Positions 1 to 58,388 of a DNA stretch of 58,388 bases are shown here, one piece after another (the first letter of the stretch is position 1; every line of letters starts with the position of its first letter). A program made the translations under genes and the position numbers. The notes beneath the pieces were generated by a model that saw only the letters and a list, made by a program, of their open reading frames with translations, had not been told where the DNA came from and made no database searches. The DNA lies in assembly GCA_036000265.1 (NCBI GenBank), contig DASYGA010000362.1, positions 1 to 58,388 of the forward strand. Reading direction: 5' to 3'. This DNA comes from Steroidobacteraceae bacterium (GTDB taxonomy: Bacteria > Pseudomonadota > Gammaproteobacteria > Steroidobacterales > Steroidobacteraceae).

Positions 1-184
1 AATCGCGACGTGCGTCACGAGTTGTTACGGCTTGGTCTTTGATCAGGCCTGCATGTTAAGATTGCCTTTTGGTCAGTCCCTTCCGTCGGCGAGGCACATA
101 CCTTGCTGGACGCGTCCAGGGAAGCTCGCTTGCGATTCCAATCTCTCTCGAACAATTAGAAGCCGTGAAAACAAGGAGAACCCG

Positions 185-439
185 ATGGCCAAAGGCCAAT
201 CGCTCCAAGATCCTTTCCTGAATGCTTTACGCAAGGAACGGGTGCCCGTATCCATCTACCTCGTCAACGGGATCAAGTTGCAGGGTCAGATCGATTCATT
301 CGACCAGTTCGTGGTGCTGTTGAAGAATAGCGTCAGCCAGATGGTCTACAAGCACGCCATCTCCACCGTCGTGCCGGCGCGCAATGTGCGCCTTACCGCT
401 GAGGAGGGAGCTGTGCCAGCGGAGTCTCCGGCGGAGTGA
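185..439 (+). CDS. hfq: RNA chaperone Hfq
   Basis: Internal ATG at 185 of ORF 32..439. [64 protein letters not shown] is a canonical Hfq Sm core. hflX follows, as is usual in proteobacteria. Confidence 0.95.
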
Positions 440-608
440 TGCAGCACAGTTACCAGGCACGAGGACGTGCCCGGCCGCCGCAGGGTGAGGCGGTGCCTTT
501 CAGCGAAGCACTGCTTCGCCCGCCGAACGAGTCTCGGGCAAAAACCACGCTTTTTGACCGAGACGGCGCTGGGCCGGGCACGATGCCTGGATCCAGCGCA
601 TCAAACTA

Positions 609-1940
609 GTGTTCGAGCGCCCGCGCTCAGGTGAGCGTGCGCTCCTGGTGCGCATCGGTCTCGGCGGCCAGGTTGACCCGGAGGACATCGAGGAGTTCAC
701 CCAGCTTGCGCTGTCGGCCGGCGCCCGGCCGGTCGCCACGGTGACGGGCCGCCGCGAGCGGCCCGACCCGCGGTTTTTCGTCGGCAGCGGCAAGGCGGAG
801 GAGCTGAAGCACGCGGCCGCGGCGGGCGAGGCGGACGTGATCCTGGTGGATCACGCGCTGTCCCCCAGCCAGGAGCGCAACCTCGAGACGCTCACGGGCA
901 AGAGGGTGCTCGACCGCAACGGACTGATCCTCGACATCTTTGCCCAGCGTGCGCGCAGCTTCGAGGGCAAACTGGAGGTCGAGCTCGCGCAGTTGCGGCA
1001 TCTGGGCAGCCGCCTGGTGCGCGGCTGGAGCCACCTCGAGCGGCAGAAGGGCGGTATCGGACTGCGCGGACCCGGCGAGACACAGCTGGAGAGCGACCGG
1101 CGCCTGATCGGCCAGCGCGTGCGGGTGCTGACGCGGCGACTGGAGAAGATCAAACAGCAACGCGAGACCGGAAGGCAGATGCGCGCCGAGATCCCGGTGC
1201 CTTCGCTCGCCCTGGTCGGCTACACCAACGCGGGCAAGTCGACGCTCTTTCGGGGGTTGACGGGCGCGGACGCCTACGTCGCCAATCAACTCTTTGCGAC
1301 GCTCGATCCAACGGTGCGCCGGATCACGCTGCCCGGGGGGACCCCGGTGGTGGCCGCCGACACGGTGGGGTTCATCCGCGAGTTGCCGCATGAGCTCGTG
1401 GCGGCGTTCCAATCGACACTGACCGAGGCGCGCGAGGCAACACTGTTGCTGCACGTCATCGATGCCAGCGATCCGCGCAGGGACGAGCACATCGCGCAGG
1501 TGAACGAAGTGCTGGCGGAGATCGGCGCGGTCGCGATTCCGCAGATCATGGTCTACAACAAGATCGATCGCCTCGAGCGCCCGCCGGGCACCGAGCGCGA
1601 TGCGGCCGGCATACCGTCCGCCGTGTGGATCTCGGCGCAGAAGAGTCTCGGCCTCGACCTGCTGACGAGCGCCATCGCCGAGCGGCTGTCGCGATTCGCG
1701 CGCCGCGCGCGGCTGCGCTTGCCCGCGGGTGCCGGCGCGCTCCGATCCCGGCTTTATGCGGCCAAGGCGGTGCGCGAGGAGCGCACGGCCGAGGATGGCG
1801 CCATGGAGCTCACCGTGGAGCTGCCTGACGTGGAGATCCGCGCGCTGGCGGCCACTGCCGGGGTGCAGATCCTCGAGTCCTCCGAGCCCAATATTCCTTG
1901 TGCCTCCGGCGACCCCTACCTAGAATCTCCGACGGCTTGA
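609..1940 (+). CDS. hflX: GTPase HflX
   Basis: GTG start. N-terminus MFERPRSGERALLVRIGL. G motifs GYTNAGKST, DTVGF and NKID. Sits directly downstream of hfq. Confidence 0.93.
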   Translation: MFERPRSGERALLVRIGLGGQVDPEDIEEFTQLALSAGARPVATVTGRRERPDPRFFVGSGKAEELKHAAAAGEADVILVDHALSPSQERNLETLTGKRVLDRNGLILDIFAQRARSFEGKLEVELAQLRHLGSRLVRGWSHLERQKGGIGLRGPGETQLESDRRLIGQRVRVLTRRLEKIKQQRETGRQMRAEIPVPSLALVGYTNAGKSTLFRGLTGADAYVANQLFATLDPTVRRITLPGGTPVVAADTVGFIRELPHELVAAFQSTLTEAREATLLLHVIDASDPRRDEHIAQVNEVLAEIGAVAIPQIMVYNKIDRLERPPGTERDAAGIPSAVWISAQKSLGLDLLTSAIAERLSRFARRARLRLPAGAGALRSRLYAAKAVREERTAEDGAMELTVELPDVEIRALAATAGVQILESSEPNIPCASGDPYLESPTA

Positions 1941-3267
<1,327 letters not shown>

Positions 3268-3269
<2 letters not shown>

Positions 3270-3289
3270 AACAGGCCTGCGGCCGTTTT
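3268..3289. terminator. bidirectional stem-loop terminator between convergent purA and the diiron gene
   Basis: AAAAC(A)GGCC-TGC-GGCCGTTTT forms a 9-bp stem with one bulge and a 3-nt loop. A-run and T-run arms give a U-tract on either strand. It overlaps the purA stop codon. Confidence 0.5.
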
Positions 3290-3306
3290 AGAGTTGAGTT
3301 CGGGCG

Positions 3307-4179
3307 TCAGACGCTCGCAGGAATCAGCCGCAAGAGGGCGCGGGCGATTCCCGGAACCAGGCGGGGGCGCTTCAGGCGAGCGTCGTATTCGGCCATGCGC
3401 CGCTCGTTCTCGGTGAGGCAGAGCTCGAGCAACCGGTGCAATGTCACCTGCGTTCCCAGGTCCTGGTGCGCCGTCAGGGTGAAGTTCTCGCCGGAAGCGG
3501 CAGCGGCAGTCTGCGGCTTGCCCATGCTGCGCGCCGTCTTTACCCGGGATGCCACCTGCTTGAGGATGATCCAGGCGCAGCGCAGTCGAAAGCCGGGACG
3601 GCGCCCCCACGGCAGCTGCGAGCGGCGATACTTCACCCAGTTCACGAAGAACAGGATGTGGCGGGCCTCCTCCTGCATCACCGGCTCGAACACCCGCACC
3701 AGCGCGGGCGGAAAGAACCCCGACTCGCGGGCGAGGGCGAACAGGCCGAAGGCGAAGAAGGAGTCGAAGCATTCGCCGAAGCCGGCGAAGAGAAAGTCGC
3801 TCTCCAGCGAGTGCGGCGTGAAGCGCGGCGGCGGCTCGATGGCGATCCGATAATGGGAGGTGAGCGCGACGAGCAGCCGCGCATGGCGCATCTCTTCGAA
3901 GCCCTGCAGCTCGATGGCCTTGCGCACCAGCGGATCGGACTCGAGCACCGCGGCGGCGGCCACGGTGTTTGAAGTCACGTTCTCGGTCGATACCGCCTCC
4001 TGCCAGAAAGGCAGGCTGCGCAGCCGTACGAGCTCCTCCTCCGCGAGCGCCGGCCATGGCATCTGCTCGGGGACGTACTCGACGTGCGTGTCGAGAAAAA
4101 ACTCGGCGAGAAGGCGCCGATGCTCGGCGGATCCGACCGCGAGACTCTCCGACTCAATATTTGCCGGGACCACGGACAT
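3307..4179 (-). CDS. ferritin-like diiron-carboxylate protein, function unknown (last gene of the hpnIJKL unit)
   Basis: ATG at 4179 is preceded by GGAGAG and lies inside ORF 3307..4308. Two ExxH motifs (FEEMRHARL, QEEARHILFF), each preceded about 30-35 aa upstream by a Glu. Overlaps the hpnL 3' end by 26 nt. Confidence 0.75.
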   Translation of the reverse strand: MSVVPANIESESLAVGSAEHRRLLAEFFLDTHVEYVPEQMPWPALAEEELVRLRSLPFWQEAVSTENVTSNTVAAAAVLESDPLVRKAIELQGFEEMRHARLLVALTSHYRIAIEPPPRFTPHSLESDFLFAGFGECFDSFFAFGLFALARESGFFPPALVRVFEPVMQEEARHILFFVNWVKYRRSQLPWGRRPGFRLRCAWIILKQVASRVKTARSMGKPQTAAAASGENFTLTAHQDLGTQVTLHRLLELCLTENERRMAEYDARLKRPRLVPGIARALLRLIPASV

Positions 4180-5143
4180 GTTGCAGCTCTCTCCGTCCTT
4201 CCACCCAATACCATGACAGCAACGCCGGGACTCCGAAGAGGATCTCCCGCATGCGCTTGGCCAGCGACAGCGCCAGGGCGAGCTCGCCATTGACGCCGAG
4301 CAGGGCACCGAATCCGATCAGGCTCGCTTCCTGCACGCCGAGCCCGGCCGGCACCAGGAACGCAAAATTACGCACGGTCATCGTCAGGCTCTCCAGGGCG
4401 ATGGCCGCACCGAAGGGCACCGGGTGCCCGAGCCAGCGCAGAGCGAGCCAGGTCTCCAGCGAGCCGGCGACCATTCCGGTCACCTGCCAGGCCATCGCGG
4501 TCAAGAGGCGCGGCGCATCGGTGCACAGCTCTCGAATGGCGGCATCGAGGCTCGCGGATTGCCCCGCGAGGAAGCTCAGCGTCTGCTCGCCCAGGAAGCG
4601 CACCGCGATGCGCTCCATGCGCTGGAAGATCGAGCCGTAGCGCAGCAGCAGCGCGAGCAGCACCAGGAGCGGCAGGCTCGCGGCAAGCCCGATGAGCACA
4701 TCGTCGGCAAATTGTACCGTGTTCGTGAGCCTGAGCAGGCACAGGACGCCGAGCATGACGAATACATACTGGCTGACGATGGTGAGCACCACCTCGGTCG
4801 TGACGCTGGCCGCGGCTGCGACGCCGTCGACGCCTGTCTCGCAGAGCAGGCGGATCCCGACGATCTCCCCGCCGATGTTCGCCGCCGGCAGCAGACGGTT
4901 GATGCCCTCGCGGACGCTGGCGATCCAGAAGAGACTGGCGATGCGGCTCTCGCGCCAGCGCGCGATGAGCACGCGCCAGCCGAGCGAATCGAGCAGGAGG
5001 GGCAGAGCGTGCAGCGGCACGAGCCAGAGCAGCACCCGGCCGGCGCGGACGAGCGGCACCAGGATGGCGCTGCCTTCGCGCAGGATCAGCCCGATCAGCA
5101 GCGCAAGACCTGCCGCGAGGGCGATGCGGACCGCGACTCTCAT
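4154..5143 (-). CDS. hpnL: hopanoid-associated membrane protein HpnL (UPF0104 / lysyl-PG-synthase-like TM region)
   Basis: Polytopic membrane protein starting MRVAVRIALAAGLALLIG. The ATG at 5143 overlaps the hpnK stop (ATGA). Position after hpnI-J-K matches the known HpnL context. Confidence 0.8.
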   Translation of the reverse strand: MRVAVRIALAAGLALLIGLILREGSAILVPLVRAGRVLLWLVPLHALPLLLDSLGWRVLIARWRESRIASLFWIASVREGINRLLPAANIGGEIVGIRLLCETGVDGVAAAASVTTEVVLTIVSQYVFVMLGVLCLLRLTNTVQFADDVLIGLAASLPLLVLLALLLRYGSIFQRMERIAVRFLGEQTLSFLAGQSASLDAAIRELCTDAPRLLTAMAWQVTGMVAGSLETWLALRWLGHPVPFGAAIALESLTMTVRNFAFLVPAGLGVQEASLIGFGALLGVNGELALALSLAKRMREILFGVPALLSWYWVEGRRELQHVRGPGKY

Positions 5144-6018
5144 GCCGCATGCCGCTCGGCTGTCCGTGCGGCGGCCGAAAGCCGGAAGCCGCCGGTCTGC
5201 GCGCCGCAAGCGGCGATGGCCGCGCGCACCCGGGGGCTCAGCAGAGCGGCGAGCTCTTCCGCGTGGTGGTAGCTACCCATGCTGGCGGCAATGGCGGCGC
5301 CGGACTCGATTGCAGGATGCAGATAGATCTCCGTGACTCCCTCAGGAAGGCTTGCAAGCGCCTCGAGCAGCCTCGTCTCGTTCATCGAGCCGCTGTCCGA
5401 CATGCCGAAAACATAGTCGTTGTGCGCGAGGCGCGCTGCCTTGAGCCGCCGCCGCATCAGTCCCAACCAGGGAGAGAGGAGCCCCGCGACCGCGGGGCCC
5501 GCGATCGCACCCCCTGCGCGGCGCGCGACCCAAGCCGGCTCGCGCGGCAGCCGGACAGCCGGAACACCGAACTCCCCGCCTATGCGTAGCAGCATCTCGA
5601 GCAGCGTTGGATGCAGATGGAAGTGCTTGTGGGCATTGACATGGTCGAGCGACAACCCGCTATCGGCGAAGGCCTGGAACTGCGCGCGGATCTCCGCCTC
5701 GAGCTGGCGGCGCACGGCCGGCAACGCGAAAAAGCGCACACCGTCACGCACCATGTTGGTGCCGAACCGGCCCTGGGCATCGACCAGCGCCGGAATGCTC
5801 CGCGGTGGCAACACCGACCAGCCGTCCGCCAGCACGAGGTGAAGACCGACAGAAAGCCCGGGTAGCTCGCGAGCGAGGCGGACCGCGTCCGCCGCCGCCG
5901 GCGCGCCGACCATGAGGCTGGCAGTGGTGAGTACGCCATCCGTGGCGGCCTGCTCGACGGCACGGTTGACGGCGTCGTGCAGCCCGAAGTCGTCCGCGGT
6001 GATGATGAGGAAACGCAA
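5140..6018 (-). CDS. hpnK: YdjC-family deacetylase HpnK
   Basis: LRFLIITADDFGLHDAVNRAV and HVNAHKHFHLHP are YdjC-like motifs. A TTG start at 6018 leaves a 19-nt gap after hpnJ. The alternative ATG at 6078 would overlap hpnJ by 41 nt. Confidence 0.8.
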   Translation of the reverse strand: MRFLIITADDFGLHDAVNRAVEQAATDGVLTTASLMVGAPAAADAVRLARELPGLSVGLHLVLADGWSVLPPRSIPALVDAQGRFGTNMVRDGVRFFALPAVRRQLEAEIRAQFQAFADSGLSLDHVNAHKHFHLHPTLLEMLLRIGGEFGVPAVRLPREPAWVARRAGGAIAGPAVAGLLSPWLGLMRRRLKAARLAHNDYVFGMSDSGSMNETRLLEALASLPEGVTEIYLHPAIESGAAIAASMGSYHHAEELAALLSPRVRAAIAACGAQTGGFRLSAAARTAERHAA

Positions 6019-6037
6019 CGAGTCGACCGCGGGCAGC

Positions 6038-7462
6038 TCAGGCCTCGTGCGCGTGCAGGAAGCGGAAGAACTCCACACCCTCGCGCAGGCGCCGCTTGGT
6101 CATCTCCCAGCTGCGCAGCATCTCGCCCGTGAGCTCGGCGATCTTGCGCGGCCGGAAGTAGAACGTCTTGTAGAAGGTCTCCACCGCGTGGTAGATCTCC
6201 TTCGCCGGCAGATGCGGGTAGCTGATCGGCGAGAGCTGCACGCCGCTGTCGTTCACCAGGTTGAGGTTGTCGTGGGCGGTGATCCAGCCGTTGTCCACCG
6301 CCTGTTGGTACAGTTGCGTGCCGGGGTAAGGGGCGGCCAGCGATACCTGGATGGTATGCGGATTGATGTCGACCGCAAACCGGATCGTTTCGCGGATGGT
6401 CTCGGCCGTCTCCCCGGGAAGGCCGAGGATGAAGGTGCCGTGGATGGTGATGCCGAGCTTGCGGCAATCGCTGGTGAAGCGCCGCGCGATGTCGGTCTTG
6501 AGGCCCTTCCTGATGTTGTGCAGGATCTGGTCGTTACCGGACTCGTAGCCGACGAGCAGCAAGCGCAGGCCGTTGTCCCGCATCACCTTGAGGGTGTCAT
6601 AAGGGACGTTGGCCTTGGCATTGCAGGACCAGGTGACGCCGAGCTTGCCGAGGCCGCGGGCGATCTCCTCGGCGCGCGGACGGAAGTCGGTGAAGGTGTC
6701 ATCGTCGAAGAAGATCTCCTTGACCTGCGGCATGTTCTCCTTGATCCAGCGCACCTCCTCGATGACGCTCGCGGCGCTGCGCACGCGGTAGCGATGGCCG
6801 CCCACGGTTTGCGGCCACAGGCAGAAGGTGCACTTGGAGCGGCAGCCGCGTCCCGTGTAGAAGGACACGTACGGATGCTGCAGATAGCCGATGAAGTAGT
6901 TCTCGATGGTGAGGTCGCGCTGGTAGACCGGGGTTACCCAGGGCAGCTCGTCCATCTGCTCGATCATGGGCCGCGCGGGATTGTGCTCGACCTTGCCGTC
7001 CGGGCGGCGGAAGGACAGCCCGGCAATGGTGCCGAGATCGCGGCCCTCGGCCACCTCCTTGCAGGTGTAGTCGAATTCCTCGCGGGCCACGAAGTCGATC
7101 GCGGCCGAGGCGCCGAGCGACCCCGCCGGGTCGACGGCGACCTTGGCGCCGACCAGGCCGATCTTCAGGCGCGGGTTCTCCTCCTTCAGCAGCTCCGCGA
7201 CCTTGGCGTCGGTCGGGAAGGAGGGGGAACTGGTGTGCATGATGACGAGGTCGTATTCCTTCGCGAGCGGCAGCACCTGCGACATCGGAGTTCCGTCCGC
7301 GGGGGCATCGAGCAGCCGGCTGCCGGGGACGAGCGCAGCGGGTTGCGCCAGCCAGGTGGGATACCAGAAGGATTTGATCTCGCGCTTCGCCTGGTAGCGC
7401 GCGCCGGCGCCGCCGTCGAAGCCGTCGAATGAGGGAGCTTGCAGGAACAGTGTTCTCATCAT
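6038..7462 (-). CDS. hpnJ: hopanoid biosynthesis radical SAM protein HpnJ
   Basis: MMRTLFLQAPSFDGFDGGAGARYQAKREIKSFWYP N-terminus. CRSKCTFC (CxxxCxxC) radical SAM cluster motif. 474 aa, between hpnI and hpnK. Confidence 0.9.
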   Translation of the reverse strand: MMRTLFLQAPSFDGFDGGAGARYQAKREIKSFWYPTWLAQPAALVPGSRLLDAPADGTPMSQVLPLAKEYDLVIMHTSSPSFPTDAKVAELLKEENPRLKIGLVGAKVAVDPAGSLGASAAIDFVAREEFDYTCKEVAEGRDLGTIAGLSFRRPDGKVEHNPARPMIEQMDELPWVTPVYQRDLTIENYFIGYLQHPYVSFYTGRGCRSKCTFCLWPQTVGGHRYRVRSAASVIEEVRWIKENMPQVKEIFFDDDTFTDFRPRAEEIARGLGKLGVTWSCNAKANVPYDTLKVMRDNGLRLLLVGYESGNDQILHNIRKGLKTDIARRFTSDCRKLGITIHGTFILGLPGETAETIRETIRFAVDINPHTIQVSLAAPYPGTQLYQQAVDNGWITAHDNLNLVNDSGVQLSPISYPHLPAKEIYHAVETFYKTFYFRPRKIAELTGEMLRSWEMTKRRLREGVEFFRFLHAHEA

Positions 7463-7474
7463 GATGAAATGTCC

Positions 7475-8677
7475 TCAGGAAATCGGCTGCACGGAGCCAT
7501 CGCGGGCCACGCGGTAGCGGCCCTGCCGCCACTGCACTTCGCGGGTCACGAAAGCGCCGCACCAGAGAGCAAACCCGAGCGCATCGGCGAGCGGGATGGC
7601 CCAGAGCTGGGACCGGGAGCGCTCCGGGGACGGCCCGGCTGCGCCCGCGGCCCGGGCGGCAAAATGTAACATCAGGCGCAGTACTGCCGTCGCGGCAAGC
7701 AAGGAGAGCGTCAGGAATGTCCCATCCGCAATTACGCACCCGAGCACTGCGACCGGCAGACTGAAAGTGACTGCGGAGAAGGCGTATCCGCCTGGACGCA
7801 CGACCCGGATGGTCCGTAGCCACCTGAGGCCGTGCTGCGAGAGTTGACGGAAGCTGCGTTCGTCAACGGCGGTATCCACCACGACGTCCGATAACTCCGT
7901 CCGTTGACCGCGGCGGCGCGTCAGCTCGCCGAGCCGGTAATCATCCGCCAGCTGATCGGCGATGGCCGGGAAGCCGCCGATGCCCTCGAGAGCATCGCGC
8001 CGCAAGGCGATGGTGGCGCCGAAGGCGAAGGCGCGCGAGCCGAAGAGAGCCGCAACGCGCACCGAGGGAATGAACCAATCGTTGATGAAGAGTGTCCCCA
8101 GCAGGGACCAGAGGCCGGGGCGAGGGACGCCGCGATAAGGGCAGGTGACGATGCCGACCGCCGGGTCGGCGAGCGGCGCGGCAACCGCGGCCAGGTATCC
8201 CGGCGGCACGCGCACGTCGCTGTCGGCCAGTACCAGCCAGTCGTGTCGGGCGGCACGCATCATGTTGATGAGATTGCTGACTTTCGCGCTGGCGCCATGC
8301 CGGGTCGGATCGACGACCACGGCGACATCGAGCCGCGGGAAGTCGCGCTTCAGGCCCTCGAGCACGACGAGGGCCGGGTCGGCCGCATGCTGCACGCCGA
8401 AGACGATCTGCAGGCCGGCGGGATAGTCCTGCTCACAGAAGGAGCGCAGCGAATGGTCAAGCCCAGGCTCGGCGCCGCACAGCGGCTTGAGCACGGTCAC
8501 CGGATGCAGCGGCCCCGCCGAGCCCCCGCCGAGCCTGCGCTGCACGCCACTGTTGCGCCAAAGCCGCACTGCCCCCCAGGCGATGGCGGCATAGCCGAGC
8601 GCGGCCGCGCTCAGCAGCGTGCCGAGAGAGGTCATGACTGCCTGGGCAGTTACAGCGACCGTGGAGCCGGTTATCAT
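7475..8677 (-). CDS. hpnI: hopanoid-associated glycosyltransferase HpnI (GT2, ceramide-glucosyltransferase-like)
   Basis: VTVLKPLCGAEPGLDHSLRSFCEQDYP and LVLADSDV motifs. N- and C-terminal TM segments. First gene of the hpnIJK(L) unit. Confidence 0.85.
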   Translation of the reverse strand: MITGSTVAVTAQAVMTSLGTLLSAAALGYAAIAWGAVRLWRNSGVQRRLGGGSAGPLHPVTVLKPLCGAEPGLDHSLRSFCEQDYPAGLQIVFGVQHAADPALVVLEGLKRDFPRLDVAVVVDPTRHGASAKVSNLINMMRAARHDWLVLADSDVRVPPGYLAAVAAPLADPAVGIVTCPYRGVPRPGLWSLLGTLFINDWFIPSVRVAALFGSRAFAFGATIALRRDALEGIGGFPAIADQLADDYRLGELTRRRGQRTELSDVVVDTAVDERSFRQLSQHGLRWLRTIRVVRPGGYAFSAVTFSLPVAVLGCVIADGTFLTLSLLAATAVLRLMLHFAARAAGAAGPSPERSRSQLWAIPLADALGFALWCGAFVTREVQWRQGRYRVARDGSVQPIS

Positions 8678-8752
8678 GGGCGGAGGAATGCCTACACCGC
8701 GGATTGCAATGAGCGACGAAGTCGGACGGTTTCAAGTACATGAATTCCGCAC

Positions 8753-9406
8753 ATGGTACACGTTTGCTTGCCGTCCGGGGGTGCCTGCGTGACCGACACC
8801 AGCGGCGCTCAGGCCACACTGTGGGCTGCCAGCGACAGCTCCAAGGAGGCCGAGTCGCTCATTCTCGTGGACGAGGCGGACCGGGAGGTGGGCTATTTGA
8901 GCAAGGTGCGCTGTCACGAGGGACGGGGTGTCCTGCACCGCGCGTTCTCGCTGCTCATTTTCAACGATCGCGGCGAGCTGCTGCTGCAGCGTCGCTCGGC
9001 CGCGAAGCCGTTGTGGCCGCACTACTGGTCGAACAGCTGCTGCAGCCACCCGCGGCGGGCCGAGACCATGGAGACGGCCATCCACCGGCGGCTATATGAG
9101 GAGCTGGGGCTTGCCTGTCCGCTACAATTCCTTTTCAAGTTCCAGTATCAGGCTCAGTTCGACAGTGTCGGCGCGGAGCATGAGCTGTGCTCGGTCTTCA
9201 TCGGCCGCAGCGGCGGCCGGGTGAGCATCGATCACAACGAGATCTCGGACTGGCGCTGGGTGAGCACCGAGCGGCTCGCCGAGGAGATGGGGGGCGCGGG
9301 TGCGGAGCGCTTCACTCCCTGGTTCTCTCTCGAGTGGGCACGGATTTGGCGGGACCACCTGCCGGCGCTGCATGCGTTACAGTCGCGGCGCGGGACCTCG
9401 AGCTGA
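8753..9406 (+). CDS. idi: isopentenyl-diphosphate delta-isomerase, type 1 (Nudix)
   Basis: HRAFSLLIFNDRGELLLQRRSAAKPLWPHYWSNSCCSHPR and RRLYEELG motifs. An alternative in-frame GTG start lies at 8789. Confidence 0.88.
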   Translation: MVHVCLPSGGACVTDTSGAQATLWAASDSSKEAESLILVDEADREVGYLSKVRCHEGRGVLHRAFSLLIFNDRGELLLQRRSAAKPLWPHYWSNSCCSHPRRAETMETAIHRRLYEELGLACPLQFLFKFQYQAQFDSVGAEHELCSVFIGRSGGRVSIDHNEISDWRWVSTERLAEEMGGAGAERFTPWFSLEWARIWRDHLPALHALQSRRGTSS

Positions 9407-9429
9407 GCCCCGTAACACAGGAGCTGATT

Positions 9430-10578
9430 TTGGGAATTCCACTGATTCAAAAGTATCGCGTGGCAAGCTACATCCTCGGCAAGAAATTTCGCCGGGAGAA
9501 GCGCTACCCGCTAGTGCTCATGCTGGAGCCTCTGTTCCAGTGCAATCTCGCCTGCGCCGGCTGCGGCAAGATCGACTATCCAAAGGAAGTCCTGCAGAAG
9601 CGGGTATCGGTCGCCGATGCCCTGCGGGCGGTCGATGAATGCGGGGCGCCGATGGTCTCCATTCCCGGAGGCGAGCCGCTCATCCACAAGGAGATGCCGC
9701 AGATCGTCGCGGGAATCGTCGCGCGCAAGCGCTTCGTCTATCTCTGCACCAACGCGATCCTGCTCGCCAAGCACATCGACGACTACCAGCCCTCGCCCTA
9801 TCTCACCTTTTCGGTGCACCTCGACGGCAACCGCGAGCGGCACGACGAGTCGGTGTGCCAGGAAGGGGTATTCGACAAGGCGGTCGCTGCCATCAAGCTC
9901 GCGCGCTCCCGGGGATTTCGCTGCACCGTCAACTGCACGCTGTTCCAAAAGGAGAAACCGGACGAGGTAGCCGACTTCTTCGACTTGGCCCAGTCGCTCG
10001 GCGTCGAGGGGATCACCGTCTCCCCCGGCTACAGCTATCAGCACGCGCCGCGCCAGGACGTGTTCCTGGGGCGTGATGCGAGCAAGCAGCTCTTCCGCGA
10101 AATCTTCAAGCGCGGCCGCGCACGCGGCGCCAAGTGGCCGTTCAACCAGTCGTCGCTGTTCCTGGACTTCCTGGCGGGAAACCAGACCTATCAGTGCACG
10201 CCGTGGAGCAATCCGACCTACAACCTCTTCGGTTGGCAGCGGCCGTGCTATCTGCTGACGGACGAGGGTTACGCCACGTCCTTCCGTGCCCTGATGGAGG
10301 AGACGGACTGGGAACGCTATGGCGTCGGCCGCAACCCCAAATGTGCCAACTGCATGGCCCACTGCGGCTTCGAGGGCACGGCCGTGGACGACACGTTCGC
10401 GCATCCGCTGAAGGCGCTGAAGGTAGCCCTGCGCGGGCCGCGGCTCGACGGCCCGATGGCGCCGGAGCTGCCGTTCCTCTACGACGATCAGCCGCCACCG
10501 CCGCTGGCGGTGATCCCGCTCGCCGACATCGGGCGCGCGAGCCGCAAGGAGGAAAGCCGGCGTGCCAGCCGTGCCTGA
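9430..10578 (+). CDS. hpnH: adenosylhopane synthase, radical SAM HpnH
   Basis: TTG at 9430, 6 nt after AGGAG, inside ORF 9187..10578. YRVASYILGKKFRREKRYPLVLMLEPLFQCNLACAGCGKIDYP contains CxxxCxxC. About 382 aa. Confidence 0.9.
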   Translation: MGIPLIQKYRVASYILGKKFRREKRYPLVLMLEPLFQCNLACAGCGKIDYPKEVLQKRVSVADALRAVDECGAPMVSIPGGEPLIHKEMPQIVAGIVARKRFVYLCTNAILLAKHIDDYQPSPYLTFSVHLDGNRERHDESVCQEGVFDKAVAAIKLARSRGFRCTVNCTLFQKEKPDEVADFFDLAQSLGVEGITVSPGYSYQHAPRQDVFLGRDASKQLFREIFKRGRARGAKWPFNQSSLFLDFLAGNQTYQCTPWSNPTYNLFGWQRPCYLLTDEGYATSFRALMEETDWERYGVGRNPKCANCMAHCGFEGTAVDDTFAHPLKALKVALRGPRLDGPMAPELPFLYDDQPPPPLAVIPLADIGRASRKEESRRASRA

Positions 10579-11467
10579 GGCGTTCGCCGGTCAGCTCGAG
10601 GCTTGGCGCACCCGGATGGAGGCGGCGCTCGCGGCCCGGCTGCCGCGGGCCGACCAGACACCCGAGCGGCTGCACGCGGCGATGCGTTACAGCGTGCTCG
10701 GTGGCGGCAAGCGGGTGCGCCCGATCCTGCTGCTCGCGACGGCGCGTGCGCTCGGACTCGAGGAGCAGCAGGTGGAGGCGGCCGCCTGCGCGCTGGAGTT
10801 GGTCCACGTCTACTCCCTGGTGCACGATGACCTGCCGTCGATGGACGACGATGACCTGCGCCGCGGCCGGCCCACCTGCCACAAGGCCTATGACGAGGCG
10901 ACGGCGCTGTTGGTGGGCGATGCCCTGCAATCCCTCGCCTTCGAGCTGCTCGCCCGCGACCCGGCTCTGCCGGCCGATCCGGCCATCCGCGTGCGTCTGG
11001 TGCAACTGCTTGCCGCTGCGATCGGCAGCGTCGGCATGGCGGGCGGTCAGGCCATCGACCTCGAGGCCGAAGGCCGCAAGCTCGCCATCGCCCAGGTCGA
11101 GCAGATGCACGCCCTGAAGACCGGTGCGCTGATCCGCGCCAGCGTAATGATGGGGGCGGCCTGCGTGCCGACGCTCGAGCCGCAACTGGTGCAGGCGCTC
11201 GCCGGCTTCGCGGCTCCGATCGGACTGGCCTTCCAGATCCAGGATGATCTGCTCGACGTGCTCTCCGATACCGTGACGCTCGGCAAGGCGGCGGGCGCCG
11301 ACCGCGAGCGCGGCAAGCCCACCTATCCGGCCGTCGTCGGCGTGGCGGCCTCCCAGGAGCAGGTACGTCGCCTGCACAGCGCGGCCATGGAATCGCTCGC
11401 GCCGTTCGGCAGCGGCGCGGATGCCCTGCGCGGCGTCACCGACTGGCTGCTCGCCAGGCGCAATTGA
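10562..11467 (+). CDS. ispA: farnesyl diphosphate synthase (geranyltranstransferase)
   Basis: First Asp-rich motif LVHDDLPSMDDDDLRRGRPT and second FQIQDDLLD. GTG start at 10562 (or 10571) overlaps the hpnH end. Confidence 0.9.
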   Translation: MPAVPEAFAGQLEAWRTRMEAALAARLPRADQTPERLHAAMRYSVLGGGKRVRPILLLATARALGLEEQQVEAAACALELVHVYSLVHDDLPSMDDDDLRRGRPTCHKAYDEATALLVGDALQSLAFELLARDPALPADPAIRVRLVQLLAAAIGSVGMAGGQAIDLEAEGRKLAIAQVEQMHALKTGALIRASVMMGAACVPTLEPQLVQALAGFAAPIGLAFQIQDDLLDVLSDTVTLGKAAGADRERGKPTYPAVVGVAASQEQVRRLHSAAMESLAPFGSGADALRGVTDWLLARRN

Positions 11468-11501
11468 CCGGAGGTCCGAGCTCGTGGAATCCGTTTCCGC
11501 C

Positions 11502-12596
11502 ATGTCCGATGAGGCTTACCAGGACGAGATCCTGCCGCACGTCTCGCGTACTTTCGCGCTGACCATCCCGCAGCTTCCGGCGGCGCTTCGCACCGCGGTG
11601 ACCAGCGCATATCTGCTCTGCCGCATCGCCGACACCATCGAGGACGAGCCGGCACTGTCGGCTGCCGACACATTCGTCTTTCTCGAGCGCTTCACCGCGG
11701 TGGTGAGGGGCACGGAGGATGCGGGGCGCCTCGCGCGGGATGTCGTGCCGAGGCTTTCCGACCGCACGCTGCCCGCCGAGCGCGATCTCGTCGCCAACAT
11801 GGACAGGGTCATCCGCGTGGTGGGGGGGTTCGACGAGCGCCAGCGCGCCGCGATCCGCCGCTGCATCGAGGTGATGAGCCGCGGCATGCATCAGTTCCAG
11901 CGCACCGCAAGCCTCAAGGGGCTCGCCCGCTCGACCGACATGGATTCGTACTGCTACTACGTGGCGGGAATCGTCGGCGAGACCCTGACCGAGCTCTTCT
12001 GCGCCTACTCGCCTGCCATCATGCGCCACTACGCCACGCTCTACGAGCTGGCGCCTTCGTTCGGGCAGGGCCTGCAGATGACCAACATCCTCAAGGATGT
12101 CTGGGAGGACCGCAGCCGCGGCGCCTGCTGGCTGCCGCAGGAGGTCTTCAGCCGGTACGGGGTCGACCTCGCTCAGCTCTCGGCGGAGCACAGCGATGAG
12201 CGCTTCCACGCGGGCATGCTGGAGCTCATCGGCGTCGCACACGGCCATCTGCGCAACGCGCTCGCCTTCACGCTCCTCATTCCCGGGGAGGAGGCGGGCA
12301 TCCGGCTCTTCTGCCTGTGGGCGATCGGCCTTGCGGCGCTGACATTGCGCAAGATCCAAACGACGCCCGGATTCACGGCCGGCGCCCAGGTAAAAGTCTC
12401 CCGATCGGCAGTGATGATGACCCGGACACTGACAGGTCTTTCGGTGCGCAACGACCGGATTCTGCGGCAGCTTTTCGCGCGTGCCGCGCGCGGCCTGCCG
12501 CTCGCGGAAGGACAGGTGCCGCGCAAGCCGGCGGTGTACGCCCCCGCGGTGGACGACCTCGGAGCCTCCACGCAGCTCGGAGGCTCGCTCCGATGA
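11502..12596 (+). CDS. sqs: squalene synthase (single-enzyme Sqs type, farnesyl-diphosphate farnesyltransferase)
   Basis: ATG at 11502 inside ORF 11421..12596. VSRTFALTIPQLPAALRTAVTSAYLLCRIADTIEDE and YCYYVAGIVGE resemble bacterial/eukaryote-type SQS rather than HpnC/HpnD. 364 aa. Confidence 0.85.
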   Translation: MSDEAYQDEILPHVSRTFALTIPQLPAALRTAVTSAYLLCRIADTIEDEPALSAADTFVFLERFTAVVRGTEDAGRLARDVVPRLSDRTLPAERDLVANMDRVIRVVGGFDERQRAAIRRCIEVMSRGMHQFQRTASLKGLARSTDMDSYCYYVAGIVGETLTELFCAYSPAIMRHYATLYELAPSFGQGLQMTNILKDVWEDRSRGACWLPQEVFSRYGVDLAQLSAEHSDERFHAGMLELIGVAHGHLRNALAFTLLIPGEEAGIRLFCLWAIGLAALTLRKIQTTPGFTAGAQVKVSRSAVMMTRTLTGLSVRNDRILRQLFARAARGLPLAEGQVPRKPAVYAPAVDDLGASTQLGGSLR

Positions 12597-14521
12597 ATGC
12601 GGCCGCGGCGCAGAGCGCCCGTTATCCGAGCAATCTCGACAAGGCGATCGGCGCGGCGCGGGACGCGCTCATCCGAACACAGAAGCCCGACGGGCACTGG
12701 CTGTTCGAGCTCGAGGCCGACTGCACCATTCCGGCCGAATACATCCTGATGATGCATTATCTGGATGAGATCGAGCCGGAGCTCGAGCGCAAGCTGGCGG
12801 TTTACCTGCGCGAGCACCAGGCCGCCCATGGCGGCTGGCCGCTCTACTTCGGTGGCGAGCTCGACTTGAGCTGCACCGTAAAGGCGTACTACGCGCTGAA
12901 GCTGGCGGGGGATGATCCGCAGGCGCCCCACATGCGTCGCGCCCGCGAGGCGATCCTCGCGCGCGGTGGCGCAGCGCACGTCAACGTCTTCACGCGGATC
13001 GCGCTCGCGCTTTTCGGCCAGGTTCCCTGGCGGGCGGTGCCCTACATCCCCGTCGAGATCATGTTGATGCCGAAGTGGTTCCCGTTCCACATCGACAAGG
13101 TCTCCTACTGGTCGCGGACCGTGATGGTGCCGCTGTTCGTGCTCTGCACGGTGAAGCCCTTGGCACGCAACCCGCGGCGGGTGGATGTGCGCGAGCTCTT
13201 CACCCAGCCGCCGGAAGAGGAGCGCCACTATTTCCGGCTGCCGCGCGAGGGAAAACTGCTCGCGCGGATATTCTTCGGCATCGATCGCCTGGCGCGCTGC
13301 ATCGACCCGCTGATCCCGGCGGCGATGCGCAAGGCCGCTATGCGGCGTGCCGAGGCCTGGGTGCTCGAGCGCCTCAATGGCGAGGACGGGCTCGGCGCGA
13401 TCTTTCCCGCCATGGTGAACGCGCTCGAGATGATGGTGCTGCTCGGCTACCCCGCGGATGATCCGCGACGGGTCACCGCCAAGCGCGCGATCCAGAAGCT
13501 TCTGGTGATCAAGGGCGAGAGGGCGTACTGCCAGCCCTGCGTCTCACCCGTGTGGGATACGGCGCTGGCGGCGCTTGCCATGCAGGAGGCCGGCGACAGC
13601 CAGTCGGTCCACGCCGCCGTGCGCGCGCTCGACTGGCTCGTGCCGCGGCAGGTGCTGGAGGATGTCGGGGACTGGCGCGCGCGCCGGCCAGGCGTGCGCG
13701 GCGGCGGCTGGGCGTTCCAGTTTGGCAACGCGCACTATCCCGACCTCGACGACACGGCGGTGGTCGCCTGGGCCATGCATCAGGCGCGCTTGCCGCAGCG
13801 CTACGGTGTGGCAATCGAGCGGGCGCTCGACTGGCTGGTCGGCATGCAGAGCGAGAACGGCGGCTTTGCCGCTTTCGATGCTGACAACACCCATTACAAC
13901 CTCAACTACATCCCGTTCGCGGATCACGGCGCACTGCTCGATCCGCCGACCAGCGACGTGACGGCGCGCGTGCTCTCCGTGCTGTCGCTCATCGGCCGGC
14001 CGCAGGATCGTATCGCGATCGAGCGCGCCCTGGCTTATCTGCGGCGGGAGCAGGAGGCCGACGGCTCCTGGTTCGGCCGCTGGGGCAGCAATTTCATCTA
14101 TGGAACCTGGTCGGTGCTCATGGCGCTGGAGCTTGCCGGCGTCCCGGCCGAAGACCCCGCGGTGCGCCGCGCCGTGGTTTGGCTCCTGTCGCGACAGAAC
14201 GAGGACGGCGGCTGGGGCGAGAGCAACGACAGCTACGACCTGGAGAAGTACCGCGAGAGCAGTTTCGAAAGTACGCCGTATCAGACAGCGTGGGCGGTGC
14301 TGGCGCTCATCGCCGCGGGCGAAGGCAGATCGCCGGCAGTGGGACGCGGCATCGACTACCTGCTGCGCACCCAGGAGAGCGACGGACTGTGGTCGCATCC
14401 GACCTTCACCGCGCCCGGGTTCCCGCGGGTGTTTTATCTGAAGTATCACGGCTACAGCGCCTTCTTTCCGCTCTGGGCGCTCGCCGCCCATCGCCGCAGC
14501 GCCGAGCCGCCTCTGTCTTGA
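12593..14521 (+). CDS. shc: squalene-hopene cyclase
   Basis: ATG at 12593 overlaps the sqs stop (ATGA). DGHWLFELEADCTIPAEYILMMHYL, the DxDDTA motif (YPDLDDTAVVAW) and repeated QW-type segments (QNEDGGWGE). 642 aa. Confidence 0.95.
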   Translation: MNAAAAQSARYPSNLDKAIGAARDALIRTQKPDGHWLFELEADCTIPAEYILMMHYLDEIEPELERKLAVYLREHQAAHGGWPLYFGGELDLSCTVKAYYALKLAGDDPQAPHMRRAREAILARGGAAHVNVFTRIALALFGQVPWRAVPYIPVEIMLMPKWFPFHIDKVSYWSRTVMVPLFVLCTVKPLARNPRRVDVRELFTQPPEEERHYFRLPREGKLLARIFFGIDRLARCIDPLIPAAMRKAAMRRAEAWVLERLNGEDGLGAIFPAMVNALEMMVLLGYPADDPRRVTAKRAIQKLLVIKGERAYCQPCVSPVWDTALAALAMQEAGDSQSVHAAVRALDWLVPRQVLEDVGDWRARRPGVRGGGWAFQFGNAHYPDLDDTAVVAWAMHQARLPQRYGVAIERALDWLVGMQSENGGFAAFDADNTHYNLNYIPFADHGALLDPPTSDVTARVLSVLSLIGRPQDRIAIERALAYLRREQEADGSWFGRWGSNFIYGTWSVLMALELAGVPAEDPAVRRAVVWLLSRQNEDGGWGESNDSYDLEKYRESSFESTPYQTAWAVLALIAAGEGRSPAVGRGIDYLLRTQESDGLWSHPTFTAPGFPRVFYLKYHGYSAFFPLWALAAHRRSAEPPLS

Positions 14522-15267
14522 AGCCCATCGGCATCGTCTCGGCGCTCGCCGCCGAGGCGCGCACCCTCGGGCCCGCGGCGCCCCATGGGGCGGGTGTGAG
14601 TCAGCTCGCCGATGGGGCGCTGCTGGCCGTGAGCGGGATGGGGGAGAGCGCCGCGGCCGCCGCGGCGCGCAGGCTGGTGCTGGCGGGCGCCACGGCCCTG
14701 GTGAGCTTCGGGATGGCCGGGGGACTCGATCCGGCACTGATCTGCGGCACCGTGCTGCTGCCGGACGAAGTCGCGGTCTGTGGCCGCGGCGATCCGGAAA
14801 GCACGGGCTGCGCCACCTCGCGGGAGTGGCGGCAGCGCCTGCGCGCCGCCCTGCCGGTCTCGTGCATCGTGTGCGAAGGCAAGCTCCTCACGAGCGCGCG
14901 CCCGCTCGGCCATCCGGATGCCAAGGCGGCAGCTTGGCGAGCTTTCCGCGCCGCTGCGGTCGATATGGAGAGCGCCGCCATCGCGCAGGTCGCCGGACAG
15001 GCCGGGCTGCCATTCATCGCGCTGCGGGTCATCGTCGATACGGCCTCCGATGAGTTGCCTGCGGCGGTCATCGCCGCAAGCGCCGGTGGACAACTGCGGA
15101 TCGGGGTGCTGCTCACGGGTCTGCTGCGCGCGCCGGGCGATGTCGGAGGCTTGATACGCCTCTCCGCGCGCTACCGTATCGCGCGGCGCGTGCTCACGGC
15201 CGCGGCCCGGCCGGGATCGGCATCGCGGCGCGCGCTGGTCGGCGGTCCTGAGGGACGGACATCATGA
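14518..15267 (+). CDS. hpnG: hopanoid-associated phosphorylase / adenosylhopane nucleosidase HpnG
   Basis: TTG at 14518 overlaps the shc stop. PNP/UDP-phosphorylase-like segments IGIVSALAAEARTL, SFGMAGGLDP and AAAVDMESAAIAQ. Confidence 0.8.
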   Translation: MKPIGIVSALAAEARTLGPAAPHGAGVSQLADGALLAVSGMGESAAAAAARRLVLAGATALVSFGMAGGLDPALICGTVLLPDEVAVCGRGDPESTGCATSREWRQRLRAALPVSCIVCEGKLLTSARPLGHPDAKAAAWRAFRAAAVDMESAAIAQVAGQAGLPFIALRVIVDTASDELPAAVIAASAGGQLRIGVLLTGLLRAPGDVGGLIRLSARYRIARRVLTAAARPGSASRRALVGGPEGRTS

Positions 15268-16325
15268 GATCGCCCGGAGCACCCTTTGACGCGGCGCAGC
15301 CGCGGCCCGGAACGGGCGAGACTCGCGATGGGCCGGGCAAAGCTCTGGTGACCGGGGCGACCGGATTCGTCGGTGCCGCGGTCGTTCGCGCACTCCTTGC
15401 CGAGGGGTGGCAGGTGCGTGCGCTGGTGCGCGCGGGGTCGGACCGGCGCAACGTCGCAGCGCTCGCGGTCGAGCAGGTCGTGGGTGATCTGACGGACAGC
15501 GCATCCCTGGAACGGGCGCTCGCGGGATGCCAGGCTGCCTTTCACGTGGCCGCCGATTACAGGCTGTGGGCGCCGCGGCCGCAGGAGCTCTATTGCACCA
15601 ATGTCGATGGCACCGGGCACCTCCTCGATGCGGCCCGGAGCGCGGGGGTGCGGCGCATCGTGTACACGAGCAGCGTTGCAGCCGTGGGACTGCCCGAGGA
15701 CGGCCGGCCGGGCGCTGAAGATACTCCCGTGGGACTCGACGACATGATCGGTCACTACAAGCGCTCGAAGTTTCTCGCCGAAGAGCGCGCACGCGCAGCG
15801 GCGGCCGCCGGCGTGCCGGTCGTGATCGTCAATCCCTCCACGCCCATCGGGCCGGGGGACGTCAAGCCGACACCCACGGGCCAGATCGTGCTCGATGCGG
15901 CCCGCGGCCGCACGCCGGCCTATGTCGATACGGGACTCAACATCGCGCACGTGGACGATATCGCGGCGGGCCACCTGCTGGCCTTTCATCGCGGGCGGAT
16001 CGGCGAGCGCTACATTTTGGGCGGTGAGGACATGACACTGCGTCAGATCCTGACCCTCATCGCACAACTCGTCGGCCGAAGGCCGCCTCGCATCCGGCTG
16101 CCGCATGCCGCCGTCCTCCCCGTGGCATACGTGGCGGAGCTCTACGCGAGATTGACCGGCCGTCCCACGCGCGTGACGGTGGAAGGGGTGCGCATGTCCC
16201 GCAAGCATATGTTCTTCTCGAGCGACAAGGCCGTGCGCGAGCTTGGGTACGGATGGCGGCCGCCCGCAGAGGCGTTTGCCGATGCGCTGCGCTGGTTTCG
16301 CGAGCACGGTTATCTCGCAGACTAG
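15264..16325 (+). CDS. hpnA: hopanoid-associated NAD-dependent sugar epimerase/dehydratase-like HpnA
   Basis: Rossmann motif VTGATGFVGAAVVRAL and YxxxK (HYKRSKFLAE). The ATG overlaps the hpnG stop (ATGA). Confidence 0.85.
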   Translation: MRSPGAPFDAAQPRPGTGETRDGPGKALVTGATGFVGAAVVRALLAEGWQVRALVRAGSDRRNVAALAVEQVVGDLTDSASLERALAGCQAAFHVAADYRLWAPRPQELYCTNVDGTGHLLDAARSAGVRRIVYTSSVAAVGLPEDGRPGAEDTPVGLDDMIGHYKRSKFLAEERARAAAAAGVPVVIVNPSTPIGPGDVKPTPTGQIVLDAARGRTPAYVDTGLNIAHVDDIAAGHLLAFHRGRIGERYILGGEDMTLRQILTLIAQLVGRRPPRIRLPHAAVLPVAYVAELYARLTGRPTRVTVEGVRMSRKHMFFSSDKAVRELGYGWRPPAEAFADALRWFREHGYLAD

Positions 16326-16365
16326 AAGGGGCACAGACTAGAAGGGGCACAGACTAGAAGGGGTA
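16318..16365. repeat. 3 x 16-bp perfect/near-perfect tandem repeat (CAGACTAGAAGGGGCA) spanning two convergent stop codons
   Basis: Copies at 16318-16333, 16334-16349 and 16350-16365, the last with C to T at its 15th base. Copy 1 carries the hpnA TAG. Copy 3 carries the stop (CTA) and last codons (..YPF) of the Omp85 gene. Confidence 0.9.
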
Positions 16366-17790
16366 TCCTATGCCCGTGAAGACCGCGATGCCTTCGTGGC
16401 CTTTGCCGATGTCCACGTAGCCGACGACCGAGGGCGGTGCGATCCCGCGGAATCCCACTCCCATCACATTGTGCAGGTGTCTGACCGGAAACGTGCTGGT
16501 GCCGTGGAAGACCCGTCCGGTATCGAAGAACGGGGCGACCTGCAGGTCGATATGCGTCCCGAGCGCGTCGATCGAGAGGACGGTCTGGCGCAGCTCGATG
16601 TTGGCGGAGAAGGAGTTGCGGTCGTAGAAGCGCCCGTCGCCGTAACCCCTCAGGGTCTGCGAGCCGCCCAGGGTGCTCGTGTCGCCGCCCAGGCTGCTCA
16701 GCGCCCAGAAAGGCACGTGGTGCGCGGTGGGCTCGTAGCGCAGAGCCACGTGAGTCGCCACCACGAGCGAGTGATACGGCGACCAGTAGAACCGCGCATC
16801 GCCGCCGGCCTCCGTGAAGAGTGAATTGTCCAACTCGACGTTACGGCTCGCGATACCGCCGTAAGCGACGAGCTCCATGCCTCGGGTGGGAATCACGATG
16901 TCGTCACGGGTGTCGTAGACCAGCGAGATGCGATTCAGCAGCTCGTGCGTGGTGCCGATGCCGATGATGTCCGCGAACCGCTCGGTGATCGGCGGCACGC
17001 CCTTGAGATCTCCAGCCAGAACCTTGACCTTCCTTGCGGTGAAGGTGTACGCCAGCTGCCAGGCATGGGTGATGTTCCAGCCCACCGTGGTGGTGACGCC
17101 GAGCTGCTGGTCCGTGTAGACAGTCTGATTGATCTTGAAGGAGTTGTTGCCGATACCGTAGAAGCGGGGCGTGCCGCTGCGATCGTAGAGGCCCTCGACC
17201 GTGAGCGACAGGAGCTTGTGCCGCAGGAGCCCGGTCTGATAGAGCGCATCGAGTGTGCTCTCGATGTGCTGCTCCCCGCCGCCGACGATCGACCACTGGG
17301 TGTCCTCCGACGGGAACGCGAGGATGCGGCCGTGCGCGCCCCAGCCGAAGTACGGGTTGTGCATGATGTCGGGCGCGACGATGGCGGTGATCTCGCTGCG
17401 GGAATTGGTCACCAGCATCGTCGGAATGATGCCGAGCGTGGTGCCGCTGTTGGGGTCCACCGCCGTGAGCGGAACCGGCAGCACGGGCCAGGTGGTGGGA
17501 TTCAGCCAGTTGACGTTCCGCCGCGGTCTCGCAGTTTGGGGCGCGAGCGGCCGGATCGGCCCCTGGATCTGCGGCGCATGGACGGGTGCGGGCGGCGCGG
17601 CGGCGGGGGCGCCTTGCGCTGCGGCGGGGCGCGCCGCGAGGCAAAGCGGCACCGCGGCGATCAGCCCGAGCGCTGCACGGATGGACGGGCTTGGGCTATG
17701 CTTAACGAAACACACGTCTTTCAAGGCAATCAGCACGCTCTCCGCGGCGTTGGGACCGCGGCTTCGGTTGCAGATCAAGGAAGCCAGCAT
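16354..17790 (-). CDS. Omp85/surface-antigen (D15) family outer-membrane beta-barrel, apparently without POTRA domains
   Basis: LRGYGDGRFYD (L6 RGY/F motif), APFFDTGRVF (FxDxG-like) and a C-terminal ...GIGYPF aromatic end. Signal-like AALGLIAAVPLCLAARPAAAQ followed by a Pro/Ala-rich linker. An alternative GTG start at 17715 gives a cleaner signal peptide. Confidence 0.8.
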   Translation of the reverse strand: MLASLICNRSRGPNAAESVLIALKDVCFVKHSPSPSIRAALGLIAAVPLCLAARPAAAQGAPAAAPPAPVHAPQIQGPIRPLAPQTARPRRNVNWLNPTTWPVLPVPLTAVDPNSGTTLGIIPTMLVTNSRSEITAIVAPDIMHNPYFGWGAHGRILAFPSEDTQWSIVGGGEQHIESTLDALYQTGLLRHKLLSLTVEGLYDRSGTPRFYGIGNNSFKINQTVYTDQQLGVTTTVGWNITHAWQLAYTFTARKVKVLAGDLKGVPPITERFADIIGIGTTHELLNRISLVYDTRDDIVIPTRGMELVAYGGIASRNVELDNSLFTEAGGDARFYWSPYHSLVVATHVALRYEPTAHHVPFWALSSLGGDTSTLGGSQTLRGYGDGRFYDRNSFSANIELRQTVLSIDALGTHIDLQVAPFFDTGRVFHGTSTFPVRHLHNVMGVGFRGIAPPSVVGYVDIGKGHEGIAVFTGIGYPF

Positions 17791-17889
17791 GGCGAAAAGG
17801 TGGGCCGATTATATCTATCCGCGGACTGGCGGTCTTGCGGACCGGGTTGCAGGGTCAGGCGAGGTCGTGCCTCAGCTGTCGGTTGCGCA

Positions 17890-19089
17890 ATGACCCTCGC
17901 TTACGCCGCCGCAGCGGTGCCCTTGGCCATCTGGACTTACCTTCTGCTGGGGCGCGGTGGCTTCTGGTCGATCGCGCGCGCGTTGCAACCGCGGCCGCCA
18001 TCCAGTGCCGATGGCCGCGCGAGTCCAATGGCCAGTCGATCTGCCAGCCGATTTGTAATAGCCGTGATACCCGCACGCGACGAAGCGGACGGGATCGGCA
18101 GAGCCGTGAGCTCGTTGCTGGCGCAGACACTGTCACCACCCGTCCATGTGATCGTTGTCGATGACGGCAGCACGGATGGGACCGCCGCGGAGGCAAAGCG
18201 GGCTGCCGAAGCCGCGGCCGCCGGCGAGCGGCTGACGGTGCTGCCCGGCAAGCCGCCGGCTCCAGGCTGGACGGGCAAGCTCTGGGCCATGTCGCAGGGA
18301 GTTGCCGCTGCCACCGCGCACAATCCAGGCTTCCTGCTGCTCACCGACGCCGATATCGAGTACGCGCCCGGCGATGTCGCGCAGCTCGCCGGTCAGGCCG
18401 AGGCGGAGCATCTCGATCTGGTCTCGCTCATGGTGCGGCTCTCGACGGCCACGCTCGCGGAGCGCTGTCTCATCCCGGCTTTCGTGTTTTTCTTTCTCAA
18501 GCTCTATCCTCCGGGTTGGATCGCATCGCCGCGGTTCTCCACGGCGGGCGCCGCTGGCGGTTGCATGCTGATCCGCCCGGCGGCGCTGGCGCACGCCGGA
18601 GGGCTGGCCGCGATCCGCAGCTGCATCATCGACGACTGCGCGCTCGCACAGGCGGTCAAATCCAGCGGCGGGCGCATCTGGCTGGGCCTCGCGCGGCAAA
18701 CACGCAGCCTGCGGGTGTATGGCACCTTCGCTGAGGTGGGCGCCATGATCTCGCGCACTGCCTTCAACCAGCTGAGGCACTCGTATCTGACCCTCGCCGC
18801 GACATTGCTCGGGCTCCTCGTCACTTACCTGGCGCCGCCGCTGCTGCTGCTGAGCGGCGAGCCGGTACTGATCGGACTGGGCGCCGCCGCGTGGCTGCTG
18901 ATGACCGCCTGCTATCTGCCGATGGTGCGCTTCTATCGCCTCCCAGCCGCTTACGCGCTGACCCTGCCAGCCGTTGCGCTCTTCTACGCGGCCGCCACGG
19001 TCCGCTCCGCCGTCGAATACGCCGCGGGACGCGGCGGAAGATGGAAGGGCAGGGTGCAGGACGTGCGCTCGGGCAAGACCGGCGCTTAG
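17890..19089 (+). CDS. hpnB: hopene-associated glycosyltransferase HpnB (GT2)
   Basis: ATG at 17890 inside ORF 16945..19089; the upstream part is antisense to the OMP gene. VIPARDEADGIG, VVDDGSTDGT, LLTDADIEYAP and C-terminal TM helices. Confidence 0.85.
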   Translation: MTLAYAAAAVPLAIWTYLLLGRGGFWSIARALQPRPPSSADGRASPMASRSASRFVIAVIPARDEADGIGRAVSSLLAQTLSPPVHVIVVDDGSTDGTAAEAKRAAEAAAAGERLTVLPGKPPAPGWTGKLWAMSQGVAAATAHNPGFLLLTDADIEYAPGDVAQLAGQAEAEHLDLVSLMVRLSTATLAERCLIPAFVFFFLKLYPPGWIASPRFSTAGAAGGCMLIRPAALAHAGGLAAIRSCIIDDCALAQAVKSSGGRIWLGLARQTRSLRVYGTFAEVGAMISRTAFNQLRHSYLTLAATLLGLLVTYLAPPLLLLSGEPVLIGLGAAAWLLMTACYLPMVRFYRLPAAYALTLPAVALFYAAATVRSAVEYAAGRGGRWKGRVQDVRSGKTGA

Positions 19090-19098
19090 CCGCGTATC

Positions 19099-19872
19099 AT
19101 GGATCTGCTCGCCGACAGCCGCGGAATCGATCTTTGGTGCACCTACATCAGTGAGATCGGCGACCCTGCGCTCTTTCCCCGCTACGAGGCACTGCTCAGT
19201 CCGCAGGAGCGCGCGACGCAGGGGCGATTCCGGTTTGCGCGGGACCAGCGGCGTTACCTCGTCACGCGCGCCCTGGTGCGCACGGTGCTGTCCCGCTATG
19301 CCCGGGTGCGGCCTGAGGACTGGGTGTTCTCGGCCGGGCCATACGGGCGCCCGGAGATATCGGGCCCGCTGCCCGTGCCGGCGCTGGAATTCAACATCTC
19401 GCATTCCGGCGATCTGGTGATGCTGGGGGTCACGTCGGGCCGGACGCTCGGTATCGACACCGAGAGCATCGCGATTCGCGCGGCCGACATCGACGGACTC
19501 GACCGCTATTTCGCGCCACAGGAGAGTGCGGCGCTGCTCGCGCTGCCCGCGGACGAGCGGCGCCGGCGCTTTCTCGAGCTATGGACGCTGAAGGAGTCCT
19601 ACATCAAGGCGAGGGGGATGGGACTGGCGATCGCGCTGGATGCGTTCCGCTTCGAGATGCCCGGCGATCGCAGACTGCGGCTATGCATGCAGCCCGATCT
19701 CGGCGATTCGCCGCAGCAGTGGCGGGTGTGGCAGCTGACGCTGCGCGGCGATTATCTGGCGGCGGTCTGCGCTGCCCGTGGCGACAGCGCTCCGCGCATC
19801 ACGGTGCGCGAGGCCGTGCCGCTGGCGGGTGAGAGACTCGTGACGGTCGAGCCGTCGCGCAGCACGGCCTAG
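19099..19872 (+). CDS. Sfp-type 4'-phosphopantetheinyl transferase
   Basis: LGIDTE and WTLKESYIKARGMG motifs, plus LSPQERATQGRFRFARDQRRYLVTRALVR. Starts 9 nt after the hpnB stop. Confidence 0.85.
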   Translation: MDLLADSRGIDLWCTYISEIGDPALFPRYEALLSPQERATQGRFRFARDQRRYLVTRALVRTVLSRYARVRPEDWVFSAGPYGRPEISGPLPVPALEFNISHSGDLVMLGVTSGRTLGIDTESIAIRAADIDGLDRYFAPQESAALLALPADERRRRFLELWTLKESYIKARGMGLAIALDAFRFEMPGDRRLRLCMQPDLGDSPQQWRVWQLTLRGDYLAAVCAARGDSAPRITVREAVPLAGERLVTVEPSRSTA

Positions 19873-21616
19873 CTGCCATCATCGCATCGCGGCGGCCGCG
19901 AAATTCGCTGTCGGCATACCAGTCCGGCCACTGATCGCCGTCCGCCAGGTTGCGGCCGAGGAGATAGAGCGTCTGGATGTCCTCGAGTGTGCCGCTGAGG
20001 TCCCAGTTCGGATCGAACACATCCTCGGGCGTGTGATAGCGGTGGGCGGTGTAGTCCAGGGAGGCGGCGAGCCCCGCGGCGCGCCCGCCCTCGATCAGAT
20101 CGAGGCCGGGGCTGACGATCAGCGCCGGCACGCCGGCCTTGGCGAAGCTGAAATGATCGGAGCGGAAGTAGAACCCGTACTGCGGCGTCGCTTCCGGAGT
20201 CAACACCCGGCCTTGCAACGAGAGCACCTGCTTGAGCTCGTCCTCGAGCTGCGATTGGCCCGCGCCGATCACCGTCATGTCGCGAGCGCGGCCGATGATC
20301 GGCCAGGCGTCGATGTTGAGGTCGGCAACGGTCTTGTCGAGCGGAAACGCCGGGTGCTCCACGTAGTACTGCGACCCGAGCATCACCGCTTCCTCGAGTG
20401 TCGGCATGAGAAAGAGGACGCTGCGCTCCGGCGGCGTCTTCTGGTGAGCGAATGCATCGGCGATCTCGAGCAGCGCCGAGAGCCCGCTGCCGTTGTCGAT
20501 GGCGCCGTGAAAGATCTCCCGGCGGCCGCGCGGCCCGCCCGTCGTGCCGAGATGATCCCAGTGCGCGCTGTAGATCACGACCTGGTCCGGATGCTTGCTG
20601 CCCTTGACCAGCGCCAACAGGTTGTAGGAGCGGCCATGGGAGACGGTGCTGCGCAGCACGATGGAAGCAGTAGCCGCGAGCGGCACGGGCTTGAAGCCGC
20701 GCTGCGCCGCCTGCGCGGCGAGGCTGTCGAAATCCAGCCCGGCCGCATGGAAAAGGCGCAGCGCGGCGGCGCGTGTCAGCCAACCGGCGACCGCGAGCCG
20801 CGGGCCGGGAGCCACTGCGGTGGGCAGACTCTGCAGCGGGCCGCCATTGCTGTTCCTGACCACCGCCCAGGAATAGCCGGCCGCATCATCGCTGGTGTGA
20901 ACGATGAAACAGGCGGCGGCGCCCATGCGTGCCGCCTGCTCGTATTTGTAGACCCAGCGCCCGTACCAGGTCATCGCCTTGCCGTTGAAGAGTTGCGGGT
21001 CGCCCGTGGCGTATCCGGGGTCGTTGACCAGCACGATCACCGTTTTGCCCCTGACGCTGGCGCCCTGGTAGTCGTCCCACTGCCATTTGGGCGCATCGAT
21101 TCCATAACCCATGAAAACGATCGGCGAGTTGCGCAGGGCGACGACCGGCCGGGCAGCCTGCGTGAAGGTCACCATGTCCGTTCCGTAGGCAAAGCTCTGC
21201 GGGCCGGCCCCCGCGATACGCACCTCGAGCTTCGTGCCGGTGTTGAGGAGGGTGGTCGTCACCACCGGGACGCTCTGCAGCCAGTAACCGTGGTTGCCCG
21301 GCGTGAGGCGCATGCGCCGGAACTGATCGACCAGATAACGGATGGTGAGCACCTCGCCGCGCGTGCCGGGCTTGCGGCCGCCGAAGGCGTCCGCGGACAG
21401 GGTCCTGTCGAATTGCAAAAAATTGGCGTCGTTGATCTGTGGGGTCAGCGCGACCGCCATCGGCGGCGGCGTGGCGGAGGTCGCGATGGCCGCGGGTGCG
21501 CTGATCACACGGGCCGCGGCCGGGGCGGATGAGTCATCACCGGATTGGCAGGCGCAAAGCGCCAGTGCCATCAGGCTGAGGAGCAGGGGTTTGCCGGGGA
21601 GTTTCCTAGGACTCAT
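19799..21616 (-). CDS. M28-family aminopeptidase lipoprotein with PA domain
   Basis: Lipoprotein signal LLLSLMALALCAC. Zinc-ligand regions YSAHWDHLG and HGAIDNGSGLSALLEIA. The 3' end overlaps the convergent PPTase gene by 74 nt. Confidence 0.8.
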   Translation of the reverse strand: MSPRKLPGKPLLLSLMALALCACQSGDDSSAPAAARVISAPAAIATSATPPPMAVALTPQINDANFLQFDRTLSADAFGGRKPGTRGEVLTIRYLVDQFRRMRLTPGNHGYWLQSVPVVTTTLLNTGTKLEVRIAGAGPQSFAYGTDMVTFTQAARPVVALRNSPIVFMGYGIDAPKWQWDDYQGASVRGKTVIVLVNDPGYATGDPQLFNGKAMTWYGRWVYKYEQAARMGAAACFIVHTSDDAAGYSWAVVRNSNGGPLQSLPTAVAPGPRLAVAGWLTRAAALRLFHAAGLDFDSLAAQAAQRGFKPVPLAATASIVLRSTVSHGRSYNLLALVKGSKHPDQVVIYSAHWDHLGTTGGPRGRREIFHGAIDNGSGLSALLEIADAFAHQKTPPERSVLFLMPTLEEAVMLGSQYYVEHPAFPLDKTVADLNIDAWPIIGRARDMTVIGAGQSQLEDELKQVLSLQGRVLTPEATPQYGFYFRSDHFSFAKAGVPALIVSPGLDLIEGGRAAGLAASLDYTAHRYHTPEDVFDPNWDLSGTLEDIQTLYLLGRNLADGDQWPDWYADSEFRGRRDAMMAARPCCATARPSRVSHPPAARPRAP

Positions 21617-21720
21617 CGTCTTGCGAAGGCGGAACTCGGAGGCTTCCTCGTTTCCAGCAGGCAGAGCTCAGGGACCATCCCGAGCGGGAGGTGGCACGCC
21701 GAAAGATGATAGCCCCGCGC

Positions 21721-24700
21721 CTAGCCGAGGTCGATGGCGAGGGTGTTTCGATCGCGTACGAGCCGACCGAGCACCGCCTCCGCGGCCAGCCGCGCGGCCC
21801 CGCGGCGGTGCGGATTAGCGTCACGGGTGAACGGCAGCTGCTCACCGTTCAGTACGATTCCGTGGACCCCGCTGCCCGCAGCTCCGACCCGATATGTCAC
21901 CTCGAGCGGATATCCACGCACCGATGTGGTTACCCGCATCCCATCCAGCACGGCGGGCATGACCGGATCGAGGCGGAGCGCGCGGGATTCCCAGCTAAAG
22001 CCGAGGAAGTGCCGCAGCGTCAGGGCGAGCGCGATGCCGGCACCGCTGGAATACACTCGCCAGCCGCCGTCCAGGGGGATCGTGCCGGCACAGATGCGCG
22101 CGTATTCCGTGCGCGCCTGGTAGCGATCGGCGAAAGCCGCGTCGGAGCTGGAGTAGTAGCAGTTCGCCTGGCGCAGCGTCGCCGCGGGGACCAGGGAGCG
22201 GATGCCGATGGGATTGGCCTGGCAGAGCGCGCGGAAGAACTCTTCCGCCAGACCGACATGCGCCAGGGCTTGCGTGTAGCGCAAGTGCGCGTGCATGTAC
22301 ATCAGGCCGATCTCGCGGCCGAAGAACGTCGCGCTCTCCGCGCGCTGGAAGATGCGCTGGGGGCCGCCGTGATAGGGCAGCGGCCGGTCGAAGAGGCGCA
22401 CGCCGTCGGGGCCCATGAGCTCTCGTCCGATGAGCTCGAGGTGCGCCCGTGTCTGATCCGGGGTCAGCATGTCCTCCAGGATCGCGTGGATCATCGCAAG
22501 AGAGCTGTAGCGAACCCCTGTGACCGCATCGCGCGGATGGAGGAGGTAACGAATGCCGGCACCGTCGAACACGGCATAGCCCGTCAGCACTTCGTCGGGA
22601 ATCAGGACGCGTTGGAAGTCGGAGCGAACGGCCGCTGCCTGCCGCTCGAGAGGCTCCGCCTGCGCGTCTCGCCCGAGAGATCGCAAGGCATGCGCCAGTG
22701 TCGTGAGCGCCTGGAAATGCAGTGTCACCGTCCACGCGCTGCACATGTGATCGCGCAGCGTCGGGTCCGCCGGTTGCAGGGAATCGTTCCAGTCCCCGTG
22801 ACCGTAGGCGGCGAGCGCGGTGCCCGGAATCCTGCGTCTATCGATGAGACCGAGGGCGCGCTCGACGTGCTGCCAGATCGTCGCGCGCTCACCCGCATCC
22901 GGTCCGTCGGAATCGAAGAATCGGACTGCAGCGTCCAGAATACCGGCGTCGCCCGAGGCTATCAGATATTGAGCGAGTGCCACGAGTGGCCAGAAGACGA
23001 TGTCACCGTGCGAGTCGCCCGCGCGGATCCCGCGCTCCCGCTCGAAGAACATGAACCACTGCGGCCAGTCTCCGTCGGGGTTCTGGTTGGCCATGACGCG
23101 CAGCACGGTATCGCGCAGCGGCTCAGTTCGTCCCAGCGCGAGCAGCATCTCGATGGGACCCTGGCAGACATCGCGAGTGCCCCAGCCGCCGCCCGAGTAC
23201 TGCTCGAGACCGCGCGGCGATAGATAGTGAACGAGGGCATTCTGCGCGTACCAGGGGATCATCGCGGCGAGTCGCGCCGCCCGCTCGCCGGGCTCACCGG
23301 GAACACCCGGCTCGATCGCCAGGAGCGGCGCCAGCGGCTCCTCGGGCGGCAGTCGCCAGGGGTGCTGACTTTCCTCCGCGACCAGATGTCCGCAGACAGT
23401 GACGCTGGCGCGGCGCGCGGGCGAGGTCTCGATGCAGAGGTAGGGCTCCTGCCGCGAGTGTCCGTCCAGGAACAGCAGCTCGTCGGTGCCGATGCGCGCG
23501 ATGGCGGACTGGGGGGTGAAGGTGATGCGGAACTCGCCGCGTGGGAAGCGGCGGCCGACATCCGAGCCCGGTGCAGGTGTGACGACGAGTGTATCGCCCC
23601 CGCGCCGCCAGTCGAGCGGCCCAGGAGCGTTGCCGTCATCGCCATTGAGCGCGACATGCTGACAAATGAGGAACGGTGTGTCGGATCCGGCGGTCACCTC
23701 GATCTCGAGCGTCAGCGCGTGCGGGCCGCTGCGGGCAGCGGAGCGGAGCTGGATCTCACCCTCGGCGTGCCTGTAGATCCAGCGGCAGCTCTCCGGGGCC
23801 ATCTCGAAGGCCGACGGAACGCCGAGCAGCCGCCACTCGCCGGCCAGCCTGGCGAAGACCCGCAGCCCCTGCGAACGAAAAAAGCCGAGATAGCTGCGAT
23901 TCGCGGACAGCAAGCGGTTGATGCTGACATGTCCCTGCGCGAGCATGGAGTGGAACACGCCGCTCATCCAAACCGTAGAGGTCAGAGCGCTCTCATCCGG
24001 CGTCAGATGTCGCCCGGTGCGCAGCAGCTGTCCGTGAGGACGCAGCACACGCACCTCCTTTGCGCGCAGCACCACGTGGTTCTCGGTGCCATGGAAGAAC
24101 GAGAGGCACTCGCCCCGGTCATCCGCCTCCATGTGTCGCCACGGAGCCGGGAAGAGGCGCCGCAGCGCTTCCGGATCGAGATCGTCGGCCGGGAGAAGCG
24201 TTGCCGCCGAGAAGAGCGACCGACCGGCGACGTCGGCGAGAGGCAGGTCCCTCGGCGCAGGGCGCGGCGTTGCCTCCGGCAGCGTCAGGATCTCACTCAC
24301 CCGCGACAAGTCGGATTGCGATGTGGCCGCCGGGTGATCGGCGACGAACAAGCCGAAGAACCCGGCATCCAGGCCCTCTCCGGGGGCCAGGCGCAGCGGC
24401 GCATCGCGCAGCACAGCCATGGAATGCTCGTGCTGCAGGCGCCGCCCGGACAGTTCCTCGAGCATGCCGACCGGCGCCTCGCCGGCCCGGCTCGCAAGCC
24501 CATAAAAGTCGAGCGCGTCGGTGGCGTAGGAGGCCGCTCGCCGCAGCGATCCGATCAGGCACCATGGGTTGCGCCCCTCCGCCGCCTGGTTCTGTCGTGA
24601 GGCGATCAACGTCCCGCGTTGCGGATCGGAAAGCGGCGTGTGATCGACGTACTGACTGACGTAGTACTCGTTCATCCGCACGGCCCCGTAGGGGGCGAGT

Positions 24701-25062
24701 GCTACATCCTGGGCATAGGTGAGGTCGAGCTCCTGCGGATCCGCCGTGACATTCCGCAGGCGCACATGCCAGAACCAGACCGATACCTCCTCAGCCAGCA
24801 CGAGCGAAATGTCGTAATCGATGCCCTGCCAGCTGCCGCGGCCGGCGAGCCGACCGGTATCAGGCGTGGCGAGGCGGGTCGGGCTGGCAGGGCCAAGAAG
24901 AGGCGTCCATTGCTGCATGGGGCCGCGGCGCCGCAGGAAGAGATTGGCGGGCCCGCACTCGACTTCGTTGCCGATGAACAGTGTGAGCGTGGTCGGGCCG
25001 CAGTCCAGGCGGCGCAAGCCGGTCGCGCCGATCTCGGCCTTGAGGCCCGAGCGGCTGGTCAC
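21721..25062 (-). CDS. GH94-like glycoside phosphorylase (cellobiose / beta-1,2-oligoglucan phosphorylase-like), ~1100 aa
   Basis: YGHGDWNDSL (GH94 catalytic DWND-type motif) and GGGWGTRDVCQGPIEMLL. The N-terminal SGLKAEIGATGLRRLD...GPANLFLRRRG looks coding. Start uncertain: GTG 25062 or 25083, or ATG 24918. The rest of ORF ..26181 is antisense to ilvE. Confidence 0.72.
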   Translation of the reverse strand: MTSRSGLKAEIGATGLRRLDCGPTTLTLFIGNEVECGPANLFLRRRGPMQQWTPLLGPASPTRLATPDTGRLAGRGSWQGIDYDISLVLAEEVSVWFWHVRLRNVTADPQELDLTYAQDVALAPYGAVRMNEYYVSQYVDHTPLSDPQRGTLIASRQNQAAEGRNPWCLIGSLRRAASYATDALDFYGLASRAGEAPVGMLEELSGRRLQHEHSMAVLRDAPLRLAPGEGLDAGFFGLFVADHPAATSQSDLSRVSEILTLPEATPRPAPRDLPLADVAGRSLFSAATLLPADDLDPEALRRLFPAPWRHMEADDRGECLSFFHGTENHVVLRAKEVRVLRPHGQLLRTGRHLTPDESALTSTVWMSGVFHSMLAQGHVSINRLLSANRSYLGFFRSQGLRVFARLAGEWRLLGVPSAFEMAPESCRWIYRHAEGEIQLRSAARSGPHALTLEIEVTAGSDTPFLICQHVALNGDDGNAPGPLDWRRGGDTLVVTPAPGSDVGRRFPRGEFRITFTPQSAIARIGTDELLFLDGHSRQEPYLCIETSPARRASVTVCGHLVAEESQHPWRLPPEEPLAPLLAIEPGVPGEPGERAARLAAMIPWYAQNALVHYLSPRGLEQYSGGGWGTRDVCQGPIEMLLALGRTEPLRDTVLRVMANQNPDGDWPQWFMFFERERGIRAGDSHGDIVFWPLVALAQYLIASGDAGILDAAVRFFDSDGPDAGERATIWQHVERALGLIDRRRIPGTALAAYGHGDWNDSLQPADPTLRDHMCSAWTVTLHFQALTTLAHALRSLGRDAQAEPLERQAAAVRSDFQRVLIPDEVLTGYAVFDGAGIRYLLHPRDAVTGVRYSSLAMIHAILEDMLTPDQTRAHLELIGRELMGPDGVRLFDRPLPYHGGPQRIFQRAESATFFGREIGLMYMHAHLRYTQALAHVGLAEEFFRALCQANPIGIRSLVPAATLRQANCYYSSSDAAFADRYQARTEYARICAGTIPLDGGWRVYSSGAGIALALTLRHFLGFSWESRALRLDPVMPAVLDGMRVTTSVRGYPLEVTYRVGAAGSGVHGIVLNGEQLPFTRDANPHRRGAARLAAEAVLGRLVRDRNTLAIDLG

Positions 25063-25179
25063 GATTTTCGCGGCGGCACTCACGGCGGCTATCGTAGCCG
25101 CATCCCTTGCCGGAGGGGCGCTCGTTGTGCTCGTGCAACAACGGTGCGCGCCGGGCGCGCGCGGCTTAAACTGGCGGGC

Positions 25180-26202
25180 ATGAACACCATGCCAAAACCT
25201 CCGCAAGAGCCGCGCCCGGCATTTGGAACCGTGCTGGCGCCCACGATGACCCTGGCCCGCTTCCAGAATGGAAAATGGGGCCGCTTCGAGGCGCAGCCCT
25301 GCGCGCCCATCGAGCTGCATCCCGCCGCGCACGTACTGCACTACGCCAGTACCTGCTTCGAGGGCTTCAAGGCCTACCGCTGGGCCGATGGCAGCATCAA
25401 CGTGTTCCGGATGGACCGGCACATCGAGCGCATGCGCCAGAGCGCGCGCTCGCTCGTGCTGCCGGAGCCCGATCCGGAGCAGCTCGAGGAGATGATCCGC
25501 ACCGCCATCGATCGCAATCGCGAAGCGGTGCCGGAGGCGCCGGGGGCGCTCTACATGCGGCCCATCCTCTTCGGCACGACACCCAACATCGGCGCCGCCG
25601 GCGCGGCCGCTGCCGAGGCGATTCTCATGGTGCTCGCAAGCCCGGTGTGGGATTACTTCGCCGGCGGCATGAAGCCGCTGCGCATTTATATCGAGGACGT
25701 CAACGCGCGCACCGCCTCGCAGACCGGCAAGGTGAAGACGGGAGGAAACTACGCCGCAGCACTGGGCCCCACGCTCGAGGCGCGGCGCAAATACAACGTC
25801 GATCAGGTGTTGTTCTGTCCGGGCGGGTCCGTGCAGGAGACGGGCGCTTCCAACTTCCTGCTGCTTCGCGATGGGCGCGTGCTCACCCGTAGCCTCGACT
25901 CGACATTCCTCCACGGGGTGACCCGCGACTCGGTGCTGACGCTGGCGCGTGAGGAGGGCTACCAGGTCGAGGAGCGGGTCTTCGAGGTCGCCGAGATGCT
26001 GGAGTGGGTGCGGGATGGCGAGGCCGCGCTCTCCGGCACGGCCGCGGTGCTCGCGGGGGTCGGCACTCTCGTACACCATGGCCGGGACCATCGGGTCGGC
26101 AGCGGCGAGGTCGGGCCGCATACACGCAAGCTCCGCGAGCGGCTGGTGTCCATTCAGCGCGGCGAGACGCGGGACACGCACGGCTGGACCCAGAAGGTGT
26201 GA
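25180..26202 (+). CDS. ilvE: branched-chain amino acid aminotransferase (class IV)
   Basis: ATG at 25180 inside ORF 24619..26202. HYASTCFEGFKAYRWADGSINVFR and VQETGASNFLLL motifs. 340 aa. Confidence 0.9.
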   Translation: MNTMPKPPQEPRPAFGTVLAPTMTLARFQNGKWGRFEAQPCAPIELHPAAHVLHYASTCFEGFKAYRWADGSINVFRMDRHIERMRQSARSLVLPEPDPEQLEEMIRTAIDRNREAVPEAPGALYMRPILFGTTPNIGAAGAAAAEAILMVLASPVWDYFAGGMKPLRIYIEDVNARTASQTGKVKTGGNYAAALGPTLEARRKYNVDQVLFCPGGSVQETGASNFLLLRDGRVLTRSLDSTFLHGVTRDSVLTLAREEGYQVEERVFEVAEMLEWVRDGEAALSGTAAVLAGVGTLVHHGRDHRVGSGEVGPHTRKLRERLVSIQRGETRDTHGWTQKV

Positions 26203-27179
26203 CCGCGGCCCACGCCCCGGGTGCAGTCCGCTTCTACGGCCCGCAGGACGTGCGGGCCGCGCTCGATTACGATGGGTGTATCGCAGCGGTTCGCCATGCG
26301 ATGGCCGACTTCAGCGCCGACGTCAGGCCGCAGCCGCTGCGCAGCATCGTCGAGATCGGCCCCGCGAAGCTCTTCGGCCTCATGCCGGGCGCTCTGGCCG
26401 CGCCCCAAGGCTTCGGCGCCAAGGTGCTGTCGGTGTTCGCCGATCCGGCGCAGCCGGGTCGCTCCGCGCACCGTGGTGTCGTGGTGCTCTTCGAGCGTGA
26501 CAGTGGCGAGCTCTCCTGCATTGCCGATGCGGGTGAGGTGACCGCAATTCGCACCGCCGCCGCATCCGCTGTCGCGACAGATGCGCTGGCTCGGCGGGAT
26601 GCGCGCACGCTCGCGATCTTCGGCTGCGGCACACAGGCCGCAGCGCACATTCGCGCGCTTGCCCGAGTCCGCCGGCTCGAGCGGATCCTGGTCTGGGGTC
26701 GCTCCGCGGAGGGAGCCCGCGTGTTTGCGCAGGGCATGCAGGAGGAGGTCGGAATCGCCGTGGCCGCGGTCGCGGAGGGCCGTGAGGCCGCCGCGCGCGC
26801 CGACATCATCTGCACGGTGACTGCGTCCCGGACCGCAGTGCTCTTTGGCCAGTGGGTGCGGCCCGGAACACATGTGAATGCGGTCGGCTCCAGCCACCCC
26901 GGGCCGGTGGAGATCGATCACGCATTGCTCCAGGCATGCCGTTACATCGTGGACAGCCGCCAATCGGCACTGAGCGCGGCTTCCGAGTTCCTGCTGGCCA
27001 AGGAGGCGGGGCTCATCGATGACGCGCACATCGTCGCCGAGATCGGCGAGGTGCTGCTGGGCCGCGTGCCCGGCCGCCAGTCGGCCGAGCAGATCACCCT
27101 CTACAAATCGCTCGGCCACATCGTGCAGGACCTTGCCGCGGTGAGTTATCTCCACTCGCGGGCGGGCGCTGGCAATTAA
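26199..27179 (+). CDS. ornithine cyclodeaminase / mu-crystallin family protein (imine/ketimine reductase-like)
   Basis: GTG at 26199 overlaps the ilvE stop (GTGA). TAIRTAAASAVATDALAR and FGCGTQAAAHIRAL Rossmann motifs. 326 aa. Confidence 0.85.
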   Translation: MTAAHAPGAVRFYGPQDVRAALDYDGCIAAVRHAMADFSADVRPQPLRSIVEIGPAKLFGLMPGALAAPQGFGAKVLSVFADPAQPGRSAHRGVVVLFERDSGELSCIADAGEVTAIRTAAASAVATDALARRDARTLAIFGCGTQAAAHIRALARVRRLERILVWGRSAEGARVFAQGMQEEVGIAVAAVAEGREAAARADIICTVTASRTAVLFGQWVRPGTHVNAVGSSHPGPVEIDHALLQACRYIVDSRQSALSAASEFLLAKEAGLIDDAHIVAEIGEVLLGRVPGRQSAEQITLYKSLGHIVQDLAAVSYLHSRAGAGN

Positions 27180-27180
27180 C

Positions 27181-27354
27181 GAGTCCGGCGTCACGGCGGC
27201 GCTTCTGGGAACGGTGCCGGCGGTCGTGCTGGGCGGTGTGGGCACTCTGCTCGTGGCCGCGATCTGGATGCGGGCCTTCCCGCCGCTGAGAACCGTCAAT
27301 CGGATGCGCGATGTGCTGCCGGGCGGAGGCACGCTCAATCCGGAAGCGGGATGA
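27181..27354 (+). pseudogene. possible C-terminal remnant of an MFS-type transporter (no usable start)
   Basis: The frame beginning at 27181 reads [57 protein letters not shown]. It has a TM-like helix and a tail typical of MFS C-termini. It is under 60 codons from any start and overlaps the pirin 3' end. Confidence 0.25.
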
Positions 27355-28252
27355 ACTCACGGTCATCCCCGGGCACCTTGGGAAAGCGGCCCTCGCGCCA
27401 ATCGCGCTTGGCCTGCTCGATCCGCGCCTGCGAGCTCGAGACGAAGTTCCAGTAGATGTGCCGCTCGCCGTCGAGGGGTGCGCCACCGATGAGTGCCAAG
27501 CGCGCGTCGCTGACCGCACTCAGGGTTGTCTTTGCGCCGGGTTTCAACACCAGCATCCGGCCGCGCGCCGCTCGCTCATTACCGCACTGGATCAGTCCGC
27601 TGACGACGTAAACGGCGCGTTCTTCATGCTCTTGGGGAACCTGCAGCTCGCCGCCGGCCGTCATTGCCGCATCCGCATAGAAGAGCGGCGAGAACGTCCT
27701 GACGGGCGATGTCTCACCGAAGGCGCTGCCCGCGAGCACCCGGATTCGCGTGCCCGCCATCTCGATCGCGGGCAGATCACGGGCAGGATGGTGATGGAAC
27801 TCCGGGCCGGTCTCCTCGTGCGCGAGCGGCAGCGCAACCCACAATTGCAGTCCATCGAGATGCGACCCCGACTGCCGCAGCTCGGTTCCGGTGCGCTCGG
27901 AATGAGCGATGCCGCGCCCCGCCGTCATCCAGTTGACGTCGCCGGGGCGGATCGGCTGGTGCGAGCCGAGGCTGTCGCGATGGACGATCTCGCCCTCGAA
28001 GAGGTAGGTGACCGTGGCAAGCCCTATGTGTGGATGGGGCCGCACATCGATGCCGCGCCCCGGGGGAAACACGGCCGGCCCCATGTGATCGAAGAAGATG
28101 AAGGGGCCGATCAGCTTGCGCGCCGGCGCGGGCAGCACGCGGCCGACAGTGAAGCCCCCGAGGTCGCGTGGGCGAGCTTCGATCAGTGCGGCGAGTTGCG
28201 GCGTGCCGGGGCAGGGTGCCGAGGCGGGCTCGAGGTCGGGGAGTACGCTCAC
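27335..28252 (-). CDS. pirin family protein
   Basis: GTG start. [44 protein letters not shown] and [12 protein letters not shown] are cupin/pirin motifs. Confidence 0.9.
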
Positions 28253-28353
28253 GTGGACATCCTACGCCGCCGGACCGGGTGGAACTACGGTCGGCATACT
28301 ACCGCCAAGCCTGCGGATTAGAATCGGGCTCCAACTGAGTCCGGAGGAGCGCG

Positions 28354-29367
28354 ATGACTGAGAATGCACCCGTCCCACAGGCGCAGAGCATGCGCGCGAT
28401 CAGCCGCCGGGCTTTCCTCGGCGCCGCAGCCGCGGTGGGCTGCACGGCCGCTACGCCTGGATTCAGTGCGCCGGCCCTGCCCCGCGGCTTCTTCGCCGGC
28501 CATCAGCTGCCGATTGGCCTGCAGCTCTACACACTCGGTGACGCGCCGTACCGTGACCTCGACGGTACGCTGCGGGAGGTCGCCGGGATCGGCTACCGGA
28601 CGGTGGAGAGCGTCGGCTTCATGAAGCGCACGGCCCCGGCGTTTCGCGCGGCGCTGGATGGGGCGGCTCTCGCCTGTCCCAGTGCACACGTGCCGCTGCA
28701 GCCGGACGCAAGCGGCGGCCCGACGCTCGCAGGCGATGTGGGCAAGCTTGCGGCCGACATGCACCGCATCGGTGTCGAGTACGTCGTGGTGCCCATATTC
28801 GCCGTGCCGCAACGCTTCGGCGGACCCCGCAAAGGAGAGGACGGAGTCGAGTTCCTGAGCCGCGCCGGCGCGCAGATGACGGCCGATGACTGGCGGCACC
28901 TCGCCGCGCAGCTCAATGACAAGGGCGCCGCCCTCAAGCGCGAGGGGTTGAAGCTCGCCTATCACAATCATAACGTCGAGTTCACCCGGCTCGGGTCCAG
29001 GACTGCATACGAGTTGCTGCTCGAGAACACCGAGCCCGGTGCCGTCTGGTTCGAGATGGACGTCGGCTGGGTAGCCGCCGCGGGCGTGGACCCCATCCGG
29101 TTGCTGCGGGCGCACCGGCAGCGCTTCCGGCTGATGCACGTCAAGGACATCAAGGCGAGCACCGCGCCCAATCAGTCTTTCAAGATGGACCCGGCCGATG
29201 TGGGATCGGGGACCCTGGATTGGAAGTCCATCCTGCCGGTCGGCTATGACGCTGGAGTCAGGTACTACTATGTGGAGCAAGAGCCGCCATTCGCCGGGCC
29301 GCGGATGGATGCGGCACGGGCGGACTATGAATACCTCGCGCGGGTTGGGCTGGAGCGCGAGGTCTGA
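28354..29367 (+). CDS. Tat-exported sugar phosphate isomerase/epimerase (xylose-isomerase-like TIM barrel)
   Basis: GGAGGA SD. Twin-arginine signal SRRAFLGAAAAVG. LQLYTL..., GYRTVE, YHNHNVEF and YYYVEQE are typical AP_endonuc_2 barrel segments. Confidence 0.8.
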   Translation: MTENAPVPQAQSMRAISRRAFLGAAAAVGCTAATPGFSAPALPRGFFAGHQLPIGLQLYTLGDAPYRDLDGTLREVAGIGYRTVESVGFMKRTAPAFRAALDGAALACPSAHVPLQPDASGGPTLAGDVGKLAADMHRIGVEYVVVPIFAVPQRFGGPRKGEDGVEFLSRAGAQMTADDWRHLAAQLNDKGAALKREGLKLAYHNHNVEFTRLGSRTAYELLLENTEPGAVWFEMDVGWVAAAGVDPIRLLRAHRQRFRLMHVKDIKASTAPNQSFKMDPADVGSGTLDWKSILPVGYDAGVRYYYVEQEPPFAGPRMDAARADYEYLARVGLEREV

Positions 29368-29552
29368 GTCCCAAGAAATAGGGGGCTGCAGCCGGCTGCG
29401 GCGGAGGCGTTGCGGCCGAGCCAGACGGCCTGGGGCCAGGGTGGGGTTGCGCGTGGCGGTTTGCGGCTCGACAGGCCGCGGGCGAAGGCGGAGAATCGCG
29501 CGCGGCCGCTAGAACAGGCGAGGTCCCATTATTACAAGGGGAGACAGCCAAC

Positions 29553-30803
29553 ATGACCATGCGTAGCCGAACCCGCGCCACCCTTGCTTTGACGCTCTCA
29601 GCCGCTGCCGGCATTGCGGTCCTGTCCGCTCCTGCGAGCGCCGACGTGACCGTCGGGCAGAAGACTTCAATGAGCCTCGGCGGAATCAACATCGACGTCG
29701 ACTCGGTGGAGCGCACCAGTGCCGAGAAGCAGCGCAGCGACTCGACGGTGACCTGCCACGGCCTGCTCTCGCTCTTCTGCCACGGGGCGCAGGGCGGCCG
29801 GATCGTGCGTCTCGACAAGCAGCTCGAATGGGAGCTGCAGCCGCAGAAGAAGCTCTATAGCGAGCGCTCCTTCCCGACACCCGGGCAGCGCGCCGCGGCG
29901 CAGAAGCAGATCGATGCGGCCATGGCGGAGATGAAGAAGTGCCCGATGCCACAGGCGCAGGGCTCCTCACAGGCATCGGCGCCCGATACCTCGCACTGCC
30001 AGCTCAGCTCTCCGGTGCTCGAAGTGACGCCCACCGACGAGCATGCCACCATTCTCGGGCACGATACGCACAAGACGACCGTGGTGCTGTCGCAGACCTG
30101 CACCGACACGCAGACCGGAGACGTTTGTCAGATCGAATACGGCTTCGACACGTGGGTCACCGAGGATGAGATTCCGGGGACCGGGGAGCGCAACGCGTTC
30201 CTGAGGAAGTACCTCGAGTCGCAGGGACTGGACCCGGACAGTCCACGGTTGCAGCACACGCTGCAGCAGTTCATGGCTCCCTACGCGGGTACGCTCAAAC
30301 AGCTGCAGGGCAAGGCGGCGGACCTGAAAGGCTATCCACTGCGTACCGCCTTCTACATGGCGTTCGGCGGTCCCCATTGCGGCAGGGCGAAGCAGGCCGA
30401 ACAGCAGCAGCAGGCGAGCAGCCACAGCCCCCTCAGCATGCACGGGATCGCCTCCAGTGCGCTCGCCGGCGGGCTCTCGGGCCTGTTTCATCGCGGTGCC
30501 GCGGCCATTCATGGCGACTCGGTGGGCGGGGCGGCGGCAGCCAGCGCGGCGAATGAGGCGTCCCAGCCCGCAGCCGACGCTGCGGCAAGCTCGATGGCGC
30601 AGCCTTCCTCGAGTGGCGCCACGGCAGTCGCGCCCGCGCCGGGAGCGCTCATCCGGGTCGTGTCGCTCACCACGGAGACGACATCCGTGGATGCATCGAG
30701 CATTCCGTCGGATCAGTTCGAGATCCCCGCCGACTGGAAGCTCGAGCCGCAGAAACAGATGACCGCGAGCCGTGCACCGAAATGCCCGACCGCGGATAAG
30801 TGA
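29553..30803 (+). CDS. secreted protein of unknown function (Cys-containing N-terminal half, Ala/Ser/Gln-rich linker)
   Basis: Signal peptide MTMRSRTRATLALTLSAAAGIAVLSAPASA. No motif I recognise. Good SD (AAGGGGAG). Confidence 0.6.
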   Translation: MTMRSRTRATLALTLSAAAGIAVLSAPASADVTVGQKTSMSLGGINIDVDSVERTSAEKQRSDSTVTCHGLLSLFCHGAQGGRIVRLDKQLEWELQPQKKLYSERSFPTPGQRAAAQKQIDAAMAEMKKCPMPQAQGSSQASAPDTSHCQLSSPVLEVTPTDEHATILGHDTHKTTVVLSQTCTDTQTGDVCQIEYGFDTWVTEDEIPGTGERNAFLRKYLESQGLDPDSPRLQHTLQQFMAPYAGTLKQLQGKAADLKGYPLRTAFYMAFGGPHCGRAKQAEQQQQASSHSPLSMHGIASSALAGGLSGLFHRGAAAIHGDSVGGAAAASAANEASQPAADAAASSMAQPSSSGATAVAPAPGALIRVVSLTTETTSVDASSIPSDQFEIPADWKLEPQKQMTASRAPKCPTADK

Positions 30804-30918
30804 TCGGCGTCCGCTGCCGGCCTCGCGCCGTGCGACATAGGGCCACTTTCCTGGCGCGATCCCCCTCGGGACGCGCCAGGCTTCTGTCCGGCGCCCATAA
30901 ATAGCCAGAATCCTGGTA

Positions 30919-30944
30919 AACGCTCCGGGCGGCAGGCGAGTCTA
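30919..30944 (+). promoter_or_regulatory. candidate ECF-type promoter AAC-N2-TCCGGG-N11-TCTA upstream of the ECF sigma gene
   Basis: ggtaAACgcTCCGGGcggcaggcgagTCTAaagg. The same gapped 13-nt pattern with identical spacing occurs upstream of the DUF4097 paralog at 52789-52814(-). It lies only 9 nt before ATG 30954, so either the mRNA is near-leaderless or the true start is downstream. Confidence 0.3.
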
Positions 30945-30953
30945 AAGGACTGA

Positions 30954-31538
30954 ATGGTCTCGGCTGCGCAAAATGAGTCGATCGAGTGGGAGCCGGCGCT
31001 CGTGCAGCGCGCCGCGGGTGGCGATGTTCGTGCCTTCGAGCGCCTGTACCGCCACCACGTCGGAAGCGTATACGGACTATGCCTGCGACTGACGCGTGAC
31101 GCGGTAGGCGCCGAAGATTGTGCGCAGGAGGCCTTCTTGAATGCGTGGCGAGCGTTGAAGCGCTTCGAGACGCGGAGCAGCTTCGGCACCTGGCTGCACC
31201 GCATTGCCGTAAACGTGGTCCTGAGCCGCCGCCGCAAGGTTGCGGCGCAGCCCGAATTGCCGCCATTGCCGGCGGGCGGGGAAGAAGACGGGGAGCACGC
31301 GAGGGCGGCGGGGGAATGGGCGCTCGACACACCGGTCGAGGAACGTGAGATCGAAGCCGCCGTCGCTGCACTGCCCGACGGTGCGCGCGATGCGCTGGTG
31401 CTGTGCGGAATCTATGGGTACTCGCATCCGGAGGCAGCGCGGATGCTCGGCCTCGCGGAGGGCACCTGCAAGGCGCAATTGCACCGCGCTCGTGCGCTCC
31501 TGCGCGCCAGGCTCGAGATGGAGGGTCATCGGTCATGA
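30954..31538 (+). CDS. ECF-family RNA polymerase sigma-70 factor
   Basis: Region 2 (GDVRAFERLYRHHVGSVYGLCLRL, DCAQEAFLNAWRAL) and region 4 (YSHPEAARMLGLAEGTCKAQLHRARALLRARL). Confidence 0.9.
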   Translation: MVSAAQNESIEWEPALVQRAAGGDVRAFERLYRHHVGSVYGLCLRLTRDAVGAEDCAQEAFLNAWRALKRFETRSSFGTWLHRIAVNVVLSRRRKVAAQPELPPLPAGGEEDGEHARAAGEWALDTPVEEREIEAAVAALPDGARDALVLCGIYGYSHPEAARMLGLAEGTCKAQLHRARALLRARLEMEGHRS

Positions 31539-32131
31539 ACGATCCGGCGCATTCCAAGGTCAGTCGCCTCCGCGACTTGCCCCGCGAAATTCCACCGCCG
31601 CACGATGGTTGGCCGCAGCTGGAGGCGAAGCTGCGCGAGAGCGGCGTGCCTCAGTCGGACGCTGGCGCCGGGTGGCGCAGCGCGGAGGAGCCGGCACGTC
31701 GCTGGCGGCCGCGCCCGCTGCACGTTGCGGCGCTTGCCGCGCTTCTCGCCGCCGTCGTGGTGGGGATCTCCATCGATCGGTGGGTGCTTTCTCCCGCTCC
31801 TGCGCCCACGCCAGCTGTCGCCGCCCGGGGCAGCGGCGCAGCGGACCGGGGAGTACCCGTGTCCTACATAACCGACCCGCGATATCTGCGCGAGAGAGCG
31901 GCGCTCCTGCGCTCGCTCGACGCGCGGCTCGCAAGGCTGCCGCCGCCCAGCCGTAAAAGAGTCCTCGATAGTCTGGCCACCATCGAGCAGTCGATACGCG
32001 ACATCCAGCAGGCGCTGGGCCGCGAGCCCGGGAACGCCCTGCTGCAAGAGCTCCTGATCGATACCTGTCAAAACGAAATGCAATTGCTGTCTACCGTCCA
32101 GGAGGCGAGCGGCGGCAGTGGAGAGACTTGA
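31535..32131 (+). CDS. putative single-pass anti-sigma factor
   Basis: The ATG overlaps the sigma stop (ATGA). One TM helix (HVAALAALLAAVVVGISI). No HxxxCxxC zinc motif seen. The call rests mainly on position. Confidence 0.55.
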   Translation: MNDPAHSKVSRLRDLPREIPPPHDGWPQLEAKLRESGVPQSDAGAGWRSAEEPARRWRPRPLHVAALAALLAAVVVGISIDRWVLSPAPAPTPAVAARGSGAADRGVPVSYITDPRYLRERAALLRSLDARLARLPPPSRKRVLDSLATIEQSIRDIQQALGREPGNALLQELLIDTCQNEMQLLSTVQEASGGSGET

Positions 32132-32133
32132 AT

Positions 32134-33048
32134 ATGAGCACATCCTTCCTTCGCACCGCAGTCGCGGCCACAGGGCTGGCGCTTGTCGCCGCAACGGCTC
32201 ACGCAGGCACCTTCCAACGGCAGGTCGCCGCGCAGGCGCGTGGCGAGGTCGACATCAGCAACATCGCCGGACAGATCGTGATCCGTGGGTGGGACCAGCC
32301 GGAGGTGTCCGTCACCGCGGATCTTCCGAGCGACACGCAGCGGGTCAGAGTGACGAGCGGGCACGGCCGTACGAGCGTTTGCGTCACGTACAGCGACTCG
32401 GATGGTTGTAACTCGCCTGGCGGGTTCACTACGCACAGCCCGGTCCGCCTCGAGGTTCAAGTGCCGCGGCACAGCGAGCTCGACGTCGCCGGGGTCAGTG
32501 CCGGCATCACCTCGCGCAGCGTGCTCGGCGGTCAACACCTGCACACCGTCAGCGGCGACATCGACGCCGACCTCGGGGCGGGGAATGACGAAGTCATCTC
32601 GGTGAGCGGCAGCATCGAGCTGCATGGCAGTGGCCAGGATGGTGCGCTTCACGTCACCAGCGTGAGCGGCGATCTGACTGTGACCAACGCTGCCGGCGAG
32701 CTCGAGGCGAGGACCGTCAACGGACGGTTGCGCGCGCAGCTCGCGCCCGCGCGGCTCGTGCGCCTCAACACCACTTCCGGCGACATCGGCCTGAACGCGC
32801 GGCTCACCGCCGGTGGAACGATCGAGACCGAGACGGTGAGCGGCGATGAGAAGATCGAAGTGTCCGCGCCAGCGGGATACTCCTACGAGGCGCGGACCTT
32901 CAGCGGCGACATCGGCGACTGCTTCGGCCAGCAGCCCGACAAGAGCGGCTACGGGCCCGGCAGCCGCCTGAGCGGCACGCGTGGGAGCGGCCACGGCCAC
33001 GTGCGGATCAAGAGCTTGAGCGGCGGAATATCGCTATGCGATCACTGA
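32134..33048 (+). CDS. DUF4097-like repeat (putative adhesin / beta-helix) secreted protein
   Basis: Signal MSTSFLRTAVAATGLALVAATAHA. Repeated (V/T)SGDI-type units (VSGDIDADLG, VSGSIELHG, VSGDLTVTN, TSGDIGLNA, LSGGISLCDH). The ORF track start (TTG 32128) overlaps the anti-sigma stop. Confidence 0.75.
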   Translation: MSTSFLRTAVAATGLALVAATAHAGTFQRQVAAQARGEVDISNIAGQIVIRGWDQPEVSVTADLPSDTQRVRVTSGHGRTSVCVTYSDSDGCNSPGGFTTHSPVRLEVQVPRHSELDVAGVSAGITSRSVLGGQHLHTVSGDIDADLGAGNDEVISVSGSIELHGSGQDGALHVTSVSGDLTVTNAAGELEARTVNGRLRAQLAPARLVRLNTTSGDIGLNARLTAGGTIETETVSGDEKIEVSAPAGYSYEARTFSGDIGDCFGQQPDKSGYGPGSRLSGTRGSGHGHVRIKSLSGGISLCDH

Positions 33049-33079
33049 GGATCGCGCGCGGTTCGGCCGCCGGAGCACC

Positions 33080-33910
33080 TCAACGCTGCGGTTTCACGAA
33101 CTTGAGCGTCATCCGGTCCGACTCCCCGATTGCGCGCATCTTCGCCTGCTCACCGGCAGGGCCGGACAGGTCGGGCGGAAGGCGGTGCACATTCACGGTC
33201 TCGTTATCCTTCGGGTTGGCATTGGCCTCCGACACGCCGGCCAGCTGAAAGCCGGTCTTCAGGCCGAGCTCGATCACGTAGTCCTCCGGGATGCGGTGCA
33301 GAGTACGTGACGCCGCCACTGCGCTCTCATAGGGCCGTGCCCGATGCTCGGTGACACCAAACACGCCGCCGGGCTTGAGGACCTTATATGCGGCCTGGAA
33401 CACGGCCGCGAGCGTTGCCGGGCTGTCGTTCAGCCAGTCATGGAGGTTGCGGAAGGTCAGTACCATGTCTGCCGAATCCGGAGCACCCAGATTGACTTGA
33501 GCGGGCGGCGCGAATGGAATCGTCTTGACGTTGCCGTAAACCGCCGGGTCGGACGCGAGCTTCTTCTGGAATGCCGTCGCCATCCGCCGCATGAAGGGGC
33601 TGCCGGCATCGGCCGGCGGCGCAGCCTCGATGAGATGGCCGCGATCGTGCAGTACCGGCGCGAGTATCTCCGTGTACCAGCCCCCGCCCGGCGCCAGCTC
33701 CAGGACCGTCAAGTCGGGGCGAAGGCCGAAGAACTCCAGGGTCTGGAGCGGATGCCGGTAGCGGTCGCGCTCTTTATGGGCGCCGGAGCGCCATGAGCCA
33801 TCGATGGCGTGTTGCAGAGGTGCTTCGGCCGCGCGAGCGGAACAAGGTATTGCGGGCAGTGCGCACAATGCCAGGGACGCGGTAAGGAGCCAGGGGCTGA
33901 AGATTCGCAT
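33080..33910 (-). CDS. periplasmic class I SAM-dependent methyltransferase
   Basis: Signal peptide MRIFSPWLLTASLALCALPAIPCSARA. Motif I VLELAPGGGWYTEILAP. LKPGGVFGVTEH. Confidence 0.8.
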   Translation of the reverse strand: MRIFSPWLLTASLALCALPAIPCSARAAEAPLQHAIDGSWRSGAHKERDRYRHPLQTLEFFGLRPDLTVLELAPGGGWYTEILAPVLHDRGHLIEAAPPADAGSPFMRRMATAFQKKLASDPAVYGNVKTIPFAPPAQVNLGAPDSADMVLTFRNLHDWLNDSPATLAAVFQAAYKVLKPGGVFGVTEHRARPYESAVAASRTLHRIPEDYVIELGLKTGFQLAGVSEANANPKDNETVNVHRLPPDLSGPAGEQAKMRAIGESDRMTLKFVKPQR

Positions 33911-34041
33911 GGCGGGCTTCTGTTGGCTTCGAGGGGGGGAATCCCGGCGCGTATGATCCGCTGCCGCACAAGCTCACGCAAGCGCCGCCCGGACCCTACG
34001 AGCGGCGTAGGACCCGGGCTGGCGAGGGGCGCGAAGCGCCG

Positions 34042-34335
34042 CTATTCCGGAACTTTGATCTTGTTGTGTACTTCGCGGACGCCGTCGATCTTCTTCGCAT
34101 CCTGCTCGGCTCTGTCCTTGGCGTCCTCCGTCTTTACCATGCCACGGAGCGTCACGACGCCGTTCACCGTGGCGACGTGAATATTGACGGCCTTGGTGCC
34201 AGGATCGGCCGCAAGCTCGGCTTTCACCTTGGTGGTGATATACGAGTCCTTGATCGGATGATGGCTGCCGTTATCCGCGAAGGCGACGGCGCTGGTCAGC
34301 GACAGGGCTGCGAGCGCCAAGAGATACTTGCGCAT
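34042..34335 (-). CDS. BON-domain (OsmY-like) periplasmic protein
   Basis: MRKYLLALAALSLTSAVAFA signal. ITTKVKAELAADPGTKAVNIHVATVNGVVTLRGMV is a BON domain. ATG 34335 lies 5 nt after GAGGAG. The ORF track start is GTG 34341. Confidence 0.85.
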   Translation of the reverse strand: MRKYLLALAALSLTSAVAFADNGSHHPIKDSYITTKVKAELAADPGTKAVNIHVATVNGVVTLRGMVKTEDAKDRAEQDAKKIDGVREVHNKIKVPE

Positions 34336-34367
34336 AAACACTCCTCAAGGGGAAGGCTCAGCTCGAT

Positions 34368-34393
34368 AACGGGTGCGGGCACTCTCCGGTTCC
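34368..34393 (-). promoter_or_regulatory. candidate ECF-type promoter GGAAC-N17-CGTT upstream of the BON gene
   Basis: The minus strand reads GGAACcggagagtgcccgcaccCGTTatcgagc. The -10 element ends about 33 nt upstream of ATG 34335, leaving room for a short leader with the GAGGAG SD. Confidence 0.35.
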
Positions 34394-34445
34394 GCGGCCG
34401 AAAGCTTGACGGCCAGCCAAGCCCCAGCTGACCTTCAGCCGGCGT

Positions 34446-34889
34446 TCACCTGGCGAAGAGTCTGGTGATGTCGCTGAAGGCTTTGACTTCCAGCGCGTTG
34501 CCCGAAGGATCGAGGAAAAACATCGTTGCCTGCTCGCCGGGCTGCCCCTGGAATCGGATGTACGGCTCTATCAGGAAGCGCACGCCTTGCGCCCGCAGAC
34601 GGGCGGCCAGCGCTTCCCACTCCGTCATCGGCAACACGATGCCGAAATGACGCACCGGCACGCCGTGGCTGTCGACCGGGTTACGCTGCACCTCGCGGGT
34701 TTCCTCCGCAGCGAGATGCGCGACGATCTGGTGGCCGTAGAAGTTGAAATCGACCCATTCCGGCGAGCTTCGTCCTTCGGGACAGCCCAGCGTCTCGCCA
34801 TAGAAGGCGCGGGCGGCCCCGAGGTCGTGCACGGGGAATGCAAGGTGGAAGGGGGAGAGGGGGCCCGGATTGGTGGTCAAGGCGCGCAT
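34446..34889 (-). CDS. VOC (glyoxalase/bleomycin-resistance/extradiol dioxygenase) family protein
   Basis: [23 protein letters not shown] and HFGIVL...[13 protein letters not shown] are VOC fold signatures. Confidence 0.85.
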
Positions 34890-34899
34890 GTCGACAGTC

Positions 34900-35841
34900 C
34901 TAGCGTCCGAAGGTGACGAGCGCTTCGATCAGCCGGTGGACCGAAGCGTAGAGCGGTACGGCCAGCAGCGGAACGAGCAGGGCGCACGTGAGCAGACGCC
35001 GCGCCGGGAGGCTGCGGCGTGTAGTGGACGATGGCGCCAGCAATCGCCGCACGCGATGCTCCAGGCCGCTCGCGGAGGTGCTCGGCCGAGAGCTGCGGCG
35101 CGGCCTGCTGCCCGCCATCGACAGGCGTGCCACCTTGATCAGCGCCGAAGCGAGGGCGATGCGCCGGCGCGGATCGGCGCCGCTCGCGCGCTCGTCCGCT
35201 TCGAGCTCGGTGATGGCTCGCCAGTGCTCCGCCAACGCGCTGCCCGTGGGCAGCCACGCCAGCGCATCGGGCAGGATCAGCAGTATGAGCATCTTCAGAT
35301 TGTCGCGCGAGGCCATGTGCGCCGTTTCGTGCGCGAGCACTTGCTGAAATTCCTCGTCATCGCAGGCGGCGGCGACGCAATGGGCCGCGAAGATCCGTTG
35401 CTTCCAGCCGCCCACGACACCCACGAGCGGCTCCTCCAGATCGATTACGGTCACTGCGGTGCTGTTGACTCCGGCATCGACCACGATGCGCGGCTGTGCA
35501 CCGCGCATCAGCCGCCGTGTTGCGCGCCATGCCCTCAGGCCGCGGCGAAGGCCGTCCGCCAACACGAGCAGCGCGAACAATGCGGAGAGGACCAGCAGGG
35601 GTCCCGGCCGGTCGTGCGCGTGGCGCGGCTCGTACAGCAGAAATGCCGGCAGGATCACGGTCAGGACGAGGGATGCCGATCCCATGGCGGGCAGGAGGCG
35701 AACGCCGAGCACGGCGTCCGCGTCTGTCAGATGTCGGCGCAGGCCGGCACGCCACGCCAGCACCACGCCCGCCGAAAGCAGCAGATTGAGCAGTCCATAG
35801 GCCGCCAGCAGCACCAGCGGGAATGTCATATCGAAGCTCAT
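34900..35841 (-). CDS. M56-family (BlaR1-like) membrane metalloprotease signal transducer, no sensor domain
   Basis: HExxH in [16 protein letters not shown]. Several TM helices. The ATG overlaps the blaI-like stop (ATGA). Confidence 0.8.
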
Positions 35842-36236
35842 TTATCGTCCCACTTGAGGCGCGCACGCTCGGCGCGAACCAGTGCCTCGAGCTCATCGAG
35901 AAGCTCGGCATCGGCATGGCCAACGGCTTCCACCAGCGTCGAGAGCAGCACCGTGCTGTCGCCGCAGGCGGCGAGGAGGTCGGCGACGTGCCCGGAGACC
36001 ATCTGCCCGAACAGCTGGTCGCGCGAGCAGCGCGGCTCATAGCCGAAGGCACGGCCGAGCCGGAATCGCCGCAGCACGCCTTTGCGGTAGAGGCGGTCCA
36101 GGGTGGTCATCAAAGTGGTATAGGCCAGCCGGGGGAACGACGGCTGTACGCTGCGCACCGTCGAGGCGCGGTTGCGCTGCCACAAAACCTCGAGCACTTT
36201 GAGCTCGAGCGGTCCGAGCTCCAGGCGGTCGCCCAA
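35838..36236 (-). CDS. BlaI/MecI/CopY-family transcriptional repressor
   Basis: TTG start. LGPLELKVLEVLWQRNRASTVRSV...YTTLMTTLDRLYRKGVLRR is a winged-helix Penicillinase_R pattern. Confidence 0.85.
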   Translation of the reverse strand: MGDRLELGPLELKVLEVLWQRNRASTVRSVQPSFPRLAYTTLMTTLDRLYRKGVLRRFRLGRAFGYEPRCSRDQLFGQMVSGHVADLLAACGDSTVLLSTLVEAVGHADAELLDELEALVRAERARLKWDDK

Positions 36237-36496
36237 CTCCGATCTCCGGCACTGATCGGCGCCACATCACGCCGCAGGCGCTAGCGTCTCAAGTTGCGGG
36301 CGAATCTGCAACGGGCGGGGGGCGCGAAGCCCGCCGGGACACGTCCGGCCGAGGGGATGGCGCGGCGGCTCGATTTACGATCGCTGGTAGTAGCTTCACG
36401 CCCCCTCCTATATTCCCGCCCGCCCGAAACGCTCGGTCCCGGTGGTGACCGGGCACCGCGGCACTGGACAAGTCACGTCGAATCCGAAGGCCGGTC

Positions 36497-38692
36497 TTGA
36501 AGACTCACTGCGCGGTCGTTTGCGCACTCACGCTCTGTGTCCTCGCCAGTGCCGAAGGCGCCGCCGTTCGCGCCTCAGGCGCGGCCGGTGATCCGGCGCC
36601 ACGAGCCCAGGCTCCTCGGACGCCTGCAAGCCACGCCCCCGCCGATGTCGGCGCCCACCTTCTCAACAAGGTCGTGGTTCAGGCGCCATACCTGTTCAAC
36701 CGCGCCACGCGCTATGCGCATTCCATGCCGGAGGTGGTGGGGCCGGAGATCACCGTCACGAAGAAGACGACCGTGGTACGGCTCGCCAGCCAGCCGCCGA
36801 TCATCGACAACCACGAGCGCGAGCTCTTCGATCGCATGCCCGGCATCGTGCTCGCCGAGCAGCAGAACCCCACCGAGCTCAACATCAATTATCGCGGGCT
36901 GGGCAATCCGCAGGAGAGCGAGTACATCCTGCTCATGCAGGACGGCATTCCGATGGAGATGGACTGGATCGGCTATCCGACGCTCTACTACATCCCTGTG
37001 CCGGAGACCATTTCCGAGGTCCAGATGATCCGCGGCGGCTCGGGTCTTCTCTATGGCCCACAGCCCGAGCCGGTCATCAACTTCATCTCCAAAGGGCCAT
37101 CGCCCAACACCACCGCCACCATCCAGCAGGTGGGCGGCGGCGACGGGCTCTACTCCACGTACGATTCGGTCTCGGGGCCGGCCGGCCCGCTCGGCTACCG
37201 TGCGGACTTCTCCCACCGCCAGTCCGACGGGCAGCGCGCCAACGGCGACTATGAGCTCAACTCCGGCGGCCTGCAGCTCGAGTACCGCATCGATGGGCAG
37301 CAGAAGCTCAATCTCGCCGTGCACGCCTATTCCCTCGAGAGCGGCATCGCGGGCTTCATGAGCTATGCGCAGCTCAAGGCCGATCGCAACCAGACCACCT
37401 CGCCCGACGATCGCGACTGGGAGCATCGCTACACGGCCGTTCTCACCTACAGCAACCAGCTCGATATCAATGATCTGTTCGTGCAGAAACTGTGGTCGGG
37501 CTACCAGGACCTGATCACGCGCTCGGACGCTTACTCGAGCGGAGTTCCGCCCGTCGGGACCGGCGCGACGATGATCGCCCAGCGCTTCCACTACACGGGC
37601 CTCGACGGCAGGTTCGTGCACCACTATGGCCGCGGTGCGGCGGTCACGGTGGGGTATACCGCCTACACCTCCACCAGCCCGTACCACGAATTCAGCAGCA
37701 CCGATCCGCTGGCCGAGCCCTACGCTCCCACGGGATCGCTGATCTACAACGACGAGCGCCGCTCGCGTTACGCGGCCGTTTTCGCCGAGAACCTCTACCG
37801 CTTCAAGCGATTTCACGTGGTGACCTCGGTCCGGCTCAATCATGAGCGGATCGACACCCATGAGACGGTGGCCCCGCATCCGTATCTGGTGAACGGGACC
37901 TACCGCAAGAGCATTCCGCTCTTGGGCTTCGGTATCGGCAATGACTTCGGCCGCGGCAACGAGACCTATCTCAACATCTCCCAAGGATTCCGGCCGGTGC
38001 GGTACCTCGACGTGGCGAGCCCCTTCGGCAAATTCTCGCCGACCAACGATCCGGAGGTCACCAAGTACCTCACCTACGAGGCGGGGGTGCACGGCTGGCC
38101 GGTGTTCGGTCTTTACTACGATGCCAGCGTCTTCCAGGTGAATGTGAAGAACAGCATCGAGACCGAGCAGCTTTCACGGACCGCTTCCGTCGACGTCAAT
38201 ACCGGCGATTCCCGCAGCCGCGGCGTCGAGGCGGAGGGCTCGTACGATCTGATGCAGCTCTGGCCGGGGGCGCGCGATGGCGAGCACCTGACGCTCTTCG
38301 CCAACGCGAGTTACCTCGATGCGGTCTACACGAGCAGCATTACCGGCGGTCAGGTGGGCAAGACGCCGCCCTATGCGCCGCATTACGTGATCAAGGGCGG
38401 AATCACGCTGGGCAATGCGGCAGGCCTGAAGCTGAGCCTGATCGTGGATGCGGTCGGCTCGCAGTACTTTCAGGCGAGCGACACGGGTATCGCCGCGATG
38501 CCGGCGCAGATTCCCGCCTATCTCGTGGCGGACTTCTCCGGTGAATACAAATTCGCCGGGCGCTGGCGGGCGCTCGGGGGCATTTCCAACCTGACTGACC
38601 GGGAATATTACTCGCGTGTCTTCCTCTTCGGCGGCATGATCGAGCCGGCGCTCGGGCGCCAGTTCTATCTCGGGATTGCATTCGATCTGTGA
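36497..38692 (+). CDS. TonB-dependent outer-membrane receptor
   Basis: TTG start and signal peptide. Plug motifs (DRMPGIVLAEQQNP, NINYRGLG, LLMQDGIPM, IRGGSGLLYGPQP). Long beta-barrel. The C-terminus ...YLGIAFDL ends in Leu rather than Phe. Confidence 0.88.
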   Translation: MKTHCAVVCALTLCVLASAEGAAVRASGAAGDPAPRAQAPRTPASHAPADVGAHLLNKVVVQAPYLFNRATRYAHSMPEVVGPEITVTKKTTVVRLASQPPIIDNHERELFDRMPGIVLAEQQNPTELNINYRGLGNPQESEYILLMQDGIPMEMDWIGYPTLYYIPVPETISEVQMIRGGSGLLYGPQPEPVINFISKGPSPNTTATIQQVGGGDGLYSTYDSVSGPAGPLGYRADFSHRQSDGQRANGDYELNSGGLQLEYRIDGQQKLNLAVHAYSLESGIAGFMSYAQLKADRNQTTSPDDRDWEHRYTAVLTYSNQLDINDLFVQKLWSGYQDLITRSDAYSSGVPPVGTGATMIAQRFHYTGLDGRFVHHYGRGAAVTVGYTAYTSTSPYHEFSSTDPLAEPYAPTGSLIYNDERRSRYAAVFAENLYRFKRFHVVTSVRLNHERIDTHETVAPHPYLVNGTYRKSIPLLGFGIGNDFGRGNETYLNISQGFRPVRYLDVASPFGKFSPTNDPEVTKYLTYEAGVHGWPVFGLYYDASVFQVNVKNSIETEQLSRTASVDVNTGDSRSRGVEAEGSYDLMQLWPGARDGEHLTLFANASYLDAVYTSSITGGQVGKTPPYAPHYVIKGGITLGNAAGLKLSLIVDAVGSQYFQASDTGIAAMPAQIPAYLVADFSGEYKFAGRWRALGGISNLTDREYYSRVFLFGGMIEPALGRQFYLGIAFDL

Positions 38693-38701
38693 CCGGCCTG
38701 C

Positions 38702-39112
38702 TCAGATCTCGTCCAATTCCATAAGAGCGGAACGCGCGATGCGCCCCGCCGTGACCGCAATGCCTTCGGCGCGCAGGCGTTTCGCCTGCTCCCTGTGCTC
38801 GCGCGAGGAGCTCGGGAAGACGATCCGGCCGCCGGCGCCGACGACGCGATGCCAGGGGAGGTGCATTGCTCTCGGCGCGACTCGCAAAGCGAAGCCCGTC
38901 AGGCGCGCGCGGCCCGGAAGGCCGGCAGCGCGCGCCACGGCGCCATAGGTGGAGGCTCGCCCGCGGGGAATCGCGCAGACGACCTGCCAGATCGCCTCCA
39001 CGGCGCCACTGTCGCCCGAACCCGCGCCAGATCCGCCAGGCACTCGAGCGAGCGGCCGGAACAGTTGCTCCAGATTCTTGTCGCGTTGCGCCATGGCGAG
39101 ATCTGCGGGCAT
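38702..39112 (-). CDS. alkyltransferase-like (ATL) protein, MGMT DNA-binding domain with Trp replacing the acceptor Cys
   Basis: IPRGRASTYGAVARAAGLPGRARLTGFAL and HLPWHRVV, where MGMT has PCHRV. An alternative start is the internal Met at 39094. Confidence 0.8.
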   Translation of the reverse strand: MPADLAMAQRDKNLEQLFRPLARVPGGSGAGSGDSGAVEAIWQVVCAIPRGRASTYGAVARAAGLPGRARLTGFALRVAPRAMHLPWHRVVGAGGRIVFPSSSREHREQAKRLRAEGIAVTAGRIARSALMELDEI

Positions 39113-39192
39113 TGTAGCGTCAAGCTGAGCGATTGACGCTCGCTCGCCTTCGCCTCTAAAGTTGCAGGCATCGTGCAGAAGCGGGGATCAGC

Positions 39193-39843
39193 ATGCCGCT
39201 CGATGTGATCGGTGCCGGGTTCGGACGCACGGGCACGACATCATTGAAACTTGCTCTGGAGCAGCTCGGGTTCACCCGGTGCCACCACATGACCGAAATC
39301 CGCCGCCATCCCGAGACGGCAGCGCTGTGGGAGGCCGCCGCCGACGGCAAGCCTGCCGACTGGGAGATCCTGCTCGCGGGATACCGGGCCGTCGTGGACT
39401 GGCCGGCATGCTACTTCTACCGCGAGCTCGCACGAGTCTACCCCGGCGCAAAGGTCATTCTGACCCTGCGCGACCCCGATGAGTGGTTCCGGTCCACGCA
39501 GGCGACGATTTTCCGACCCGAGCATGCCAGACGAATCGAGAGCGAGCCGATCTCCGGCGTCGTGAGAAACACGATCTGGCGGACATTCGATGGGCGGCAG
39601 AATGATCGGGAGCATGCGCTCGCCGTATACGAGCGGCACATTGCCGAGGTGCGGCGGACGATCGCGCCGGAACGGCTCCTGGTCTATGAGGTCGTTGAGG
39701 GCTGGGAGCCGCTGTGCGGATTCCTCGGCGTCCCGAATCCCGGCGAGCCGTTTCCGCACGCCAACACCAGCGCGGATTTCCGGCGCGGCGAGCCGTTACC
39801 CGGCTTCAGGCTGCCCGTACCGGTTTCGAGCGCATCGAAGTGA
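39193..39843 (+). CDS. sulfotransferase family protein (P-loop, Sulfotransfer_4-like)
   Basis: VIGAGFGRTGTTSLKLALEQLG, VVDWPACYFYREL and KVILTLRDPDEWFRS. Confidence 0.8.
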   Translation: MPLDVIGAGFGRTGTTSLKLALEQLGFTRCHHMTEIRRHPETAALWEAAADGKPADWEILLAGYRAVVDWPACYFYRELARVYPGAKVILTLRDPDEWFRSTQATIFRPEHARRIESEPISGVVRNTIWRTFDGRQNDREHALAVYERHIAEVRRTIAPERLLVYEVVEGWEPLCGFLGVPNPGEPFPHANTSADFRRGEPLPGFRLPVPVSSASK

Positions 39844-40027
39844 TCAGGTGCATACTTCCATGAATACTGGCCCGTGTTGGTGCCCGACGGCACGCTGCAG
39901 GCCGGACCGCCGGCGCTGCAGCAGGCGACGATCGCAAATGTCGAGTCGTTCTTCGGCTGGACGGTCTCATCGGACCAATTGATCGACAGTCTGGGCCGCA
40001 TCAACGGGTGAGCTGAGCGCTTGCAGC

Positions 40028-40456
40028 CTAACGAGCCTCGGTGGCCTTGCGCTTTCCCAGGTGCAGTAGCGCGTCCAGGCTCCAGGGTCCGGGACCTGCG
40101 ACCCACAGATACAGAAAGGTGAAGCAGAACAGCACCGCGAGATCGCCGCCGTTGAGAATCGGCAGCCAGGTCTTCGGGAAATGCGCAATGAAGAACGCCA
40201 CTGCCATATCACCGCACAGGATGAAGGCGACCGGGCGGCTGAACAGTCCGACCGCCAGCAGGCCGCCACCCACCAGTTCGATCACTCCCTGGATGCCCAG
40301 CAAGGACATCAGTTGCAGGTGGGCGAACATCGGTTGATACGGAACGTGCAGGAGCTTCGCGCAGCCGTGCTGCACGAACAGCAGCGCGGCTACGATGCGC
40401 AGCACGCTGCGAATCCCCGGGGACCATCGCTGTAGCGTTTCTTGTCGATTATTCAT
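40028..40456 (-). CDS. DoxX family membrane protein
   Basis: LRIVAALLFVQHGCAKLL... with four TM helices. 142 aa. Confidence 0.85.
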   Translation of the reverse strand: MNNRQETLQRWSPGIRSVLRIVAALLFVQHGCAKLLHVPYQPMFAHLQLMSLLGIQGVIELVGGGLLAVGLFSRPVAFILCGDMAVAFFIAHFPKTWLPILNGGDLAVLFCFTFLYLWVAGPGPWSLDALLHLGKRKATEAR

Positions 40457-40542
40457 ATGGCACCTGAGTGAGTCCTGGCGAACCCAGTATGGACTTATAA
40501 GGGTGCGCTGAGAACCTGACCTTGCTGGAATGCAGGCAAATG

Positions 40543-41016
40543 CTAAGCGGCGGCGAGCCGCGCCTTAAGCCCCCCGAGCGAGCTGCGCCACCACTCCGCG
40601 GCCCGTTGCAGGGTGACGTGCTCAGGGAAGCCGTGCCGGGCGGCATGCCGCTGTGGAATCGTGTCCCAGGCCCGGTGCTCGATCGAGACCCGCGTCTCCT
40701 CGCCGACCGGCTCGAAGAGGACCTCGACTTCCGTTGACTGCTCCGGGGAGAAGCTCGCCTGACGCCAAGTGAAGACGAGGCGCTTGCCCGGTTCCCACGC
40801 CGAGACGCGGCCAATCTCGAATGTGTCGCCGTTTGTGAGTCGCGTGATGAGGCGACCACCAACGCCGGGCTCGAATGCCAGCTCACCGTCGCCGTGCGGG
40901 GTGATCTGAAAGAGCCGGTTCGGTCGCCACCAGCAAGCAATCTCGCCGGTGAATGCCTCGAACGCGCGCTGCGGACCAGCGGGCACGCGCAAGGCGAGAA
41001 ACACCTTCGATGTCAT
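40543..41016 (-). CDS. SRPBCC / AHSA1 (activator of Hsp90 ATPase-like) domain protein
   Basis: ATG at 41016 overlaps the arsR-like stop. MTSKVFLALRVPAGPQRAFEAFTGEIACWW and RLVFTW. A typical ArsR partner gene. Confidence 0.85.
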   Translation of the reverse strand: MTSKVFLALRVPAGPQRAFEAFTGEIACWWRPNRLFQITPHGDGELAFEPGVGGRLITRLTNGDTFEIGRVSAWEPGKRLVFTWRQASFSPEQSTEVEVLFEPVGEETRVSIEHRAWDTIPQRHAARHGFPEHVTLQRAAEWWRSSLGGLKARLAAA

Positions 41017-41345
41017 TCGTCGATCTTCCGCAGATGCGCCTTGAACGCCGAGAGCTGTCTGGCCCATAGGGCATCCGTTTCCGCCAGCCATGTTTTGAGC
41101 TCCGCCATTGCCTCCGTCCTCAGCCGGTAGATGCGCACGCGCGAATCGAAATCATCACGGCTTTCCTCGACGAGCCCGCTCCTGCGGAGCGTCTTCAGGT
41201 GCCGGCTCATCGCGGGAAAGGAAATGCCCGCAGCGTCGGCGAGCTCTCCCGCCCGATGAGGCCGGTGGCGCAGGAGCTCGACGACCCGCCGGCGATGCGG
41301 ATCGGCGAGCGCCGCAAGCGTGCGGTCGAGGGTCGGCGCGCTCAA
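41013..41345 (-). CDS. ArsR/SmtB-family transcriptional regulator
   Basis: LAALADPHRRRVVELLRHRPHRAGELADAAGISFPAMSRHLKTLRRSGLV is a wHTH. Confidence 0.9.
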   Translation of the reverse strand: MSAPTLDRTLAALADPHRRRVVELLRHRPHRAGELADAAGISFPAMSRHLKTLRRSGLVEESRDDFDSRVRIYRLRTEAMAELKTWLAETDALWARQLSAFKAHLRKIDE

Positions 41346-41806
41346 CGCAGCCGCGCGAACCTGAAGCCTGTGGCCTGCTCCATCTCCTGATTCGACACGT
41401 CGCGGACGTGCTGCGAGAAGGTCCAGTAATGACCCTCCAGATCTGTCGCGACGTAGGTGCGATCACCATAGAACTGGTCCGCTGGCTCCTTCACGATTTT
41501 CGCGCCGGCCTCGCGTGCGCGGCCGCAGTGCTCGTCGATGCCGCCATCGATGCGCACGTGGACCCGCTGCGTGTTCTTTCCGCCCAGCGAGGCGGGACTG
41601 CGGGTCCAGTCCGCCCATTCGGGGCCGATCATGACCACACCGTCGCCGTGGGTCATCTCGGCGTGCACGATGTTGCCTTCAGCGTCGGTCAGCACTTCGC
41701 TCGCCTCGAAGCCGAAGGCCTTTTGCAGCCACTCCAGCGCCGCACGATTGTCCTTATAGGCGAGCGACGGGATGAAGGAGGGCCGGGCAGATGCGGGACT
41801 GGTCAT
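41342..41806 (-). CDS. VOC / PhnB-like glyoxalase family protein
   Basis: SLAYKDNRAALEWLQKAFGFE, HAEMTHGDGVVMIG and DRTYVATDLEGHYWTF. Confidence 0.85.
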   Translation of the reverse strand: MTSPASARPSFIPSLAYKDNRAALEWLQKAFGFEASEVLTDAEGNIVHAEMTHGDGVVMIGPEWADWTRSPASLGGKNTQRVHVRIDGGIDEHCGRAREAGAKIVKEPADQFYGDRTYVATDLEGHYWTFSQHVRDVSNQEMEQATGFRFARLR

Positions 41807-41825
41807 GGCGAACTCCGGTAGTAAT

Positions 41826-41841
41826 TTGTCCAGAACGACAA
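41826..41841. promoter_or_regulatory. inverted repeat TTGTC-N6-GACAA in an AT-rich promoter region, candidate ArsR-type operator
   Basis: Lies 20-35 nt upstream of the VOC-arsR-AHSA1 operon start. It sits in the only markedly AT-rich stretch of the window (ctatatag, taaatatt give -10 candidates). Confidence 0.25.
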
Positions 41842-41920
41842 TATTTAATCATAAACGAAACTATATAGCCAGTCTCTCCCGAGCTCCTGGCGATCCATTG
41901 CGCTCGGCTGCGCTCGCTCG

Positions 41921-42487
41921 TCAGCTCTTGCCTCCGATGAGGTACCGAAAGAAGGAGAGTAACCAGCCCCATCGACCGCCACGGTGAGGCTTCGCATCGG
42001 CAGGCCCCGCTGCCGCTGGCACTGCTGCGTCCTCGGGAGTGGCGCTGGCTCGGGCAGGCAGGTGGCCGGCGAATGCCTCGAAGAACTTGTCGGCGGTCGC
42101 GGCGGCCGCCGCATCGAGCAGCCGGCCGCCGATCTGCGCCAGCTTGCCGCCAATTTGCGATGCGGCCGAATAGTTGAGTCGGGTCTGCTCCGGCGCGAGC
42201 GCCTGCAGCTCGATCCGGGCCTCTCCCCGCGCGAACCCGGCCTGGCTGCTCTGGCCTTCGAAGATCAGTCGATAGCGCGCCGGCGCCTCGATGTCCGCGA
42301 GGGAGAGCTTGCCCCTGAAGCGGGCCCTGACCGGACCGACGGCGGCGGTCATCGCCACGTCGTATGAATGCTCGGCCGTGGCCACGAGGCTCTCACAGCC
42401 TGGGATGCACTGGCGCAGGATTTCCGGATCGTTGAGCAGCGACCAGACCGTTGGGCGATCGGCCGGCAGGATTCGCTCGCCTTTCAT
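41921..42487 (-). CDS. coxG: CoxG-like SRPBCC protein
   Basis: ATG at 42487 overlaps the coxE stop. MKGERILPADRPTVWSLLNDPEILRQCIPGCESL and the GGKLAQIGGRLLD motif. Ala/Pro-rich tail with a hydrophobic end. Confidence 0.85.
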   Translation of the reverse strand: MKGERILPADRPTVWSLLNDPEILRQCIPGCESLVATAEHSYDVAMTAAVGPVRARFRGKLSLADIEAPARYRLIFEGQSSQAGFARGEARIELQALAPEQTRLNYSAASQIGGKLAQIGGRLLDAAAAATADKFFEAFAGHLPARASATPEDAAVPAAAGPADAKPHRGGRWGWLLSFFRYLIGGKS

Positions 42488-43749
42488 CTCCACGAAGTGC
42501 CCTCCCGGGAGGACTGCTGGAGCACCGTGATCAGGCGCTCCAGCGATTCGACGTTGTGAATGGGCAGCATCTGGTCCACACACGGCAGCAAGGCCCTGAC
42601 GCCGCGCGCTTTGGGCGCGAATGCCTCATAGCGCAGGAGCGGGTTCAGCCAGAGCAGGCGCCTGCACGAGCGGGACAGCCGCTGCGCTTGCGCGCTCAGG
42701 ATGTCGATGTCCGTAAGCTCCAGGCCGTCGGTCACGAGGAGCACCGTGGAGCTTGCCAACGGGATGCGTTGCGCCCAGCGGCGGTTGAATTCCTGCAGGC
42801 AGCGGGCGATGCGTGTGCCTCCCGACCAGTCCTCGACGGCTCGCGCAACACGGCTCAAGGCCTGGTCCGGGTCGCAACGCCTGAGGAGCCTGGTGATGTG
42901 GGTGAGTCGGGTTCCGAACACGAACGCGCTCACGCGAAGATCGGCCGAAGGCGGTCCGTTCATGAGAGCGTGCATGAAATGCAGGAACATGCGCGAGTAG
43001 CGCGACATCGATCCCGAGATATCGACGATCACGCATAGCGGCTGGAGCCTCGTCCGGCGCCTGCTGCGCGGCAATTCCGCGATCTCGCCGCCGCGTCTGC
43101 CACAATCGCGCAGCAACTGGCGAAACTCGAGGCGCGCACCGGTCTTCGATGGCGACTGCCGCCGCGCGCGCAGTCGCCCGAGGAGCGGCTCGAGAGCGGC
43201 GGTCAAACGCTGCGCCGTCAGGAACTCCTCGGAAGTCATCGATTCGAAGTCCATGGTGCGCAGCCGCTCCCGGTCCGACCAGCTCGGCTGTATCTGGGCT
43301 TGCGATCGTCCGATCGGCTCGTGCCGTTGTCGCGAAGTGCGGCCCGAGTCGAGCAGTGCGTCGATCAGCCGTCGGTTCAGGGCTGACGGGCGTGGAGCGC
43401 CGTGCGGGGCGCCGGTCGCGGGCGGCGTCATCCGCATGATCTCGCCGAGCAGGTGCGGATCCCGCCAGAAAACGTGGAAGGCTTGATCGAACAGGGGGCG
43501 GTGCTCGGCTCTGCTGGTGAGGCACGCTTCCAGCACGTCGTGCAGCTCATTCCGCCCGTGCACGCCCGCGAGCTCGAGCGACTGCAGCGCAAGCAGAGCC
43601 CGATCGGTGCCTACCGGCAGGCCCGCCTTGCGCAAGAGCCGGGCGAAGTGCACCACGTTGTCGGCGAGCTTGCCGGGTTGCGCGAGGTGCGATGCCGGCT
43701 CCGGGAGCACTTCAATCCGACCCGGCGATGGCAGCGGTGGCGCTGCCAC
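42484..43749 (-). CDS. coxE: VWA-domain protein CoxE
   Basis: NVVHFARLLRKAGLPVG. MIDAS VIVDISGSMSRYS. The GTG at 43749 overlaps coxD by 38 nt. The alternative GTG at 43710 removes the overlap. Confidence 0.85.
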   Translation of the reverse strand: MAAPPLPSPGRIEVLPEPASHLAQPGKLADNVVHFARLLRKAGLPVGTDRALLALQSLELAGVHGRNELHDVLEACLTSRAEHRPLFDQAFHVFWRDPHLLGEIMRMTPPATGAPHGAPRPSALNRRLIDALLDSGRTSRQRHEPIGRSQAQIQPSWSDRERLRTMDFESMTSEEFLTAQRLTAALEPLLGRLRARRQSPSKTGARLEFRQLLRDCGRRGGEIAELPRSRRRTRLQPLCVIVDISGSMSRYSRMFLHFMHALMNGPPSADLRVSAFVFGTRLTHITRLLRRCDPDQALSRVARAVEDWSGGTRIARCLQEFNRRWAQRIPLASSTVLLVTDGLELTDIDILSAQAQRLSRSCRRLLWLNPLLRYEAFAPKARGVRALLPCVDQMLPIHNVESLERLITVLQQSSREGTSWR

Positions 43750-44644
43750 TGCCGATTCTCTCGAGCAGCCGGGCAGCCTCGGATCCTTTCACCCGGGCGA
43801 GGTCGTCCTGGTACTTCAACAGCACGCCCAGGGTGTCATCGATCGTCTGCGGATCGAGCGTCGTACGATCGAGCGCGAGCAGGGCGCGTCCCCATTCGAT
43901 CGTTTCCGAGAGACCCGGCAACTTGTAGAGCTCGAGGTCGCGCAGGCTTCTGACGAACGCGACGATCTGCAGCGCCAGAGCCTGCTTCACCTGTGGCACC
44001 CGCCGGCGGATGATCTCGAGCTCGCGGGCCGCATCCGGATAATCGACCCAGTGATAGATGCAACGCCGCTTGACGGCGTCATGGATCTCACGTGTGCGGT
44101 TCGAAGTGATGATAACGATCGGCGGACGCTCCGCGCGGATGGTCGTCAGCTCCGGGATGGTGATCTGGAACTCCGCCAGCACCTCAAGCAGGTACGCCTC
44201 GAAGGGCTCGTCCGCACGGTCGAGCTCATCGATCAGGAGAACGGGCCGCCCGAGCTGCGGCAGCAGCGCCCGCAGCAATGGCCGCGCAATGAGAAAGCGC
44301 TCCGAGAAGAGACTGGCCGCTATCTGCTCGCGCGATTCATGCGCCGCTTCGCCCAATCGGATCTCGAGCATCTGCCGGGCGTAGTTCCACTCGTAGGCCG
44401 CCAGATTGATGTCGAGCCCTTCGTAGCACTGGAGGCGGATCAGCTCGGCGCTCAGGCCGCGCGAGAGTGCCTTGGCGACCTCGGTCTTGCCGGTGCCCGG
44501 CTCGCCCTCGAGGAACAGCGGACGCTCCAGCCTGAGCGCCAGGAAGAGCGCGGTCGCAAGGCGCCGATCGGCGACATAGTCCTGCGACAGCAGCCGCTCG
44601 CGGGTGTCGTCGATCGAATCCGGAAGGCTCGGTGCGGACTTCAC
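43712..44644 (-). CDS. coxD: MoxR-type AAA+ ATPase CoxD
   Basis: GTG at 44644 inside ORF ..44845. Walker A GEPGTGKTE and Walker B LLIDELDRAD. YEWNYARQMLEI. Confidence 0.88.
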   Translation of the reverse strand: MKSAPSLPDSIDDTRERLLSQDYVADRRLATALFLALRLERPLFLEGEPGTGKTEVAKALSRGLSAELIRLQCYEGLDINLAAYEWNYARQMLEIRLGEAAHESREQIAASLFSERFLIARPLLRALLPQLGRPVLLIDELDRADEPFEAYLLEVLAEFQITIPELTTIRAERPPIVIITSNRTREIHDAVKRRCIYHWVDYPDAARELEIIRRRVPQVKQALALQIVAFVRSLRDLELYKLPGLSETIEWGRALLALDRTTLDPQTIDDTLGVLLKYQDDLARVKGSEAARLLERIGSGSATAAIAGSD

Positions 44645-44672
44645 AAGCGCTCGCAGGCGTACGCGGCGCGGG

Positions 44673-45458
44673 CTAGCCGACGGCGCGGCGCGCGAGCACG
44701 GGGATGAGATGGGCTCGATACTCGGCGCTCGCGTGGATGTCGGTGTTGAGATTCTCGGGAGGGATGGAGATGCCCTCGCACGCCTGCGGGGCGAACCGCC
44801 GCCCCAGGGCGTCCTCGAGGGCCTTGGCCCTGAAGGCACAGGCACCGGCTCCGGTGACTGCGACTCGCACGCCCGTGGATGTCTGCGCCACGAACACGCC
44901 GACCAGAGCGAACCGGGACGCCGGTTGGTGGAACTTCACGTAAGCGGCACGGTTGGGCACCGGAAACTCCACCGCCGTGATGATCTCACCCGGGAGCAGC
45001 GCGGTCTCGAACAGGCCCTTGAAGAAGCCATCGGCGGGCAGGGCCCGCCTGTTGGTGCGAATGGTGGCGTTGAGCGCGAGCACGGCGGCGGGGTAGTCGG
45101 CGGCGGGATCGCTGTTGGCCAGCGAGCCGCCGATCGTTCCACGGTTGCGGACCTGGGGATCTCCGATGCCGGATGCAAGCTGCGCGAGCGAGGGGATCGC
45201 CGCGACGATCGGCGCTGATTCGGCGACAGCGGCATGAGTCGTCATCGCACCGATGGTGACCGACTGGCGATTCGCGCGGATGCCGCGCAGCTCGCCGAGC
45301 GCTGCGAGGTCGATGAAGGCGCTGGGCGCGAGCAGCCCGAGCTTCATGGACGGCAGGACCGACTGCCCCCCGGCGAGGATCCTGGCCTCGGGATCGCTTT
45401 CGGCGAGCTTTGCCGCCTCGCCGAGAGAGGAGGGGCGGTGATAGGCGATGGCGCTCAT
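44673..45458 (-). CDS. coxM: FAD-binding medium subunit of a molybdenum hydroxylase (CoxM-like)
   Basis: [16 protein letters not shown] and [24 protein letters not shown]. Confidence 0.9.
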
Positions 45459-47818
45459 CGGGCGTGCCTCCGGATTGCCTCCCAGACCCGATGAGGCGTG
45501 GCGGGCATGTCGATGTCGGTTACCCCCAGTGGCGCCAGGGCATCCAGCACGGCGTTGATCACCGCCGGGGGCGAGCCGATCGCACCCGCCTCACCGCAGC
45601 CTTTGGCTCCGAGCGGGTTGTGCGTGCAGGGGGTGCCGGGGGCGAGCTCGATCGCCATTACGGGCATGTCGCCGGCGCGCGGCAGGGCATAGTCGGTGAA
45701 GCTGCCCGTCAGGAGCTGGCCGTCCTCGTTGTAGCGGCAGCCCTCCAGCAGCGCCTGGCCGATGCCCTGGGCGATACCGCCGTGCACCTGCCCTTCCACG
45801 ATCATCGGATTGATGACGTTGCCGAAGTCGTCGCTCGCGCTGAAGCGGTCCACCCGAACGTGCCCCGTCTGGGGGTCGATCTCGACTTCACATACGTACG
45901 AGCCTGCCGGGTACGTGAAGTTGGTCGGATCGTAGAATGCGTTCTCGTTGAGTCCCGGCTCCAGGGTGCCGAGAGGATAGTTGTGCGGCACGTAAGCTGC
46001 GAGGGCGATCTCGGCGAAGCTTTTTTTCCGGTCCGTGCCCGTGATCCGAAATTCCCCGTGCTCGAACTCCACGTCGGCGTCGCTCGCTTCGAGCAGGTGC
46101 GCGGCGATCTTCTTCCCCTTGGAGACGATCTTGTCGAGCGCCTTGACGATCGCCGTGCCGCCAACCGCCAGAGAGCGGGATCCGTAGGTTCCCATCCCGA
46201 ACAGCACCTTGCCCGTGTCGCCGTGCTGGATATCGACATCCTCGAGCGAAAGCCCGAGCCTGTCCGCAACGACCTGGGCGAACGTGGTCTCGTGACCCTG
46301 GCCGTGGCTGTGCGAACCGGTGAACACCGTCACCTTGCCCGTGGGGTGAACGCGTACCTCGGCGGCCTCGAACAGTCCTGCGCGGGCACCGAGTGCGCCC
46401 GCGATATTGGACGGCGCGAGACCGCATGCCTCGATGTAGCAGGAGTAGCCGATGCCCCGCAGCAGGCCCTTTGCGGCGCTCGCCCGCTTGCGGGCCGGGT
46501 AGCCGGCGACATCCGCCAGCTCGAGCACGCGGCTCAGCGTCGCTTCGTAGTCGCCGGTGTCATAGGTGAGCCCGACGGGTGTCGCATGCGGAAACTTGCG
46601 GATGAAGTTGCGTCGGCGCAGCTCGATCGGATCGACGCCGAGCTCGCGTGCCGCGCGCTCGACGATGCGCTCCAGGAGGTAGGTGGCCTCGGGCCGGCCG
46701 GCGCCGCGGTAGGCGTCCACCGGCGTGGTGTTGGTGAAGACGGCCTGCACCGTGCAGTGAATCTGCGGTGTCGCGTACTGGCCGGCGAGCAGGGTTGCGT
46801 AGAGGATCGTCGGAATGCACGATGCGAAGGTCGAAAGATACGCCCCCATGTTGGCGGTGGTCCGTACCCGCAGGGCGAGAAAGTGCCCCTGCGCATCGAG
46901 GGCGAGCTCCGCGGTCGAGACGTGGTCGCGTCCGTGGGCGTCGGTGAGGAAGGACTCGCTGCGCTCGGCCGTCCATTTGATGGGGCGGCCGACGCGCTTG
47001 CTTGCCCAGACGAGGGCGGTCTCCTCGGCATACAGATAGATCTTCGAGCCGAAGCCGCCGCCGACATCGGGCGCAACTACCCGCAGCTTGTGTTCCGGTA
47101 GGCCGAGCACGAACGCCGTCATCAGGAGACGCTCGACGTGCGGGTTCTGGCTCGTGACGTACAGGGTATACGAGTCGTCGGCCCGAGAGTGCACGGCATT
47201 CGCCGCCCTCGGCTCGAGCGCGTTCGGAATCAACCTGTTGTTGACCAGCTCGAGCGTGGTGACGTGCGCGGCCTGCGCGAACGCTGCCGCTACCGCCGCC
47301 TCATCGCCTATCGACCAGGTGTAGCAGACGTTGTCGGGTGCAAGCTCGTGAACGGAGGTGCTGTGGCCGGCGGCGGAGGCCGTATCGACGACGGCCGGCA
47401 GGATCTCGTAGTCGACCTCGATCAGCGCCGCCGCCGCCTTGGCCAGGGCGCTCGAGTCCGCGACCACCAGGGCCACCTGCTCCCCGACGTGGCGCACCAC
47501 ACCTTCCGCCAGCACGGGGTGCCTCGGCTCCTTCATCGGAGAGCCGTCGACCGACTTGATCAGCCAGCCGCAGGGGAGGCCGCCGATGCCGGCGAGATCC
47601 TCGCCGGTGAATACCGCGAGAACGCCCGGTGCGGCGCGCGCCGGCCCGGCATCGATCGAGCGGATCCGCGCGTGCGCGTGCGGGCTGCGCAGGAAATAAC
47701 CATAACTCTGTCCGGGGAGGACGATGTCGTCCGTGTACCGTCCGACGCCGGTCAGGAACCGATAGTCCTCTTTGCGCTCGACGGATCGGCCGATGAGTGG
47801 TGCGCGAACCGCATTCAT
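45455..47818 (-). CDS. coxL: molybdopterin-binding large subunit, form-II CoxL-like (substrate uncertain)
   Basis: ATG at 47818 inside ORF ..47920. [23 protein letters not shown]. The active-site loop is AYRGAGR (form II signature), not the AYxCSFR of bona fide CO dehydrogenases. Confidence 0.9.
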
Positions 47819-47828
47819 GTTGCCTGCC

Positions 47829-48302
47829 TCAGCTGCCCATGGCCTTCGCGGCCATGCCAACGGCTTTGACGATGTTCTGGTATCCCGTACAGCGGCAAAG
47901 GTTTCCCTCCAGGCCGGCACGGATCTGCTCCTCGGTTCCGTGAGGGCGGTGCTCGAGGAGGTCCAGCGCGCTCATGATCATGCCGGCGGTGCAGAAACCG
48001 CATTGCAAGCCGTGACACGCCTTGAAGGCGGCCTGCATCGGATGGAGCGAGCCATCGCGCGGGGTGATGCCCTCGATGGTGGTGACATCGCCGCCGTGCA
48101 GTTGCGCCACGAGAACATTGCAACTCTTCACCGCGCGTCCGGCTACGTGGACGGTGCATGCGCCGCAGCTTGCGGTATCGCAGCCCACGTGCGTTCCCGT
48201 CAGGCGCAGGTGCTCGCGAAGAAAGCTCGACAGCAGGGTGTCGGCTTCGACTTCCGCCGCAACGGCTTTGCCGTTGACAGTCAGTTCGATGGCTACGGCC
48301 AT
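47829..48302 (-). CDS. coxS: [2Fe-2S] small subunit (CoxS-like)
   Basis: [11 protein letters not shown] and CGFCTAGM cluster motifs, plus CRCTGY. Confidence 0.93.
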
Positions 48303-48534
48303 GCGATCACTCCTCGAGCTGATAATGGCGGGATGTGCCCGCGCCCGGAATTACCCGCGTGGATCTTGCTCGCGCTCTGCGTCGGACCGATTGTATAGCC
48401 GAAGCACTCGCGGGCGCCAAGATGGTGGCCGATTGGCTGCATGGCAAAGCCCATGCCGAAGGTGGCGCGGTGCCGCCCGGGCGCGGTCTCTGCTATATCC
48501 GATGCGAGAAGCCGGAGAAGTCGATGGTTGCCAG

Positions 48535-49512
48535 GTGTTGATCGTCCATGGCCGTCTGCGCGCGGCGAAACGTCTGGTTGCGTGCGCGATGGCTTTGCTT
48601 CTTTGCGGGTGCGTGTACTTCTCCCGGCGCACCCTCCCGGGGGCGTGCGCCGACGATCTCGGCTCGCCGGTACGCAATTTCTGTGTGGTCAGGCCGGGGG
48701 TGCTGTGGCGAGCCGAGGCGCCGACCCGCTCGGATGCGCAGTGGCTGGTGGCGCACGGCATCGGAACGGTCGTGAGCCTGCAGCTCGACGTGAGGCGCTC
48801 CTTCGAAACGGTGCGTACCGATCCCAAGGTGGTGCGTTCCATAGTCTACTTTCGCGTGCGGGACTTCAGCGCGATACAGGTTCTGACGCACCGGCATCTG
48901 GATGAGCACGTGGCGGAGGTTCTGGCGATCATCCAGAAGGCGCCGAAGCCTGTGCTCATCAGCTGCCGCGCCGGTGTCGACCGCACGGGCGTCGTCGCGG
49001 CGGCGTATCGGATGCTGGTCCAGGGTTGGAGCGCGCAAAAGGCCATCGCCGACATGGATGGATTCCACAGTCCCTGGGATCCGCTCAACAACCGTTACGT
49101 GCTCAGCATCTCGGGAGCTCGAAAGGCGAGGATCCTGCGCGGCATCACCCAGTGGCGCTCCAGATTGCAGCCCGCGGGACGATTCGAATGCCGGGCCGGG
49201 GGCTGCCGCTTCCTCCCGCACCAGCGGATCGGTGCGCGATCACCGCCCCGCGGTCAGGCGGAGCTTGTACTCGCGGCGATTCCGTCGAGCGCCGTGAGCG
49301 CATCGTCCGGCAGGCCAAGGTCGGCCGCGGCGAGGTTTTCGCGCAAATGTGCGAGCGAAGAGGTGCCCGGGATGAGGAGAATATTGGGCGCCCGGCGCCA
49401 TAGCCAGGCGAGTGCTACCTGCATCGTGGTGGCACCGAGGCTGCGGGCGACATCGGTGAGGATGGAGGACTGCAGCGGGGTGAAGCCTCCCAGAGGAAAG
49501 AAGGGCACATAG
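48535..49512 (+). CDS. Cys-based protein-tyrosine/dual-specificity phosphatase-like lipoprotein (Siw14/PFA-DSP-like), with an abnormal stop-less tail
   Basis: A GTG 48535 start gives MLIVHGRLRAAKRLVACAMALLLCGC (lipobox-like). NFCVVRPGVLWRAEAP. CX5R(T) P-loop ISCRAGVDRTG. There is no in-frame stop until 49512, so the last ~259 nt overlap the convergent AKR gene, and the tail sequence looks non-native. Confidence 0.6.
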   Translation: MLIVHGRLRAAKRLVACAMALLLCGCVYFSRRTLPGACADDLGSPVRNFCVVRPGVLWRAEAPTRSDAQWLVAHGIGTVVSLQLDVRRSFETVRTDPKVVRSIVYFRVRDFSAIQVLTHRHLDEHVAEVLAIIQKAPKPVLISCRAGVDRTGVVAAAYRMLVQGWSAQKAIADMDGFHSPWDPLNNRYVLSISGARKARILRGITQWRSRLQPAGRFECRAGGCRFLPHQRIGARSPPRGQAELVLAAIPSSAVSASSGRPRSAAARFSRKCASEEVPGMRRILGARRHSQASATCIVVAPRLRATSVRMEDCSGVKPPRGKKGT

Positions 49513-50132
49513 GCGATGCCCTCGCGTGTCAGATCATCGATCAGCGCATCGTCCGCCCGATGCGCCAGGTTGTAGTGATTCTGCACGCACACGATCTCAC
49601 AGATCCGCCGCCCTTCCGCGATCTGTGTGGGGGTGACGTTGCTCAATCCGATATGACGGACGAGCCCCTGCTGCCGCAGCTCCGCAAGTGCGCTGAGCGG
49701 TGCCTCGATCGAGCCTTCGGCCGGCCCGTGTACGCGGCCCATGTTGCGGTAATTTACGACCTCGAGGACATCCAGGCCGAGATTGCGCAGGTTGTCGTGC
49801 ACGGCCTGGGTCAGCTCCTGGGAGGAAATGGCCGGCAGCCACGATGCGTCCGCGCCGCGTCGGGCGCCGACCTTCGTCACGATGACAAGATCGTCGCGAT
49901 AGGGGTGCAGGGCCTGGCGAATGAGCCGATTGGTGACATGCGGGCCGTAGAAGTCGCTGGTATCGATGTGATTCACACCGCTCGCGATCGCCTCTCGCAG
50001 CACCGCCACCGCCCCCTCGGGATCCCGCGGCGGACCGAAAACGCCGGGTCCTGCAAGCTGCATCGCTCCGTAGCCGAGCCGCTTCACCTCTCGATTTCCG
50101 ATCCTGTACGCAGAGTTGTTTATGCTGGGCAT
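49254..50132 (-). CDS. aldo/keto reductase
   Basis: LGYGAMQLAGPGVFGPPRD, NHIDTSDFYGP, IVTKVG and HIGLSNV. Confidence 0.9.
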   Translation of the reverse strand: MPSINNSAYRIGNREVKRLGYGAMQLAGPGVFGPPRDPEGAVAVLREAIASGVNHIDTSDFYGPHVTNRLIRQALHPYRDDLVIVTKVGARRGADASWLPAISSQELTQAVHDNLRNLGLDVLEVVNYRNMGRVHGPAEGSIEAPLSALAELRQQGLVRHIGLSNVTPTQIAEGRRICEIVCVQNHYNLAHRADDALIDDLTREGIAYVPFFPLGGFTPLQSSILTDVARSLGATTMQVALAWLWRRAPNILLIPGTSSLAHLRENLAAADLGLPDDALTALDGIAASTSSA

Positions 50133-50224
50133 GAGAAGTCTCCTCTCTGGGCTTGCAATCTACCGCTTGTTCGGGCGCGCGATAACTGGTCATAATGCGC
50201 ACGGGTTGTGCGAAAATGTGAACA

Positions 50225-51175
50225 GTGAAGACTGATCTCGGTGACTTGAATGCCTTCGTGGCGGTCGCGCGCGCCCGCGGGTTTCGCGATGCCGCCCGCG
50301 CGACCGGGAAGAGCGCATCGGGCCTGAGCGAGGCGGTGCGCCGGCTGGAGGCCGCACTCGGCGTCCGGCTCCTCTACCGGACGACGCGCAGTGTTGCGCT
50401 TACCGAGGCCGGCAGCCGTCTGCTGGAGCGGCTGAGCTCAGCGTTGACCGAGGTCGAATCGGCTCTGGATGTGGTGAACGGCTTTCGCGACAGGCCCGCC
50501 GGTACGCTCAGGCTCAATGTTCCAAGCAGCGCGGCGCGGCTCGTGCTGCCGGCGATCGTGCCGCGCTTTCTTGCCGCTTATCCGCAGATTCACCTGGAGG
50601 TGATTGCGGAAGAAAGCTTCGTCGATCTGCTCGCCGGCGGGTTTGATGCCGGAATCCGCTATGACGAGCGACTGCAGCAGGACATGATCGCCGTGCCGAT
50701 CGGCCCGCGTACACAGCGCTTTGCCGTGGGCGCGGCTCCTGCCTATCTCGATCGGCACGGCAGGCCTGAGCACCCGCGCGAGCTCCTCCAGCACGCGTGC
50801 TTGCTGGGACGGTTCAGCGGCCGTGCGCTCGAGGCATGGGAGTTCGAGCGCAACGGCGAGATCGTGCGCATCGAGCCCACGGGACCGCTGCTCGTCAGTC
50901 GCGGCACGGCTACTGATCTCGCCGTTGAGGCGGCAATAGCGGGAATCGGCGTCATCTCGCTGTTCGACGACTGGCTGCGGCCGCATTTCGAGAGCGGCGC
51001 GCTCGAGCCTATTCTGGAGGCGTGGTGGCCGCGCTTCTCCGGGCCCTTTCTCTACTATTCCGGGCGGCGCCTGGTGCCGGCGCCGCTGCGGGCATTCATC
51101 GATTTCATCAGGGCAGCGCCTGCGGCCGCCCCGCGGCGAGCTGCCAAGCGCAGCGGTGCGGCGCATCGAGCATGA
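50225..51175 (+). CDS. LysR-family transcriptional regulator
   Basis: GTG start. LNAFVAVARARGFRDAARATGKSASGLSEAVRRLEAALGVRLLYRTTR is an HTH. Divergent from the AKR gene. Confidence 0.9.
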   Translation: MKTDLGDLNAFVAVARARGFRDAARATGKSASGLSEAVRRLEAALGVRLLYRTTRSVALTEAGSRLLERLSSALTEVESALDVVNGFRDRPAGTLRLNVPSSAARLVLPAIVPRFLAAYPQIHLEVIAEESFVDLLAGGFDAGIRYDERLQQDMIAVPIGPRTQRFAVGAAPAYLDRHGRPEHPRELLQHACLLGRFSGRALEAWEFERNGEIVRIEPTGPLLVSRGTATDLAVEAAIAGIGVISLFDDWLRPHFESGALEPILEAWWPRFSGPFLYYSGRRLVPAPLRAFIDFIRAAPAAAPRRAAKRSGAAHRA

Positions 51176-51816
51176 AGAATCAGGAACAAGTGAAAAGCTT
51201 TTCGGTCGTCATTCGGGTGTGGCTGCTGACATTGCTGGCGTGCGCCGCGCTGGCAGCTCTTTGCTTTGCGAAGATAGACGTGCCGGTGGCGCTTCGTGTC
51301 TGGAGCCTGCGCCATCACCTGAGCAGCCTGAATGCCGCTTTCGGTACCACCCTGATTCTGACGGCGGAGTCCGCAGTGGTCTTGGCCCTGATCATCTCGC
51401 GCCTGGTGCGCGGACACCTCTCGCGATTCTCGGAGACATTGGCCATAGCCTGTCTCGCCTCCATTTGCGCTTACGGCGTCAACGACCAGGTGTTGAAGCC
51501 TTTCTTCGGCGTTCAGGAGCCTGCCGATGTCGTGCACGGTGCGCGACATGCCATCCATTTCCTGATGGGCTTCGCCAGCAGCAGCTTTCCGTCCGGTCAC
51601 ATGGTGCTCGCCGGGGCATTCGCCGGCGTGTTCATGCGAATCTACAGAGGGAGCATCCGGCTCTTCTGCGCGCTGCTCCTGCTCGCCGCGGCCCTGCTGG
51701 TCCTGGGCGATTGGCACTTCGTCAGCGACGTGATCGCCGGGGCGTTCCTCGGCATATCCGCCGGAATGCTGGCCGGCGAAGGCTGGGCCGTGCACATGAT
51801 GGGCTCGAGATACTGA
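51172..51816 (+). CDS. PAP2-family membrane phosphatase
   Basis: ATG at 51172 overlaps the lysR stop (ATGA). SSFPSGH and HFVSDVIAG motifs. Multiple TM helices. Confidence 0.85.
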   Translation: MKNQEQVKSFSVVIRVWLLTLLACAALAALCFAKIDVPVALRVWSLRHHLSSLNAAFGTTLILTAESAVVLALIISRLVRGHLSRFSETLAIACLASICAYGVNDQVLKPFFGVQEPADVVHGARHAIHFLMGFASSSFPSGHMVLAGAFAGVFMRIYRGSIRLFCALLLLAAALLVLGDWHFVSDVIAGAFLGISAGMLAGEGWAVHMMGSRY

Positions 51817-51840
51817 CAAAGGGCAATGACACGCGGACGC

Positions 51841-52758
51841 CTAGGGAGAGCGCTCGACATGGATGCTGCCACCGGAGGTATGCAGATAAATCGGCGCGCC
51901 ACCGCCGCCAATCGACCCCTCGAGATGGTGGTCGCCGTCAACCTCGCTGGTGCTGAACGGGAAGTCTGACGTTACTCCGCCCCCGCTCGATCCAGCGTCT
52001 AGCGACGCGCGCGTGCCCGGCGGCAGTTGCAGCGTGATGCCGCCGCCGGAGGTCACGAGCCTGATGCCGCGATTCGATCGCAACTGCGCCCGTATGCTGC
52101 CTCCGGACGAGGCCGCATCGACTTCACCGTCGGCGTTCTGGATTCGAATGCCGCCGCCGGAGGTGTATAGCTCGAGCTTGCCGCTCGAATTGGCGACCTC
52201 TATGGGTCCGCCCGAGGTGCTCAATTGCGCGGGTCCATCGAGCCGCTCCGCGCGGATGCCGCCGCCGGAGGTATGCACGTAGACAGTCCCGACGATGTTC
52301 TGGAGGAGGATGCCACCGCCCGAGGTCCTTGCGTGTACCGCCGCATTCAGGTCCCGCATGGCGAGATCACCGCCGGAGGAGCGTAGATCGAGCGGATAAT
52401 GGCGCGGCACCTGGATTGCGAATCGGACGCGGGTCACCCCTAACCCGAACCAACCGAGCCAATCGAGCCAGCTGTCATTCTCCACGCGGGCCGAAACGGC
52501 GACGCCGGAGGAAGTCTGCCCGGCGCTGATGTGCAGGCGGTGCAGAAAGGACTCCGAGCCCTCCACATCGGCATGCACGACCACCTGCTGCGTGTCGCTC
52601 CCGACCACTGATACCGAGCCGACATCGGCGTCAACTGTCAGCCGGCCGCCCGGCGGCGCATCGACCGTCTTGTCATAGGTGCTCTGAGCCGCCAGCGCCA
52701 CCGATGTGGCGAGTGTCGCGATCAGGACCATTGTGGTTCGGGCTATGGATGAGGCCAT
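51841..52758 (-). CDS. DUF4097-like beta-helix repeat secreted protein (paralog of 32134..33048)
   Basis: ATG at 52758 follows AGGAG. Signal MASSIARTTMVLIATLATSVALAA. About 8 units of (T/S)SGG(G/S/P)I, such as TSGGGILLQN, TSGGGIRAER, TSGGPIEVAN, TSGGGIRIQN, SSGGSIRAQL, TSGGGITLQL and TSGGSIHVER. Confidence 0.8.
   Translation of the reverse strand: MASSIARTTMVLIATLATSVALAAQSTYDKTVDAPPGGRLTVDADVGSVSVVGSDTQQVVVHADVEGSESFLHRLHISAGQTSSGVAVSARVENDSWLDWLGWFGLGVTRVRFAIQVPRHYPLDLRSSGGDLAMRDLNAAVHARTSGGGILLQNIVGTVYVHTSGGGIRAERLDGPAQLSTSGGPIEVANSSGKLELYTSGGGIRIQNADGEVDAASSGGSIRAQLRSNRGIRLVTSGGGITLQLPPGTRASLDAGSSGGGVTSDFPFSTSEVDGDHHLEGSIGGGGAPIYLHTSGGSIHVERSP
52037..52272. repeat. three identical 17-mers ATGCCGCCGCCGGAGGT (52037-52053, 52148-52164, 52256-52272) inside the DUF4097 gene
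   Basis: These are the DNA-level echo of the TSGGGI protein repeats. Start-to-start spacing is 111 and 108 nt, all in-frame multiples. Confidence 0.85.
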
Positions 52759-52788
52759 GACGAGCTCCTGTGCTGATGAAAGCCCACC

Positions 52789-52814
52789 TAGAACACCGAT
52801 GCTCCCGGAAAGTT
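52789..52814 (-). promoter_or_regulatory. candidate ECF-type promoter AAC-N2-TCCGGG-N11-TCTA upstream of the DUF4097 paralog
   Basis: The minus strand reads gcAACttTCCGGGagcatcggtgtTCTAggtgg. The pattern and spacing are identical to 30919-30944(+). The -10 element ends 30 nt before the ATG, leaving a short leader that carries the AGGAG SD. Confidence 0.35.
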
Positions 52815-52895
52815 GCAGCAGGGCAGGGCAGCCGCCATGGCCGGCTGCCCGATATCGCCGGTCGCCGCCTCGCAAGAGTCGGCTGGCGGGCTTGC

Positions 52896-55241
52896 TCAGG
52901 GCATCGCGGCGGGCGTGTCACAGCGCGGGGAGGTGCTGCCCGCGGCCTGGAGCCACTGCGCTTCGATCTCGGCGGCGGTCTGCGGGTAGCCGAAGTAGTA
53001 CCCTTGCGCAAATTCGCACCCGTAATTTTGCAGCTCGCGCGCGGCTTCCGCCGTCTCCACGCCTTCGGCCACGACGCTCATCCCGAAGCTGTGGGCGAGT
53101 TGGACCGAGCTACGCACGATCTTCTGGTCGCCGGCATCCTGCATCAGATTGGTGATGAACGTGCGGTCTATCTTCAACGTGTGTACCGGCAGTCGTTTCA
53201 GGTATGAGAGCGAGGCGTAGCCGGTCCCGAAGTCATCGATGGAGAGCCGCACGCCCAGGGCGCGGATGTCGCCGAGCCGCTTGAGCATCGTATCGGGATG
53301 CCGCATCACCGCGCTCTCCGTCACCTCGAGCTCGAGAAGCGCGGGCTCTATGCCGAGCGACTCCAGGATGGCGCGCACCTTGTCGGCGAATCCGCTGTCG
53401 AGCAGGTTGTTGGCGCTGATGTTCACGGAGATCGGTACCCGGTGCCCCTGGCGCTGCCAGGCGAGCACCTGCGCGCAGGCAGCGCGTAACATGTACTGTG
53501 CGAAGGGATGGACCAGCTCGGTACCGTCCGCGAGCGGCACGAACCGCGCCGGGGCGATGGGCCCCAGCGATGGATGCACCCAGCGCGCGAGCGCCTCCAG
53601 CCCGATCAGCTCGCCGTCCGCCAGGCGCACTTTCGGCTGATAGGCGACGGCGAGCGAGCCGTCGCGCAGCGCCTTGCCCAGATCGCTCTGCAGCGCGAGC
53701 ATCTCCGGGGTGAATTGATCCATCACTTCGTTGTAGCGCCGGAAGGCGCTGAGGTCTTCCTTCGCCGCATACATCGCGATGTCGGCACAGCGCAGCAGCT
53801 CGCTCGGGGTGCGCGCGTCGCGCGGATATACAGCGGCTCCGATGCTCGCCGTCAGATCGAGCTCGATGCCGCCGGGCAGAGTGGTTCGTCCGAGGCACTC
53901 CTGCAGGCGGACGCCGAGATTCTCGAGCGCCCAGGGCGTCTCGACACCCGGAGCGAGCACCGCGAGCTCATCGCCCCCCAGACGCGCGACGCAGGTTTCC
54001 GCATCGGGAAAGCGCTCCCGCAGGCGCCCGCCGATCTCCTCCAGCACGCGGTCGCCGGCGGCATGCCCAAGGGTGTCGTTGATCTCCTTGAAGCGATTCA
54101 AGTCGAGGAGCAGGATGGCGAGCGCATCACCTGGCGAGGCCGAGATCGCCTGCTCGAGCTCGCGCATGAAGCCATCGCGGTTCCTCAGCCCGGTGAGCGT
54201 GTCGTGTTGCGCCAGGTACTCTTGCTCGGCCACGTAAGCGGCCTGTCGGCGGAAGGCGGCACGCAGCTGCCAGGCGAAAACGAGCACTGCCAACATCCCG
54301 ATGACGAGCACGGCGGCGGGCGCCGCCGCTTCCTCGAGCCATTTGTGCTGCAGCGATGCGATCGGGACGCTCGCGCCGACATACAGGGGCAGGGCGGCGG
54401 AACGCGCAAAGCCAACATATCCGGATTTGGAGGGCATGGAGAGAAACACGCCGCTGCGGCGACCGCGGACCGCATCGAGTGAGCTGCGCGAAACCTGGTG
54501 GAAGCCAGGCTCGAATGAGCCTCTGCCTGGCCCGTAGATGACGAGCGGCCGGCCGTCGAGCGTCACCAGGCTGACGAAGCTGTCGCGGAGCAGCCGCAGA
54601 CTGTCGGTGCTCGCCAGCAGGCGTCGCACGGGAACCAGTGCGAACACCGCTTCCGGCTCACCGGAGGTGCCCCGGATGGCGAGCGTGACCGGTAGATACA
54701 GCTCCTCGTCCGCCGGCAGCCGAAGGAGATAGGAAAAATCCAATCCCGTGCCGCGCGGTACGATCGCCTGCGCGATCGTGCGCAGCACCGCTGGGCGGGT
54801 CACCGGCTCGCCCGAGTGAGTGACCGCGAGGACGGTGCCGTCCGCGGCGCGAACACCAAGGTAGCTCGAGACCGAGTCCAGGAGCGCTGCATCGCGCAGC
54901 ACAGCGAGGGTGCGCCCGGGCGCAGGTCGGCCTGAGGAGGCCGAGGAGAGGTTGGCGCCGATGCGCCTCAAGCTGGCAGCGGACTGCTCCAGAAGACCCG
55001 TGACGGAAGTCTCGAGCCCGAGCGCCAGATTCAGGACGCTCTCGCGTCCGGACGCCCAGATCCCCGCCCGCTCCTGCGCTACGAGGTACACCGCGGTTCC
55101 GGCGAGCAGGAGCAGCGCGACAACTACTGAGAGCCGCGCCCGGCGGTAAGCGCCGGTGAACCGTCGATCCTGATGGGATCGCCGACTCGTACGCGATTGC
55201 CTGGGCGCCCTCGCGGCCGCGATGCGCTGTTCACCGCTCAT
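52896..55241 (-). CDS. membrane sensor GGDEF-EAL protein (GGDEL variant)
   Basis: N-terminal TM, periplasmic region and second TM. LTGLRNRDGF, RLGGDELAVL, EAL (GLEALARW), DDFGTGYASLSYLK and KIDRTF. Confidence 0.88.
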   Translation of the reverse strand: MSGEQRIAAARAPRQSRTSRRSHQDRRFTGAYRRARLSVVVALLLLAGTAVYLVAQERAGIWASGRESVLNLALGLETSVTGLLEQSAASLRRIGANLSSASSGRPAPGRTLAVLRDAALLDSVSSYLGVRAADGTVLAVTHSGEPVTRPAVLRTIAQAIVPRGTGLDFSYLLRLPADEELYLPVTLAIRGTSGEPEAVFALVPVRRLLASTDSLRLLRDSFVSLVTLDGRPLVIYGPGRGSFEPGFHQVSRSSLDAVRGRRSGVFLSMPSKSGYVGFARSAALPLYVGASVPIASLQHKWLEEAAAPAAVLVIGMLAVLVFAWQLRAAFRRQAAYVAEQEYLAQHDTLTGLRNRDGFMRELEQAISASPGDALAILLLDLNRFKEINDTLGHAAGDRVLEEIGGRLRERFPDAETCVARLGGDELAVLAPGVETPWALENLGVRLQECLGRTTLPGGIELDLTASIGAAVYPRDARTPSELLRCADIAMYAAKEDLSAFRRYNEVMDQFTPEMLALQSDLGKALRDGSLAVAYQPKVRLADGELIGLEALARWVHPSLGPIAPARFVPLADGTELVHPFAQYMLRAACAQVLAWQRQGHRVPISVNISANNLLDSGFADKVRAILESLGIEPALLELEVTESAVMRHPDTMLKRLGDIRALGVRLSIDDFGTGYASLSYLKRLPVHTLKIDRTFITNLMQDAGDQKIVRSSVQLAHSFGMSVVAEGVETAEAARELQNYGCEFAQGYYFGYPQTAAEIEAQWLQAAGSTSPRCDTPAAMP

Positions 55242-55413
55242 GTGGACAGATCATCCGCGTTCGGGCTGCGGCCGCAACCGCCGCCGCCTCAACTCCGGGC
55301 GGCCTTCGGCGGATGTAACCCGATTTTGTGATGCGGTTCCGCAGGCCAGAACGTGAGCACGCATTGCTCCCCGCGAAGCCTCGGCCGTGAGCCTGCTTCG
55401 CTTCCGCTCGCCG

Positions 55414-55827
55414 TCAAGTCTTGAGCTCGACCGTCCAGCTGACGTCCGCATCGGCGACCACAGAGGAGCGAACGCTGCAGTACTTGGTGACCGACAGCTC
55501 CACGGCCCGGTTTGCCTTCTCGATCGTCGTGCCTGGCGCGGCAATGCTGAAGTGCAAAATGGCCGAGGCCAGCCGTCGTGGGATCGACTCGACCCGGCTC
55601 GCCTCAATGCGGACCTGAAGGACCCGTGCGGGCGTGCGTTGCTTTTCCAGGATGGTCACGACGTCCACCGAGGCGCAGGTCGCAATGGCTGCCAGCAGCG
55701 CATCGAACGGGCTTGGCGCGGTTTGCGCATTGCCATCGATGCGCATCCTGGGTCCGTCCGGCCGACCAGCCTCGAACTCGAGACCGCCGACCCATTGGAC
55801 CTCGAGCGGCGGGTGATTGATGGTCAT
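55414..55827 (-). CDS. OsmC/Ohr-family peroxiredoxin-like protein
   Basis: PFDALLAAIATCASVDVV and ELSVTKYCSV, the two conserved Cys regions. Starts 6 nt after the upstream GGDEF-EAL stop. Confidence 0.9.
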   Translation of the reverse strand: MTINHPPLEVQWVGGLEFEAGRPDGPRMRIDGNAQTAPSPFDALLAAIATCASVDVVTILEKQRTPARVLQVRIEASRVESIPRRLASAILHFSIAAPGTTIEKANRAVELSVTKYCSVRSSVVADADVSWTVELKT

Positions 55828-55833
55828 GGCATT

Positions 55834-58356
55834 TTAACTACCCTGCAGCGCTTTGAAACGGCCGGTCGCCGAAAGCTGCTCGTTGCGAGTCTGCGCGTTC
55901 CACACGGTCCTGCGGCGGACCGCGAAGGGACTCGTCGCGAGCTCTGCCAAAGAGCGCGCCGGGGCGAAGAGGAATCCCTGCCCGGCGACGCAGCCCAATG
56001 ACAGCAGGGCCGCGACCTGCGGCTCGAGCTCGATGCCTTCGGCAACCGTATCGAGCCCCAGCGTTTCTCCGAGCGTGATCACCGCACGCGCCAGGTCCGG
56101 GCCGTCGCCGGCGCTGGTCAGGCCATTGACGAACGATCGATCGATTTTCAGTATGTCGATGGGGAAGCGGTGCAGATAGGACAAGGATGAGTAGCCGGTG
56201 CCGAAGTCATCGATCGCCACCTTCACCCCGAGCGCCTTGAGGCGGTGAAAGCGCTCGAGGTTGACCTCGGTGTTGTACATCATGGTGCTCTCGGTCAGCT
56301 CGATGACGAGATTGGAGGATTCGAATCCCGACTCCTGGAGCGCCGCGAGCACATCCGGCACCAGCTCGCCATGCTGCAGGTGACGGGCGGAGATGTTGAC
56401 CGAGAGCCGTAATCCCGAGCCGCCGGCGATCGAGCCGCGCCAGGCGCAGACGTCGCGGCACGCCTGTTTCAACACCCAGCGTCCCAGCGCCGCGATCTGG
56501 CCGCACTCCTCGAGCACGTGGATGAAGCTGGCGGGCATCAGCACGCCGGCCTCGGGATGACGCCAGCGAACCAGCGCCTCGACGCCGAGAAGGACGCGGG
56601 TGCCGAGATCCACGATCGGCTGGTACTCGAGGAAGAACTCCTCCCGGGCAAGCGCGCGGCCGATGTCCGCCTCCAGCCGCAAGCGCTCGTGCAGCATCTT
56701 TTGCATCTGCGGCTGGAAGGTCACATGGCGGTTCTTCCCGGCCGCCTTGGCGTGGTACATCGCCAGGTCGGCGTTGCTCAGCAGCTCCTGCGCCGTGGCA
56801 TCGGCCGCGGAGAACGCCACGCCGATGCTGGCAGTCACGCTGACGTCGCGGCCATCCAGCGAAAAGGGCGCGCCGAGAGACTCGATCAGCGCATCGGCGA
56901 CTCGCTCCGCCGCCACAGACGTACCGACGCTCTCGAGCAGCACTCCGAACTCGTCGCCGCCGAGCCGTGCCACCGTGTCGGAGGATCGGCTCGTCTGGAT
57001 GATGCGCTGGGCGACGGCCTGCAGCAGCCGGTCGCCCGCGTCGTGCCCGAGAGAATCGTTGATGTTCTTGAAGTTGTCGAGGTCGAGAAACATCACCGCT
57101 GCGCGGTTGCCGCCGCGCTGCGCACGGGTGAGCGCGTGCTGGACGCGGTCGCGGAACAGGTTGCGGTTCGCGAGCAGTGTCAATGGATCGTGAAAGGCGA
57201 GCTGGCGCAGCTTTTCCTCGAGTACCTTGCGTTCGCTGATGTCGCGGAAGTTGAGCGCCAGCCCGCGCACGGCGGGATCGCGGCTGAGGTTGCTGCCCAC
57301 CCCCTCGATCACCCGGGCGGAGCGCTCGATCCGCAGCTCGACGGGGCCGACGACCCCGGCGGAGGTGCGGGAGATCTCCTCGAGAAAGGCCCGCAAACGC
57401 TCGCCATCTTCACCGCCCCACAGCTCGGGGAGGCTCTTGCCGGTGATCTCCTCGGGCTTCAGGCCCAGCGTGCGCGTCGTGGCGGGTGAGGCGAAGCGCA
57501 CCATGCCATCGGTGCCGATGATCATGATGACATCCGACGCGTTCGCCACCAGCGATGCGTAGTGTTCCTCCGCGATGCGGAGCACCACGGCCTGGCGGAA
57601 CATCAGCAGCAGCGTGAGCAGGAACACAACGCCGATCATCAATGTTGCCTGGCCGCCGAGCCCGCCGCGACAAAGATAGATGAGCACCAGAAACGCCGCC
57701 GCCATGGCGGCGTAAGGCAGCGACCTTGCCAGTGCTCCCGAGGTGCGTGAGGTCCCGCGCGCGGCCAGCGTAACCGCGCGCATCTGCGCCCGTCCGGCAG
57801 CCGCCAGCGGCAGATAACAGGCGAGGTAGAGGACGTCCTGAACGCCGCCGGGCACGTAGTAACCGCGTACCTTTCCGAGCGACCAGATGATGTCGGCAAG
57901 AAACATGGTGCCGAATCCGGTGAGCAGCAACAGTGGGACACGCCACCCGCCCGCATTGGCGGAGCCGGTCAGCAGCAGCACACCGAAGAGCAGCAGACAG
58001 AAGCTGTCGAGTGCCAGGTAGCCTTCGCTCAGAGCCTCCTTGAGGATTCCGAGCTGCGCATGCATCGCCGCCGGCTCGACGACCAGGTACCAGAAGAACG
58101 CGCCAAAACCGACGACGAAAATGGTCGTGTCCAGGGACACCTGAGCCCAGGGCACGCGCATCGCGGCGGCCCGGATCAGCCAGAGCGCCGCGGCCGCGAG
58201 CGGCAGATAGAACGCGCAGTAGAGAAAATCCGACGGACCCGGAAATGGATCGACCCTGAGCACCCAGGAGATGAAACCAATCAAGTCGCCGACGAAATAG
58301 AGCGAGAGCGCGGCTGTCAGGCACCACCATGCCGACCGGAGGGGACCGGGGACCAT
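55834..58356 (-). CDS. polytopic-membrane PAS-GGDEF-EAL protein
   Basis: About 7-8 N-terminal TM helices and a PAS-like segment (DVIMIIGTDGMVRFASPA). RSSD I-site 5 aa before RLGGDEFGVLL. EAL (GVEALVRW) and DDFGTGYSSLSYLH. Confidence 0.88.
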   Translation of the reverse strand: MVPGPLRSAWWCLTAALSLYFVGDLIGFISWVLRVDPFPGPSDFLYCAFYLPLAAAALWLIRAAAMRVPWAQVSLDTTIFVVGFGAFFWYLVVEPAAMHAQLGILKEALSEGYLALDSFCLLLFGVLLLTGSANAGGWRVPLLLLTGFGTMFLADIIWSLGKVRGYYVPGGVQDVLYLACYLPLAAAGRAQMRAVTLAARGTSRTSGALARSLPYAAMAAAFLVLIYLCRGGLGGQATLMIGVVFLLTLLLMFRQAVVLRIAEEHYASLVANASDVIMIIGTDGMVRFASPATTRTLGLKPEEITGKSLPELWGGEDGERLRAFLEEISRTSAGVVGPVELRIERSARVIEGVGSNLSRDPAVRGLALNFRDISERKVLEEKLRQLAFHDPLTLLANRNLFRDRVQHALTRAQRGGNRAAVMFLDLDNFKNINDSLGHDAGDRLLQAVAQRIIQTSRSSDTVARLGGDEFGVLLESVGTSVAAERVADALIESLGAPFSLDGRDVSVTASIGVAFSAADATAQELLSNADLAMYHAKAAGKNRHVTFQPQMQKMLHERLRLEADIGRALAREEFFLEYQPIVDLGTRVLLGVEALVRWRHPEAGVLMPASFIHVLEECGQIAALGRWVLKQACRDVCAWRGSIAGGSGLRLSVNISARHLQHGELVPDVLAALQESGFESSNLVIELTESTMMYNTEVNLERFHRLKALGVKVAIDDFGTGYSSLSYLHRFPIDILKIDRSFVNGLTSAGDGPDLARAVITLGETLGLDTVAEGIELEPQVAALLSLGCVAGQGFLFAPARSLAELATSPFAVRRRTVWNAQTRNEQLSATGRFKALQGS

Positions 58357-58388
58357 ACGCCGCGCGGCGGCGGCCGCAACCGCGATGA

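Follow-up and report, generated by a model that had tools for sequence, protein, structure and literature searches.

The window, which is the whole stretch of 58,388 nucleotides analysed here, comes from a Steroidobacteraceae bacterium and carries a hopanoid supercluster on two divergent strands (Table 1). On the forward strand hpnB (match at 17917-19086) is separated from hpnA by an ORF of the Omp85 family lying on the opposite strand. On the reverse strand the hpnIJKL operon ends with a gene for a protein of the ferritin-like diiron type, which thus stands at the end of a ~16-kb hpn cluster reaching hpnB. HpnL is to be read against a TIGR03476 cutoff of 195.65 bits, and its true start probably lies downstream of 5209. 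HpnJ also matches TIGR02026, which relates it to BchE. Radical-SAM genes lie near the diiron-type gene; no reductase partner is encoded close to it, and the Pfam/NCBIfam annotation of its neighbourhood in the window holds no nrd gene.

Table 1. Positions in the window of the diiron-type gene, its predicted ligand codons and the surrounding hopanoid genes.
Feature	Positions	Strand	Basis
Small hairpin with an A run and a T run at its flanks, between convergent purA and the diiron-type gene	3266..3291	.	
Diiron-type CDS, 290 aa, ferritin-like (R2/AurF/MiaE-like), group A of the family	3307..4179	-	translation; >4500 homologs; AF2; Foldseek
Second E-E-x-R-H motif, E170 E171 A172 R173 H174; E171/H174 predicted ExxH ligand pair	3658..3672	-	
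E136-C-F-D139, predicted helix-3 carboxylate ligand(s)	3763..3774	-	both 120/120
First E-E-x-R-H motif, E95 E96 M97 R98 H99; E96/H99 predicted ExxH ligand pair	3883..3897	-	
E66 codon, predicted helix-1 carboxylate ligand	3982..3984	-	120/120 group-A sequences
Coupling region: GGAGAG 4189-4194, ATG 4177-4179, 26-nt overlap with the hpnL 3' end	4154..4194	-	
hpnL, flippase-like membrane protein	4154..5209	-	TIGR03476 294.9 bits; PF03706 LPG_synthase_TM
hpnK	5140..6078	-	TIGR03473 400 bits
hpnJ, B12-binding radical SAM enzyme	6038..7462	-	TIGR03471 824 bits
hpnI	7475..8677	-	TIGR03472 433 bits
Divergent hopanoid core: contiguous idi, hpnH, ispA, sqs, shc, hpnG, hpnA, later hpnB	8753..19089	+	NCBIfam matches

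The coupling to hpnL described in an earlier note on this DNA is found in all its elements: the ATG at 4179, the Shine-Dalgarno GGAGAG 9 nt upstream of it, and a stop of the hpnL frame at 4154-4156, so that both genes overlap by 26 nt. Translation from this ATG gives a 290-aa product, and the start is supported by the relatives, since most of the 120 listed have this very length and the query is aligned over its whole extent. Similar overlaps with hpnL are seen elsewhere, of ~23 nt in a related locus (L004, from tblastn matches) and of 4 nt in Acidithiobacillus (L068, from ORF coordinates). The same note placed a bidirectional terminator after the gene. A hairpin with its A and T runs is indeed there (dG -12 kcal/mol), but its z-score against shuffles is only -1.24 and a terminator scan does not call it; its role as a bidirectional terminator is thus possible but weak.

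At E <= 0.01 the protein matches no model of Pfam or NCBIfam. This includes all named Hpn family models (NCBIfam/TIGRFAM), whereas its neighbours match HpnL, HpnK, HpnJ, HpnI and HpnH, so that it indeed stands outside the named Hpn families, as first supposed. The AF2 model (pLDDT 91.7, pTM 0.89) displays core helices at residues 59-79, 83-109, 125-153 and 158-188. Its best Foldseek matches are diiron or dimanganese proteins, those ranked at the top in the PDB being RNR R2/NrdF, R2lox and AurF with a probability of ~1 and TM 0.40-0.49; its resemblance to diiron enzymes already described is a distant one (Foldseek E >= 0.0076, TM <0.5), and a ferritin chain first appears at rank 48 with TM 0.18. 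In a survey of 41 family members we found 16 Pfam families matched below threshold, the commonest of them ferritin-like (Rubrerythrin in 16 members and AurF in 13, followed by DUF455, Ferritin_2, COQ7, EncFtn-like, RNR small chain and MiaE). When PDB sequences were searched with a profile, MiaE-like hydroxylases came second and third with marginal E values (0.087-0.14), and both ExxH motifs aligned to the MiaE-like chains 5ux1 and 8fhb; PDB sequences gave no match with the single window sequence, nor with a group-B profile. The fold check proposed earlier thus came out on the side of a ferritin-like diiron fold: model, structural matches and sub-threshold Pfam matches all point the same way.

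None of the described families can nevertheless claim this protein. The AurF family (PF11583) is the only Pfam model to touch it (residues 156-211), and a precomputed PF11583 match exists on one homolog, but the window protein scores 14.8 bits, below the gathering threshold of 29.6, and the matches in 13/41 members are sub-threshold too. Membership in MiaE (PF06175)/DUF455 was also rejected, PF06175 occurring in a single member of the 41 at E 0.038, and so was that in the RNR small subunit family (PF00268; 2/41 members at E 0.037, no nrd gene nearby). Ferritin, bacterioferritin, Dps and rubrerythrin give no match above threshold, and their ~160-190 aa compare poorly with 290 aa; this size, together with structural neighbours that are R2, R2lox and AurF, leads us to reject iron storage. 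By its modelled four-helix core and predicted ligand pattern the window protein falls within the ferritin-like diiron-carboxylate superfamily, and we rate it as belonging to a new, previously uncharacterised family of this superfamily, for which Pfam and NCBIfam hold no model.

The ligand pattern itself, a duplicated Glu-ExxH, had been read from this one protein, and it recurs unchanged in its relatives. Among 120 distinct group-A relatives E66, E95, E96, R98, H99, E136, D139, E170, E171, R173 and H174 are conserved at 100%; the first E-E-x-R-H motif aligns to EELEH of 5ux1 and 8fhb, and the second to SEARH in the MiaE-like chains. The helix register, taken from the AF2 secondary structure, brings E66 level with E96, and E136/D139 level with E171/H174. 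Judged from this conservation, E96-M-R-H99 and E171-A-R-H174 with E66 and E136 are no chance pattern. The earlier proposal of E61 and E66 as ligands holds for the second residue only: E61 is present in the window but variable (E in 70 and I in 47 of the 120 relatives), so that E66, not E61, is the helix-1 ligand candidate. The equivalents of the six ligand positions are invariant in 13 group-B sequences as well. Further invariant residues are H20, D82, R98, Y110, R173, N180 and W181.

The family counts more than 4500 homologs, and we compared 54 Steroidobacteraceae-like loci, 26 other genome loci and 80 metagenome loci. Of the Steroidobacteraceae-like loci 51/54 contain at least one hpn gene, as do 18/26 of the other genome loci. 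HpnL is the direct neighbour in 42 of the former, 17 of the latter and 38 of the 80 metagenome loci. The gene order varies: hpnIJKL-gene in Steroidobacteraceae—where one locus (L031) shows the diiron-type gene alone between idi-hpnH-ispA and hpnA-shc-sqs; hpnIJK-hpnN-hpnL-gene-hpnH-hpnM in Acidithiobacillus; gene-hpnB-hpnA-hpnH-hpnM-hpnN in Cupriavidus metallidurans CH34; and hpnI-J-K-A-B-hpnL-hpnA-hpnB..shc..hpnH in L159, where A and B are two paralogs of the family. These arrangements are independent of one another. The synteny check of the earlier note therefore gave linkage to hpn genes in Steroidobacteraceae, Acidithiobacillus, Cupriavidus, Alphaproteobacteria and soil metagenomes, and by an operational definition—recurring hpn adjacency in different taxa and gene orders—the gene is hopanoid-associated. 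Some gene calls fuse fragments of HpnK, HpnI or HpnA to family members, as read-through chimeras; no fusion to a reductase or to a lipid-binding domain was found among the longer members.

The window has the A type alone; many other bacteria carry a second paralog, B, as well, and in Alphaproteobacteria, in a Burkholderiales genome and in soil metagenomes the order is A, B, hpnL. Of the metagenome loci 29/80 hold such an A-B-hpnL cassette, as do 7 alphaproteobacterial genomes, and many of these cassettes lack hpnIJK within 10 kb. Their HpnL is a true HpnL (TIGR03476 278-286 bits). A and B are fused in one ORF in three loci, and they probably form a heterodimer. The soil cassettes mostly lie amid housekeeping genes (YidC, amino-acid kinase, HAD hydrolase, DHQ synthase); these neighbours reflect lineage synteny, and we discarded them as a functional clue.

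In the literature the gene is mentioned only as 'ferritin', in the legend of one Acidithiobacillus figure, which already draws it within the hpn cluster of Acidithiobacillaceae (PMC8886135). It is unmentioned in the supplements of PMC12583986, a source of BHP chemotypes for 54 species, cultured Alphaproteobacteria among them. The best 120 matches of each of two further homolog searches were metagenome-assembled genomes only, offering no cultured species for a comparison of chemotypes; cultured carriers belong to the genera Burkholderia, Caballeronia, Cupriavidus, Paraburkholderia and Acidithiobacillus.

We propose, with a probability of roughly 55%, that hopanoid (bacteriohopanepolyol) metabolism is the dedicated role of the family in this lineage, and that its members carry out, as ferritin-like diiron proteins and together with HpnL, an O2-dependent oxidation of hopanoids. 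The protein would be cytoplasmic or membrane-peripheral, with an R2/R2lox/AurF/MiaE-like helical bundle holding two metal ions by the predicted ligands E66, E96, H99, E136 (and/or D139), E171 and H174. Once reduced, this dimetal centre would activate O2, and an extended hopanoid, presented or flipped by HpnL, would be oxidised on the cytoplasmic side of the inner membrane. This step might hydroxylate the side chain beside the polyol, leading from tetrol to pentol or hexol forms, or else desaturate the ring system at delta-6 or delta-11. According to two recent surveys (PMC12583986; bioRxiv 10.1101/2025.07.29.667474), neither the genes for BHpentol/hexol and for unsaturated hopanoids nor what HpnL does is known, in agreement with the earlier note, for which these steps had no firmly assigned genes.

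A narrower version is tentative, and we lean against it: A and B would both be O2-dependent tailoring enzymes, either hydroxylases of the side chain at C-31/C-30 or delta-6/delta-11 desaturases, and would form an R2-like (hetero)dimer docked on HpnL, the whole making a three-part membrane oxygenase. In favour of the main proposal, Burkholderia cenocepacia has a homolog, and its reported products include unsaturated cyclitol ethers and putative pentol ones (PMC8560942). Against it, the hopanoids listed for Acidithiobacillus thiooxidans/Acidithiobacillales are BHT, aminotriol, BHT cyclitol ether and adenosylhopane, with pentols and unsaturated forms unlisted (PMC8886135), which fits neither specific reaction. 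Also against it, neither a ring desaturase nor a side-chain hydroxylase has an obvious need to be strictly paired with a flippase-like protein.

Biomarker work draws widely on hopanoids and on the fossil compounds derived from them, and a conserved diiron-type family tied to hpnL is a concrete candidate for an unassigned step of their modification. If this step does depend on O2, it would constrain how these lipids are read in the sediment record. If the tailoring by A and B is true as well, HpnL and a new Hpn family would both receive a function, and the lipid variants would become molecular markers of oxygen availability; the family itself could be set up as a new Hpn family, divided into subgroups A and B. 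Homologs are present in B. cenocepacia, C. metallidurans CH34 and Acidithiobacillus, and as the first two are genetically tractable, the hypothesis is directly testable.

Other readings of the same loci have to be weighed. The enzyme and HpnL might modify the polar head group laid down by HpnI, HpnK and HpnJ (glucosamine or aminocyclitol) rather than the skeleton or the side chain; an amine oxygenation of the AurF type, or the hydroxylation of the sugar or cyclitol before it is flipped by HpnL, would be examples. The likeness of the window protein to the N-oxygenase AurF, its closest in Pfam and echoed by the precomputed PF11583 match on one homolog, goes in this direction, as does the frequent vicinity of hpnI, hpnJ or hpnK (44/54 Steroidobacteraceae-like loci, and L082-L085, L120 and L159); moreover HpnL (PF03706) belongs to the MprF flippase-domain family, which acts on amino-bearing lipid head groups. 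We find this unlikely, however, since the AurF score falls far below its threshold, and since the gene is kept without hpnIJK in many A-B-hpnL cassettes and in loci where it lies among core genes only (idi-hpnH, hpnA-shc, hpnB: L020, L031, L041, L046, L047, L053 and C. metallidurans). We also know of no N-oxygenated cyclitol-ether hopanoid. A still less probable idea, though close to the former, is that of a general diiron oxygenase for membrane lipids or small molecules, recruited to hopanoids in some lineages only and having HpnL or another lipid enzyme as conserved partner. Eight of the 26 genome loci outside Steroidobacteraceae, from Rokubacteria, Elusimicrobiota, Acidobacteriota, Myxococcales, Thermodesulfobacteriota and others, indeed lack any hopanoid gene within 10 kb, an Elusimicrobiota locus having an overlapping LpxL-like lipid A acyltransferase immediately downstream. 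The housekeeping surroundings of most soil cassettes could be called upon too, as could the copy of B. cenocepacia, one of the cultured carriers that the plasmid/chromid collection yielded; its immediate neighbours are unrelated, and its flanks hold no hpn gene for ~25 kb in both directions. Yet hopanoid genes commonly lie dispersed over a genome, which makes their absence within 10 kb weak evidence. In the cassettes the partner remains a bona fide HpnL by the cutoff of TIGR03476, itself a hopanoid-associated family. Each cultured carrier genus, for its part, either has hpn genes beside the diiron-type gene or belongs to those we take to be hopanoid producers, or potential ones.

Could the protein handle iron or peroxide instead? 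As a rubrerythrin- or ferritin-like peroxidase, ferroxidase or iron donor, it would protect or supply the radical-SAM enzymes HpnH and HpnJ, which are sensitive to oxygen, unless it served as a structural subunit of HpnL. Weak Rubrerythrin matches in 16 of the 41 members, the 'ferritin' label of the Acidithiobacillus cluster figure (PMC8886135) and the radical-SAM genes adjoining the window gene may all be quoted for it. It seems improbable to us: the length of 290 aa and the best structural matches (R2, R2lox, AurF) resemble those of an enzyme class, the window protein has no rubredoxin domain, the invariant residues H20, D82, R98, Y110, R173, N180 and W181 point to a specific pocket, and the tight linkage to hpnL persists where no radical-SAM gene is near. 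By far the least credible reading, drawn by analogy with the diiron AcsF and BchE of chlorophyll synthesis, would see in the protein an oxygen-dependent counterpart of HpnJ that, under oxic conditions, turns BHT-glucosamine into the cyclitol ether. A TIGR02026 match does relate HpnJ to BchE, and six Steroidobacteraceae loci read hpnI-hpnK-hpnL-gene without hpnJ in the cluster (L035, L037, L038, L039, L040 and L044). But the window and most loci hold both hpnJ and the diiron-type gene, group B even lies directly beside hpnJ in L082, L084 and L085, and loci devoid of hpnI and hpnK retain the gene; as the two genes usually co-occur, a substitute for HpnJ is largely rejected. The ring contraction that yields the cyclitol ether is moreover redox-neutral, which would be unusual work for a diiron centre that activates O2, and Schmerk and colleagues reportedly found in 2015 that deleting hpnJ in B. 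cenocepacia abolished the cyclitol ether under oxic growth.

The preferred reading, an O2-dependent oxidation of hopanoids with HpnL, can finally be compared with known systems. For the unassigned hopanoid desaturation the literature has proposed members of the membrane 'sterol desaturase'/FA_hydroxylase family (hpnX; POZ53527), which are candidates as the window gene is; these are integral-membrane diiron enzymes with histidine motifs, of unrelated fold and encoded outside hpn clusters, and they match the distribution of unsaturated hopanoids imperfectly. MiaE, the tRNA ms2i6A37 hydroxylase (PF06175), shares with the window protein a ferritin-like four-helix core and the E/ExxH/E/ExxH order, with carboxylate-to-ExxH spacings of 30 and 35 residues in the window protein and of 31 and 29 in MiaE, and the P. 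putida enzyme hydroxylates an isoprenoid-derived side chain with O2 (PMC7515727). The match is nevertheless at E ~0.1 only, and sub-threshold in the one member that Pfam MiaE finds; the window family, of ~290 aa, adds a conserved N-terminal extension (G-S-x-x-H20; W42-P43) and ~100 C-terminal residues, and its context is lipid biosynthesis and not tRNA modification.

R2lox and RNR R2/NrdF are the best structural matches, similar in length and in helical architecture. R2lox binds a long-chain fatty-acid ligand at its dimetal site. R2 proteins function as dimers, and dimerisation would suit the A/B pairs as well as the fusions of A with B. They differ by a sequence identity of 8-16% with Foldseek E >= 0.0076, by sub-threshold PF00268 matches in just 2/41 members and by the lack of an RNR context; the radical tyrosine of RNR R2, four residues after H99, is not evident, the register giving an estimated L103 there. 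The N-oxygenases AurF and CmlI resemble the protein through the PF11583 contact at residues 156-211 and through AurF structures among the Foldseek matches, whereas the score (14.8 vs 29.6 bits) and the absence of an arylamine pathway nearby set them apart; AurF has besides an additional His ligand. With Coq7 and AOX/PTOX, soluble or monotopic diiron-carboxylate enzymes acting on membrane-embedded isoprenoid lipids, the likeness is one of functional analogy only: the COQ7 model touches just 2/41 members, below threshold, and evidence of homology stops at the superfamily level. Coq7 needs the lipid-presenting partner Coq9, which would parallel the role we propose for HpnL.

The gene just upstream of the target is a genuine hpnL (294.9 bits with TIGR03476, cutoff 195.65; also PF03706), and before it come hpnK, hpnJ and hpnI in the same orientation, all recognised by family models. 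Divergent from this hpnI-J-K-L-target series lie idi, hpnH, ispA, the squalene synthase gene, shc, hpnG and hpnA, with hpnB at a greater distance; the target thus stands last in a hopanoid supercluster that spans about 16 kb, and the window past about 19.1 kb is unrelated to it. Translation and coordinates confirm the start codon, its GGAGAG motif and the overlap with hpnL reported in the earlier note. The gene was also described as the last one before a bidirectional terminator: its position is correct, with purA (convergent) and hflX downstream, but the terminator is weakly supported, the hairpin being small (z-score against shuffles −1.24) and the consensus terminator scan making no call there. 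Two genes of the region are not known hopanoid genes: one, for an Omp85-family outer-membrane protein, separates hpnA from hpnB and has the opposite orientation; the other, for a HetI-like 4'-phosphopantetheinyl transferase, comes right after hpnB. Further on, a 1486-aa ORF with SOGP/GH94-type glycoside phosphorylase domains is overlapped by long plus-strand ORFs, one with a class IV aminotransferase domain; either strand may be the coding one at 24.6–26.2 kb.

Features located in the window and in homolog-bearing loci (A and B, the two paralog subgroups of the family)
Sequence	Feature	Position	Strand	Remark
Window	target CDS	3307-4179	-	290 aa
Window	GGAGAG	4189-4194	-	9 nt upstream of ATG at 4179
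Window	hpnL stop	4154-4156	-	26-nt overlap with target 5' end
Window	hairpin	3266-3291		flanking A and T runs; dG -12 kcal/mol
Window	Omp85-family gene	16354-17790	-	
Window	HetI-like gene	19099-19872	+	
Window	1486-aa ORF	21721-26181	-	
L056	oxidoreductase gene	11164-12585		Rokubacteria
L062	family member and LpxL-like gene	9983-11739		Elusimicrobiota
L068	hpnM, MlaA-like gene	12052-13520		Acidithiobacillus
L072	A-B-hpnL	9911-12758		one strand
L167	A-B-hpnL	1423-4229		one strand
L141	oxidoreductase and DedA/VTT genes	13239-15367		soil contig
L122	A-B fusion ORF	4126-5877		
L145	A-B fusion ORF	6834-8591		
L157	A-B fusion ORF	1034-2794		

Synteny with hpn genes elsewhere was the main test by which the earlier note could have failed, and the linkage recurs in several taxa and gene orders. 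Using the window's own Hpn proteins as tblastn queries on 80 loci from one-genome-per-species GTDB representatives (L001–L080), we found an hpn gene in 51 of the 54 loci from Steroidobacteraceae-like genomes (L001–L054; HpnL directly adjacent in 42) and in 18 of the 26 loci from genomes of other taxa (L055–L080; adjacent in 17). Besides the hpnI-J-K-L-gene order of the window, some Steroidobacteraceae have hpnI-K-L-gene without hpnJ (L035, L037–L040, L044); these organisms may halt at BHT-glucosamine, or use a ring-contraction gene located elsewhere. In six loci without hpnIJKL (L020, L031, L041, L046, L047, L053) the gene stands alone, divergent from idi-hpnH-ispA and adjoining hpnA-shc-sqs. 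Acidithiobacillus displays hpnI-J-K-hpnN-hpnL-gene-hpnH-hpnM-mlaA-like, with a 4-nt hpnL/gene overlap by ORF coordinates in L068, and the megaplasmid of Cupriavidus metallidurans CH34 gene-hpnB-hpnA-hpnH-hpnM-hpnN. In L068 the hpnM and MlaA-like lipoprotein genes, straight after hpnH, match the proposed hpnM/hpnS transport pair (bioRxiv 10.1101/2025.07.29.667474). The gene order differs by lineage, which speaks against simple inherited synteny. Chimeric gene calls among cluster representatives, joining HpnK, HpnI or HpnA-like epimerase fragments to the family, are another, independent sign of adjacency. In several phyla the gene is coupled to hpnL and lies within hpn clusters.

The linkage has limits. 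No hpn gene was detected within 10 kb in 8 of the 26 non-Steroidobacteraceae genome loci; the hpn-less loci belong to Rokubacteria, three Elusimicrobiota, Acidobacteriota, Myxococcales, Thermodesulfobacteriota and two Alphaproteobacteria, and their neighbours (PhoD, PBP1, SSF transporter, HtrA, GGDEF protein) are mutually unrelated. The Burkholderia cenocepacia homolog, of group A (the target's subgroup) and carried by the second replicon, lies over 25 kb away from the nearest hpn gene; its neighbours encode an AAA ATPase, a protein resembling TnsA and a DUF2345 protein. Since hopanoid genes tend to be scattered in genomes, such loci weaken the association without breaking it. In one Elusimicrobiota locus (L062), devoid of nearby hopanoid genes, the family member overlaps the start of a downstream LpxL-like lipid A acyltransferase gene, a hint that a different lipid may be the substrate of some members. 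The Rokubacteria member is closely followed by a pyridine-nucleotide-disulphide oxidoreductase gene, and three soil contigs (L141, L143, L144) carry an oxidoreductase and DedA/VTT membrane protein pair 1.5–2.5 kb from hpnL; the pyridine-nucleotide-disulphide oxidoreductase could be a reductase partner, or its proximity coincidental.

In a distance tree the family falls into two groups, A and B, the latter 35–40% identical to A. Seven alphaproteobacterial genomes (Stellaceae and relatives) have A, then B, then a true HpnL (278–286 bits), and the pre-called genes of a Burkholderiales genome form the same A-B-LPG_synthase_TM trio. Among 80 metagenome contigs seeded with group B (L081–L160), many too short for more, both paralogs are found in 43, an hpn gene in 46 and an adjacent HpnL in 38. 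The one-strand A-B-hpnL cassette (L063, L067, L072–L074, L077, L078, L167 and many of L091–L158) occurs in Alphaproteobacteria, in the Burkholderiales genome and in metagenomes of soil and peat, in many cases distant from other hopanoid genes. Several contigs link the pair to cyclitol-ether genes: hpnI-J-K-A-B-hpnL-hpnA-hpnB..shc..hpnH (L159), hpnI..hpnJ-B-hpnK (L084), B-hpnJ-hpnI (L085), hpnK-A-B (L120), hpnI-hpnN-hpnM-A-B (L109) and B-hpnL-hpnA (L140). Three contigs carry A and B as one fused, uninterrupted ORF of 583–586 codons; R2-type proteins being dimeric, this suggests that A and B act as a heterodimer or one complex. The window holds group A only, with no group B copy.

The target matched no Pfam or NCBIfam model at E ≤ 0.01 and, as a single sequence, nothing among PDB sequences. 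A word-indexed search scored more than 4500 homologs, mostly from Steroidobacteraceae genomes and, when named, labelled "ferritin-like domain-containing protein" or "hypothetical protein"; exhaustive phmmer on 1.84 billion cluster representatives gave 743 clusters at E ≤ 1e-3 and 108 at E ≤ 1e-30. From 40 diverse full-length representatives (27–50% identity), AlphaFold2 predicted an all-helical protein (mean pLDDT 91.7, pTM 0.89) with four long core helices (59–79, 83–109, 125–153, 158–188). The best Foldseek matches in the PDB are dimetal-carboxylate proteins, i.e. class I RNR R2/NrdF, R2-like ligand-binding oxidase and AurF, with probabilities near 1 but E ≥ 0.0076 and TM 0.40–0.49: the fold class of the model is clear and, as claimed before, ferritin-like, with no close solved structure. 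The profile of the same alignment ranked the MiaE-like hydroxylases 5ux1 and 8fhb second and third among PDB sequences (E about 0.1, both ExxH motifs aligned), after a marginal partial match to 2fzf. Relaxed Pfam scans of 41 members gave only sub-threshold hits, mostly to ferritin-like families (Rubrerythrin 16/41, AurF 13/41), more rarely DUF455, Ferritin_2, COQ7, EncFtn, RNR small chain and MiaE. Membership in the AurF, MiaE, R2, rubrerythrin or COQ7 families was rejected, every match being below threshold. The target is a ferritin-like diiron superfamily member outside any defined family therein; it stands for a new, unnamed family associated with hopanoids and subdivided into A and B.

Its duplicated Glu/ExxH pattern (E96-x-x-H99, E171-x-x-H174, with E61, E66 and E136) is more exactly a duplicated E-E-x-R-H. 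In 120 distinct group A sequences (at least about 42% identity), E66, E95, E96, R98, H99, E136, D139, E170, E171, R173 and H174 are 100% conserved; every equivalent position is invariant in group B too. E61, listed earlier beside E66, is variable (E in 70, I in 47). The earlier observation stands as a whole once E66 replaces E61 and the terminator is given little weight. The predicted helix boundaries put E66 and E96 at the same level of the helix 1/2 hairpin, and E136 and D139 at that of E171 and H174 in the helix 3/4 hairpin; the predicted ligands would converge on a dimetal site. The crystallographic site of Pseudomonas putida MiaE is E38/E69/H72/E122/E151/H154 (PMC7515727), with ligand spacings of 31 and 29 residues against 30 and 35 in the target. 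No signal peptide was found, and no segment reaches the hydrophobicity of a transmembrane helix (the highest Kyte-Doolittle mean over 19 residues is 1.43); the basic helix 191–220 could be an interfacial anchor.

Two surveys whose authors had inspected hpn cluster neighbourhoods report the function of HpnL as unassigned and the genes for BHpentol/hexol and unsaturated bacteriohopanepolyols as unidentified (bioRxiv 10.1101/2025.07.29.667474; PMC12583986); the family is unmentioned in their text or searched supplements. Our literature search traced the gene only to a figure legend giving, without comment, "sqs-hpnFGAIJKNL-ferritin-hpnHM" for Acidithiobacillaceae (PMC8886135). Current desaturase candidates are integral-membrane "sterol desaturase" proteins, unrelated to this family. 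B. cenocepacia is reported to make BHT cyclitol ether together with an unsaturated analogue of it and putative cyclitol ethers of BHpentol (PMC8560942). For A. thiooxidans and the Acidithiobacillales the cited hopanoids (BHT, aminotriol, BHT cyclitol ether, adenosylhopane; PMC8886135) agree with neither hydroxylation nor desaturation, unless minor products escaped detection.

The gene is a conserved one for a ferritin-like protein of R2/AurF/MiaE type with an invariant canonical ligand set. The earlier interpretation is supported in part: fold class and hopanoid linkage are well supported, and O2-dependent hopanoid tailoring is a reasonable hypothesis. The protein would bind two Fe (or Mn/Fe) ions, activate O2 and oxidise an extended hopanoid on the cytoplasmic side of the inner membrane. 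Oxygenation of the head group is a rival; the side chain or ring system would be the more likely substrate feature than the cyclitol head group, because the gene persists beside core hpn genes where hpnIJK is absent. A lipid oxygenase not specific for hopanoids, to which the LpxL-like pairing would be congenial, and a non-catalytic redox or iron role are the other alternatives. That the enzyme is an aerobic substitute for HpnJ is unlikely, hpnJ and the gene usually co-occurring, even if some clusters lack hpnJ.

Under hopanoid tailoring, each paralog could account for one of two hydroxylations (C-31, C-30) or for one of two double bonds (delta-6, delta-11), and the presence of homologs in cultured hopanoid producers makes the hypothesis directly testable. 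HpnL, a relative of the MprF flippase domain, may present or flip the lipid for the target enzyme, by analogy with Coq9, which presents substrate to Coq7.
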